This document shows positions 1-64,000 of a stretch of 64,000 nucleotides of DNA, piece after piece (position 1 is the stretch's first letter; each line of letters starts with the position of its first letter). The stretch is from Sphagnum compactum. Its lineage: Eukaryota. The translations under genes were made by a program, and so were the position numbers. The stretch is from the NCBI GenBank assembly GCA_965153455.1, contig OZ234493.1, forward strand, positions 2,294,001 to 2,358,000. The letters run 5' to 3'. The notes under the pieces were generated by a model, which had not been told where the DNA came from, did not search any database, and saw nothing but the letters and a program-made list of their open reading frames with translations.

Positions 1-3000
1 TGATTTAGGGTTAAAGATGTGAATTTGTTTTTTAATAGTCATAGAAAATTATGATTACAAATGGGTTTTTAATTATGATATACCTAGAATTCTAATGCAG
101 GTATTAATTTCATTATGTCTTCTTGCCATAACATTGAGTATTTCAATAAATGTGTTATTATGTCAAATTAAGAATCACCCATATTATAATGAAAATTAAT
201 AAATATTAAATTATACATATATCTCCATGAATTGTAATAAAAGATGCAAACATAAATAAATTTCAAATCCCAAATGTATGGTATTATTTTCTTACTAACA
301 TTAAATTCCAAAATTTGCTACAATTTATTATTAAATGTCATAAATAATGTATTTACATGTTATAAAATTTACTTTTGATTGATTAATTATTTTTATAAAA
401 TGAAATTACAATACAATTAAGACTTAGGGTTAAGGATTTAGAATTAATTTTTTTTTATAATGGTTTTGAATCAATTTCAAATGTAAATTTTATGTTGTTA
501 TTTAATATGTGAATAAAATGCCAAATTATTTTTAAATTTTCTTGTTAATATTGCTCTTAATGTGGATATAATTTTAATCACAATTCTATGATATTTTAAT
601 ACATTGAATCAATATTAATACAATGCAAATGTAAGGTTTGTTCAAAAAAATTGTGTGGAAGAAATTCACCATTTTGTAATATGGTCAAGTGAACCATTTG
701 CAAAAACAAAGGTTTAGGGTTTATTTTAAGAATTTTTGTATGTAAATAATATTAATATTATATAATATTTCAATATTTTCTATAGTCTAAATAATATTTA
801 TATATTATAATTATATTTAAATACTGAATAAAATACCTTAAATGATGTGAAATTTATTGTGTTATTTAATTGAATATTAGTTTCGTACAATTCAACAATA
901 CCCTTAACTAGTGCAATAAAAAATAAAGAGTGAATGTTATCTAAACCAAAACCTTCAATTTTTTTTTAAAATTTTCTCATGTTGCACCACAAAAGTGGTG
1001 ATGAACCAAAAGTAGATTCAACCAAATCTAAGATTCCCATACCATGTTGGCCAACCACTAAATTCTATGAACTAAATATGGAAAATTTATAAAGGTGAGT
1101 ATTTATTTGGAATAAAATGCGAATAGTTCTTTGAACCATGTTACTTATAATAATTGATTAAAAAAATGGCAAATCTTCAAGTTGGTCACAAATAAATTCG
1201 TTGCAATCCAATATTAATACAATTTAGATGTAAAGTTTAGGGTTAATTTGAATAGATGGGGTATTTAAAGTAACATGATATTATTTAGTTTTTGAATTAT
1301 GGACTTGTGATATTGATATGAAATTTTAGAATTGAATATTTATTAATGGGTTTTATTTTATACCATTCTAAAATATGTTTAAATATTATAACTTATGATA
1401 TAAATGTGATATATTATCAAACCTTTTTATTTTATTTTATAGTTATATATTTTAGATATTTCCTATTTCATGCATGTATTGCATTTGGTTGAAAAGATGC
1501 CCCTAAGTAACTTAGATGATGAAGGAACAATTGTTTTGCAATATCTTAATAATCAAAGCTTATTAAATAGAGCGGGGCTTTTGGTGAGGTTACACAATGC
1601 ATATTTATGTAGGTATTGCAAGAAGCTTGGAAACCTTAAACCCCTGAAGTTTGGAAAAAATGAAGCATGCCCATAGTCAATGTTTTTACCTTTAAAGATG
1701 AGGGTATTGCTAATGGTTTAGGGTTTTTATTTATGAATATCTTTTGGATATTTCCTATTACATTTGGTCCATTGGATGTAGGTATTGCATTTCATGGACA
1801 AGATGCACTTAAGTGATGAATGGTTAAGTTTTGTAATACCCAAAAACACTGGAAGAAAATTGATCATATGCGACTATAAATTGCAATTATAATTTAGTCA
1901 CAAGCAACATATGCAACTACTAAGTTTTGTAGTTGCATTAAACAAGTCACATCCAACATAGTTGCAAATGTTAACATCATGCTAATGTTAGTTAATTCTT
2001 GACGGATGAATTTTTTTTACTTTGACCATATTAGATTTTCGTTGACCGCATGGGTTTTGTGACTATAGTTGTCACTAGTAACCACTTGCAAATAGGCTAA
2101 TGCACCTTCGCCATGTGTTTAATTCGCATCAATTCTAGAAATTCAACAAATATTTACACATTAATTTATCTCAACCATCCACCATTAACGCTTAGGATCT
2201 TTGCATGTGGCCAATGTACATTACACCAAATGGAAAAAAATTCCATCCAAGATTTTTCATCTGAATTTTTCATCCATGTTTTTCATTAAAAAAATATTGT
2301 CCAAACTTTTCATCCACATTTTTCCATCCCATTTTCATCTAGGTGTTTTCATCCAAGTTTTCCATCTAAGTTTTCCATCTATTTTTCTTAATCCAATATC
2401 TTTCCATACAAGGTTTTCCATTGTGTTGGGAACAAGCCTTGTGGCATTATCTAGAAGGCCCACATGGCAAACATTTCGTATTAATAATATAAATTAAAAA
2501 TTCAGAAAATTAAATAAACAATTTATGAATCCTTCATATTTTACCACATAAATTGTTGTCATTAAGCCATGTGGCAACCATTTTTGATAGCCAAAATCAA
2601 ATTTTAAAATTCTAGGAATTTTTGTAGAATTTGAATAACAAATGCATAACACATTTGAGATTTGGTGTGTGTTGTGTTATTTGATTTTATGTTTAAACAT
2701 ATTTTTAAAATAATATTCTTTATTTTTAGCTATATTTATTTTCAAAAGCTTCTAATGCTTTCAAGTTTTTTTTACACATGCAAAGTAGGCGTCTACTCAA
2801 TGTTCTTATATTGCCTTTTTTGTCTAAATTTTCAGTCTTTTGTAATAATGCCAAATTTTGCCAAATAAACTAATAAAGATTCTTTTATAAAAATGAAAAT
2901 GGAGGGGAAAAACAAGATAATTTTTTTAAAAGTAAAGCACTAAAGGAGAACTCCTACTCCTCTTATGTAGAAATAAAAGTAAAAAAAATGGAAATAACTA

Positions 3001-4912
3001 TTACCTACCTGGTGAAAAATTTATTTAACTCAAATTCTAAATCCCTTTGTTTTTTGCGCTTGCACTTGCAATTTTTACTTTTGTTGTGAGAGCTACACCA
3101 ACTTGTGTGTATCCAATTTTCTATGAGTTCCATGACATATTTTATTAGAATATATACCAAGTATACTACCATATTGCTTTGGCCCTTTAAATGATGTCCC
3201 TACACATGATATACAATTATTATAATTAAATAAATTTTAATTTTAAATAAAATGTAATTCAAATTCATATTAAAAAATTGAATACTTACTAGAAAGGAAC
3301 CATATGATGATTTGACATAAGTCATCACATCATGTGTTATTGCTAGTCCTTTTTTATGTAAGGTGGTTTTATGTTTCTTCAACTGATCATGATTAGTTAT
3401 GCACATCCATTGCAACCGATTGAACATAATAAACATGTGAATATAATCACATGTGGGCCTACATGCACACTATTTAAACCATTCATCATCACAAATCAAA
3501 TTTGTTTATTTAATTATGTTTACAAACTTATCAAAAATTCCAAACTTGAATAGAAAAGCAAAATTGAATATGAAAATAATAAAATTATTATTTTATTTTA
3601 AATGATGCATTGAAAAAATGTTTTAATACTAAAAAATTACAACCCCATATGTTAATAAGCATAGACATTCAATTTATTAATAAATATGAACTATTTTTCC
3701 AATGTTGAATACAATACATTATAAATATGAAATTTTAATTGATTTAATCATATTTTTTCCATCATTTTAGTTTTTAAAGTTATCACTTGGCCTTTTTGTA
3801 TCACGAGGTTTCATGTCATTATGAAATATTAAAAAAAATTCATATGACTAATTTTTAAAATGAAGTCTATTTGATATACGTACAATTAATTAGTTTCAAT
3901 GCTTTTCAATTATTCAAATGAGATTTTAAAAAAAATTTGATTTGAAAGATTATGCAAGAATTGATTAAAATAAAACCACACATTAAAATTTAAAATAAAT
4001 TAAAATTTAAATATAAAATTTATTTTTTTGAAATAGAAATGTTTTCAATTAATTTGATGTTATTTTTAAAAAACTTCAATAAAGCTTTGAATGAAAATTT
4101 GATAACAAAAATCATAATGAAATTAAAATTTATAATTGATTAATTTGTTTTCTTAATATTGTTGTTGTTTTTTATGTTATAAAAAATATATTTTTGACCT
4201 AAGAATAATAGACATAATAAAACACCCCAATAAATGAATGCATTATTGACACACAAAATAAATGGGAACAATTGGGGTGTTTTAAAAATGTGTTGATATT
4301 CATGTTAAAGTTATCAAACATAACTATGGGAACAAATTAAAGGTGAACAAATTTTAGTTTAGTTTTTGAAACATATTATTTTTCTTAAAATTAGAAATTT
4401 TCAAAAATAATTTTTAATTACTACGGAACTAAAAAGGCACTACTAATATAATATCTTCAATTATTATATATATACCCACAACTAATTCTCAGCACAAAAT
4501 AATTAGCAAAAAGATGTACCTGAAATCTTTTTTATTGGGTATTTGTTGAAAATTTTGAAAATTAAAAAAACCATTGAGTTACTATTACAAATGCACAAAC
4601 GCCAAATGAATTTTGTCTATTACTTAATTGGCGCTGAATCGGTTTCTAGGGTTGGCGAAAAGTGGCGAAACTCTCACCTCCTCCCGTCGTCGTCTTCACT
4701 CCACGACCGACCTAAAACTCCTTGAAGCAGCAGCAAGCGCGTTGTTGTTGTTGTTCTTGTTGGGAAGACGGCGTTGCTGCTGCGCGCTCCCTCACTCCTC
4801 TTGCTCTTCTGTCGAGCGTCGGCGAAATTGCAATTCCATCACTTCCTTCCTTCCTTCCTTGGACGCTCTTTTCTGCGACTCGTCTACCAGGTCAGTGTTT
4901 CTCTCTTGCTGT

Positions 4913-4950
4913 TGATGATGATGATGATGATGATGATTATGATGATGATG
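4913..4950. repeat. (GAT)n microsatellite at the start of the probable ARFC1 5'UTR intron
   Basis: gatgatgatgatgatgatgatgattatgatgatgatg is seen directly. Confidence 0.9.
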
Positions 4951-5639
4951 GGAGTCAGGGAAGTCCGTGTGAGATTCAATACTGTCTCTACAAATTTCAC
5001 TAAACAGCATGCAGGAATGAGGGTGTCTTATTTATCATGAGATTTAGGGTTACAGTAGAAAGGGCAGGGTTGTCAGAGAAGAAGAAAGATCTTGGGAGTT
5101 GGAGGAAGGATGAGAATGATGAGAGAAGATGAGTTTTGGTCCTTTGTTATTATGTTGTTAGGGTGAGGGAATCTGGTGTCTATTGATTGAGGACCAATCT
5201 GGGTAGGTCTGTTGTTGATGGCTTTTGATGGGGGGATGTGTGTTTGGTATTCTCTTTGTTAGATGCATCTTTTCCTAAGTTGGATCTGCCATGGGTTTTT
5301 TTTTTGAATTGTGTCTTTTTCCCCTTGTTCAGTGATTGAATCAGGCTCTTCGAGAAAAAGTGGCATCACCTGGTGAACGAAATCCCAGTTTTATCAGTAG
5401 GTTTCATTGTTTACAGTAAGAGCAAAGGGGGTTGAGGAAGCAAACTTGGAGACTTGGTTCATGATTGCAAGAGAAGCTTCGATTTGTGCAGTCTCATAGA
5501 GCAAGTGAAAAACCATGGTTGTAATGTGATCTGGTAAGCAGAAGAAGAGTGCAAGTGGGAGTCTCATAAGGAAAGGCGTCCTTTCCATTCAGTGGATAAC
5601 TTTCGAGAGAGGGAAGGAGGATCCTTGCAGGACTGCAGA

Positions 5640-6194
5640 ATGGGGGTTTTATTGTCAAGGCTATGGTTCTTCATGTTTCCAGCGAAGGAGTACAAGATTG
5701 TGGTAGTTGGGCTGGACAATGCTGGCAAGACAACAACTCTTTACAAATTGCATTTGGGAGAGGTGGTGGTCACACAACCTACTGTTGGCAGCAATGTTGA
5801 AGAACTTGTGTACAAAAACATCCGCTTTGAGGTATGGGATTTGGGGGGCCAGGAGAGGTTGCGGCCATCTTGGGCAACTTACTATCGAGGAACTCATGCA
5901 GTGGTGATGGTGGTTGATAGCACTGACCGGGATAGAATTGCAATCACCAAGGATGAGTTGTTCAAGTTGTTGCAACATGAAGAATTACAGCATGCAGTGG
6001 TGCTAGTCTTTGCAAACAAGCAGGACCTTAAAGATGCTATGACACCAGCGGAGATCAGTGATGCTCTCTCATTGCACACCATTAAGAAGCATGATTGGCA
6101 CATCCAAGCATGTTGTGCCCTAACAGGGGAAGGATTATGGGATGGGTTAGGTTGGATTGCTCAGCATGTCACAGGAGCCCAAGTGGTATCCTAG
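5640..6194 (+). CDS. ARFC1: ADP-ribosylation factor-like GTPase, ARL5/ARFC1 type (184 aa, intronless CDS)
   Basis: ATG at 5640 gives [32 protein letters not shown] (P-loop), WDLGGQ (G3), NKQD (G4) and CCALTG (G5), with Gly2 as a myristoylation candidate. It closely resembles plant ARFC1/ARL5 as I recall the family. Probable 5'UTR intron from donor CAG|GTCAGT (4891) to acceptor TTGCAG| (5630). Confidence 0.95.
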
Positions 6195-8639
6195 GAAGCA
6201 ATAACATGGGTCAGTTCACTTCTTGTGTGTCTTACAGGCTCTACCTTGGAATTAGCCTACTTTCTTATTGGAAACAAGCATATGCAGTACTCAGTTTTGT
6301 TGGTTTCAGACCATGACACCCAAGAAGCCCATATAGTTATGACACTTGTTCTGCTAATTTCTCCATCAACGACAGCAAGCACATGATTATCTGAACGGGG
6401 CCTGGGTTTGGCATGACCAGCATGGACACTTCATGTGAATTGTGAGGTCACAATCCTCTCTCTCTTGTTTGGAAAGACCTAGCCTGCAGTTGTTCGAATG
6501 TCTGGGTGACGTAGGCAAATGCCAGCACTCTTTTGGCTTTAGTTTAGATTCTGGTTAATAACAAGCATGTACTCTATATTTAGATGTCTTTTGCATAAAC
6601 CACGACCGTTAGTAACATTGGAGTGGATCCACTCAATTCTCAATTGTTGTTGCTGTATGCTGGAGATTCAATGCTAAGACGGTTTCCTTTATAATATATG
6701 GTGTGCACAGCAGATTGAGAGAGGATAGGAGCTAGAAATTAGATGCATGTACAAAATAGTGGACCATGATTTGCTTGGGGTCGTAAGCAGCAGCTGTCAT
6801 GCAGCTTGCTTGCAACAATTGTGGCCATCTTGTTTATGCAGTTGGGTTTCATCTGTTTGAATTTGCTTTCAAATTGATGGACAGAACTCAGACAAATTCC
6901 CCTAGTGATTTTGGTGGGCACCTTATATGTGGTAACATCCCTTCTAGAGAAGAGGAGGGACATTACACCTCCTACTACTTAGAAGATCGAGGGAGCTTAT
7001 GCATACTTCCTTCATAAGTAGGTGTAGTATCTATCCCTCTCTTAATGAGTGGGTGCAACAAATACATTTCATAGATTTTAAAAAATGATTACCTACAAAG
7101 TTTGTATTCATGAAAATCATTATAATTGTTTATCATGTAAAATGGTTTTAAATATAAAAAATACATTCTTTACCATTGTAGATGTTTAAATTATAATAAT
7201 ATCTCTAATTTATTTCTTCACAATGTGTAAATCAAAAGTATAAGTAATGAAAGTTGGAGCTAATGCAAATGCCATCATAATATTTTTGAATATTTTGAAA
7301 AAAGTATGAATTATATTCAATTATAAATTTATTCAATTGACATTATATCACCTTGGATTCATCTAGAGCTTTTTCCTTGGCCACAAGGTTTTAGTGATTG
7401 ATGGCTTTCATACTCTATTCATTGCATTGATTTTTTTGGGGTGAATTTTTTCCATTTTGCAAAAAAAAAATTCTAATACAAATTCTTTTATGTTTTGAAA
7501 GAAACCTCCAAGAATTGTTTTTTGAAAAATTGCCAAAAATCATCACAATTGCGTTAAGCATGAAAAGGTGCTTAACATTTTCTACTGTCATATTTTTAAT
7601 ATCACCAAATTTGGTTTACAAAAAAGGCAAACAACACATTAATGTGCCATAATTAACAAACTAATTGTTTGAAATAAAATGATAATTCACATTTACTATC
7701 AAATATTATTTAATATGCACTAGTTAATAAGTTATTAGAAAATATATTCATTATTATATATTTAAATATGACTTTGTTTTGCTATTAACTTATTAATAGT
7801 TGAACAACAAGCACAAAATAGTGCAAAAAAAAAAAATTTATAGTGGCAACATAGTGTGCCATAATGGCACACTATTGGGTGGTTATTTGATTTTGGAAAG
7901 TCCTTGTTGAAATTAGACAAGGAACAAAGGCATATAGGTAAATAGTAGAGGCCAAAATTTGAAAGACTTGCATTCTCACTCGACCTCATCAAATATAATT
8001 CTTGTGATAATCTTTTTTGACTCCAACTTGGCAAAATTTTAAAAATTCTTAATTAATTAATTAATATTTGTTAGCTTTTTGTGAAATCAATTTTGTTTGG
8101 AAGGTTTTGAAATAACTAAAATTGGTGATTCTTTGATTTTAATTTAAAAACATGCTTAGAACCAGCAGTTATTGAAAAATCAAAGAACCATCCCACAATT
8201 GCCAGGACCTTAACAATTAGCACGAAAAGGATGTTAAAGAGATGTTAGGGTTTGTGCACCCTTTTGTACAATAAGAGAAGCATGTGTTGGAAGTTCAAAA
8301 TTCTTAGCTCCTTGCAATTTGGCATGTCATTTGCATGATGGCCAACATGCAAAAGACATGAAACATTTAAGTCCTTAAAGCATTTCCAACAATGTTTGTA
8401 TATCATTCTGCAATGACATTATACAATGGTGAAAAGGTAGTTTTATCAACCCTCAATAGTCACCGATGACAATAAATAAGTTGTTAGGATTGGTTAGTTT
8501 TGAGCTAGGCTTTGCAATTTGGTGGAAAATACCAAGCTTGACAAAAGGTTCAGTAGATGTAATCAAACAACATTGATCGTGCTAGCAATGTGTCTCATAT
8601 GATCGTTGCAAACTTTCATGGACACATAAGAACCCAATG

Positions 8640-9330
8640 CTCGCGTGGTGTGGAAAAAAAGCCATAAAAAGAAAAGAAAATTGTGGCCAATGAAAAAATG
8701 CAACTATGTCGGTCAATGTTTCATGTGTTGCAAGATCATGTCATAGGAAACGGGCAAAAGAATCAAACTTTTTGGAAGAGGATTACTACACACTACAACA
8801 ACAATTAGCCTCTATGTTGTGTAGAACGTTTAGCTAGAAGCTTGGAGACCAAATCGGGAGTGATCAAACACAATGTAACAAAAATTTGTGGCAATTGTCA
8901 AGTGGTGGCTACTCTCAACAAAAGCAATGAGTCTTCTAAAGATGCATTCCAAAAAACTCTATAACTTTTCAAAGCAAAACATCAAAAATAGGTTCATTTG
9001 TTTTAATACATTATTCTAGTTGATTCTTAAAGATGTTCTTAAGTGGGTAGAAACTAGAAAGGAGAATAGGATTTGATTGAACCCCATGAAGTGGGAAGCT
9101 TTTGTTGAGCCAATGAATTTAGTTGAAAGCATGGAAGAAATTGAAGAAATATCAAAAGTTAATGTAGATGAGGAATTTGGTAACAAGTCCAAAATTTTGA
9201 AGTGACCACAAGGTTCATGAGCAACCAAGATAAAAGAAAAATCAAAAGCAGAAAAATGTGCATTTAGAACACAAGCAATAACCATTGCCAACATGGCAAC
9301 AACTACACTAAAAAAAACTGCAATAACGGA
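8640..9330 (+). pseudogene. Decayed Myb/SANT-like DNA-binding gene of a PIF/Harbinger transposon
   Basis: Frame-broken fragments GNGQKNQTFWKRI, RSLETK.GVIKHNVTK and ILKDVLKW match the second (Myb-like/NAM-associated) protein of plant Harbinger elements. Many stops and frameshifts; ends approximate. Confidence 0.7.
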
Positions 9331-9720
9331 AGATTAAAATGCATTTGTGCGTTTCCAAATTTAACATATGAATTTGCAAAACTTGAGGCCTATAAGTACT
9401 TAAACTTGTGACACTTTGAAGGACTAGATAAATTATGTTGACAACTCTGACTTGCCCCATCGCTTCCATCACTTTCGAAAGTTTCATCATTGACAATAAT
9501 CATTAAACTTGTAGTAGATTATTCAATTCTGGTAGAAGACCCAAACTTGGGTGCTTCTACAGCTATGCACAATAGACTTAACGTATGTGAAGAGAAAGAT
9601 GAAGAAGGTAGGATCAACAATAATTTTGCTACGAAGGCCTTTAATTTTAATGGAGATTTTAATTTGAACCAAGTTGGTTGAAACCTTTCATGGCCCACAA
9701 ATGTTCCACAAGATTTGATC

Positions 9721-12650
9721 TTAAATTGAAGTGGGTATGTGAGTTTTCAATCTCTTGAGTGCCTTGCATGATTGCATGAATGAATTAAATGTTAACCCTC
9801 GATTTAATTGCACAAGATTTGCTTGTTGAAAGAAAGGTTCCAAATGATTGTTTATATCATCTTCAATTATCATATTATGGAGAATCGCACAAGCAACCAT
9901 CACTTCATAAATTATATCCATTTTCCATAATCTACATGGATTTTGGATGATCGCAAAGTGAGCTTGTAAAGTGTTGAAACATCTTTCAACGTCCTTTTTC
10001 ACACCTTCCTACATTTTTGCAAAATGTGGTATTTTTTAATATCTTAATTCATGTATGGCTTGTACCAATGTTGTGCATGTAAATGTCAATACCTATATAT
10101 AGGACATGTAAATCTTGTGCAGGTGTAAATCATTTACATTTATATGTCTGAATTTTTACACTTACACTAACAATGTTGTTGTGGATATATATTTTACTAC
10201 ACTTACACGACGCTAATGTAAATATTTGTCAAATACATTTACATGGACCTCTGTAAATGTTTTGAGGGTGTATAAATGTAAGTGTATATGTATATATTTT
10301 TGTAAAATCACCTTGTCATTTGGCCTCTTTCCACCCCCAAATCTCTTTTCTAATGGTATCCATAATTATTTTTTTAAAAATTAAATTTTAATATGAAATG
10401 TTAAAATTCATCATTTAATGCATAAGGTTCAAGAATAATTATAGTTCTATCATGAATGTCAACGTTATGTAATTCATTCATATGAATGTTCATCCATGAC
10501 TTGTAATGAACTTGTATTAATTTTAAATTTAAATTTAATTCATTTTCATTTAACTACTAGTTAAGTTTTACTTTTACTTTTAGTCAATTCTTAGTTCATT
10601 TCCAGTTAACTTTTAGTTTATTCTTAGTTAAATTCTAGTTCACTTCCAATTCACTTCTAATTAATTTTTAGTTCATTTCCAGTTAATTTTTAATTAACTC
10701 TCAGTTTATTTGTAGTTGAATTTAATTTCATTTTTAATTAAATTGTAGTTCACTTTTAGTTGAATCTTAATCCATTCATAATTTACACATGGGTGAACAC
10801 AAGCCACATGTGGGTTGGAAGTTCTTTGAGGTAGATGCCTAATGGGTACAAATAAAGGTAAAATTTTCATTATTTTAGTTTGTTCAACATTAGTTTTGGG
10901 TATGTTTTTTTATTATAACCTTGTTTTGTTTTTCCCTTGCAACAAAATCTTGTTGGATTCTTGTTTTGCACGTGTCGTGTTTTTTTTTTTTGTTTCACAA
11001 TCAGTTTTGGAACTAAGCATGCCCTTGTTATCATATTGGCTAAAAAATCATGTAGACCTAGTTGTTTTTGTGCCCATGACAATAGATATGTAGGTTGGCG
11101 TAATGAAATTATATGTAGCAACTATGGAGGCACTAAAAAAAAGGAAAAACAAAATGAACTCAACTTATTATACAAATTGATGGTTTTTAAAATTCCACCC
11201 CTTGACCTTAAATGATAATCTATTTTTTAAAGTGTTTTTTCTGAAATAATCAGCCTTTTTTATTATCAAATTCAAGGTTTTAATGTTGTGTTTTCCTAAC
11301 CTTAAAGATAATTTTATTAATTAGTTGTGGGTGCATGTTTTGACTTTTTTTTTGCAATGAGCCAGTTGGTTGGCCTCATCAAAAACATTATGAAATCCCC
11401 CCTCCTCAAGTAAAAATCACATTTTTTCATTGTTTTACATTTACATTATTTAACACAATCATGTAAAATGATATAAATGTATTTGTTTTACGTTTACACT
11501 TTTTCACAATCATTAAAATCATGTAAATGCATTTATTTTTACATTTACCTTTACACATTTCTACACGGCATAAAATGAAATTACACGGTTTTACACTTGC
11601 ATTTACACGTTTCATGTTCTACAATTACACTTACACAATGTAAATAAATATTAAACATTTATACTTACATGAATTGTAAATAAATTTGATTGTGGGATTT
11701 ACACTTACATGGAATTTAAATCCCGAACGATTTACACACACAACATTAGTTTGTACAAAACAAGGCCACTATGGGTAAATTCCATTTGTCAAAAGATAGT
11801 AGTGGGGATGAGTTGTTCCATTCACAATAAAATTGAAATCTTGCCAACTCTTTGCCAACAAATTATAAATTAACAATGATTGGTCTGGAATGTTGATGTC
11901 ATTGTTTCCATTGGGAAGGCCAAAGAAAGCGTGTCAAATCCAAAGATATTGGTTTGCGATTGCTTCAAATATGATAGACCTATTTCCATCCTTATTTTGG
12001 AATTGTCTTTGCCAACTGATAGGGCAACAATTACTCCATTCATAATGCATACAGTCCAAGCTCACAAATATTCCTAAAAATCTTCAACTTTGCATTGATC
12101 TCCAATTGTTGTTCAATGTCAGTTTAAATAAGCTCTCTCAAATACAATGGCCGAAAATGTGCAACAATGGCGCGCACAAATCATTTGAGATGTTCATTTG
12201 TCGTACTCACCAAGTTTGCAATATTTGTTCATAGAATCAACAACACGTATTCCATACGTAAGTTGTCAAAGAACAACGATACATTTTTGGATTGTAGATG
12301 ATTCAAATTTTCCTATATAATCATGTCATTGCACAATAAAATCATCATACTCACAAAATGCAATGCATTATTCTCAAAAATAATGTGTGATCGATCCATC
12401 CTACAATGATACATGAATATACTTTCACCAAGTGTAGGCAAAGGTGCAAAGTAATCATGAAATGTCGTTTCATGACCTTGCTACCAATCTTTCAACAAAT
12501 TTTTCAATCACCCAGGCTTGAAACCATTGTGTGTTCTTGCAAGTTCTGTGTCATTTGCAAAGTTGATACACTATGCTAGCCAAAAATAACTCTTCACAAT
12601 TTTCATCTTCAATGGTAATCTTGGAATTGGAACAATAATCGTTGTCTCCA
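9721..12650 (-). mobile_element. Decayed PIF/Harbinger DDE transposase, interrupted by a nested insertion at 10066-11748
   Basis: Minus-strand fragments in the expected order: QGHETTFHDYF, QKC..L.QLTYG, DCMHYEW, PNGNNDINI.DQS, YYLLTNGIYP*WPCFVQ [insertion] QAIHE..HFAKM*EGVKKDVERCFNTLQAHFAII..ACAILHNMIIEDD. Many stops and frameshifts; 5' end approximate. Confidence 0.88.
10066..11748. mobile_element. Non-autonomous hAT-like DNA transposon (1683 bp) nested in the Harbinger transposase
   Basis: Left end CAATGTTGTGCATGTAAAT versus reverse complement of right end TAATGTTGTGTGTGTAAAT. Flanking 8-bp direct repeats GCTTGTAC (10058-10065) and GTTTGTAC (11749-11756). Dense TTACAC/TGTAAA subterminal repeats at both ends. 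No coding capacity recognised. Confidence 0.85.
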
Positions 12651-12679
12651 CATTGCTTGTGCCAATTCAGAAAGCTTTC

Positions 12680-12755
12680 TATGCAAGTTTGGATGCAATA
12701 AGAAGCTCAAGTGTATGCAAGTTTGGATGCAATAAGAAGCTCATGTGTATGCAAG
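12680..12755. repeat. 34-bp tandem duplication
   Basis: tatgcaagtttggatgcaataagaagctca(a/t)gtg x2 plus a partial third copy. Confidence 0.9.
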
Positions 12756-13360
12756 ATGTGTGCAAAGTTTGCATGTGAATTTGAGCAAAAGAAGGCGTAG
12801 GATCCAACCACCGGGTATCAATTTCTTCGGAAATGCCTGCCTGCCGTTGTTTTTTTTTTCCCCCTGGTGATAGATACCCGGTGGTGGGTAGCCACAGGGT
12901 ATGAAGACCATGACAATTATTTACGCCATGTAGAGAGAGAGAGCCCTTAGGGGCAGGCTTTATCGGAATTGGGCCCGGGGCCCCTAGTTAGGGGTCCTCC
13001 TCGCAGGGTCCTTATTGCTCTAGAGCCTGCCCCCCTCGGGCTTCACCGTACGCTGTAAAACCCTTACGTCTGTATACGTATACTGACACTCTACATACGT
13101 ATACATACAGACAGGCTTAAAACGAACAAGACATGTACTTGATGTTTTGGTCTCACACACGAACGAAGTTTCTCAGGCTCGGTGGATATTCTCATCCGAA
13201 CAGACGTGCGCGGCGTCAGATAATCTTGACTCTTCTTCATCCATGAGGATATCAGCCGCTGTACATAATATGGCCATGATCTCGTAAGGCGAAGACGAGG
13301 ATACGCCGGTAAGCTTCAAGCGAGAAGGCGAGCGTGCGCGCGAGACGGAGCGAGCGAGAC

Positions 13361-13395
<35 letters not shown>

Positions 13396-13445
13396 AAGTC
13401 GCGGCATCAGTGTGGGGGGGGAGAGAGAACAGGACGTCGGTCGTC

Positions 13446-16400
13446 ATGCCGGAGCTCCAGAAAGCAGCGAGCTTATCGGGCGCCGCTAGCGGAATTGGCG
13501 AAAAAACCAGGGATCCGTCGTTGTTTCAGCCGTCGGCGTCGGAAGTGAATCTGTACCAGCTCCATGTGGAGGATTTGCTGTCTCTCAATCCGCATGCGGA
13601 AGAGGATCCAACTGTTACTGATCTCGACAACAAGCTTTTGCTGTATTATCTGTTTTCTTCTCTTCCTCTTTGCGACGTTTCCCCCCCCCCCAAACGCCTC
13701 TTCTATATCGATCTTTCCTACTTGCTTTGTATCTGTTTTTTCCCCCCCCTGTTTTTCCTTCCGCCTTTTCTGTCTTCTCGGATGCGTTACGGTCGTTCCT
13801 CCCCCGAATTTTCTTTCTCCAGTGCTCGAATTCATAAGTCAAGGATGCCGTAGACACGCTAAGGTGTCACAGAATCGGTCTTAGGTCTCACAATTGGAAC
13901 ATTTGTGTTTGTGTCTTTTTCGAGAAATTCGCATTTCCTCTTCCAATAAGTCCATCTTCACGTTTTGTCATGTAATCTCTGTGTCGTCAGTCCTTGTCAG
14001 TGATGCGGAGTTTGCATGTAGACGACGAAGACTCGTTTTATGGTTCCTTGGAATGTTTATGCTACTGCAATTCTGGTACGAGAGAAACTGAAGTAAGAAA
14101 TTCGTTCTGTGAACAGACGGGATCTCCTTGATATCTCGCCTGTATTGACTGAAGCGGCAAGCGCCATCATCGATGTAAGTCTGTTCTCCACTGAGAGTGA
14201 GTTCTGATGTCCTGTTTTTCTGCATACGCAAAATCGCGCCTGCTGTTGTTTTCAGTCCCTAAAATGAACCGCAACTTTCATTTGGGTCTCTATGTGCAAA
14301 CTCCAAGTTTTGATTTGTACACTAGCAAGGTGTGTTCAGAGGACTTTCAGGATTTTATGTGAATTGAGCGAGAAAATTATCTCTCTGCATATGCAAATTA
14401 TTCCTGTTGTTTTCAGTCCCTAAAAGGAACCACAACTTTCATGTGGTCTATGTGTAAAACTCCAAGTTTTGAATTGTACACTAGCAAGGTGTGTTACAGC
14501 AGCTGTCTTCAGAGGACTTTCAGAATTTTATGTGAATTTTAAAGGGAGAAAATGCTCTTTTGCATGATAACTAGACCAAATGAGCTTTCATCAGTTCTTG
14601 CAGTGTGTCTCAACTGTAGCAAGTTTGGCCATCTCATGCTGTGGTTGATTCACAGATTGGTTCAAAGCATTGTGAGTGATGAGAAAAAAAAATTGGGGGG
14701 CTTTGCGGGGGTACAGGATTCCTTTACCCGCTGTTTCAAGTCCAACACACCTGAACCATGGAACTGGAACTTGTACTTGGCTCCGCTTTGGTGCCTAGGT
14801 GTGATTGTTCGATACGGTATCCTATTCCCCATAAGGTCTTCATTCTTTCTCTTTGGTTTTTTTTCGTTTCAGGTTTGTGTTTTATGTTCTTTAAGTTTTC
14901 TTTCAGTGGCTTCTGTTGGAGCTGTGCTCTGGAATCTGCTCTATATTTCAATTGTCTTCATCCAGAATCAGTGCCATAATGTGTATATATGTCAGAGTGT
15001 TCTGTGTGGTTTTATCACCTTCTGAAGGAATTTCTTTTGAGGCACTGAATGCTGCCATGTGATGGGACTTTGACTAAACTACTGAAACCAGGGTGTGGAG
15101 GGAACAGGGTTGTGCTTCTTGCAGTGGGATGGATCATATTTATGGCACTTTTCTTCCCCATTCACATGGCTCTGAAAGGCCATGACGCACTTCGAAAGCA
15201 GCTGGAGGTAAAGTGAAGGGGTCGTATCTCCTTTCACCTTGCATTTGTCATTCAGTACTTTCTCTATGATCATGGATGGTGTGGTAAGTATGATGTTGGG
15301 TTTTGTGATAATCTGCGGCTTTCTTCTCCATGCTTTGTGGTTGATTTTTGGTCAATGTTGTGGATGTCTGCAGCGAGGCCTAGTGGAGTTCATGTGCAGT
15401 GTCTTTGTGGCATCATGGACAGGCGTTGTTAAGTACCATGGCCCCCGTCCAAGTAGGCGTGCCAAGCAGGTGCCCTTTTCCCCTTCTTCAGGATTCTGTC
15501 ACTGGTTCTGTCTGCAATTCTCAATAGGTAAAGTCTTCAAACAACATTGCCAAGGTCTTACGTTCTGCTAGTTTCACCAACTCTGCACCAAGGTCTGTGC
15601 AGGTGTTTGTGGCAAATCACACATCTATGATTGATTTCATTATTCTGGAGCAAATGACTGCTTTTGCAGTGATAATGCAGAAGCACCCTGGGTGGGTTGG
15701 TGAGCTCCTGTCTTTCTTTCATTTCAGTGTACACTAGATCAACCTCTTTCCTGACCACATGCTGATAATTTGTCACCAAAAACTTCTCTGTGGCTAAGAA
15801 GAAGAGGGATCTTTTTTATACAACCAGAATTGAAAGTATGTAGGCTTAATTTGAAACCAATGAATCATGGTGGTGGGACAGGTTTTCTTCAGACAAGTGT
15901 GCTTGAAAGCTTGGGTTGTATCTGGTTCAATCGACTGGAGTCAAAAGACCGTCTTGTTGTTGTACAAAAGTATGTTCATCGCAGCCCTGGATAGCTCTTT
16001 CTGTTACATTTCAGTCACATTATCTAGGTCTGTTCAAAGAGTGAGAAGTATAGATCCTCTGGGTTCTGTCTGGACATTACAGTAGCCATGATGTTCATCG
16101 TCTGAATCCTGACAAGGAAGGCTTTTGCAGAGCAACTCTGTGGCAAGGAACTTGAATCATTGGAGTTACTGTTGATAAATTGCTGTGGCATGTGTTGTTT
16201 ATGTACAGACTAAAGAAGCACGTGGAAGACCCAGATTCTAACCCTCTACTAGTGTTCCCTGAGGGTACTTGTGTCAACAATGAATACACAGTCATGTTTA
16301 AGAAGGTGGGTGAAGAGCAACTTTTTTGCTTGCAGTTGGTATATATGACAGTAGTACACCAGATTGCTTTGTGCAAGTCTGTCAAGAAGAGGACAGTGTT

Positions 16401-17387
16401 GCATTCTCTGATATCATGAGGGGTTTATGTGCAGGGGGCTTTTGAGCTTGACTGCACAGTGTGTCCAATTGCAATCAAGTACAACAAGATTTTTGTAGAT
16501 GCTTTTTGGAACAGCAAGAAGTATGCCTTTCTGCTTCTGCTTTTGTACTCTGCTTTCCCTCCCTCTAAAATGTTGAAATGGAATCATTTTAGAAACAATG
16601 TGTGGCACATATTGAACATTTTTGGGTGTGCTGCAGGCAATCATTCACCATGCATTTGATGCGCTTGATGACATCGTGGGCTGTTGTTTGCGATGTATGG
16701 TACCTGGAGCCTCAGACTCTGCATCCTGGTGAGACACACATTGAATTTGCTGAAAGGTGAGACTCATCCAACAAGTCTTTTCAGTTTCAAACTTTTCCCT
16801 CTTTCCAATCCATTTCCACAGTGCAGTTTTTGCTGTAGCAGGCTGCAGTCTCCCTTTACCCCATAGAGATAGCCTATGGAGTAAAGAGCCCTGACCTTTG
16901 TGTTCTTTCCTATAGTTTGTTATCTTTGCCAATTTTAGATCAATGACACTACTTGGTTCCTTTTCAATTTGACAGGGTGCGCGATTTAATTGCTAAGAGG
17001 GCAGGAATAAAGAAAGTCCCATGGGATGGATACCTTAAGTATTATCGACCAAGTCCCAAGCTCACAGAAAAGAAGTACACTCTTGCCCCCTATTTTATTG
17101 GATTGTATGCCCATGGTAGCCCTAAGGAGGAGGCACTAACCCAGTGACTCTTACTTCCATGAAGGAAAATAAAACTGGAGGGTCTCCTTTCTACCAACAT
17201 TGCAGTCTTTGAGCTCATCCTGTGGTTCATTTTCCACAGTCTTGAGAATATCAAAATTCTATGTACACACTTTTGATGTAAGGTAGGGGTGTGGTTCCTT
17301 ACTTGCAATTTCTTTTTTCCTTGCAGACAACAGAATTTTGCAGAGGCTGTGATTCGACGGTTGACAAACAATTCTCAAGATGAATAA
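13446..17387 (+). CDS. GPAT9: Glycerol-3-phosphate acyltransferase 9 (12 exons, 405 aa)
   Basis: Exons 13446-13642, 14117-14174, 14717-14835, 15108-15207, 15374-15469, 15603-15699, 15882-15969, 16209-16305, 16435-16520, 16637-16756, 16976-17074, 17327-17387; all GT-AG; 1218 nt in frame. Motifs RDLLDISP, DSFTRCFKSN.PEPWNWN, VANHTSMIDF (HX4D), FPEGTCVNN, VPWDGYLKY. Confidence 0.96.
14220..14560. repeat. ~165-bp tandem duplication in GPAT9 intron 2
   Basis: ctgttgttttcagtccctaaaa..gaacc..caactttcat..actccaagttttga..tgtacactagcaaggtgtgtt..cagaggactttcag..ttttatgtgaatt occurs twice. Confidence 0.9.
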
Positions 17388-18614
17388 AGATGGGGAAAAA
17401 TAACAGCTGTCTTGTTGGTGCTTGGCAACAGCATCAAAGGGAGATGGTTGAGTTTGACTGCCCATTCCTTTGTTGCAGGTAGGAATGACAAATAATGTGG
17501 GATAAATTACTATAATAATTGCAAGTGGGATGAAATTGCAAGTAATGAACCACTTCAATTATAATGCAGGTTGCCACTCAGGTGAGTTGTTACAGGTGCA
17601 TCATAGTTTTCCAGTTCTGGAGCTGGCAGGGAGCACTGAAGTTAGCAGGACAAGGAAGTTGAGTAACGGTATGTGTTGATTGACTTTTGGGTTGTGGAGC
17701 AGGCAGTTTAGTGTCCAGTAGTCTTTTGTAAAACTGCGCACAGAAATTATGTAGTCTCTTAACACTAAATAGTATTTGAGTTGATATGCTCCTAAACACC
17801 AAGTTGCTCTGGAGACTAGACTATAGTTAACTTGATTTGCACAAATTAAGGAGCCCAGATGAGCAGTGTAGTTGTATAGTGCTGGCTCACATCTCAAGGT
17901 TGTCAAACTGACATTGTAATGCAGACCGGTATCATCAGAACTGGATTAAAGGATCCACACTGCACAGCAGATGATCTGCACAAGGCTATGGTAGTACAGA
18001 AATTCATCAAGGTTCTACCACAAATTTCTGATCTCTGTTCTTGGGGAGCACAAATGCAAGAATTACTGGATATTATGATATTATGGCATAGTATTTTTCA
18101 CGAATTTACACAAATCAATTTCCAAAGGCAATCTTTGCTACCAATTTGTGGCTCACAAGAAGAATGTGTAGTTATGGGTCGGGGGTCGTAACTCATAACA
18201 AACAAATGACCAGAAGAAGTGGAAACCCAATCCTAAAAAAGAGAGAAAACAAGCCAAACTGAGAAGCAATTTGAAGAACAGTGCACAGACATGTCGGTTC
18301 AGAGAGCTTCAACCAGCAACATGTATAGTAGTGACCAGCTAATACAATAAAACCCTGACAAATGGAGAAGATCCATTGTGGGTCATCCCATTATTGCATA
18401 GAATAAGTCTGCAAAATCAGTACAGAATTCACAACCCTTTTTGCTTGCTAGGGCACAACTGATCAAGAGACTCAACTCAAAACTATTCTCGAAGTCCAGT
18501 CAATGTAGCAAGGAGGTCTTTGGGTACAGGATCAAACTACTGAATTAGCAGCTGTGGTTTCTCACTCCACACTATGGCCTGTGGGGGGGAACTGGATCTA
18601 ATAAAGATTCTTAC

Positions 18615-19799
18615 CTATTCAGCTTGTGCCAAAGATTGATCCTCCACTGGAGGATCTTCTGGTGTAGTTGGAGGGGACTCAACAGTTCTGGATGAGGTTT
18701 GAGAACCTGTCAATCGTGCAAGTGCCACAAAGGTTGTCCCGCCAAGCACATTGTTGAGGCCTCGAAGAAGAAAGACAGCTGATTTGAATGCTGTGGGATG
18801 CAACTGGGCTGCTAAAGAGAATTCGAGCCCATTTAGGGTCTGGTATCTTAAGTTGCTGCTGAATCCCATGTGCAGTGCCCAAGTAGCAGCATTCAGGACT
18901 GTGGGAGGTGATTTGTTTTGTATCACAAAATCAGGATCCAGTTTCTTCCTCAAAGACAGCAACACATTTGAGAGCGCTGTTCCCACAAGACCTGCAGCAA
19001 AACCAACAACTGCAAACTGCATTCCCTTGTAAACAAAAGTGCCTGTTCGGTCGAAAAAAGAGAATTTCCCCGCCTCAAACATGTGTCCAGCAGGACAGCT
19101 TGCAAAGATTCCAGGAAGAAGATGGGGGGCAGCACCAATACTAGTTAATCCTGCTGCTGTTGTCGGAGCTAGCATGTACATAAGAGTGAAGTTCAGGATT
19201 GATCCAACAACTATGGTCGAGAAGACAAAGTCAAGTTCATTCAGGCCGAAATTAGGTCTCGAGGCCATGTCTCCCAACACATTAGCTCCAACACCGATGA
19301 CCTCTTCCATCAACACCTTAAAAGCAAACTGCGGATCAGCTTGTACCCTTGCTTGCCAACCTCTTAAGAATGCACCCAACAGACCTCCAGCTGGTGATAC
19401 ACCACCACCTCCTCCGTTCTCTGATCTTCCCCAAGAATTGTTCCCATGAGATCCACTGCTGCCGCTACCACCACCGTCACCAGCACCACCATCTCCTGCC
19501 CCGCCTTTGGTGCCTGCTCCATTACCACCACCTTCTAGCACTAGGGCTTTCTCATAACCCATCTCAGCAGCTGAAGCTCGCAACCGTGTGATGTGTAGAG
19601 GTCTTGAAGAAGTAGCAATTAACTTGGGTGCATCATCAGATTTCCAAGGCTTGATGGAGGAGAGTGAGATAAGTTGAGACTTGGAAACAGATTCTGATTC
19701 AAACCTGGGTGCCGGCATAGGGAGAACTGTTGCCATAGATGATGATGATGATGACATTTGCATCATTGCTGATTGCTTTAACATGGCTAATGCTGCCAT
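18615..19799 (-). CDS. RETICULATA-RELATED (RER2/RER3-like, DUF3411) plastid envelope protein, 394 aa, intronless CDS
   Basis: Ser-rich transit-peptide-like N-terminus and Gly-rich linker, then GWQARVQADPQFAFKVLMEEVIGVGANVLGDMASRPNFGLNELDFVFSTIVVGSILNF...MGFSSNLRYQ, typical of DUF3411 RER2/3 proteins. Confidence 0.93.
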   Translation of the reverse strand: MAALAMLKQSAMMQMSSSSSSMATVLPMPAPRFESESVSKSQLISLSSIKPWKSDDAPKLIATSSRPLHITRLRASAAEMGYEKALVLEGGGNGAGTKGGAGDGGAGDGGGSGSSGSHGNNSWGRSENGGGGGVSPAGGLLGAFLRGWQARVQADPQFAFKVLMEEVIGVGANVLGDMASRPNFGLNELDFVFSTIVVGSILNFTLMYMLAPTTAAGLTSIGAAPHLLPGIFASCPAGHMFEAGKFSFFDRTGTFVYKGMQFAVVGFAAGLVGTALSNVLLSLRKKLDPDFVIQNKSPPTVLNAATWALHMGFSSNLRYQTLNGLEFSLAAQLHPTAFKSAVFLLRGLNNVLGGTTFVALARLTGSQTSSRTVESPPTTPEDPPVEDQSLAQAE

Positions 19800-19864
19800 G
19801 ACTCTTCACCCGAAGAAATTCTGAAGAAAAAACTTGAGATCGCCCCAAAAAATCTACAAAACCA

Positions 19865-20550
19865 TGGACAATCAAAGATTGATGTTGGAGTACAAACTCA
19901 TCAGATCTGCATCATCACAGTTCATGACAAGTACCTGGAGAACAACTCCTCCAAGAAAAAAAAACTTACACCCATGACAGACAACCAAAGATCCAAATCG
20001 CAGCAGAACTTGTCATCTGCTTCACCACAGAGGAAATTAGGATTTTCTCTTTGGGTACCTGAAAGAGCCCAAAGAGAAAACCTTGCCCCACAGGACAACC
20101 CAAGATTCAAATCAGAGAAAACTCATCATCTGCTTCATCAATCACATTGTGAAATACCTGGAGGGGAAAAAAAACCTTGGAGAGGATCTTGCTCCCCAGA
20201 ACAACAACCCAAGATTCAAATCAGAGCAACACTCATCACCTGCTTCACCACAGTGGGAGATACCTGAAGAGAACCCAGCTTGCTCCTCAGGACAACCCAA
20301 GATTCAAATCAGACAAAATTTCATTATCTGCGTCATTACAGTGGAAAATAGCTGAAGAATTTTTTTTCCTTAAAACCTTGAGAGAAAACTTGCTTCCCAG
20401 AACAACCCAAGATTCAAATCACAGTACAACAAGTCATCATCTGCTTGCTTCCTAACAGTGGAAAATACTCGGAGGAAAAAAAAACACCTAGAAGAAGAGA
20501 TGGGTTGGTCAGACACAAAACTCAAAGTCAGATCATCTACTTTCTTCATC
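19865..20550. repeat. Degenerate tandem array (~6 units, ~90-115 bp) directly upstream of the RER-like gene
   Basis: Core ACAACCCAAGATTCAAATCA..CATCTGCTTCA..ACAGTGG.AATACCTG recurs at about 19868, 19981, 20095, 20204, 20293 and 20402. Confidence 0.9.
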
Positions 20551-23500
20551 ACCATGGAAATCAATAATCTTGTGCATAAAATAATATTGACATCTTTTTA
20601 GTATTATTACTCACCAAAATAATTTTTGTAAGTCAACAATCTGAATAGAAATGAAACATCATCATCATCATTATTGATGACCTGATCAAAATCTTGTTGA
20701 CCTGATCAATTTCTTTTCGTGCAACAGAGATTTCAGATCAAGCAAGCAACTCAGCAATGAGAAAGGGAAAAAGGAAAAAAAGGAAAAAGAAGAAGAGATC
20801 CAACACTTAAAACACACACACACACACTCATAAGTTCAAAGGAAAATGAAGAATGGGTTTTGATCAAATAGCTACAGTCATGAACATTACATGACCTCAA
20901 ATTCCAAACTACCGGAACATCTTCCCCATTGACTCTACCAAATGTGAGACTTGGAGTCAATAGATACCCCATGCTCTTGGTAGGTATAGGACAAGGGTCT
21001 ATCTTTAGACCCTTAGAAGATTTGAGGCACACTTGTTAGGGACAAACTTTTTAGTTATAAGCAGTTGGCAACTAAAAATGTTTAGTCGTAAATGATTTGC
21101 AACAAAAAAAAATTTATCTCATATGTTTTGGCTTTCATTCTCATCTTGAAGAGTATATAAACAAGGTGTTTGGTTTTTATATTTTTGTATTTTAAAAGAT
21201 GGACGTATGGAATGGGCTAATAAAAATGACTTAACTTAAAATAAAATATAAATATTCATATATTTACACCTAACTACTTACTTCCTTAATTTACCTACTT
21301 ATTTTTTTATCTACCTATTTACTTAAGTAGGTGTTTGGCCTAGGTAGGTAAATAGGTCTTATCTAGATAGGTGTTTAGCCTAAATGGGTAGGTAGGTATA
21401 TAGGTAGGTTGGTACCTAGTTCAACCTACATACCTAAATATTGATTTAAATTTAATTTGAACAAATTCAATTAATATGTCACATGGCAAATTGTTATTGT
21501 ACTAGATGTCGCAATCTAAACCATCCAAACATAAAAATTAAATGCCTTAAATTATTTCAAAATAATAATAATAATTTTTAATTATTAAAATTTGACACAC
21601 GTGGGAACACACAATTTGTTCCCATTGTGCACCAAAAAAGTTGCAAACGATAATACGAATATGAATAGTTAAAGGATAAAAGCATATTTCGTTGATTTTT
21701 TTTCATCCAAAATTCGTTGTCAGTAAAATCCACTTAATTATCTTGCTGAAAAGTTTGGAGTAACTCACCAAGATTTGGATATCATAATTTCACAAAGTTG
21801 AAAAGAAAAACCGTGATAACAACCATTGAAATTTAAAGGGATTGTTTTAATTTGTAGGAAGAAAATTATGTTATTTAAGAAATAAAATGAAATTTTGTCC
21901 ATATTATTTATTAGCTTGCCCATAAGGAAGAGACTACGCATTTGTGCAAGATTTGTACTTGGGGATAAAAATCTTGTTCACTCATTGGCCAATGTGGAGA
22001 TGACAAGTGATCACAAAATGAAAATTTTCACATGGATGTAATTTTTCATATATGGGTGGATGTAACCATTAGTACATTAGGTTTTCAGGTAGTTGAACGT
22101 TGTAGGTTTTGATAGCCATCGTAGAAGTTGAAAGGATTTCTTCTTCAACTAAGTTATTTGTTATTGGAATTACAATTTTAGCTAGAATGGCGATTGTCAA
22201 TAACCATGCTAATGGTCTTCATAGCTTGCAAGATCTCAATGATGAGACTATGGATTTAGTAAGATCTTTTTTTCTCTGTTCTTTTATTTATGTTCTTTGT
22301 TGCAATGAATGATTTGGAGAAGACAAAAAGATAAACGCTTTGATAAGAAGATAACTTTGCTTTTAGTGTTTCTTCAAGACCAATAGTTGTGAAAGTTGAC
22401 CAATGTAGAAGGGAGAGAGAGAAGTCTAGAGGGGATAGAAATGTGAACTCATAACTGTAGAGGTAGGAAAGAATTTTTACAATTGAATGTTGCATGTGTC
22501 TATTGTGGCATTCTAGCAAACACCATTGATGTTCTGTTTGCATCATGAAGAATGAGACCACTTGTCAAGGCGTTGGGAAGTAGATTGAGGTACCCATCAA
22601 AGACCTCTTGCAAACTAGGTATTCTTGATACAACTAACTCTTTCTATAATCTATTATTGGGCAATTCAGCAAAGCAATGCTTGAATTTCATGCATGAAAA
22701 AGAAAGATCATGTAGATATACTATGATCAAAGCTCTATAACATCATTAAGTAAGGAAAAAAGAAAGACCCCTCTGGGAGCCCAAAGGATACTCTTAATAC
22801 AAAAAAAAGGCAGTGCTTGCATACAATTAATGAGCCATCACCAATGTACGACAATAAGTAAGTCTGTTTCTTGAAGCAATAATACTCAAGATAAGAATAG
22901 AAGATGTGAACAAATGGTTTTCCAACCTCATCAATTCACCTTTGAAGTAAACAACACTTTGGCAAGGTGGGAAGCTTTTCATACACTAAGTTGAACTTGT
23001 TTGCACATCAAGACAAGGATACGTAAGATTTACAAATGAACCGGTTAGTAAATCAAAGATATGGAGCTATGTGTTTTGTAAAGTGTTCACAATGAAGTGA
23101 TTGACTTGCTCTAACATTGATAGTAATGATGAAAAAATCTATGTGGCATAGATGGTGGGAATGGCACATATAGCAAGAAGTCTTACCTTTGCTTTGGTGT
23201 GTGCTCAACAGATTCAACCATCCTGAACTATGTGGAAGATGTTACGGTTTACAAGTAACACGTCAAAAACACATTTTAAAACTATAAGCTTGAATTCACC
23301 TTAGAATTCTAAACTTGAGTTTGAGCTCCATGCAAACTGGGAAACCCTACAATTATGAGCTTTGAAGTACTTGCAAAAAGTGGGATCCCTGAAACAACAC
23401 CGATTCATTTGTTAGGAAGCCTTAAACCTGCTTTTACAAGTTGTAGAATGGGGCTGCATTGATTTATTATGCTTGAATTGGGAACTTTTTGAATAACGAC

Positions 23501-23681
23501 TTTGACTTCAGGCTTGCATGAATTGGAGACTTTCTTGGCCCATCTACGTGTTGCTTCACTAAAACATTAGTCTTTCAAAATTAGGCAGATTCATTCTTGT
23601 CACTCATGCTTTCCTTTTCTGCCTTTTTTCAGTACATGGCATGAGCATATTAGGCTTCTCCACCGCATTTGCTTCACTTAT

Positions 23682-24790
23682 TCACTTAATTTTCTGGAGC
23701 AGTGCAACAACTTTTCTCTTTGCTCATTTGGTCCCATGCTCTATTAACTTTTGTAAAGACCTTATGATGCCTGCATCCAAAGTTTGCATTTTGAATTGCG
23801 AGTTCTAATGGGAGAGCTGCAATAATACTACTGCTACATGTTCCCGAATTGAGGCCCAGTCATTTAGCCTTTTGACAACAACATCATCATCCACTAAACA
23901 GAAACACCAACACTGCAAACTCTTAAGGGTAATTCTTTCTTTCCATATTGCTTCATAAGTACTACATTTGAATCTCTCTCCATAGCAACTTTCAGTTTAC
24001 GCTGAAAATTGTTCATTATGAGATTCAATTGTTGCAGATCCTAAGCATGAAATACTCATGCTTTCAATCAAAATTTGCTGATGCTTTTAGGGACAAAAGC
24101 AAACCCACAAACACAAGGTTGAGGTTTAAGGTACTGCCACATACCTTGGCCTAAAGGTGGAGGCAAGGACTTCAGGGCAAGAATGTTGACCAATTCCTTT
24201 ACACCATTAGCTTCACAGATGGCATTGTGACCTTCAGTAACAACAACCAACTTGGACAAGGTGAGGAGTGTTATTATTGTTAGGATCAAAGAATCTCCTT
24301 CAATAACACCCAATAAGATGGCTACTCCACTTGCTTGAATCAGCTTCGTCTTATTTATTTGCAAAGAAGACAAGTGGTTCAATGCCATGGTAACATCATG
24401 TTGTGCCTCCAAAGGTTCAGACTTTAACAAATCAACGAGAGGTGGAATGGCATGCAAAAACCTATATGTTCATTTGATTTCATCATTTATCACCAAGCTG
24501 AACAACACCCCTGCTACATGTACATGTGCGTTTTGTGCATTACTCTTAAAAAGTTCTACAATATGAGGAATTGTCCCAACACTAACAATCTTGACCTTGT
24601 TGTGATTTGGTACAGGCCAGTTCATGATTGTAGCAGTTACATTTCTGTTGGACATCATTGTTGCACTATTGTTGCTGATCAAGCTGATGCCTTCATCTTC
24701 CTTGGTTGGAAATTGGAATGCAAAGATCGTGTCCTCACGTGCTTGACTCTTAGATTCTTCCGAAGGCTTCAGGTCAGATCCTTGTGAAGC
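23682..24790 (-). pseudogene. Armadillo-repeat (plant U-box/PUB-type ARM region) pseudogene
   Basis: NKVKIVSVGTIPHIVELFKS..VAGVLFSL..NDEIK*..HAIPPLVDLLKS..ALNHLS..NKTKLIQASGV..GHNAICEANGVKELV, then after an intron-like gap IREHVAVVLLQLSH*..DAGII..LIEHGTK*AKRKVVALL. In-frame stops at 24470-24472, 23805-23807 and 23724-23726. No U-box recognised; 5' extent uncertain. Confidence 0.8.
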
Positions 24791-26501
24791 TCCCCAATAC
24801 CAAAAGAGAGGGTAGATATAAACACCCATCTTCTTTTTAGACCAAAAACAATAACAATTCTTATTGAAGCACAAGTGGGTGTGCTGTGAGAAGAAGTTTG
24901 GTTGTTGATAATGTGGATTTGGATGGGTCATTCATTACCGTGCAGGTGTTTTTGCAGAAGAAGTTTGCGACAATTGTGGATGTAAACTATACAGTGGAGA
25001 AGAACTTGATCTGTTTTGTGTTTAGTGGTGTGGAATTTGTGATTGAATACAACATGCGTGTGGAGTGTTAGATTAACATCTTGGTTGCGCTTTAGCAAAG
25101 ATAGCTTGGAGACTTGGACTCTAGTGGGAACTTGTGCGTTGATTCCCATCAGAGAGTTTTGTGCATCAACCATAGAAGGATGTCAGGGTGTGGTGCTTGT
25201 GGAAGGCATTCTTCGACCCCAAGTTGTGAAGGAGCTATGGGTGTATAATGACAGAAGGGAGCAATGTGTGGGGATTGAGATTCTCAAGCTCAAGGTGCTA
25301 GCAACAGGAAACATGGAATATGAACATGAATGGAAGAAACCTTTGTCACGATCTCTACAAAGCTCTTTTGGCTTTACTGTTGACAAAGCCCAAGATTTGT
25401 TAGGTGAGGAAAATTGGGAGGATGTGTTGAATCGATGTTTCGACATTCTTGAGGAGCTTGATGATGAATTGCAATTGGATGTTCCTGTTAGTGGGATGCC
25501 AAATGGTGGAACAAGACATCCTCTTTGAATACCTCGCATTTTTTCTTTTCTTGCACGTCCCTTAGGAAATGGCAGGTTGTTTCATTTGAACAAGGTTCTC
25601 CAATAGCATTGAAGAGATTCAGAACCTGCAACAAAAAAGCTCTTGTTGGGGCTCTCCAAGAACTTGGACATGGTGATTCCAATTCCCACCTCTGCTCGAA
25701 GATCACAGGATCCCTCGTCTTGTGTACTTGACAAGTGAGGGATCAGTGAAGGGTGCTGAGAGACTAGTGGTGCAATTTCAAAATAGATGCACCTCATGTG
25801 TGAGCACCATGATGAAATATTACAAGATTGACAACCAACTTGGGGAGCATCATGAGGTTTGATGACAAGAAGACACTGAAGAAGGTGTGACCACTTCTGG
25901 TATGGGGATTGTAGGTCATCTCCGCCATATTGATGAAGATTGGTGAGCAAGCAATTGGTGGATTCAACAACATGGTGTTAAGAGCTAGAGAGAGCCAGGC
26001 TGATGGGAATGATAAGCAAAAGAAAGAAGTAAAACCCTTTGTAGTACCAACATGAGGAGTCTTTCACATGCATGATGGTCGCTTTCGTGAAAATGGTGGA
26101 GCATCTCCTAAGTCCTTTGCCATCTTTTTATGCCTTTCTTGTTGAAGCACTTGTGCCCATTTTGTCATGGAGAACTATTGTTTCTCAATTTTAAGGTGTT
26201 TCCTTATTACATATAGATGATCTAAATCCCTTTTCAAGTATCTATGGACATCTCCCTACGTACTTGTACCCATTCACATTCATTGTACATGGCGAAGGAG
26301 AATATATATTCATATAGGTTGTTCTCAGACATGGATAGGGATTTGAATGGAACCCCTTTCTTTATTCCTACAACTACGAGAGGATGTTGCATTCGAAGGC
26401 TCTCTAATATGTTTTGGTTCGTTCTCCTTTGTTTATTTTTTAACGAAGATGCAAGGTAAGTATTTAAAGGAAATACTCGATTTCAATTATCAAGAGGTTC
26501 T

Positions 26502-26577
26502 AACTTTGCGAGACTATAACTTTTAGCTCGGACCTCCGATTGGGATGAGGTCTGAAGCAAAATTGTAGTTTTCGTTG
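26502..26577 (-). repeat. Short fragment related to the LTR-like element at 56583-57499
   Basis: The reverse complement caacgaaaactacaattttgcttcagacctcatcccaatcggagg aligns by eye with cgacgaaggctacaaattttctttagacttcatctcaattggaag at about 57011-57055. Confidence 0.65.
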
Positions 26578-26970
26578 TATGAAAAGCTTTGGGTCCATGA
26601 TTTGTTTGATGAACTTACCACCACACGAGATGAGAGTTTTTCTTCTATAGAAATAGAGTTTGCATTAAAGTTTGTTTTTGTTACTCGTGTAAGACGTAAT
26701 TTAAAATTGCAAACATTTCAATTTTTATTATTTAGACATTTAAATTTTCAGTTTTCAAACATTTTAGTTTTCAGTTTTTATTAAACATTCAATTGTTTTT
26801 AGTGTTCAAACATTTTCAATTTTCAATATTCAGACATTTCAGTTTTCAAATTTATACATTAAATTTTCAATATTTACACATTTGTCCGTGCGTTTGCTTC
26901 CTTATCCATCTTCTTCGTGATCGCTTCTTGCGCGTCTCTTTTTATCATGTCTTGTGAGCTGCGGATGGTT

Positions 26971-27308
26971 GTAGTCGCGGAGCTTTTATGCGCACAAATG
27001 GATTGACCTAAACAGGCGCTTTCTTTCAAGCCATTGCGAGCTGAAATTGGCTCGGAATTGCTCACAAAACAAATAAGCCATGCAAAACCCAAACCCTAAT
27101 CTGCAGTCATGTACGTTCAACACCGACGACCTAGTCAGTTGTTGTTCTTCTCTCCTGTTTTGTAGCAGCAACGCACGAAAATGGCTACTGTAGTAGCGGA
27201 GCTTTATGCGCACAAGACAATTGGGCTTTTTCCTAAGCCATTTGGAGCTTCAACTGGCTCGGAATTGCTCACAAAACAAAAGCCATGCAAAACCCAAACC
27301 CTAGTAAT
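26971..27308 (+). promoter_or_regulatory. Duplicated promoter-proximal segment, each copy ending in a telo-box (AAACCCTA)
   Basis: gtagt.gcggagcttt.atgcgcacaa...ggctcggaattgctcacaaaacaaa..agccatgcaaaacccaaacccta at about 26971-27100 and 27190-27305, 200-500 bp upstream of the ASG2-like ATG. Confidence 0.65.
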
Positions 27309-27509
27309 CTGGTAGACTTGTTCTTCCAGGCCCACGATTGCGATCTTTTTCGTCAGTGATGATGTTAGGAAACCATGAGCAGCGGCGAAGGAATTCGGGG
27401 GTTGAGATGAAGAAGGTTGCACGGAGACGGAGTTGAGAGCGAATTTCAGAGAGATTGGGACAGACTTTTGGGAGAGAAAAAACTCGTGGGTGGGTGGGAA
27501 GAAGAAGAG

Positions 27510-30500
27510 ATGGAATCCAGGAAGCGATTTTCCAGCCCTGATGGGAATATGCTCGGTCTCTTGGATCGACGATCTCTTCATGTGCTTGAGGTGTGTGTGT
27601 GTGTGGGTGTTTTGTATTCAGGGTTTGCAATTAGGGTTTCGAAGCAACTCACTCTTTTTGTGCTTTTTTTTTCTTTTGGTGTGTATGTATTTTTGAGCAG
27701 GTCATCGTCGATTTGATAGCAGAAATTGTTCTTTGGGTTTTTTTGGGGTTGTTTTTTCCCATCCTCTTCCTGTAGTGTTTTTTCTGCTGATTGTTTCTAT
27801 GGCCTGTTTTAATCCAGAGTATTCTGACCCGATGAAAGGATGGATTCTCCGAGGTCTGTCTGATGAGGGAGGGATTCACAGATATGGGTTAGTGGGTACA
27901 GAGGTGTAATCAAGCTTGCAAAAGACTTGTTAGGACTCTGACCACTACTGATTAGGGTTTTCAAGAACCCCAAACAGAGAGGAGATGTTAGTGCAAAATT
28001 GTGGATTTGAATAAGAAAATTAGAGTAGAAGGGGTTGGCATCTTGCTGCTTCTCACTTGATAAGTCAATACAAAGTGGATGAGCAATCCTTCACTTCTTT
28101 CTTTCTTACGCATTTCTTTTACAGAAGGCATAGCTGCGACTAAGAACATAATTCTAGTAACAAGAAGAGATGCTTTTTTCTTGTTGTTGAGGAGGAGCCT
28201 GGTTACATGACCATGGAATGGGTTTACTGGGGCAGGTTCCATTCCCAGTCCTGGAACTGTATGCAAGGCGTGCATTGCAGATGCATTCATCTTTGGTGCA
28301 GAGACTGGTTTGCCAAAGAGTAATGGAGGTAAGTGCATGCATGTGTGGCAAGTGTGTGTGAATGCACTCTGCATCTCACTGTATGATTTCTCAAATTACT
28401 AGGTTGACTGTGAAACATTTTTGGTACTTGCAGTCTTTCTCCAAAAATTGCTGATCCAACTGCAGTAACTAACTCCAGTTTGAATGTTGTGTATGGCTTC
28501 TGAATTTCCCAGCATGAGCTCTCTCTGAGTTGGTCTTAGTAATAATGTGCAGGGTCATCAAGGCTGCGTAAATTCACTTGCATGGAATTCTCAGGGAACC
28601 TTGCTTATTTCTGGCTCTGATGACACCAGGGTATGTCCAATACAAAATCATGTCCAATTGTTTGTTCTCTTCTTTTGTTATTTAATGATTATGTGTACCA
28701 TCCATATTACATACCTGCAGAGTTAACAGTTTTGGGGGCTCCATGTTGGTGTTCTTTCTAGTTGTATTTTATCCTTATTGGAGATTTGCTCATGTTCATG
28801 TACTACTGCCAGGTCAACCTTTGGGACTATGGAAGTTTGAAGCTGTCACATAGCATTGATACAGGTCATTCTGCCAATATTTTCTGTACCAAGTTCCTGC
28901 CAGAGACTGGAGATGATGTTGTGGTTTCAGGCGCAGCTGACGCAGAGGTAGTGCAAAGTACCCTAAACCCTAAACCAACCCTCTAGTCGATCACCTGTTA
29001 ATATGACTGGACTTGTGTAGCAGTTTTGGTGCTGAAGTGCACTGCTGTTTTTAAGTCCTGAGGAATGTCTTTAGATTAACTGCTGTTATGGTAATTTACA
29101 GGTCCGGGTACATCGGGTGACAAGGTCAACAGCGTCATCAGCTAGGGCATCATTCTCAGAGCAGTGTGCTGTCTTTCGTTGCCACACACGGAGGGTGAAG
29201 AAGTTGGCGGTGAGAAGCCTCTTCAGTGGGTTTTGGTATTCTTGCTTGATTGGTTTGTTTCTCATTGGCATCACATTATGAAGCAGGTTTGTGAAACTGG
29301 GATATGCTGTAATATTTCAACAAACTTTCGTCTTCTTGTTGTAAGGTTGAAGCTGGGAATCCACATGTTATATGGAGTGCAAGCGAAGATGGCACATTGC
29401 GACAGCATGACTTGAGAGAGCGCGTGTCATGTCCTGCAAATGGTGCCACAGATGATGACTGTCGAAATATTCTTGTGCGTAAAGTCTTACAGCAAATCTT
29501 TTAGGTGGAGGTTGAAGAAATGAAGTTGATGGGCATCCTTTACATTGCTGAGGATTTTTGGCTATGCATGCAAATCTCTCTACAAGTTCTTATGTGACAA
29601 TGATAGCTACAATTGCCCTATCTCTGGAAGTTCTTTATGAGCTTCTTATATGTTTTGTGATCGCTTCAGTTGGACCTTCGGAATGGTGCAAAGAAATCAC
29701 TGCAAGCTTCTCCTAGACACTCTCTTCATTTGAAGACGTGTGCTATCAGCCCGACACAACCTCATTTGCTCCTTATTGGAGGCAGGTAAATTGCTAAATC
29801 TACTCTTCTCCTTTGGTCTTGGCTTTGGGGTTGTTAGTCCATTTTATTCTATTTTCCCTTTTCTTCTCTTTCTCTGCACTTTGGCACAGCCATAATACTT
29901 GTGTTATTATCACTGATTACCCAATGTAGAAGGATTGGTCTGAAGTTGACCTCTGGTTGCATGTTCTCACTGCAAACACCTAATTTTGGGATGTCATGGA
30001 GACTGGTTGACACATTGTCTATGTCACCCAATGCCCATTTGCACAGAAGAGGTGTAAATAGGTAGTGAAGGTTGATTTGAACTATTCAGAACAGGTGATC
30101 GCAGCAAGAAACTACAGAGTGCATCTCAGAAGTGGGTTTTTTGATGAGTGAGACACTTCTTATCATGCAACAACTGGGATGTTGTGAAGCAAAAGCTTGT
30201 CAGTTTGTATTTACTCTGCTTTCCCACATTGCAGTGACGCTTTTGCTCGACTTTATGATAGGCGCATGCTGTCTCCCCCAACAGCATCACGACAGCAACC
30301 AAAGGCCCCTCCCTGCGTCTTCTACTTCTGTCCAGCTCATTTGTCTGACCATGTACATTTCCTTCACTGTGAGATCACAGCTCGTGATTTCAGCTGACAC
30401 CAGTGCTGAAGAAGTGGTGTTAAAATTTGTTGTTCCTACTCTGGGGCACATGTGTTAATAATCCCTTTCCAATTGTGCTTGTGCTGCAGACCCGATCTGG

Positions 30501-33199
30501 ACTCCATCTCACCCATGTTGTGTTCAGCCCGAATGGGCAGGAAGTTTTATTGAGCTATAGTGGCGAACATGTCTACCTTATGGATGCCATCTGTGGTGGG
30601 TTAGGTCTCTTTTTGTGTGTTTTCTTCCTTACCTTTCTTTCTTTTCTGGTGATATGTTTGTCAGACCTAAATTCTCTACAACCTCATCATTGGGTCATCT
30701 CTCAACTCCATCACCTTGACTTAAGATTTTAAGTATAGAGAACTTCTCAATACTCATGAATGGAATTCAGTACAGCATAGAGAACCCTTGAGTTGTAATT
30801 GTATTGGATTGGATCCCAAGGCTCTTATTCTTCGGCATCTATCTCATGGCTTGAGTTGGGAAAATGGAGGTGCAGGCCAGGAGGATCCTGTTGTCTACCG
30901 AGCTAGAGATTTGCCCAAGCGGATGATGCTTACACCAACTGCCAATGGTGCAGAAAGCATGACTTTACCCTTGTCTTCTGGCACTGTGGGTTACAGCCAC
31001 AGGCATAATTTTGCTTGGGTAATGCCTTTTTCAAAAGGATTTTGCATGATATTTTTTGTCTATAAAACTTCAACTTTGAAGTTCAAACTAGGGGCAGCTC
31101 GTGTGTAAAGGTTAGGCATGTAAGAACCGGTCCTCGGTTTTGGGATGGGCGAAGGCAGGGGCAGCTTCCTTACATTTGAGAAGTTGTTTCTGCAGTTACT
31201 AGAGTGCAATGAGCTTCTCCAGGAAGCAAAGGGTGCCTTGGAAGAAGGGAAGAACTATACATATGCCATTGAAGCAGTTGGAGAAGTGATTGATGCTGGA
31301 GGCCCAGTTGTGGGTGCAGCACTTCGTCATGACTGTCTCTGTGTTCGTGCAGCTGCCCTCCTTAAGGTTTGATTGCTTCTGCTTTGTCCTCCCTACAGAT
31401 AATCAACTATGAAGGCAGAATCAGTTTTGTTATCCAAGAGAAATCCCTCCTGTTGTCTTTTGGTCAAGTTAGAAGTCTTCAGATCTGGCAATTGAGTTCT
31501 CTGGCAATTGAGTTGTATAAGATACTTTGAAGAAATTGGAGGTTTTTCTTGCACACTTTCATTGAGCGTTTTTTGAGGAATGGAGCTGGGTGAAAGAAAT
31601 CTCAGTCTTTCAAGTTTCTGTTGCTGTCTTGGCAGCGGGGATGGAAAAATGATGTGCACATGGCCATTCGAGACTGCAATGAGGCCCGAGCAATCAACTC
31701 AATGTCAACTTTGGCCCACCACAACATAGCAGAGGCACTTTCGCAGGTCTGCAAATTTTGTGCCTGCAAAATCCTTCTTATATTTTTACAGTGGCAACTG
31801 CCCCTACATTCATTTTTCCACAGAGTTCACAAACAAAGAAAAGTCTGCATTTTGGTAGCCAACAATATCTCGTCTGAGTCCACAAGTTTGCTTCTGAATA
31901 TGGGATAGGAACTCAGGACCCCCAGATTTCTGTATACCCTAGATTGTTTGCCCTAAATTCTGAGCAGTTTTCTTATGTACAAATCTATACCCTCTCTCTC
32001 AATGATATGACTGCAACCATTCTTGTTGTGTGGTTTCACTGACACTGATACTATGGTTACCCTTCAAAGTGTTTTTATGGGAGCTTTCTTGGCAATCTCA
32101 TGGAGAGCAGTAGAACTTCATAGTTCCTGCTCACAGGGAGTTTGGTTTTTGGTAATGTATGGTTGATTGGTGAGATTGTGGGATGTTCCATTTCCTATCA
32201 AGGTCTGTGTACTCTCTCTCTCTCTCACACACACACACCCACACATTCCTCCCATGAAAGCAACAGCTGAAATAGCAGAGATGTGAACTTGGGTGTGGCA
32301 GCTTGGGAGATATGCAGCAGGGCTGGAGTTTGCAATGAGGGCTCACCACTTAAATCCACTTGACAAGAAGTTATCCGAGCATGTTACTCAGCTCCGAGCC
32401 AAGATAAATAAAGGTGCTTTAGCATTATTTCTTCACTAAACTGCAAATACAAGGTGGATTGTTGATGTCTGGTGAGCATTCTTGGGATTTTTCTTCAGTT
32501 GTGTTGCTGAATTTGCAATTCAGATGTTTGCATGACAAATGTACTACTGGATCTGTATTTGTTGGCATCCATCCAGCAGAGGAAACAGGGGTGAAACAGA
32601 GCAAGGAAAATGAAACCAAATCCGAGAGGTGGACATCACGTAGACGCTTGACTGATCTGCTATTCAGATCAGAACGAGATCACAGTGATGTTTCATCACT
32701 TGACATGCCACTGCCTGGTGGCTCAGACAGGGATGATCTTGATTACTTTGATGATGACATGGAGATGGAGATGGAAGTTGAGATGTCTGTTGGGGAACAT
32801 GGAGAGAGGGATAGGGGAGACTGGGGCTGGTCTGGGTCTGTCAGGCTACGATCATGGGGCGAGACTGGTGAACAGGAGAGTGTGAGAGGTGGTTCTTCTG
32901 GCATGTCTACAGATGAAATTTCTGACATTCAGGTAAACTCTTCTGCGGCGGGTTCTCCAGACTAGTTTTCTTCTTGTGTCTCAGCAGGAGCACTTCTCTC
33001 TTTTTTGTCTTCTTCTACACGAGTCTTTTTGCTTCAATTTTACAGTAATGATCTGCTAAAATACGATTTGGCATAATTGTTGGGTGCTCACTCTGAAAGT
33101 TGCCTGCAGACTGAAGCTGCCATTGACATGCGACAACGGTATGTGGGTCACTGTAATACTGGAACAGACATCAAACAGGCGAGCTTCCTTGGTGAACAT

Positions 33200-33247
<48 letters not shown>

Positions 33248-34699
33248 CTTTTCACTGTTGTGGACTGATCTGACTGATCATAGAAGACAATCCACTTAGT
33301 TTGTGCTTGTTTTCATCTTTTGGAACGATTGTGTCCCCCCTTTTCTAAGTGGTTCCGATACAGTTTTTGTCAGCTTTACAGTCTGCAGGGCTATTTTCAG
33401 TTAAGGTAATCCATGTTTGTTTTCATTGCAGGAGAGTATGTGGCTAGTGGGAGTGATGATGGACGTTGGTTCATATGGCAAAAGAAGACAGGGAGGTTGA
33501 TCAAAATTTTAGTTGGAGATGAAAATGGTACCATTGTGCTTGTTTTCATGTACTCTGGGTTGTGAGCTTCATTCAGTTTTCTTGCATCAGTTGACAGCAA
33601 TATGTGTCTTGACTGACACTTAGCTTTTGCTGTTGAAAGACATAATATATCTATTGACAAAGCATGTGTGGAAGTGAATGACTTGTTGTTACTTGGTTCA
33701 GTAACAGATTTTTCTCTCATATAAATCTTTCTGAAAGATCTGCCAAATTCATATTAGCAGCAGGGCTTGATAAGGCAGTTGGGTTGGTGCAGTTGTAAAT
33801 TGTGTGCAGAGCCATCCATTTGACTGTGCAATTGCTACAAGCGGAATTGATAATACCATCAAGGTAAATCCCTCCTGCAATCAAATATGTTGCCACTGAA
33901 GAATGAAATGCTCCATGATTTTTCTCATTGTTTTTAAGTGCTAGCAATTTTGGCTTAAGAAAACCCATCAAGGTATCCTCTTCCATATGCAGCACGAGAG
34001 CTGCTTGTGAGAAGTACAACCACAGCACTCTCAACTGATCAGATCAAGTTGTGCACTCCTTGGAGCCTGCTGTTTTGAGGGTGTAGTAGCATAAACAACT
34101 AGTTTTATCGTTATGGAGAATGCAGTGCAATGACACAAACTGGGCTGTGCAGAATCTAGGACTGTTTTTTGAGAAGCTCGGATGCTGATGAATCTGTTTG
34201 TTCAGCTGTGGACACCACGTGCAGGTGAGCCCTCAATTGTTGCTGGGGGTGAAGCAGGTCCTGAACCTGTGGATGCTGCTCGAGTCATGGCTGAGAATCA
34301 GCTCCAGATGCGACGGCACCAAGAAATTGGTTTGTAAGTTTCTCTCAACTCGATTTTTGTTGGGTGGCCATTGGTCAAACAGCAGAAGCAAAGCCCTTTT
34401 CCAAAGAGATGAATTTTTCATGGGGGCCTTTGATCAGGGAGGATGGGTAGTATGTACTGTTTTGTGTTTGGTACTGTGGATCCAAATTGGAATACTGGTC
34501 ATTATGGAGAAACCCTTTTACTTTGGTGGTTGAGATGTTGAAATTTGAGGCACCATTGTGTTATGATCTCAGGTTCTCTGAATTGAAGGATGTTGGGCTC
34601 ATTCTAAGTTGTCGGTTTTTGCACAGGCCAATGGAACTGCTGCAACGCTTCAGAGTGCAAGAGGGAGGGGAGCACCCCTTCCAGTGTACACAGAGTTGA
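27510..34699 (+). CDS. ASG2: WD40/TPR DWD protein, ASG2/WDTC1-like (19 exons, 771 aa) with C-terminal CaaX motif CTQS
   Basis: Exons 27510-27590, 28236-28328, 28553-28630, 28813-28947, 29102-29209, 29346-29474, 29670-29785, 30235-30352, 30490-30595, 30876-31018, 31196-31366, 31636-31746, 32302-32413, 32577-32932, 33110-33200, 33432-33527, 33793-33863, 34206-34333, 34627-34699; 2316 nt in frame. Motifs GHQGCVNSLAWN..SGSDD, TGHSANIFCTKF, WSASEDGTLRQHD, TPR region RGWKNDVHMAIRDC, YVGHCNTGTDIKQASF, HPFDCAIATSGID. Confidence 0.93.
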
Positions 34700-35710
34700 T
34701 AACTCTTGCATGCATGCTGGAGGAACCCTTCTAGCCTGAGATATTGGGTTCACACTAAATTGCCCAACTCGCCTGGTTGGTGGCATTCTCAATGTAGGCT
34801 ATGAAGATTTGGTTTTAGGAGTACTGGCTGCTTCCACACTTCATAAACAGAGTGTATATATTATATGAGTCATCTTGCCCTTTCCAATGAGATTGTGCAC
34901 AATGCCTGTACAGATGCATGTGTGAAGCTCCTTAATCCCTGTCCTGATTGTGCACCCGAACAAATACGCTGCATAGCTATATTTGGGCAACAGCGTCAGA
35001 ACACTAGATCTGCAGGGAATATGGACAGGGCTTGAGATTGTTGTCCATGTGCCAGGGGTGTTGCAATACAGCATGTGGTCCAACATGCCCAGAGTGTGCA
35101 GTATTGTCTACAGAATGCAGTCCACATGCCAGGGAGTCTGCAAGATTGTGCACAGAATCTGGACATAGACTGTGTGTGTACAGAGAGGAGAGAGTTTTCA
35201 ACCCTAATACCCCCAAGCTCCTCAACTCTGTTTCATAGAAACAAGAGAAAATGCATGAAGCTGCTTGGTTAGTTAATTGTAATGAGTGGAACAGTCGTTC
35301 TTATGTCTGTGTGCCTCAATTATGGAAGAATGAAAATTGACAGTGGCAACATGGCATGGCTGTGGAGTTCAATTCAATCTCCTGTTTTATGTTTTCTTTT
35401 GCCCCACTCAGCTGGGCATAAGGTGATTGTCATCTGCCCTCACTAATTCTCCAAGTTTAGATTCCTTTTATTGTGCACAACATCACTAACCAATACTAGC
35501 AGGCATAACTATGAAATTGCAGAGAAATCTCCACAACAACAACAATTTGGAGGTAACTGAAATGAGTGCACTCGTAACTTATTATGAGGGGTCACTCACT
35601 TGCAAAGTGTCAGACCATCACCTTCATCACAAATAGCAGTGACAAGCTGCCATGACTACCCACTGCCAACGCAATGAGCAATGCAACAAAAGTACAAACA
35701 CAAGCAAAAA

Positions 35711-35771
35711 ATCTGAGGGTGTTCACATTGATACCCATATCTGAGGGTGTTCACATTGATACCCATATCTG
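35711..35771. repeat. Perfect 28-bp tandem duplication
   Basis: atctgagggtgttcacattgatacccat x2 + atctg. Confidence 0.95.
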
Positions 35772-35888
35772 TAACATTATCAAGCACAGCGGTCATGGTC
35801 TCAGCACAATCAAGCATCATCTGAATCAAGTCTATTTTGTCTCCAAGTCCCAGAGTACCAAATCCCTCCCCAGTGGCTCGCATGTGAC

Positions 35889-37907
35889 CTAAGCACGCAT
35901 GGTCTTTGTCCTGTCATACAAGCAGATAGTAAACCCCCCTTTCTGTTAAAAAAAAAGTAGGTGCATCTGAAGCATGCTATATGAACCTTGTGCATGAAAG
36001 AGATCTAGATGCAGACTCTCAGCTGTCTGTCACATCACAAGAATCAAATCAGTCCAGTGGGCTTCAGTTTCACAACAAATATGCTCTGATGTCCAACCAG
36101 CTGAAACATGAGCAAATGTACCTGCAATTTGTGTGACAACCCGCACCATTCCAGTCACCCTGTGTCAGATTTACCATTAAAAAATGAGCATAATTCTCAC
36201 ACACTCTTGGAACATAAAGAAAAACAAAACAGAGTAGAAGATACCCATTCTAACATGGTCCAATTCTTTCAAAGACAGGCTTGGGTTCTCGCATCAATAG
36301 GCTTGGGGTCCAGTGAAAGGACCACCCCTGCAATCTCTGTAATCCTCTGCAATAACCACCACCAATATACTGTTCAAATTATTACAAACCAATGAACATA
36401 AGCAACAAAATACATTAGGTATTCAATTGGAGCAACAAAAAATTACTTCCCACAACTCTAGCAAATTATACAATTCCAGAAACTTCAAAATCTGTGCACA
36501 TTTATGTACCTCTAGGATATAGCGAGCTGCCCATAACTGGTCTGCTGCTGCAATGCCGATTGAAGGTCCCACTTGGAACTCCCACTGTGGCATGAGGAAC
36601 AGGCAACAAATATCAGTGATTAACAGTGTAGAAGAGAGCAATAGGTGAAGCTGTGCTCCATCACATACACACATGATATGTTGTGACAATTCTCTCCAAG
36701 TCTCAGTAAACTAGGGTCCCATTGGTCATAATGTAGAGAAGGCTAGTCAGGCAAACCTAGAGCAAGCTGAAGATAATTCAATGCAGAATTATCAAATACC
36801 TCCATACATTCATTACAGTGACAATACTGGGTTTTGGAAATGTACTTTACCTGACCAGGCATAACTTCACCATTGATACCACTGATTTGAATGCCAGCAT
36901 AGAGGCATGCTTTGTAATGGGCATTCACAATATCACGGCCCCAGGCTTTGTCAGCTCCTGTTCCACAATAATAGGGTCCCTGTGGGCATGCAAGGGCTGG
37001 CATATTAGAAAAATGCAACAGCATTTAAATCCGTAGTACCACCAATCCTCTGGCCTGACAGTCATGGAAAACAAATGGCCTAATAATAAACCACAATGAA
37101 TAATAATATTTGCTGATAGAAGTTGGATGCATTTTTCAAGGCCAGAGATGACAATAGAATTTGGACCTAAGAGACTTATCCAAAGCAAAGTTTGTGACTT
37201 GCTGGAGCACTACACATTTGTCAAAGATTCTGTAATTTTACTGCAAAGAAGGACAGATGCAAATTGCCCATTTGAGATAGTAAGAAAATTAGTACAGCCT
37301 CAGACACTATTTCTGCTCTAAAACTCTGCATAAGACACAAGATTACATGCCAGGCCATGAAAATGCAGGTGTACAAGAAGGGGTTCACTTCACCTGAGGT
37401 CCAGAGTATCCTCCCTTTGGCCAACCAAGATGCCACTTGATGTCTTTCTGTAGCAAAGTGTATTCTTGCTCTAGTCCAAACCTGGACTCAAATGCATAAT
37501 ATGCCATATTCATCAGGATCTGCATCTTTACCAAATATAACTCTGCAAACAATCTCAATACCCTAGAGCTTGGTGCAAGGGTTTATGGAAGGTCCAGAAA
37601 CTCCTGTCTACTATCCTCAAATCCTTGACAAACAAAATCATAGCATTGAACTTACCAGGGTACCTCCTCAGCAACCTCCTTCTTGGCAAAGACCTCGGCA
37701 GCAGCTGCTCTCTTGTTGGTTGGGATAGGTACACCCTGAGGAGTATATGCATCACAAATAACCTAGAAAATTGCAACACAAGTTGCAAAAGAATTCATGG
37801 GGTTAGTAATTCTCCCCCAGCATTCCCAGCTACTAGTTTCTAAAACTCAAGTTGCAAGAACTGTATATGTGGATACCTACCAGGATGTTGTGTCCCCTGC
37901 GCAATGG
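35889..37907 (-). pseudogene. Internal fragment of a glutamine synthetase (GSII) gene, truncated mid-exon at both ends, introns retained
   Basis: Exons: ~37907-37881 (PLRRGHNIL), 37762-37656 ([22 protein letters not shown]), 37481-37394 ([16 protein letters not shown]), 36979-36851 ([15 protein letters not shown]), 36584-36510 (WEFQVGP..YILE), 36346-36293 (RITEIAGVVLSLDPKPID), 36159-36122 (GDWNGAGCHTNC), 35910-35889 (TKTMRA*). The N-terminal exons (AEYIW, RSKAR, WNYDGSST) and the C-terminal part (NERRLTG, GVANRG, EDRRP) were not found. Confidence 0.92.
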
Positions 37908-37925
37908 GAGCAACCTGCTGCCTCC

Positions 37926-39020
37926 TCAGGAGGTTTCCAAAAGACCCACAGCAGACATCCACATCCCTGCCACAATGACAACTCCTGCACTTATCAGCCC
38001 TAGCAGAGAGGAAGAAGCCCTTGCAAAGAGCCTGGCATGGGAGAAGTCACTGTCCTTCTCCTCCTCCTCCCCTGGGCCAGAACCATTTGCAGGTGTATGG
38101 TACCTTGCAGCAGTTATCCTGGGAACTGATGACAGGAAACAGATGCAAAGATACATGGTCAACAATGTGATGGCAATTGTGAGCAGTGTGTGAACCCCTT
38201 GAAAGAATAACAAAGATTTTGATTGCTTCTCTGCCTCCTTGTCAAAATCATTCTCTTGTGTTACAACTAACTCTATTTGCTGTTTTCCACTCTGTAGATG
38301 CATGAAGCAATATCACAAAAAACACATATCTCACTACCATATAAATTATGGTTTGAAATATAAACAACCTCCCACCTCAAGATGCATATCACATGGAATC
38401 ATTGAAGGTCTTACACCTAGTTCGTTCAAACTAATACTCATATCGACTAAAATGCAGTTTGCATCTAAGAAGCATACAATGCATGCTAGACTGTTCCCCA
38501 AAATTCTCCATGGTATGGAGACATCTCATTGTTTTTCTACAAACTAGGTGGGGAGACCAATGATGAGTTCCTTGTGGGCCACTCTGGAAATAGGTTATAC
38601 TTGTTTCCTACTCACTGCAATACGCTGTCCACGATGAGCTCCATATTCTTCACTAAATATTCTGCACTAGCAATGTGGATCTGGGTACCCTCACAAAGCA
38701 AAAACTGGGTTGCAAAACTGGTAGTAGACACCTGGGCATCATCCTAGGGGAAATAGAAATTGATGAAGTGGTGGAGGACAAGGGGGGGGGTGGGGGGCTG
38801 TATGGTCCCAAGATGCAGAACTTTATCCTGAACTACCTATACTGATATACAGAAGTTCTCAAGCACATCAGAATTTAGTTCAGTGTCATGGTTATTTGAA
38901 TGTTAGAGTAACGCAGTTCATACTACAACTGCTCACCAAAATGCTCAAAGGTGACTGCAAAATGGTAAGACATACTACTGACCTCCACAATCTTCCCACT
39001 TAGAAGACACCAACCCCAGC
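37926..39020 (-). other. Chain of exon-like segments of an unidentified gene directly upstream of the GS fragment
   Basis: Segments 39020-38983, 38680-38616 and 38118-37926 have AG acceptors; the first two end in GT donors. They join into a stop-free frame WGWCLLSGKIVE-IHIASAEYLVKNMELIVDSVLQ-ITAARYHTPANG..LLGLISAGVVIVAGMWMSAVGLLETS*. Family not recognised. Confidence 0.4.
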
Positions 39021-40837
39021 CTTCAAAGTGATGCAACAACATTCAGATTTGACAAGCACCTCTACAATTTATTGATTTGTGTCAATTTATGTCAATTGAA
39101 TTGTCAATTCCTGATCCTGCAACTTGCAGGTTTACATTCAGGCTGTTGATAACATTACATGCACAGTTGGGATTTGTCCACACACCCTTGCACTTGAATC
39201 TGCCTGTTGCAATGAAGATATCAATCTCATCCTCATGATTCAACCTCAGTTTCCACGTCCTCCTGATCAGCTTTTCTGCATGAACTCTGTTGAATTCAAG
39301 ATTTTGAGTCCAGAAATTCATATGGAAAACATATGGCAAGGTAAAACCACCACCTGCGCCTTGGGCTGCACACCAGTGCGAGTTTCATCACACAATCATA
39401 CCGCCAGTTCTAAAGTTCAGCTCCCTGTCCTTAGTTCAAATAGTTTATCTAGCCTCTTGTTTCTTGTAAAAGAATTGAGTGTAATTTCCCCAAGTCTATT
39501 GTTAAAGCTCCTCCTGCCTCAAGAAACCAGACCCAAAACCAAAAAACCAAAACAAAACAAAACAAAACAAGACTAGACTCAAACTAGAAGGATCACCAGT
39601 CCTGAACAAATACATCAAGTCGCACCTGTAACTAAATACTTAGGGAAGAACTTGTTTCTATGAAGCTTTTGTGAGGAAAGAACAGAAGGCCATCTCACAG
39701 TGAATGAAAACTGTGAGACAAGAGCTAGATATAAGAACCAATCTCAGTTGGACAAATTCAAACATTGCATATTTCATTTAACCATTTGTGAAGAAAGGAA
39801 AAAGGAAGAAAAAAGTTCACGATATGTTGCTTTATTACAAATTGAAGTACATATTTATCAACTTAAAAAAAATTGACCATAAATCAATCAATAGAATTAG
39901 TGTAGATATCAACTTTTGATCTCAATTAAAAACTAAATAAGAAAATAATACCCTCCCAAATCCAAGGGATAACCCAAACAAGTACAATAAGTAACCTCCT
40001 CAAAGTTAGGATAAGGCTCTAGGGATGAGGGCATTACCGGAATCAATCTACCCTCACAATTGCAGAGGCAAATTACACCAGATAAGAACCATGGAGATAA
40101 CCAGTAAGTGAGTAAAAATCTCTGCACTTATGAGGATGAGATGGGTCAGTCAGATCTCCCATTCTAACCCAGGCCATCCATCCCCCACACACTCCTCCAA
40201 TACCACACAATACAACAGTAGTACCTACTAACAAATTTGACATAACCAACAAACCAGTCACTATTACTAGGAAAGATACATAGGCTGCACATGAAATAAA
40301 TGCAAAAGGCGCTTCAAGTTTAGAAACACTTTACACTGGCTTGCTGATTTGCACCAGCTTTTCAAGTAATCCGTTTGTCTGCAACAATCAAATAAGGTGA
40401 GAAGATGGGACAAGAGTCGGGTTTCAGATTTGTTTGTCCACTTGGACATTTAACCACATGTACTAGCTTGAGCCTTTTTCAACCAAATTCATGTTATAAG
40501 TAACAGAAAATGAGACCCAACCAAGACACAAGATAGTGGTGGAAGAAAGAATAATAGCAGGAACTGCCAGTTTTCATTCACTGTGACATGGCTTTTTATC
40601 CTCACAACATCATTGTCATAGAAACATAGTTGTGTGGATAATTTACAGATCATTATGAACTCATTTTAACCTAGGTACTGCTGTCCCTGAAAAAGAAAAC
40701 AATAGCTATGGCATCAAGGTCCTTTAATCACCTTGGCTCCAATTATGATAATTGTCACTACCAACTTTGGGCAAAACAAAGTATGCATACCATACTTAGA
40801 ATGGCAGCTACTGCATCGCAAGTCCAACAACCAGTCA

Positions 40838-43800
40838 CTATCGCCTTTGGAAGTTGAGATACTTGATTGATGCTGCAAATACCAGCCAGAAGAGGCAGAT
40901 AAAGCCTAGCAATACAGCTACACACACACCCACCATTGAGTGTTTAAAATCAAAATAAGACTCTAAATATCCTTGGACAGTTGTACCAGCAGGATATCCT
41001 GCTGCACTGAATGGTGTAGTTATATCACCCAACTGGGATGCTACCAAGCCATACAAAGTCCATGCCACTGGACTCAGATAGTAATACCATTTCCACCACG
41101 GAGGCATCAACTGCAACACCAGCACAAGCAACCTTTACTGTAAGTTCCAAATCTACACACCCAAGTTCTCAATAAGCATTATTCTAGGACCTAGTGCGCA
41201 GTGAAAAGCACAGAAGTTTTACATCAAAATGAAACGTGCAGGAATACAATCACTCCTCAAAACACTAGCAGCCTTCATCACACACTTAAAAGCAGTTCCA
41301 AAGCCAGGTTCGGCACAAGCAGTGTCACTTACGGTCACAGGGATGAGGAAACCCGAGAAAAGGTTCCAAATTGAATAGAAAGCAGATGACACCACTGCTG
41401 CCAACTGCTGTGATGATGTGAGTCCAACAGCCATCATGCCGTAGAAACTGAAGTATGTGAATGTCAAGAACATGAACAGCAAATACCAGAAAAACTTAGC
41501 TGCAACCACACCCACCACAACAATGTTTTTGCTTACAAGCCTTCTTACATCTATGGAAAATGTGACAATCAATTGGGTATGTTTCCCAATTGTCATGCAT
41601 GAATTTTGTGACATTTTTTTCGGAGAAAAATTGAGTTAAGAAGTGCTATGTATGAACACAAAAAAGTGGGCATGATATGACACATGAGGAAGTGCTCATA
41701 AACTTGTGCTGCTAATCCAAACAAAATACACAAGACAGCTTTTGATCAATTGGAGATACCTGCAGTCCATTGAAAATTGATCATTGAGTATGTAATAAGT
41801 GCATACACCGTTGACTGAACCAAAATGTATGGAATCTCTACCATAGCCTGCACAGCAAACCTCTGGTCAATGATCAGGCAAGATTCCCACAGAACAAGCA
41901 CACTGATGTGATCAAGCAACCAAGAATACAACCCTAAACTAATGTTTATGTACGCACACAACTATACAATATGGATCTGTTTGAAACAAGCATTAGTCCC
42001 ATAGTTTGTTCTTTACATGATGTGCGGTAACCACTGTTATGGTGTGAAAGGGCCTAATGACAACAACAATGTTACAATTAACATACAATTAAGGGTTTTG
42101 TTTGATACATACCTGAGCCATTGCATAAGGCATAGGGGAATACATGCCAGCTGCTCGCTCTCTGTAGAAAACTGATCTTTCCACTGCAACTACAGGTTGC
42201 ACACTGGATGCATTATTTACCCCCAAGAATATTACAGCAGCATACAATGCTCCCATCACATTGAAGATCTCCTGTTGTGTTGACCTGTTGTCATGAAATC
42301 AAACCAGTTCAACAGGAAACCTCATCAAATCCTTGCTCCAAAGTCCTGGGCATCTTTGAAAATATGGAAGGAAGGGAAGAAAATCGCTCTGAAATCTTGA
42401 AGTGTGGGTGGGACTGCAAGTGATGAAGGCCTGTCAATGTTTTCAGTCACCTCATCACAAGATTACTAACTATTTCAACATCAATAACAAGTCAATAGAT
42501 ACCAGCTAAAGGAAACTCCAAGCAGATATGGTGAGGGGAGATTGCTTACCTTTGTGAGCCAAGATTCCAAAAAATTGAGCCAAAAATCAATGCACAAATT
42601 GTGGTGAAGAAAAAGCGAACTGCATTGTAATAGGGGCTCCGCCAATATGTAAGGTGTTGTTTCCATAATGTTGCCTGGAGCTGAGTCAAGAAACTTCGAG
42701 AAAACTTGGATGGAAATTCCAGGTCATGTGAGCCAGGTGGTGGGACACTCAATTCTTTGATCACAGCCTCAGTTCTCCTGCAATTTCAAAACATGTTTCA
42801 TGGGCATTATTATACTGTGGATTAAAAAGATCAGAGCTTCAGTTCCCATCACACCATGTCAGTTTCAGTATATCTGGAAGCCAACAGTAAAAATGTCCCT
42901 AGTTAGTTCAGAGCTCTGCAAGACTTACTGGTATAAATCTGAATTTCTGTAAATGTCTGCAAAGTCTTGGCCAATCCTTATCTCTGCAGCTGGTGTACTG
43001 ACCTCCAGCATCCATGTTGCTGGATTATATCCTTCTTTTATGCGCGGAGTACCATCAATTGCCTGCTCATTATGACCACAAACCCCCTTTTTTCAACCTT
43101 GAGGGTCGACATAGATCTTTCAAATTGAGAAATCAACTGCACAACTTATCTACTCCTCCAGAAAATGTCACATAAGTTGTTCAAGAGTATGCAATAAAGA
43201 GTCTGTGATGATATACACCTGAAAATAGTCGATCAACAAATTTGAACGGACCCCAAGTGGACCAGCATAGATCACTTGCCCACCACGTTTCATCAGCAGA
43301 AGCTGCTTGGTGCACCATATATTAAAAGAATTAGGCAATTGACAAGCACAACAACAAAATAAATTCTCTATTATCAACACAGTAAGAGTACTTGCAAAGT
43401 CAGCTGTATTGGCCCATTATCACTTCAATTACTCAGCCTGGAAAGAGCAGTAAGAAAAGACAGAAACATCAATCTTTTACTGGCCACATCTATCTTTAAA
43501 GGATTCGAGCACTTAAAGCAAAAATGTTCAAATCTGGGATTGTTTCAAACCTCATCAAAAGCCTCAAAGATGTCAATGCTTGGCTGATGAATAGTGCAAA
43601 CCACAGTTCTCCCTGTATCCACAGTATTTCGGACTGTTCGCATGACAATTGCTGCTGCTCGAGCATCCAATCCTGATGTAGGTTCATCCATGAATATAAT
43701 GGAAGGATTGGCCACAAGTTCTACAGCAATTGTGAGTCGCTTCCTCTGTTCTGTTGAGAGCCCAGTGCTGCCTGGAAGTCCGACTAAACCATGCCTCAAA

Positions 43801-46800
43801 GAGCTTAGCTCCACCAACTCCATAACCTCCTCCACAAAAGTCTACACAAAATCAATATTAATTCAACAGCCATTAGAATAGCCAGTCAAATTTGCATACA
43901 CCATAAACCAGGACTAAGTCCACTGACTTATATTACATTGTTAAGAACCCCAAGTCATGAGACAAACTGCACTTGGACCTACCTCCCTAGTTGCACGATC
44001 AACTTCCTTTGGGAGTCGCAGCCATGAGGAATATGTTAAAGACTCTTCAACTGTAACTTGTGGAGAATGGATGTCTGTCTGCTCAACATAGCCTGCAATG
44101 CGAGCAAAAGTTTCCTGGTTTTTGGGGTACCCAGACACCCTAATATCCCCCTCAATATACCCACCAGTCTTCCTTCCAGCGAGAACATCCATCAAGGTGG
44201 TTTTTCCTGCTCCACTAACTCCCACCAATGCTGTAAGCACACCTGGTCTGAATGCACCACTAATATTCCGCAGAAGCTGCAGCTTATCAGAAGTCACTCC
44301 CTCCCCCTTCATTTCCTGAATGGGTTCAACAATAACTGTCCGTCAAAAAATGATCATATGTAAATTTTATCAAGACATGTTTCTGTGCTCTATCACTAAA
44401 CTGACTAACAAGTCCTCAACATTAGACTGGTACCACAGAACCTGCATTCCACCTGCTAACTACCCATTCTCCTTGCATCTTCTACCTCAAGGGTGTGATA
44501 GTGTGATATGATGTTGGATGGCATGTACAAAATGTTGTTGCTCATCTACCACACATTTGGAAGCATTCAGTGTGACTCAAGACACTTACAGCAGGCATAT
44601 CAACATAGTAGTTGACATTGTGGAAGGTCAACGCCAGTGGCTGAAAAGGCAAGATCATGCCCTTCTGTGCCTGAGCATGGCCCTCCTGGACATCATCAAT
44701 TTCCACAGCTGTTTGTTGCACGCCACTGTGCCGCCCAGATGATAGGCCTCCCATTTGAATTCCCTCTGAAATCACCAAACAGTTCCATAAGCACCAAATT
44801 GACTATGACATGGGTGCTGCTAAAGTTCTACTGAAGCGAGCCCCAACTAAGATCCACCATTCTCTTGCTCTCTCAACTTCTCCATGCTCTTTTTCAAACC
44901 CCTCTAGCTCCACCCAAACCAGGTACACAAGCACAGTCATAAAGGGATGATCTACTGCAATGACCAATGCTGTTGGTGCTGATATGTACCTGCTTCATTC
45001 CCATTAGTCTCTGAAGAGGCATGCACAGATGACAGACTTTTGTCCCTTTTCGAAATAGCAGCTCGATTCTCCACTTTTTCAACCAGAATATCCTCTGACA
45101 CCATTGCCTGGGGCTTGCCCAGAGCTGATCAAACAAAGTACAAATTTGTCATTTAAAAAAATTCCCCAATTTTCCTGTCACAAGTTCTGGTGACAATCAT
45201 AATCACTGAACCAAAACACATGGACAGAATCACAAAACCGTAAATTAAGTTAAGTGGATAACTTACGGTTGAAATATCCCAGAGCGAAGGTCACCAGAAT
45301 GTTGAATAGAATCATGTAGCCTATAAGGGCACCAATACCAACCCAGTACCAGTAACCCGCAGTGTGAATTCCTCGTGATTTCAGTATGGCCACCCCAAGT
45401 CCATTCTGCAAATTCACCAACTCCTTGTCAGGTACAGTATTTTGCTGTCCACCACAACTGACCATTACAAATCATCACTCCTTGTACATGCAAGAACCAT
45501 ATGCATTTAATCCTTGATTATATGCCCTTGAGATGATGCACATCCTATTGTTAACGCATTCCACACCAAGAATTTGTTATTGCCATGCTATTGACTTTGC
45601 TAACAATTACAGAATCTTGTGCTGTAAGCCCAACATGACATGTGCATTTTGAGGATTTTTACTCTGCATCCAGCAGTATGGATACAGCCTTGAGTTCTTG
45701 AAAGTTAGGTCCATGCCAACAAGGCAGCTGATCCAATGAGTTTGAGACACAAAAGAAATTCACCCTAGTATGTCTCACACTACAATAAGCCTCTTCTGGA
45801 TGTTGATGACCACATAATGCAAGCATTCCTGGTATGGACTTTATAACCTAGGGTTCTCAAAGACATACCGCCTTCCATCGGGGGGCAAGAAACTCATTTA
45901 CAGCAATGGCATTTTGAGCATATGAGAGAGGTGATATCCAATAGCCCCATACCCACCAAGGATGTATATTTTCTGCATCAACAATGCTGCAGATCAGTCC
46001 TGTACTCATGCTGTTCTGCTGAGTAGCTAGCTATCTATCTAGAATTTCTGTATGGACCTGGTAAATCAGAAAAAAAGATAGTCCTCCTCCATATTCTAAC
46101 AAACAGAGAACCACCCAACATATCCGGTATGATGCACAAGCATCAATGATCAATGAGTAGAAGAGACGACCAGTTTTTGCGATCTAAGGCCTATGCAATT
46201 ACTAGCCAATCTAACATTGCAGTTAGCTCAGAAATCAACATTGGAAAATTATACTCTTCCCTCAATCAAACAGTACAAAAACAAAAGAATATCAACACTT
46301 CCCAAGGGGTTGTTCTTACGTTTAGCAAGGATGAAACCGCCGAGTAAGAAGACAACCAGAAGCGCAAAGGAACCAAATGTATTAGCAATGATCATAGATC
46401 GTCCAAGGGCACCAATTGTCCGGAAAAGCGCAATGGCCATCTGATGCATACAAAATAACAGCAACAAGTACCGGAAGAATCTGCCATGAAACACTCCAAA
46501 ATGAGTCAGAGAATTGCTTACAGGAAAACATATTGACAGACAGCACTCAATGATGAGAGCATGTGCACTGTGGAGAATTTCATCTCACCTGCCAGGTTCT
46601 GGAGCGAGACCCACAACGTAATAGACGATGCAAGACCAAATGATTGATTCAGCGACGGAATATGGAAGCCGCAACAGCCAGCTGGGAATGGAGAAAGCCC
46701 AGCCGGGATAGAACAAATTATCACGTTGCTTGTAGAAAACCGGGAGGCGAGCCACTGTGATAGACATCTCGGAAAACCCATTGAACATCATGTGTACCAG

Positions 46801-49800
46801 TGCAAAGAAAAGTGTAGCCAAGTACAGTGTACCATAAGTCTGCGTTGTTGGGTGCAACCTTGTCCGGAAGAAGAGAGTAGCAGCAATAAATGCCACAAAT
46901 GCTACCTGCTCAATTCATCCACTTTTTACAATCTATTCACATGAATTTGACCATCAAGAAAAATGAGCCACCTTCATGTTGCTGCAAACAATAATGAGTA
47001 AAGAAATGGTGAAAAAAGTTTTGCTACCTCACCTGACAAGTTCGGAAGATATACAGAAAACGATTTCGTTTGATGAGCAACATCTCCCTAGCTGTGCATG
47101 CTTTCAAGAGCTCCCACCTTGATAAAGCGAATCTGTCATGGACAAGCGCTGCAGGGTGGCTATCAGCTTTGTTGAATGAAGTATTGAGGTAATTTGTGAG
47201 ATCTCGTCCGACCTCAAACTCCTTGAAAGCATCTGCTATTGTAGCAACAGGTACATAGCGATAAGGTGTCCTCTTATCAGCCCAGTATTGTTCCTGATCC
47301 TTCCTTGATGTGACCTGCCATTCATTTTGCAATTTGCCTAGCATAAGATAGATTTACAAGGAATCATGCCAAACACAACTCCTTTAAGGAGATCATCAAT
47401 TGTACGAAACCCTAAACCCTAAAAACCTGTACTAAAAGCCAAAGAAAAACACATGCTACTGTGACCTCAATTGTGCTTGACAGCTAACGGGAAAATGGTT
47501 GTCTAGAGGTGTGGAGGCAAAGCAGCAGAGAACATAGAACATTTTGGACAAAGTTTGATAGTCCAGATTCAGCCTACAGTTTGCTTCCTCCATCTCTTGA
47601 ACAAATTTCCTTACCTCTTGAAGAAAGTCTGCAATGCCTTTCCGTGGGGGAAGCTTGAAACCAATACTGTCAAAAAACTCCAAGATCCTTTCACGTGGTC
47701 CAAGATAGACAACATGACCCTCAGCCAGCAGCAAAATGTCATCAAATAACTCAAAAGTCTCAGGGGCAGGCTGAAGAAGAGCCATCAACACAGTCCCCTC
47801 CAACAAATGCACAAAGTTGCGAGTGCACTTCACGATCTGGTATGTTGTCGAACTATCAAGACCTGTTGAAATCTCATCCATGAACAGTGTCTTCTTTGCT
47901 CCAACAATCATTTCACCTGTACAAGATGAAAAACAACATCACAATAATAATCAGGCATGATGATGAGCATCAAGCATGACCTTGCAGTTGAAACAAACTT
48001 CAGGATTTTTCAGCCACAACACATCAAGGCTCATCATCAGTTCTCACCATTGCAGAGCTCTCTCAACAAGTTTTTATAATTAAATTTCTGGCAAGCACAA
48101 CTGAGCTGCAAAATCTTCTTTGCATGAGCCTCATGCTGTATGTCACCATTACTTGTTGATCAACCTCCTTGGAGAATGATTTGAAAAACTGAACTTTGAC
48201 AACTAAGTTCTGGAGGAAAGGAATTCTGAACCTGTAGTGACACGTTTCTTCTGTCCTCCTGAAATGCCACGAAGCATCTCATTGCCAACAACAGTATCAG
48301 CACAGATGTCAAGGCCAAGTATTTTCATTACATAATCTGTTGTGAGACTGTGCCTTTCCCCTTCTACAGCCACCGCCTACCATACACAACAAACAACATC
48401 TTTCAGAAAAAGAACTTGGAGGTGATTGGGATTGGAGCACTTGTTAGATCTTGAATACATATACAACAGCATGTGGGAATTTTGGGATCAAATGACACAG
48501 ATGAAGAATTGAGGTTATTTGTCAAATGGCAATCTGCAGAGATAGCTCCAAATCCTCCAGAAATTTTCTTTCTCTGTACAATGCTCAGCTCGAAGCTCCA
48601 ACCCTGGCATGCATAGGACTCTGCAATTTCATGCTAGACTCATAAACTTGCAAAAGGAAACCCTATTGCGCTTGTGCACTTCAGCTGCAAGAAAGTAATG
48701 CACATGACGCACCTTCATGTACGCATCAATGTCTGGGTCTGGGTGAATGTTTTGCTCCTTTTCCCTCTTAGCAAGCTCTCTAAGCAGATCTGCAACAGAA
48801 AGAAGCAAGAGTTCAGGAGGAAAGAAAAAAGAACTCCTTCAGGAACAAAACAACACAAAACCTAGTGCCACAATTTCCACAACACCAAGAATCAATCAAT
48901 CAAAAGCAGGAGTTGTTTGTTGCTGCAAAACACACACCATATCTGTAACCAACTCCTTGGCATCGTGCAGAGAAATCCAAGGTCTCTCTTACAGTAAGCT
49001 CTCCAATATGATTATCATTTTGACTGATGTATGCCGACGTTCTTTGAGGCACAAACTCCTTGAGTGTATGACCGTTGTAGGTGATAGATCCTGACATCTG
49101 CCAAACAAAAAAACCAGTGACAAACTCAATGAAAATAATTCATACATTTTGGACACACATGAATTTCAGCAGCTCCACCACAACAAACTAGACTTTGTAT
49201 GCTCATATAGAAGAAGTTCACAGCTGCACTCCCATCCAAAAGCAACCCAGAGACAGAGACAGAGGGAGACAGAGCGATCAGTTTCTCACCTCCAGATCTG
49301 AATCAAGCTTGCCAGCCAAAGCCAACAGAAGAGTAGATTTTCCAGCACCTGGAGGACCGAGGAGCAAAGTCATTCTGGCAAAAAGCAAGCAAGCAACAGG
49401 AAGAGAGATTTTCAGAAGATATAATAAAACAGCAGTTGTGCTGCTCCACTTCTTCATCATGCTACAACAGATGCAGATCATCATTACCAATGAAGAAAAG
49501 AAGGCAAAGCTCGTGCCTTTGTGCACGAATGATAGATGGATTCATGAGAAACAATAGTATATTAAGCTTTTGAAACAAAAACACTTGCCTTCCAGGTCTA
49601 ACAACACCACTGACACCATTCAAAATAGGAAAGTCTCGCTTGTTTTTGGGCAGAACCTTGCATTTTGCCAACAGACTCTGTGACAGCAGATCCACAATTC
49701 TTCTTCTTAGTTGGAGGAAATCGTTGAAATTAGCTCAATCAAGAAAAAGAAGAAGAAGAAGAGCAACAGCAACAACAGCAACAACAACATGAACAGAAGA

Positions 49801-50453
49801 AATGAGCAGCAGGCAGCAATTCACCTCCAGGATGTTGCGTGTAAAGTTGATAAGAGTAGGAAGAGCCCTGCTTCCCACATAGACTTCAGCGTTGACAAAC
49901 AAGTCCTGAAATCGCACCTCAACTGTAGGCTGCTGTATACCAACCCTGCAGCAGCACAACAACAACAACAACAAACAGAAAAGAGATCAATCCAGTGTAC
50001 GTATGAGCATGCAGAAGACGACTTGGCGATAAGCTTTCGCTGATGAGGAAGAAGAGAAAAAGCTTTCGGTCGAGCTTTTTACCTGTGAAGGCGTTCATTG
50101 ATGCGGTTGAGGAGACGCTCGTTGTCTTGCTCGTTGGTCGCAAGAGCCTTCTCGATCAAGCTCTGGCGCTGTCCCTGCCCCAACTTTCTGACATCCACCG
50201 GCACCGTCAACTCCTTATTATTACTGCCTCCCTGCGGAGCAAACGGCTGTATAATAGCGGTATGGAGTCTGTTGTAGGTCGGTAGCTTCTCGAGCGCAGC
50301 CCATTTCAGCGCCTCGTCATCGTCCTCTTCCGCACTCGTCATGCTCGAGCGCCGAAATGCTTCCCGCCCGTCTCCTGTGTCCCGCCATATCCTCGACCCG
50401 CCATGCTTCCTCTCGAACCATACATCTCCCTCTGGCACTGACGCTTCCGCCAT
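40838..50453 (-). CDS. Full-size ABCG/PDR transporter (ABCG31-like; 24 exons, 1490 aa)
   Basis: Exons (5'->3') 50453-50083, 49945-49825, 49677-49589, 49374-49290, 49097-48938, 48789-48713, 48376-48232, 47916-47615, 47314-47033, 46905-46589, 46480-46320, 45972-45869, 45444-45267, 45124-44990, 44765-44590, 44315-43983, 43841-43551, 43302-43219, 43062-42929, 42777-42550, 42284-42113, 41847-41760, 41499-41333, 41110-40838; 4473 nt in frame. [18 protein letters not shown]1 [38 protein letters not shown]2 [38 protein letters not shown]-terminal LNFQRR. The subclade assignment is tentative. Confidence 0.96.
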
Positions 50454-50487
50454 CTAATACGATTCGTTCTCTCCACACGTAATAATG

Positions 50488-50524
<37 letters not shown>

Positions 50525-51059
50525 AATCGCTTCAATTTCCAGTTCACTCCACAAATTGCAAGAGTTTCAAGCTCTCGATCATCACCCGATCATTCACAGA
50601 AACAAAAAATCCCAAAGATTTCACGAAAAGAAGAAGGAAAAGAAAGAAATCTGAGTCAATCAGGCACTGAAACCAGCTCGATGCTCCTCCAATATACTAC
50701 TTATTACAATACACAAAAGCTTTGCAGTCGATTGAATTACCAAAGAAGCCAGCGGCACTCTCACACACAAATTCCTTTTGCAGTCGCTGCAAATGCGCAG
50801 TCCAACAACAAACAACAACAACAACAAAAAGCAGAGCAGCGTGCGAAGCGAATCCGTTTTCTTCTCGCAGTGGACAAGACGTCCCACCGGCGACAGCAGC
50901 GGCGGACAAAACAAACCAAAGGAAGCTGAACAACGACAACGGGCCTTCAACCCGACGAGCTCGCTGAAGAACAGGACAATTCCCCGGACAATTACGAGTC
51001 CTGTTCTGCCTAGGACAGAGTGCAGACAACTGCCACATTCTGACATTCTGGAGGGGAGG

Positions 51060-51670
51060 TTGTGTATATAATGGAAATAGAGAGAGAGAGAGAGAGAGAG
51101 AGAGAACAGAACAGAAGAAGAGGAAAGTTCCTGGCTGAATTCCACGCTACATTCCGGATGTGTAACGTGCGGGATTCCACGAAATTGGCCTACGGGAAGC
51201 TACAAGTGTAGTTACATGCAGCGTTACCTTTTTGCACATTCTAGAAATACGCAGAGGGAGCGGTGGTGAACATTCTGTCACGTGTAGAGTTCCGCGTTTA
51301 TTACGCTTCTAGAAAAGTGCATTTCCAAAGCGTGAACCACCGGGAACGTCGCCACGTGTCCTTTTTGTTTTGGGCCGGGGGGGGGAAGGTGGTGCTTTTT
51401 TTGAACCTGCGCTTTTCGGTGGCCATTTGGACAACGGCACTGAATGCTTCGCTCACTCCTCCTTGTGACGTCACCATTCCTTCTTCTTTTTTGCGGTGGG
51501 CAACACTGTGTGAACATGTCCATGTCTTTTTAGAATTCAGTTTGATCATCTTCTTCTTTTTTCTTTTTTTTTGGTCTTTTATCGAATTTTCTTTTGAAAC
51601 ATTCAGGGCTAGTTTTGGGCAGAAATGAAAAATAAAAAATCCGGGCTACCGTTTGGTACGTGGGGCAGAT
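51060..51670 (-). promoter_or_regulatory. Putative ABCG promoter: TATA-like box plus clustered ACGT-core elements
   Basis: TATATA at 51065-51070 next to a CT tract; G-box CACGTG 51279-51284; ABRE GACACGTGGC (minus strand) 51351-51360; TGACGTCA 51466-51473; TACGTG at about 51657. Confidence 0.55.
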
Positions 51671-51877
51671 AATTAAAAAAATCTTTGTCCTTGATTGCTG
51701 GTTTCACTTTTTTCTTTTCCCCCCTTCTTTCTCTCTCTCTCTCTCTCTCTCTCTTTTGTTCTCTTATCCCCTAATTAATCCTTAATTAATTGCTAAGTAA
51801 TTTTTAAATGTCTTGTTAGTTATATTAGAGTTATTCATAAAGTGTCTCAAATAGGGGATGAAATTGCTCATTAGGGG

Positions 51878-52195
51878 CAGTGTTTTTTTTTTTTTTTAAA
51901 TAGCGAAATTTCGCCAAATTTTGACCTGAAAAATATTATTTCAACCTAAACAAAAGGATTTTCCTTTGAAAAAAATGGCCCAAATTCGCCAGATTTCGAA
52001 AACAAAAAGTTTCCAAATCACCAGTTTTTTATTATAAGTTCCGGTAGGTAGCCAGGAAAATAGAAGGATTCTTGTTTTTTTTTTTCTACTTTCATATTTC
52101 ATATCTAATGTGTAGCCAAATCTGGCTAAATCATCTTATGGATGATCACCACTTCAGCTTTAACATCACAAAATTGACCCCAAAAAAAACCCCTG
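51878..52195. mobile_element. MITE-like element (318 bp) with CAG..CTG termini
   Basis: Begins CAGTGTTTTTTT and ends AAAAAAAACCCCTG (imperfect TIR, hAT-like ends). The 8-bp flanks ATTAGGGG and TTTAGATG match only partly. A related, more decayed sequence seems present at about 7425-7620. Confidence 0.6.
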
Positions 52196-53881
52196 TTTAG
52201 ATGGGTTCGAACAAGGGTCAAAATATTACACGAGCATTAAAATTATAAATTAATTTTGTATTGAGTGTTGCAATTAAGGATAGGCAAATTTTGTGGCATG
52301 TGATCAATCCCTTAATATTGCTAGATGTTATTTTTCATTTTTCATTTCAACTACGGAAAGCTCTAGTCCGGTTTTGATGTGGTAACACGCAGTTTGAGGT
52401 AATGCTAGGTGCGTGGAAAGGCGTGCCATATGTAGAGAGGTTTTGTCGAGGCTACAATTCGATGAAGGTTAAGAATGAAAAGCACTTGCTTCATGTTTGT
52501 CGAAGACACAAAAAGTAAAGGGAACGCTTTTGTTCAGCCCTGCCCCTCACCCACACTAGCACTCTTGCTGAGCTCATGTAGACTACGAACACGGTCGCCC
52601 TGGCCAAGTTTGTGGCATGCTGCCAGTACCAGAGGACAATCTGTCCTCCATGATCTACCTTTCGTCTAATGGACTCTCTAGTCCCAAACGGACGTAAAAT
52701 TGTAAACAGTAAACAGATTTAATAGAGATCAAAATGTACGATTATTGTCAAAATTTCAAATCTTTGGCATGTGAGATCCGTCCCTTAATATTGCTATTTC
52801 TTTGTTCGTTCTAGGTTTAATTAGAGATCAAAATGTATGATTATTGTAGGAATTCATGTAAGGATATTGCTTTTGATAGTGCTTATGTCAAGATTATATA
52901 TTTAAAATGGGGCTCACAAAACAAAATTAATGCTCTGCAAAAATAGTTTTCAAAGTTTGTTTTGTTGATAAGAACGTTTAGTATTCGCACAAACACAAAA
53001 AAGATGTTCAACAAGTTATTTGCCACATGTTGAATTTAATTTTTTTTAAATGCAATTCTTTAGGAAACAACCAATATTTCACCAATGAAGTTTTTTGGGT
53101 GGTGACTTTTTCATTAATTTAGAAATTTTCTGTAGAGAAAAACATGAAATAATGTTTTTTTTTTGTTTTTTTTTCATAAAAAATCCATGTAGTATATGGT
53201 GTTGTTTTTCAGCAAAAATTGAAATCTGAAAGGGACTTACGAAGATGAGCATGTTTAAACAATTTCATGTACCCTAGAAATTGGCATAATGACCCTTAAA
53301 ATTCATATACAAAAATAAGCATTTCCACATTATTATTATTATTATTATTTATTTTATTTTTTCTAATTATTTGTAAAAGTATGTCCTTATAACTTTATTT
53401 TCTTTTCACCATCCTTATAATGCGAAAATTTAAGAAATTTTTTATCTTGGATTTTGGGACATGGCTCTTTGGATTTTTGGTAGCATGCATAGGGAATATT
53501 GACTCTAGGAGTTTTGTGGGGGGTGGGTGTCGTTGGGGAAACTCCTCCTCCTCCTCCTCCTAAAGTCAATCCAAATAGGTAGCCAAAAGTTTCTCAAAAT
53601 TCTCAACCCCTCAGACCCCCCCCTCCCCACCCCCTTGCTTCCTTCTCCCCCACCCTCCGTCCCCCTCCTCTCTATGGTCCGCCCGGCAAGCTGGACTATT
53701 GAGTGTAAAATTGAAGCAATTCACCAACTAATTATGTGGAAACCGGAATAGAAAGGTTATGGAAAGTGGCATCAACTATCCGATCTTCCTCCGGACTTTC
53801 CAAACAGTCACGGCTAGAAGGCAGATGCTGGAATTCAATTCCGTAAACTAAAAGTTGGGTTAGTAGTAGGTTGGGACGGGC

Positions 53882-54046
53882 GGAAGTTGTACACCACCAA
53901 ATTATTTATTTATTTTTCCATATCATTATTATTATACCATTCTTGAGAATGAGACAGACGGACAGGAAGTTGTACACCACCAAATTATTTATTTATTTTC
54001 CATATCATTATTATTATACCATTATTGAGAATGAGACAGACGGACA
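53882..54046. repeat. ~83-bp near-perfect tandem duplication
   Basis: ggaagttgtacaccaccaaattatttatttatttt(t)ccatatcattattattataccatt.ttgagaatgagacagacggaca x2. Confidence 0.95.
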
Positions 54047-54701
54047 GCAAGCATCCCAACCGGAACCGGTTGTTGCAAATCATATATATATATACACAAA
54101 ACCATATGACACACATGCAAAACATGCTGAATTTCTTTCTTTCCGTAGACGACCGCAAGGCCATGATGGTACCAGAGCCGAGCCGTAATATTTCGCTCGC
54201 TCGCACACAACAACAGCAGCATTTTTTTTTTTGTTGAGTCACTCAAAGTCGCAGGGGCGACAAATTATTTTATTTTAGGACCAAGAGTCAATTGCTCCTT
54301 TAGGCTGTGCACTGATGCCGACCAGGCCCTCTTTTCTTTTGGCTCACACCCGGTTTGACAAAATGACAATTTGAGATTAGTTATTTATAGAGTTATTTCA
54401 TATAGTAAAGGACGTCGGGATGAAAAATGAAGCTTCCCCTGAATCCGTCCTGTCGTCCATCCGTCTCGTCGTCCTTCTATCCATCCGTTCGATCGTCCAT
54501 GCAAATCGACGCCCTGAAAGCTCCGAGGTTGTCGGCTGCACGCCATCCCTCTATTGAGTCGGACACTGCAACTTTCTACCCACCAAGAATGGGAAGGAAA
54601 TAAACCAGGAATGGCCCTCCATCCATGTCCCTATTTAGATACATCATCATCCTCCAAGTGCTGCTTGCTTGCTGGTATAATAATATTTCTTGAAGGATTT
54701 T

Positions 54702-55017
54702 GCTTTATCCTACACTTTGAGTCTATGATGTGGGTTGAGATTCCATAAGGCCGTTGTCGTCGGGCTTTATCCTACACTTTGAGTCTAAGATGTAGTTGAG
54801 ATTCCATAAGGGGCCCTTGTCGTGGGGCTTTATCCTACACTTTGAGTCGATGATGTGTTTGGTTGAAATTCCATAAGGCCCTTGTCCTCGGGCTTTCTTT
54901 CTCCTACATTTTTTTTCTCCTACACTTTGAGTGGGCGATGTGGGTTGAGATTCCATAAGGCCCTTTGTTCTTGGGGGGCTTTATATCCTACACTTTGAGT
55001 CTATGATGTTGAAATTT
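54702..55017. repeat. ~62-bp minisatellite, about 4.5 copies
   Basis: Unit gctttatcctacactttgagtctatgatgtgggttgagattccataaggcc.ttgtcgt.gg, repeated with small indels. Confidence 0.95.
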
Positions 55018-56582
55018 GGCACTCCCCACTATTAATTATTTAATTAGTGTGTCCAATCCCACCTATCACAGCTTGCTTCACATTTGTGTCTTGGCTCAAA
55101 TTCCTAAAAGGCCACAAAAAAAAGTTTTTAGAGTAAGTCTAAGTTATTCCTTGCATGTGGTGGTACCCAATGTTTTTTTTTTTTGGCAATTTATAGCCAT
55201 TCGCCAACTTGTCATTGGACCCAAGGATTTATGGTTTTTTTTATAAAATTTAAAATAATTAATAATAATACATTTATTTATTTATTTAATGGCTTAAAAT
55301 AGCCATATCCAACAATGATCGACTTGTGATCTCGCCATCAATCCTTTATTAGGTTTTCCAAATTGCCATCTCAACCGTTGAATAGGATTAATTGATCACC
55401 ACATCCACCAATGGATCCCATTCCTCTTGCCAAAAGAATGCAAGTGCCATCATAGGGGGATCACCATCTACCATTTCCTTTTCAAACATTTTTTGTCCCT
55501 TTTTTTTCGTGCTCAAAACAAGCATTCAGCAACAAACATTTTCATTAAATTTGGCGCGTCATCTAATTATCGCCTTTCATGAACATCAAACAATTACTCC
55601 ATGATTGTGTGTATATCTTTGTGTGCATGAGTGTGTACTATGGGTTGATGTTGAGACTTGAACGTTCATCTTGATTATTTGCATGGTGCAAGCAAGCTTG
55701 CAGGTTCAGGGTTTAAAGTGAGATTTGCAAATTAGGATTTAGCTTTTCAATTCAAACAAACTTGCAAGCTGTAGTTGTTGTAATGGCAATTGCCAACTCC
55801 TAAAAGATGTTGCAATAGTAACACCACCAACAACAAACAACTTCCATTACACAACGTCAAGTAAATCTTCGACTCTTTATTGTCCAAAAAGAAAATTCAA
55901 TCGAATTTTTTTTAATGTAACTATGTTGTTTGTATTTGTTTGTTTTCTAAATTTGTGAATCATGATTTTTTATCACATTGTTTTGGTTTTTTTGGTGTTG
56001 ACCATTCATGAATAGGAACAAACATCCATTGCATGAGTTAACTTTTAACTTTTTTTTTGTCATCATAAGTCCATGATTCCTTGTGCATTGAATTATAATT
56101 TTTGAGTCTTGATTATTTTTCGTGATTTCAAATGTTGCAATGCTTGACCTAATTGAAAGTTCATATGAACTTTGTATCCTTTGTATTTTCCATCATTTGA
56201 AGTTTGTATCCTTTGTATTCTTCATCCATGGCTCTTCTATAAACCTCCTCCCTTTTCAAATTTTAGGTATAGGTTTTTATAAAGAGCTTGAGACCCTAAA
56301 AACCTTAATCTTACATTTTATTTTTTGACAATATCATGTTTGTCAATGTTCAACTTCTTAAAACCCTTCTTATAGAAGTTTTTAAACAAGAAAAATGCTT
56401 TAAAAAAATGAAATTCATCAAACCTTTCCAAATACATCTAATCTATTAAGTTTTTCTAAACTAAATTAATCGAAAGAAGTGATAGTATTGTTAACCAAAT
56501 GTGATGCAAAATGTACACATTCATCAAATGTAAAGAAAAATTATTGGTAATAAAATTGAATTTTTTGTACAATTATGTTAAA

Positions 56583-57499
56583 TGTCGCGACCCTAACCTT
56601 GGGCTCACGACCAAGGCAAGGGTTTGCAAAGGCGCGGGCTGAAAGTGAAGCCCAAGAATCACATTTCATGCTCCAGGGAGTGTAGGAGGCTGTGAGGGAA
56701 TAAACTCACAACTCCCAAGTGGGCTCTCACTTTGAGAGTTGGAGTCCTAATGGACTTTTGAATTTTTAGAGAGCAATTGCAAGGGTCAAAACTCATTGGA
56801 TTGAAAAGTTTATTATACCATTGGAAAGCTCTTGGACCGTAGATGTCTAAAATGGGCTTGCGTGTCCCATTTGAGTCCTTAAAACACAAGTTATGGCCGA
56901 AAGAAAGGCTGGGGGTCAAATTGTCAATCTGACTCCTGACCACTAAAAGTCGATAATCGCCCTAATTTACTTGCGTGTAGGTGGTGCACCACATATCATT
57001 GAAAAGCTCTCGACGAAGGCTACAAATTTTCTTTAGACTTCATCTCAATTGGAAGTATGCACAAAAAATTGTGGGCTTCCAAAATTGTAGAAGTCCCAAT
57101 TTTGAGAATTTCAGGACTCCCGATTTGGGAGTCTCGGGACAAAATGACATTTGAGTGCAGGCCCCGTGACCAAGCACATATAATACTATAAGGGGAAGGT
57201 GGTGGCTTCCCCCAAGTCTGGGCCATGGTGAGTATTGTGAGTCTATGTATGCATGTGGCTTGTCCGTGCACCAAAAAGTGCTTCAACCACACACTAACCA
57301 ACTTGTTGTTTAGTTTGTGCAAGTTCGTGTGAATAATTGACCTACTTGTCACTCGTCCTAGTCCCCATTCCGAAGCTGCAGCACGCCCCTCTACACCTGA
57401 AGTGTTACGAGCTAGGGAGTGTACCCTAACTCTTTATCCTTTCGTTGTTTTCACCTTTGGACTTGCAATTGAGTCTATCAAGGAGTTTGGGGTGCATCA
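56583..57499. mobile_element. Solo-LTR-like element (917 bp, TG..CA)
   Basis: Sharp rise in GC content within AT-rich DNA, starting TGTCGCGACCCTAACCTTGGG and ending GGGGTGCATCA. No credible ORF. A related fragment lies at ~26502-26577. The flanks (TTAAA / TACCT) are not a TSD. Confidence 0.65.
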
Positions 57500-58509
57500 T
57501 ACCTATTTACATAATTTCTTGCCAAAACAAATGTATCATGATTTCAAATTCAAAATGCCTTAATTTAGACAAGTGTGCTAAATGAGATCCAAAGTTTCTT
57601 CAAGATTTTAGTGTGTATTATAATTCAATGTTACAAATAGTTGTAAAAGAATAGGGCATAGATGTGAAATTAGAAGAGAAATTTGATGAATGCAAAATTG
57701 AATAAATAAATAATGTTTACAAGGAAAAGTTTTTTTAATTCTTATATTATTGTCGGGTAGCTAATGCTATCACACAAATAGGAAATAGTGTAAAGAGAAT
57801 TGGCCATCACAAATTTCGGTATGTTATAGGCTTTTGTAGCTTCAAATTCACACCCACTAATTCCAACCAAAACAACATATCAAAAATTTGGAATGGGAAG
57901 ACTTTGCAAATTTCTTTCATTTCATTGATATTATATGGGTGGCACAAGGTGTAATTTAATCATTTCCTAACCTTACCACATTCTTGTATTTTTGGTATAT
58001 CGTAGTACTTTTTTCAAGTTCGGCACAAATTATATTATTTTCACTTTTGCGGAATTTTTCAGAAAAAAAACTTAATGTTGAAAATTTCAAAAATTCAATC
58101 AAGGTGGCCAAATTTGAACCCATGACTAGTTCAATGAAATACTGAAACCTTTTCACCAGTCTAACCAAAAGCATAACAAGAAACTTTTGAAAACATTAAC
58201 AACATTATTGAACTTATTCCTTATATGTCAAGCATTGAATTCAAATCTTCAAATTGTATTATTATTCAGCACATTAATGTTGAACCTGAAAAGGTACTAC
58301 GATAGTTATTTGTGGACAAGAAGATACCTCTTGTGGGGCCCAAGTCACACCCCCAATCTTTTGGAAATAAAAGCTAGGAGGAGCATGACAACATGATGCT
58401 GATCAATATCGTGCTTCATGATGGACTAACCAAAAGAAAATCTCCCACTTCACCATGCATTAATCATAATACAAAATTCAATAAAATAACAAAAGGAACA
58501 TAACTCAAC

Positions 58510-59900
58510 AAATGGATATATGAACATTTAGAGAGGCCATGGATGTGGTGGAAAGAAGGGCGACGTCTATGAAAAAGGACAATAAGTAAAGTGCAACATA
58601 CCATCGACATCACTAATTCAAGCATAAGCATCTAAATATATGCATTTGTCTTGTGGAGGGTAAAAAAATCTCTAAAGCACAAGGTCTTGCCAACCAAGCT
58701 TGCAACTCATGTAATCAAAACATTCGAACACTTTACAATTAACACAATTGTACATAGTAAATCGCATTTGGAATTCAAACAATACAAGAATCCAAATAGG
58801 TAGATAATCAAAGAACTTGTGTTTGAACTAAGTAGGGTTCACATCAAGTTTACAATGTCATCCCCAAATCCAAGGAACATGGTTAATTGTGAATTGTGCC
58901 ATTAATGCAACATGTTGGTTTCTATCAATATTCTACATTCTTAAAGGTCAAATTTGTGCAATGACGACATTAGACTATGCAAACTAGAGACCTACAAAAG
59001 AAGTCTTGGATGACAACACTCATATTCAAAGAATTTTAATTTAATTTTGAAAATTTGCACATGTGAGATTTTTCAAACAAATCAACATCTTTTAATTATA
59101 GATGGGCATGGATCACATGTTATTTTAAAGAAGATTAAAATAAACACACCAATTTGGGTTAAACATGATCATTCTTATGAGTTATACATCACATGCAATA
59201 CAACTCTTCTATATGTCATGTAATTTCAAGCCATTCAAAACATCATTTAAAAGGGGGAAAAAAATGCAATGGTTGGAAATAATTGATCAGAACTAAACAA
59301 CATCATGTCGGTTGGGTGTGTAAACAAAACATTCGTCCAAGAATTGTCCAAACATAATATTAAATAAACATAAACATAATATTTAAGGTTACATGAATGT
59401 GGTCTTTAAACCCTAAGGCAATGAATGATAAGATATTGCCTTATAACTACCTATTTAGATGAAAAAATTACAACCTTGATGATGAAGCTAATGGTAGTCA
59501 TAGATGGGGAGAAGAATTAATTGTTGTATTTCTCATGAATATTACACGAACAAATTTTGCAATAGATGGAAAGGATTCCAATTGTCTTCTTTCACCCAAT
59601 CAAAGATACCATGTGGAGATGCCAAGGAGTCCTACTACCATAAAAAGATTGCAAGAAGTTGATGAACCAAAATGGTTCACTTGGACAATGAACATTCAAA
59701 GTTATTACAATAATTATTAAAAGCAGGGCAATGCAACTTAAGAATTGTTCTTTGCCAACCTATTAACATTGACACATTTGCCTACAAGGAAAACTCTGGT
59801 CAAGGAACCTTTAGTTGATTATTCATAACCCCATGTTGTGACATCAAATGAGTACCTAATTTTTGTGCAACAAACTGCCATGGAAAAATGTAGAGATTAT
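58510..59900 (+). mobile_element. Decayed pogo/Tigger-type (Tc1-mariner superfamily, DDE_1) transposase
   Basis: Frame-broken motifs EAMDVVER (HTH-psq-like), IWNSN.TRIQ, GSHQVYNVIPKS..WLIVNCAINA..FYILKG, HLLIIDGHGSHV, YTSHAIQ..FKPFKTSFK, WSLNPKAM, EPLVDYS..HVVTSNEYL. Ends approximate. Confidence 0.8.
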
Positions 59901-60823
59901 TTAGATAAAGTAGAAGAACAAAGTCAAGAAAGGTATGCATAGTGATAATTTTTTTAAAGCAAAGTGTAACTACCACCAAACTTTACTATAGAAAGAAAAA
60001 ATGTGCACATGTAATTTGATACTACCAAAAATCACATGCAAACACATGAAACCAAACCTAAATGACTCTTGATGAAAAACAACAAAGATGCATGTATACC
60101 TTACACAAGAGAAATTAAAATCTAAAAGAATAAGGGGAGCCTTAAAAAAGGTCCAAAGAAATGTCAAGAAAGTCAATTTGTTACATATTCACTTGAGTTG
60201 TAATAATTGCAATAACATAAACTAATCAAGTAGTAATTGCTTAACATAATTAAGTAAAAATTAATTGAGTACATCAAAAGGCATACTTAGAAAGGTAAGA
60301 ATAGAAAGAACAATAAAACCAAAAATGTGCAGTAATAAAAACTTCCAACAAATAAAAACAACATATGAATTCATAAAAACAAATGAAAGAAAAGAGGAGA
60401 AAAAGGCTAGAAGGGTGGCAAGTATGTTGACTATGGTTGAACATGTAGTTCAAAGGAACCTAGAAAAATGTTATCAAATAGATTCACAATTTGACATGGT
60501 TTTCTACATATGTGAGGAGTATGGGGATGGATGAATTGCACCACGACATTTAAATTGGATTAAATGTTCAACCATAAGGATATCACAAATATATCATGGC
60601 ACAATGTCACAATATAAAAAATTTGCTAAACAAAGGCTAAGAATTAACATGACAATAATAAGGCACATTCCCACCAAGTTAGCTAAACTTCATAGTCTGA
60701 AAGGGAAAAAGGGAAGAAAAGAAGAATAACAACCATCAAATGTTTTTGATCCCATGATTTGGTAATGCAAAGTGTGTGAAAATTGTTCTTTCACATGTTT
60801 GTACTTGTTACATACAAATGTAA

Positions 60824-60886
60824 TAATGCACGTATAAGTAGGATGAAATGTTTGTCAAATATTTCATCCTATTTATATGTGCATTA
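60824..60886. repeat. 63-bp near-perfect palindrome
   Basis: taatgcacgtataagtaggatgaaatgtttg-t-caaatatttcatcctatttatatgtgcatta: 31-bp arms with 3 non-Watson-Crick positions. Confidence 0.9.
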
Positions 60887-61330
60887 TACATGTTCAAAAG
60901 TTTACTTGTTGTAATCTATTGTTAGGAGTACTTGCGAGTCTAAATACTCGACACTTTGATTAAATTTTCTTGATCACTATTAAATTTTTTTAATGACGTC
61001 AAAAAATTGTTTATCTTCATTAATTTAAACAACCATAAACTATCATACATTTTGTAGGCTTAATCAACAATATTTTTGATCAATGTGTTCAAATCAATGA
61101 AGTAAATGAACCATAATCACCAAACTTGAATTGATGAACCAAATTAGTAGAACCAACTTCAAGTGTACAAACTAATTAAAAATTCAAATTTTAGTATTGA
61201 AGTGTATTAATTGTCCAAATATTGAAAACTTAGTTTATGAAATCAAGGATTTGAAAAACTATTTTTAAATATGAGAAATTTTTGTTTCTTAGGCATGCCA
61301 TTAATTACTAAAAGAAAAAAAGGTTTTTTT

Positions 61331-61430
61331 CAACTTGTCCAATGCAACTATTTTTGTCCAAGGTGACTAATTTTTGTTGCATGCAACTAAAACACTAGTC
61401 ACCTTGGACAAAAATAGTGGCAAAAGTTGG
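61331..61430. repeat. ~100-bp palindrome with a perfect 23-bp stem
   Basis: actatttttgtccaaggtgacta (61347-61369) pairs with tagtcaccttggacaaaaatagt (61396-61418); the centre gttgcatgcaac is itself palindromic. Confidence 0.9.
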
Positions 61431-63100
61431 TTACAAAACCCCATTATAACCTTCCATTCATAATTTGTAAAGGAATTGGTGAACCAAATGAATTGTTCCA
61501 ATTTATGTTTTAATTTAACCATTTTCACAATTCAAACATTAGGTTTCATACAAAACATAATTTGTAACATTAATAAACCTTGTGAAACATCTATCTAACA
61601 TAATAACACATTTTATAAATGAGGTTAGTAGACCTTTATGAAGTAAGCAACATGTAGCTTTTGATAATGCATGTCCCATATCAACACTCCAAGTTACAAA
61701 ACCTTAATAACTCATGGCAAATTCCAAGGAATGTATTTAATACGAGGATAAATAAAGCTCTATGACTAAAAAATCCTCCCCTCTATGAGCACACACATCA
61801 TTGCAAGACCTTAGAAAATGCATCATTCTTTTCAGGTATTATTATTTGTTTTTGAATTGTTTTTGTTAATAACGATAGATTGAATCTTCTTCCTTTTAAG
61901 ATTCAAGTATCCAATGCTCAACATCTTGGTCAAGGTTGTCATAGTTTGACGATGGGTTCAAGCAAGATAAAATATACAACTTGTGATACTTGCAACCTTG
62001 TCCAAAAAATAGTTTAATGTATATTTGGTTCAAATGTTGTTTCCTTATTTCATTTTCACAAAATTGTAGATGTTAGGAATAAGAAAACAAGGTTCAAGTA
62101 ATAAGGGGAGGGGGAGTCATTGTTGCCATTTGTTGCCATTATCACCAAAATGCTTAGACCTTTCATCCACACCTCGACCTTTTTCCCATTCAAGCTTTGA
62201 GTTTGAGTTCTTTCCTATCTATCTACTTGTGTTTGCAAGTTCTTTTATAATTGCATTACTTTGTTGACTGAACTTGGTGAACTCTTGAAACCCATATATA
62301 CATTTTCATGTGTAAACATTAAAAATTGAATAATGTATGAACAATTTATTCTTTTGGCACACGAAAATGATGAGATTGGTAATTTGTTATTAAAATCAAT
62401 ATCTCGTTTGAAAATGTTCAGTGTTGTGGTTTGTGGGAAATCAAATCATGGGTTGTTGCTTCTATGTTTTAAGGTGCAAACTTTGAATATATTTCATATT
62501 CTTCTTCTTACAAGCCCAATAACATTGGTTTCATGATTAAGGTTAAAAGCTTATGTTGGTGGGTGCTTCATGTATTTTAAGAATAGTTTCTCAACATAAT
62601 GGCTTGACCAATTCTCTAGTCTAATGAAACATCCCTTGATGTTTACAAAGTTTTGTAGAGAATTATATTCAAACAAGAATTTTATTAAAAAAATTGAGTA
62701 GAAGCCATTTGGAGTAGGTGAGGCAAATTGAAAAATTGAAGTGAACCTCATGTGAGAATCATTTGAAGTGAGAAAAATTAGCTTTGTACTCCTTTCTCTT
62801 CTTCTTCTTTGATGTCTTGTGTAGTGTAAAATTCTACCTCAAGCTTTATTAGAATAAGGGCTTGTGTCATGTGTTCTTACACCTACTCATTAAAAAATTG
62901 AGAGGTACAAAGTTATTACACCACCAATGAATGGGCATAATACCCATTCCACCAATGGAATGGTCAAGCCCTTGCCCATTATGTCGAGAAATCGCACTCG
63001 TTGAGTTTGTTAGGGCAAGCTTGGAAGATTATGTCGTATAAATGTGGTCAAGAAAGTGATATAATGTGCCTCCCCAGATCTTAATGTGTAGAGAGTAGTA

Positions 63101-63299
63101 AGGCCCAGTTTCTGGTAGTTGGGCGCGGTTTCACAGGAACGTATTACACGCGCTGGAATCAGCAGTACGCATTCCACATTCCTCCTATGCTATCTCGGCA
63201 CTGATGGACGGGCCATTCCGGTTTATAACGAGCAGATATACGCAAAGAGAAAGTCAGCCCCGGTTCTTTTATGTATTTAGGGTTCGAAAATTAGGGTTT
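63101..63299 (+). promoter_or_regulatory. Site II-like and telo-box elements upstream of the last gene
   Basis: AGGCCCA at 63101-63107, TTAGGGTT at ~63277 and TTAGGGTTT at 63291-63299, followed by a pyrimidine-rich leader. Confidence 0.5.
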
Positions 63300-63700
63300 G
63301 CAGTTACGACGGCAAAGCTTTTATGATCGCTAGCGTTATCTTCTTTGTCTTCTTCACTCCTCCTCCTCCTCCTCTCGCGCTTTGCTTGCTTTTTACCCAT
63401 CTGCATCTTCATCTTCCGCAGCTTAGGAGCTTATTGTTGTCTGGGATTCATCCCTGGAGTTTTTCTTTTGAGAATTTTTAAAAAAATAAATAAATAAAAT
63501 TGTCGCACTCTTGTTTTTTTTTTTTTTCTTCGCTTTTCTTCATTGTGGGTATCTCCTTCAAGTTTCTTGTGGAATTTTGGTGTCAATAGGCAGTCGTGGA
63601 GAGAGAAAAACAGTTTTAGGTTTGTAGAATAAGACACGCACGCCGGGTGGGCGGGGCGGGGCGGGGCAAGGCCGGGGGGTGGTTGGGAGGGGGAGCGAAA

Positions 63701-64000
63701 ATGTCGAAGAAGAAAACGTCGCGTGCTGTGATGACGTTGAAGGATTTTCATGGTGGCTCGATTCCTTCAGATCTGCCTCTTCCCTCTGCTCCTGGAATGT
63801 AAGTGAAGCCACTTTCTCTTTTTTTGGTTTTGTTTTTGGTTTGTTTGTACACTAGTGTGTTCTTGGAAGAACTAGATGTGGACATTTGCTAGATAGGTTT
63901 TTAGATACTTTGATGGACAAGAGTTTTGAGGGCGTGAAGTTTCTGAATGCTATGGTTTTTTTCCCTGTCACTCTCTAGGCCTGTCGAGCGGAGTTCTTTT
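63701..64000 (+). CDS. 5' part of a conserved, poorly characterised plant protein (N-terminal MTLKDFHGGSIPSDLPLPSAPG motif); runs off the window
   Basis: Exon 63701-63798 MSKKKTSRAVMTLKDFHGGSIPSDLPLPSAPG, donor GTAAGT, acceptor ctctctag| at 63978, exon 2 from 63979 (MPVERSSF..). Not in the ORF track because it is short. Confidence 0.85.

Follow-up and report, generated by a model that had tools for sequence, protein, structure and literature searches.

The 64-kb window, by which we mean the whole stretch of DNA analysed here, carries on its minus strand at 35892-37901 part of a plant-type glutamine synthetase (GS) gene, comprising six complete and two partial exons with seven introns retained. 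Refined by alignment against the parent gene, the exon coordinates are 37901-37881 for the partial exon 1 (21 nt, encoding RRGHNIL), 37762-37656, 37481-37394, 36979-36851, 36584-36510, 36346-36293 and 36159-36122 for the complete exons, and 35910-35892 for the partial exon 8 (19 nt, then TAG). Summed, they amount to 531 nt, or 177 codons with zero internal stops, compared with ~360 codons in the whole gene, and they cover GS residues ~84-258 of ~360. The initial annotation had likewise counted six complete exons without internal stops between two partial ones, and the open reading frames, tblastn and the parent alignment agree with it. It had placed the slice at 35889-37907; the slice is there, within the narrower limits given above, and the PL of its PLRRGHNIL is kinase-derived, GS beginning at RRGHNIL. 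Searched by itself, a 43-aa GS exon gave 1551 candidates, 1547 of them GS proteins at E<=0.001, which is far beyond chance; this exon is 100% identical to GS of Physcomitrium patens (P0015). Pfam searches with four single GS exons (25-43 aa) returned no family, these queries being too short to inform. From stop-to-stop open reading frames and tblastn with five GS proteins, GS homology in the 64 kb is confined to ~35889-37907 of the minus strand, and every other tblastn match to the five proteins has an E-value of 0.26 or worse. The same searches found neither the N-terminal GS exons (residues 1 to ~83) nor the C-terminal ones (from ~residue 259) in the window; the Gln-synt_N beta-grasp domain is missing and Gln-synt_C is incomplete. 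Therefore, the earlier view that an active enzyme is precluded by the loss of both GS ends holds, and the missing exons do not lie nearby within the 64 kb.

The parent of this piece was found elsewhere, as had been expected: a GS gene on five moss metagenome contigs (L001, L003, L004, L006 and L007), with exons for residues 45-363, whose homology to the window ends at the fragment breaks. The window matches this full gene with 95.1-95.3% identity over ~2036 bp, and the homology breaks off sharply at both fragment ends, where the search alignments stop at 35888 and 37907. Two further contigs, L002 and L008, are spliced and cDNA-like and encode an intact GS protein. The window exons differ from the parent exons by 2.3-2.8% (97.2-97.7% identity) and the introns by 3.4% (96.6% identity), with identical intron positions. 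As it keeps all seven introns, with 96.6% identity to the parental ones, the GS fragment is, by its sequence, a DNA-level copy and not a retrocopy; a processed pseudogene, for which introns should be absent and a poly(A) tract present, is ruled out, and the initial annotation was right to exclude retroposition. Over 1982 aligned sites, 34 substitutions are private to the window copy, 7 of them in exons and 27 in introns, compared with 5 and 19 in parent clade A and 6 and 20 in parent clade B, giving an exon/intron divergence ratio of 0.71 on the window branch and 0.72-0.82 for the functional parents.

On both sides of the GS piece, at 38303-37902 and 35891-35763, the sequence derives from a single hybrid histidine-kinase (HK) gene. 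By tblastn, kinase residues ~199-335 lie at 38303-37898 and residues 382-426 at 35892-35761, and residues ~336 to 381, the phospho-acceptor (DHp/HisKA) region, are replaced by GS DNA. This kinase context of the GS piece is absent from the initial annotation and came to light in the follow-up analysis. The first part (37902-38303, minus strand) is the two-transmembrane region up to CSHCA, which phmmer matches to P0121 (91% identity, E 1.8e-62) and to P0125 (45%). It contains a 1-bp frameshift near 37939-37942, seen as a tblastn frame change at 37941/37942 and as one letter at 37939 that run X17 lacks. The 128-aa upstream open reading frame had seven matches among 1.84 billion proteins in phmmer, including P0125, in which Pfam finds a weak HisKA, HATPase_c and Response_reg. 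An Orai-1 assignment of this frame (Pfam E 1.8e-4, below the cut-off) was rejected: P0121 gives the same weak match, and the frame is the two-transmembrane HK exon. The second part (35763-35891, minus strand, by tblastn) is the exon LGHMRATGEG...VTDMG, which comes just after the phospho-acceptor box and is 93% identical to residues 178-221 of a Sphagnum balticum hybrid kinase (P0128), 84% to residues 390-433 of P0132 and 76% to residues 382-426 of P0125. Kinase intron-derived sequence follows at 35666-35762 (minus strand), where the intron read-through of model P0129 aligns down to 35692, and a 28-bp tandem duplication of two identical copies (35711-35766) doubles the splice donor of the kinase exon. 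Upstream of the kinase exon, 38304-38616 (minus strand) is kinase intron-like sequence lying in a multi-copy unit, as judged from contig fit and depth. About 180 residues' worth of kinase sequence is left in the window; tblastn across the 64 kb found none of the other kinase exons, including the N-terminal (~200 residues), HATPase_c and receiver exons. With only two exon pieces left, GS DNA in place of the box and neither ATPase nor receiver exons, these remains do not make up a functional hybrid histidine kinase.

At junction A (35889-35892, minus strand), GS exon 8 (...TKTMRA) is joined to the kinase exon. In the alignment with the five parents, identity to the parent GS sequences ends after ATGCGTGCT, and the TAG stop arises at the joint; a DNA contig of run X1 (35796-36899) bridges it. 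At junction B (37897-37901, minus strand), sequence comparison shows the kinase exon meeting GS exon 1 at a 5-bp microhomology, CGCAG: the kinase reads ...TTGCGCAG followed by ATGTT and GS reads ...TTCCGCAG followed by GGGAC, with 7 of 8 bases alike. A GS mRNA contig fits up to 37901, a kinase RNA contig fits from 37897, and the X1 DNA contigs break at 37901/37902. That short-read contigs break exactly at junction B, and that both parents are at least 95% similar to the pieces, would be expected if the assembly had wrongly joined a real GS gene to a real kinase gene. We regard such an artefact as extremely improbable, since private substitutions and a 14-bp deletion are spread along the fragment relative to all parents, junction A is bridged, the depth is equally raised on both sides of junction B (191 and 179), a 5-bp overlap cannot mislead an assembler, and kinase and GS are likewise linked in L005, an independent metagenome contig.

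L005 is a second HK::GS mosaic in a different genomic context, with no homology to the window in its flanks. Its kinase exon is intact through the FMAYVFHNIR box and is followed by ~130 bp of kinase intron and then by the GS gene from an intron on, with GS exons matching residues 45-132 of P0016. A 14-bp deletion and four derived substitutions in the 360 comparable sites are common to the window and L005 and set them apart from all five parents; private changes number four in the window and six in L005. The initial annotation's reading of the open frames as a sign of a fairly recent event can thus be kept in a relative sense only, from the 34 private substitutions in 1982 sites and the derived changes common to both copies. 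L005 keeps ~1 kb more than the window copy. Because its GS sequence reaches back to an intron, the 5' mid-exon break of the window is, on this comparison, a later ~1-kb deletion at the 5-bp microhomology and not the point of first capture; the 5' junction of the original capture is seen only in this one short-read metagenome contig. The mid-exon breaks had been ascribed to DNA-level capture: the DNA copy stands, the 5' break as its capture point does not, and the breakpoint microhomology, CGCAG at junction B, belongs to a secondary deletion joint. Other rearranged kinase copies were also seen. In P0123 the transmembrane exon is joined to the receiver-domain exon, in P0133 kinase part 2 is joined to the phospho-acceptor exon at a common TCAGA, and the internal deletion of L005 carries a telomere-like CCCTAAA x2. 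Of separate note, a 110-aa Sphagnum fallax model (P0024) is a decayed GS fragment with four replacements; its distance to the window is about the same as that to the parents, so it is not assignable to the mosaic.

The GS part of the window has four private replacements: P to H at 37431, P to S at 37405, Y to C at 36125 and S to R at 35910. The ancestral residues at these positions are kept in 44, 44, 45 and 47 of 48 full-length GS proteins, respectively. Further letters private to the fragment stand at 37757 and 36959. The splice donor of the sixth intron (36291-36292, minus strand) has changed from GT, present in all five parents, to GC, a change private to the window; the donor sequence is GCGAGAAC in the window and GTGAGAAC or GTAAGAAC in the parents. 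Canonical GT-AG ends are kept by six of the seven introns. Since both GS ends are missing, a TAG stands at the junction and near-invariant residues are replaced, the window copy is predicted to be unable to encode a GS enzyme. The GS frames would still be open because few substitutions have accumulated, only seven exon changes, of which four are replacements; open frames of this kind would need no selection, and the patch probably drifts neutrally and encodes nothing useful. Neutral drift is supported by which residues changed and not by rates, because the branch ratio of 0.71 resembles that of the functional parents. Exons differ from the parent by less than introns do, and the ratio of replacement to silent exon changes, 4:3 in the window versus 2:9 or 4:13 in the parents, is an excess that is not significant (Fisher p 0.14 and 0.17). 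CpG depletion was considered as a sign of silencing and rejected: against an observed/expected value of 0.105 in the fragment stand 0.16 in the corresponding part of the parent and 0.15-0.21 in the flanks, and of the 10 CpGs common to at least two of three lineages, the window lost 2.

RNA-run contigs do fit on the GS fragment, and a spliced contig of depth 160 extends into true GS sequence at both ends. Among the differences listed for the GS piece (at least seven), the RNA letter is the parent letter at 7 of 7; the letters occur in all five parents at six sites and in three of the five at 37693, and two indels are also parental. Because they carry parent letters, these contigs come from the parent GS gene, and among the RNA-run contigs lying on the fragment none was found that could be attributed to the fragment itself. 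The suggestion that the fragment could yield GS-homologous RNA is to date unsupported. At least one public annotation of Sphagnum places a 130-aa protein model (P0009) on the fragment. With this model, GS frames open over 177 codons, canonical ends in six of seven introns and a tail-to-tail arrangement with a transcribed gene, one might suppose that the fragment is functional, either as a spliced chimeric kinase-GS protein or as antisense or small RNA regulating the 97-98% identical parent mRNA. We think this very unlikely: the kinase frame has the frameshift and runs into a stop codon 25 bp short of the GS piece, the kinase exon of L005 (phase 1), spliced to its first GS exon, would be out of frame, both GS domains are incomplete, and the four replacements fall at near-invariant residues.

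The mosaic patch as a whole measures 3.1 kb (~35510-38620) and sits between the 3' end of a plus-strand gene, near 35.47 kb, and that of a PDR-type ABC transporter gene, at 40841. The initial annotation read the plus-strand gene as ASG2, an identity that is putative: six open reading frames tested gave no credible Pfam family, the sole match being a sub-threshold DUF6234 (E 0.0072). Its left edge is an unclassified, very high-copy repeat of ~156 bp (35510-35665, no strand assigned), recognized from contig depth in run X1. The summed contig depth over 35412-35819 is ~9,400-12,000 in DNA run X1, as against 38-44 in the single-copy flanks; many contigs begin to fit at 35509/35510 and stop at 35642-35665. 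The repeat belongs to no Rfam family, and its fold is not unusual (z 0.46). Over 35796-38274 the k-mer depth in run X1 is 179-196, compared with 38-44 in both flanks (~4.5x), with 2 differences per 1.0-1.1 kb; this excess comes from one DNA run, which may be the assembly's own source, and contig depth is not copy number. The depth is 343-407 over 38304-38616 and falls to 43 from 38624. The right edge lies at 38616-38624, where an X17 RNA contig fitting 38237-38616 diverges from the window. The mosaic is apparently present in several genomic copies.

In run X1, a contig of single-copy depth (43) links 38624 with 35511 in opposite orientation along 32 bases, and this inverted copy of the repeat's first 32 bases abutting 38624 favours a transposon as the vehicle of dispersal. 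The 3.1-kb patch could then be the cargo of a non-autonomous TIR transposon (Pack-type, for example Mutator-like), with the 156-bp repeat as a long terminal repeat; both edges would read the same sequence inward in the organism sampled by X1. The ~4.5-fold depth of near-identical patch sequence in run X1, the depth in the thousands over 35510-35665, the second copy in another context (L005) and a kinase family made up of many differently deleted short copies, as is typical of non-autonomous elements, are in line with such a vehicle. Several observations speak against it. The patch ends in the window are not inverted repeats: the best local score was 15, a value that 8 of 300 shuffled sequences also attained, and the alignment does not lie at the termini. 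Inverted repeats found around the patch within the window are only chance-level pairs, and no 2-10-bp target-site duplication matches at 35509/38624, boundaries that are uncertain by a few bases. No transposase lies in or beside the patch. The boundaries of L005 differ, and the sequence around it, 8.7 kb to one side and 1.5 kb to the other, lacks the 156-bp repeat. The kinase pieces on the two sides come in colinear order from one gene, which fits an insertion into that gene better than serial capture. Helitron features (5'-TC, 3'-CTRR with hairpin, A/T site) are absent on both strands at the inferred ends 35510 and 38620, which are likewise uncertain. The Pack-type transposon or Helitron of the initial annotation therefore finds no footing in the window. 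We consider transposon cargo a possible but clearly secondary explanation. Its bolder form, in which the mosaic is the cargo of an undescribed and recently active peat-moss DNA transposon family with long TIRs, the 156-bp repeat in hundreds of copies and a standing as the bryophyte counterpart of Pack-MULEs, and in which the GS exons could feed small RNAs acting on parent GS, is in our opinion doubtful.

We propose that the region is probably a non-functional mosaic pseudogene of a peat-moss (Sphagnum-type) genome, a GS piece inside an HK fragment, which arose by a repair-type process and was later duplicated and trimmed. A cytosolic-type GS gene would have donated a stretch of at least 2.8 kb with its introns, copied as DNA into a hybrid HK paralogue. 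There it would have taken the place of some kinase intron sequence and of the opening codons of the following exon, the region encoding the phospho-acceptor DHp helix. The joining may have occurred by double-strand-break repair or template switching, either of which fits because the donor is intact elsewhere, host sequence was replaced and not duplicated, and the later rearrangements lie at short microhomologies. The kinase::GS mosaic would then have been duplicated to more than one locus, and further deletions at microhomologies would since have shortened each copy; in the window copy, the ~1-kb deletion at the 5-bp microhomology would have joined a kinase exon to the interior of a GS exon. 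One might instead ask whether the kinase paralogue was native to this site, with GS inserted in place and the whole then eroded, making the patch a founder remnant and not an arrival. The kinase pieces are colinear and co-oriented, and microhomology deletions are demonstrably frequent in the kinase family. However, the window has no N-terminal (~200 residues) or HATPase/receiver kinase exons, the plus-strand gene has its transcribed 3' end only ~290 bp from the last base of kinase origin, and homology to a transcribed kinase copy stops abruptly at 38616, which makes an in-place remnant improbable.

The main consequence of this mosaic pseudogene concerns annotation, as gene predictors can mistake it for a real gene. 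Since the GS exons are 97-98% identical to expressed GS, GS gene counts and the assignment of RNA-seq data in studies of peat-moss nitrogen could be distorted. With its donor, a less-deleted sister copy and both breakpoints known, the locus offers a clean worked example of how a plant mosaic pseudogene forms and decays. If the transposon reading were true, the locus would be a case of Pack-type gene capture in a bryophyte, and small RNAs from the GS exons could act on the parent GS gene, whose expression is high and whose role in nitrogen assimilation is central. Our full-text literature search, as far as its listings and the beginnings of abstracts go, brought up no paper on the HK::GS locus or on Pack-type capture in Sphagnum.

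Non-processed gene-fragment pseudogenes are known in plants, as are filler DNA and templated insertions at sites of double-strand-break repair and template switching by MMBIR/FoSTeS. The window patch resembles break-repair filler in being a partial, intron-containing gene copy with its donor intact elsewhere and host sequence replaced, with a short microhomology at one rearrangement joint and telomere-like filler at a joint of the sister copy. Unlike simple filler insertions, it is large (2.0-2.8 kb) and seemingly propagated to several loci afterwards, which to our knowledge is not expected of such insertions. Pack-MULEs and other Pack-type TIR elements occur in rice, maize and Arabidopsis. 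Like them, the patch has intron-bearing fragments of more than one gene in one orientation, is apparently multi-copy and is misannotated as a gene; unlike them, the window copy has neither TIRs nor a target-site duplication, no Mutator-type termini were identified, and its two kinase pieces are one gene interrupted by GS and not serial captures. Helitrons capture gene fragments in maize and other genomes, and the co-oriented, intron-bearing and dispersed fragments recall them, but the inferred and somewhat uncertain ends of the patch differ from Helitron termini. As for the component genes, the GS piece resembles plant cytosolic GS (GS1/GLN1, GSII type) of the Sphagnum kind in exon identity and intron positions, and it departs from functional GS in having 177 of ~360 codons, in the loss of the beta-grasp domain and the C-terminal third and in its altered splice donor. 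The kinase pieces resemble the bryophyte hybrid HKs of HisKA-HATPase_c-REC architecture (P0125, P0128 and P0132), their two-transmembrane and DHp exons being 84-93% identical to Sphagnum members, and they differ from these kinases in having GS DNA in place of the phospho-acceptor box and a shifted reading frame, and in lacking the ATPase and receiver exons.

Homology to glutamine synthetase (GS) in the window is confined to the minus strand at about 35889-37907, according to a list of stop-to-stop open reading frames (ORFs) and to tblastn with five GS proteins, whose remaining matches across the 64 kb have E values of 0.26 or more. The initial annotation, which placed the fragment at 35889-37907, is correct but for two small points. 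Alignment with the parent gene, which defines the exon limits, sets the GS homology at 35892-37901. As had been claimed, six complete exons (37762-37656, 37481-37394, 36979-36851, 36584-36510, 36346-36293 and 36159-36122) lie between two partial ones, exon 1 (37901-37881, 21 nt) and exon 8 (35910-35892, 19 nt). Together they provide 531 nt, or 177 codons, without an internal stop, and the 3' joint generates a TAG. At the 5' edge, read earlier as PLRRGHNIL, RRGHNIL is GS and the two codons preceding it are not. Of the roughly 360 residues of the full protein, the fragment spans approximately 84-258. By tblastn, nothing in the 64 kb corresponds to the C-terminal third or to most of the beta-grasp domain, so the missing exons do not lie nearby, in agreement with the view that the locus cannot encode an active enzyme.

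The parent gene was recovered at five metagenome loci. In a search with the 43-aa GS exon, 1547 of 1551 candidate proteins were GS at E<=0.001; among the 120 of these matches that were listed, those with 100% identity were from moss (Physcomitrium patens P0015, Sphagnum compactum P0009 and several metagenome proteins). P0009 is a 130-aa model that carries a Y>C change private to the window and reads through into the next intron; a "protein" has thus already been annotated publicly on the GS fragment. A scan for a 22-base exon word returned eight loci from metagenome contigs, five of which (L001, L003, L004, L006 and L007) hold a GS gene whose exons cover residues 45-363 of the GS protein P0016. 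Their alignment to the window is confined to 35888-37907, where exons and introns together, about 2036 bp, are 95.1-95.3% identical, and L002 and L008 are cDNA-like, spliced copies of the same gene. Since introns are matched along with exons, the fragment is a copy, made at the DNA level, of a cytosolic-type GS gene whose intact, expressed version lies elsewhere. As the initial annotation had reasoned, the retained introns, which align to parent introns, rule out retroposition.

The parent sequences form two lineages, L001/L007 and L003/L004/L006, which are separated by 11-14 differences in 531 exon sites and 44-45 in 1451 intron sites; the window differs from the five parents at 12-15 of 531 and 49-51 of about 1465, respectively. 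A three-way count assigned 7 exon and 27 intron changes privately to the window, 5 and 19 to the first parent lineage, and 6 and 20 to the second. Because these counts are similar, the fragment lineage is about as old as the parental split, a relative age and not an absolute date. A third lineage as the parent in its own species would make it somewhat younger. Four of the window's 7 private exon changes are replacements and three are silent: P>H at 37431 and P>S at 37405 alter residues kept in 44 of 48 full-length GS proteins, Y>C at 36125 one kept in 45, and S>R at 35910 one kept in 47. In the parents, the replacement:silent ratio is 2:9 for fixed changes and 4:13 with polymorphisms counted; the window departs from this in the direction expected, though without statistical significance (Fisher p 0.14 and 0.17). 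A further change private to the window turns the GT donor of the sixth intron into GC. With just 7 exon substitutions, the open frames are what chance would leave and not a sign of constraint.

Each of three metatranscriptome runs contains 24-26% of the window's words. An RNA contig of depth 160 splices all six internal GS introns; it is parent GS mRNA, since true GS sequence continues at both its ends. At the differences listed, the low-depth contigs that cover introns have the parental letter, and two indels are also parental, so that on those differences they are parent pre-mRNA. As functional GS and as functional kinase the window locus failed every test, and we consider a functional chimeric gene or a regulatory RNA very improbable.

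The flanks of the GS piece both come from a single histidine-kinase gene. Directly upstream, a 128-aa ORF (37929-38312, minus strand) had seven matches by phmmer among 1.84 billion proteins; the closest is P0121 (152 aa, 91% identity) and the longest P0125 (868 aa), with HATPase_c, Response_reg and weak HisKA domains. Its weak Pfam match to Orai-1 was rejected as a transmembrane-segment artefact. By tblastn, kinase residues from about 199 to 335 map to 38303-37898, where the frame shifts at 37941/37942, and residues 382-426 to 35892-35761; in a second protein search the downstream piece matched the Sphagnum kinases P0128 (S. balticum, 93%) and P0132 (84%). As kinase matches lie on both sides and the residues between them are absent, the GS DNA sits within a kinase fragment, in place of the stretch that encodes the phospho-acceptor box (FMAYVFHNIR...). 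These pieces could alternatively be remnants of a kinase gene that once stood at this site; we regard this as improbable, and tblastn with kinase proteins found no further kinase exons in the 64 kb. The subfamily nearest these flanks (P0121, P0122, P0123 and P0133) has almost only short public models (94-168 aa), variously truncated or rearranged, and in Sphagnum it may as a whole consist of dispersed pseudogenes or cargo.

A second kinase::GS mosaic, L005, consists of a kinase exon preserved through both the phospho-acceptor box and its own GT donor, about 130 bp of kinase intron, and a GS gene that starts inside an intron, with the exon for GGSGTDLRSK following about 105 bp later. Its GS exons match residues 45-132 of P0016, its GS homology stops at the equivalent of 37529, and sequence comparison found no similarity between its flanks and those of the window. 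Over 360 comparable sites, both mosaics differ from all five parents by four derived substitutions and a 14-bp intron deletion, with 4 changes unique to the window and 6 to L005. Given these shared changes, the two mosaics descend from one capture and separated later. At the window's 5' joint, about 994 bp present in L005 (8849-9842) are absent, and the joint coincides with a 5-bp microhomology at 37897-37901 (minus-strand CGCAG; 7 of 8 bases agree). RNA contigs are consistent with this: the one from GS mRNA matches as far as 37901, beyond which it reads ...YPQAIFKDPF, and one from a kinase, which matches from 37897, leads into DVGAESHNIV, the sequence also present in P0121 and L005. The mid-exon 5' break, previously taken as the capture point, is thus a secondary deletion. 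At the 3' joint (35889-35892), GS ...ATGCGTGCT meets the kinase exon at ...LGHMRA with at most 3-4 bp of microhomology, its exact length depending on the kinase parent DNA. Further members of the kinase family are rearranged as well: the TM exon is fused to the receiver exon in P0123, and in P0133 kinase part 2 meets the phospho-acceptor exon at a common TCAGA. A perfect 28-bp tandem duplication at 35711-35766 gives the kinase exon piece a second splice donor, at the same spot as the P0133 joint. In L005 (8725-8740), two telomere-like CCCTAAA units mark the precise joint of a deletion within the kinase exon, which suggests break healing or repair.

We propose, with moderate confidence, the following as the most likely history. 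At least 2.8 kb of a GS gene would have been copied into a kinase paralogue by break repair or template switch; the mosaic would then have been duplicated onto other loci, and microhomology-mediated deletions would have trimmed the copies. X1, a DNA run that holds 87% of sampled window words and is possibly the source of the assembly itself, has k-mer depths of 38-44 at 34800-35476 and 43 at 38624-40900, versus 196, 191 and 179 at 35796-36899, 36870-37901 and 37902-38274, and 343 at 38415-38592. X1 contigs over 35796-38274 have no more than two differences each from the window (2, 2 and 1). An assembly artefact is scarcely credible. At 35510-35665 lies a repeat of about 156 bp, where many contigs start matching at 35509/35510 and stop at 35642-35665. 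Summed contig depth over 35412-35819 reaches thousands, and so does the repeat's depth, where the single-copy flanks have about 43; RNA-run contigs contain the repeat in abundance too, internal deletions of 65-93 bp occur in many of its copies, and it showed no fitting Rfam family and no special fold. These depths suggest that the mosaic has four to five nearly identical copies and the short repeat hundreds, contig depth not being itself a copy number. A Pack-type TIR element could instead have carried out the dispersal, which is possible but doubtful. In one X1 contig, which has the depth of single-copy sequence, 38624 and 35511 are linked on opposite strands across 32 bases, so both patch edges read the same sequence inward in the X1 organism, a hint of terminal inverted repeats; but the window's own patch ends are not inverted repeats (score 15, matched in 8 of 300 shuffles), and no target-site duplication was seen there.

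The surroundings of the mosaic include a many-exon PDR-type ABCG transporter gene (40841-50453, minus strand; ABC_tran, ABC2_membrane and PDR_assoc matches); the coding sequence ends at 40841, which puts the mosaic 2.2 kb downstream of it on the same strand. Also downstream of this gene is a pair of 35-nt inverted repeats (39679-39713 and 40568-40602; 86% complementary, 854 nt apart), and X1 has about 325 bases in place of the window's 855 at 39527-40381; the region may be a polymorphic MITE-like insertion. Farther away are a PIF/Harbinger-type transposase fragment (9724-10008, minus strand; Plant_tran E 5.9e-16, DDE_Tnp_4) and two ORFs that look like ordinary genes, an uninterrupted 396-aa one with a RETICULATA-like domain (18618-19805, minus strand; E 1.3e-61) and one of the Arf GTPase family (5538-6191, plus strand; E 5.4e-68).

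The mosaic matters in practice, being annotated as a gene and close enough to real GS to mislead read mapping. Flowering plants have gene-fragment mosaics from Pack-MULEs, Helitrons and filler-DNA insertions, and the window locus resembles them. Among the origins suggested in the initial annotation (Pack-type transposon, Helitron or break-repair filler), break repair or template switching is favoured, and the window copy, at its presumed ends, lacks the terminal hallmarks tested for Pack-MULEs and Helitrons. The locus is a decaying, ordinary mosaic pseudogene of an already known type.
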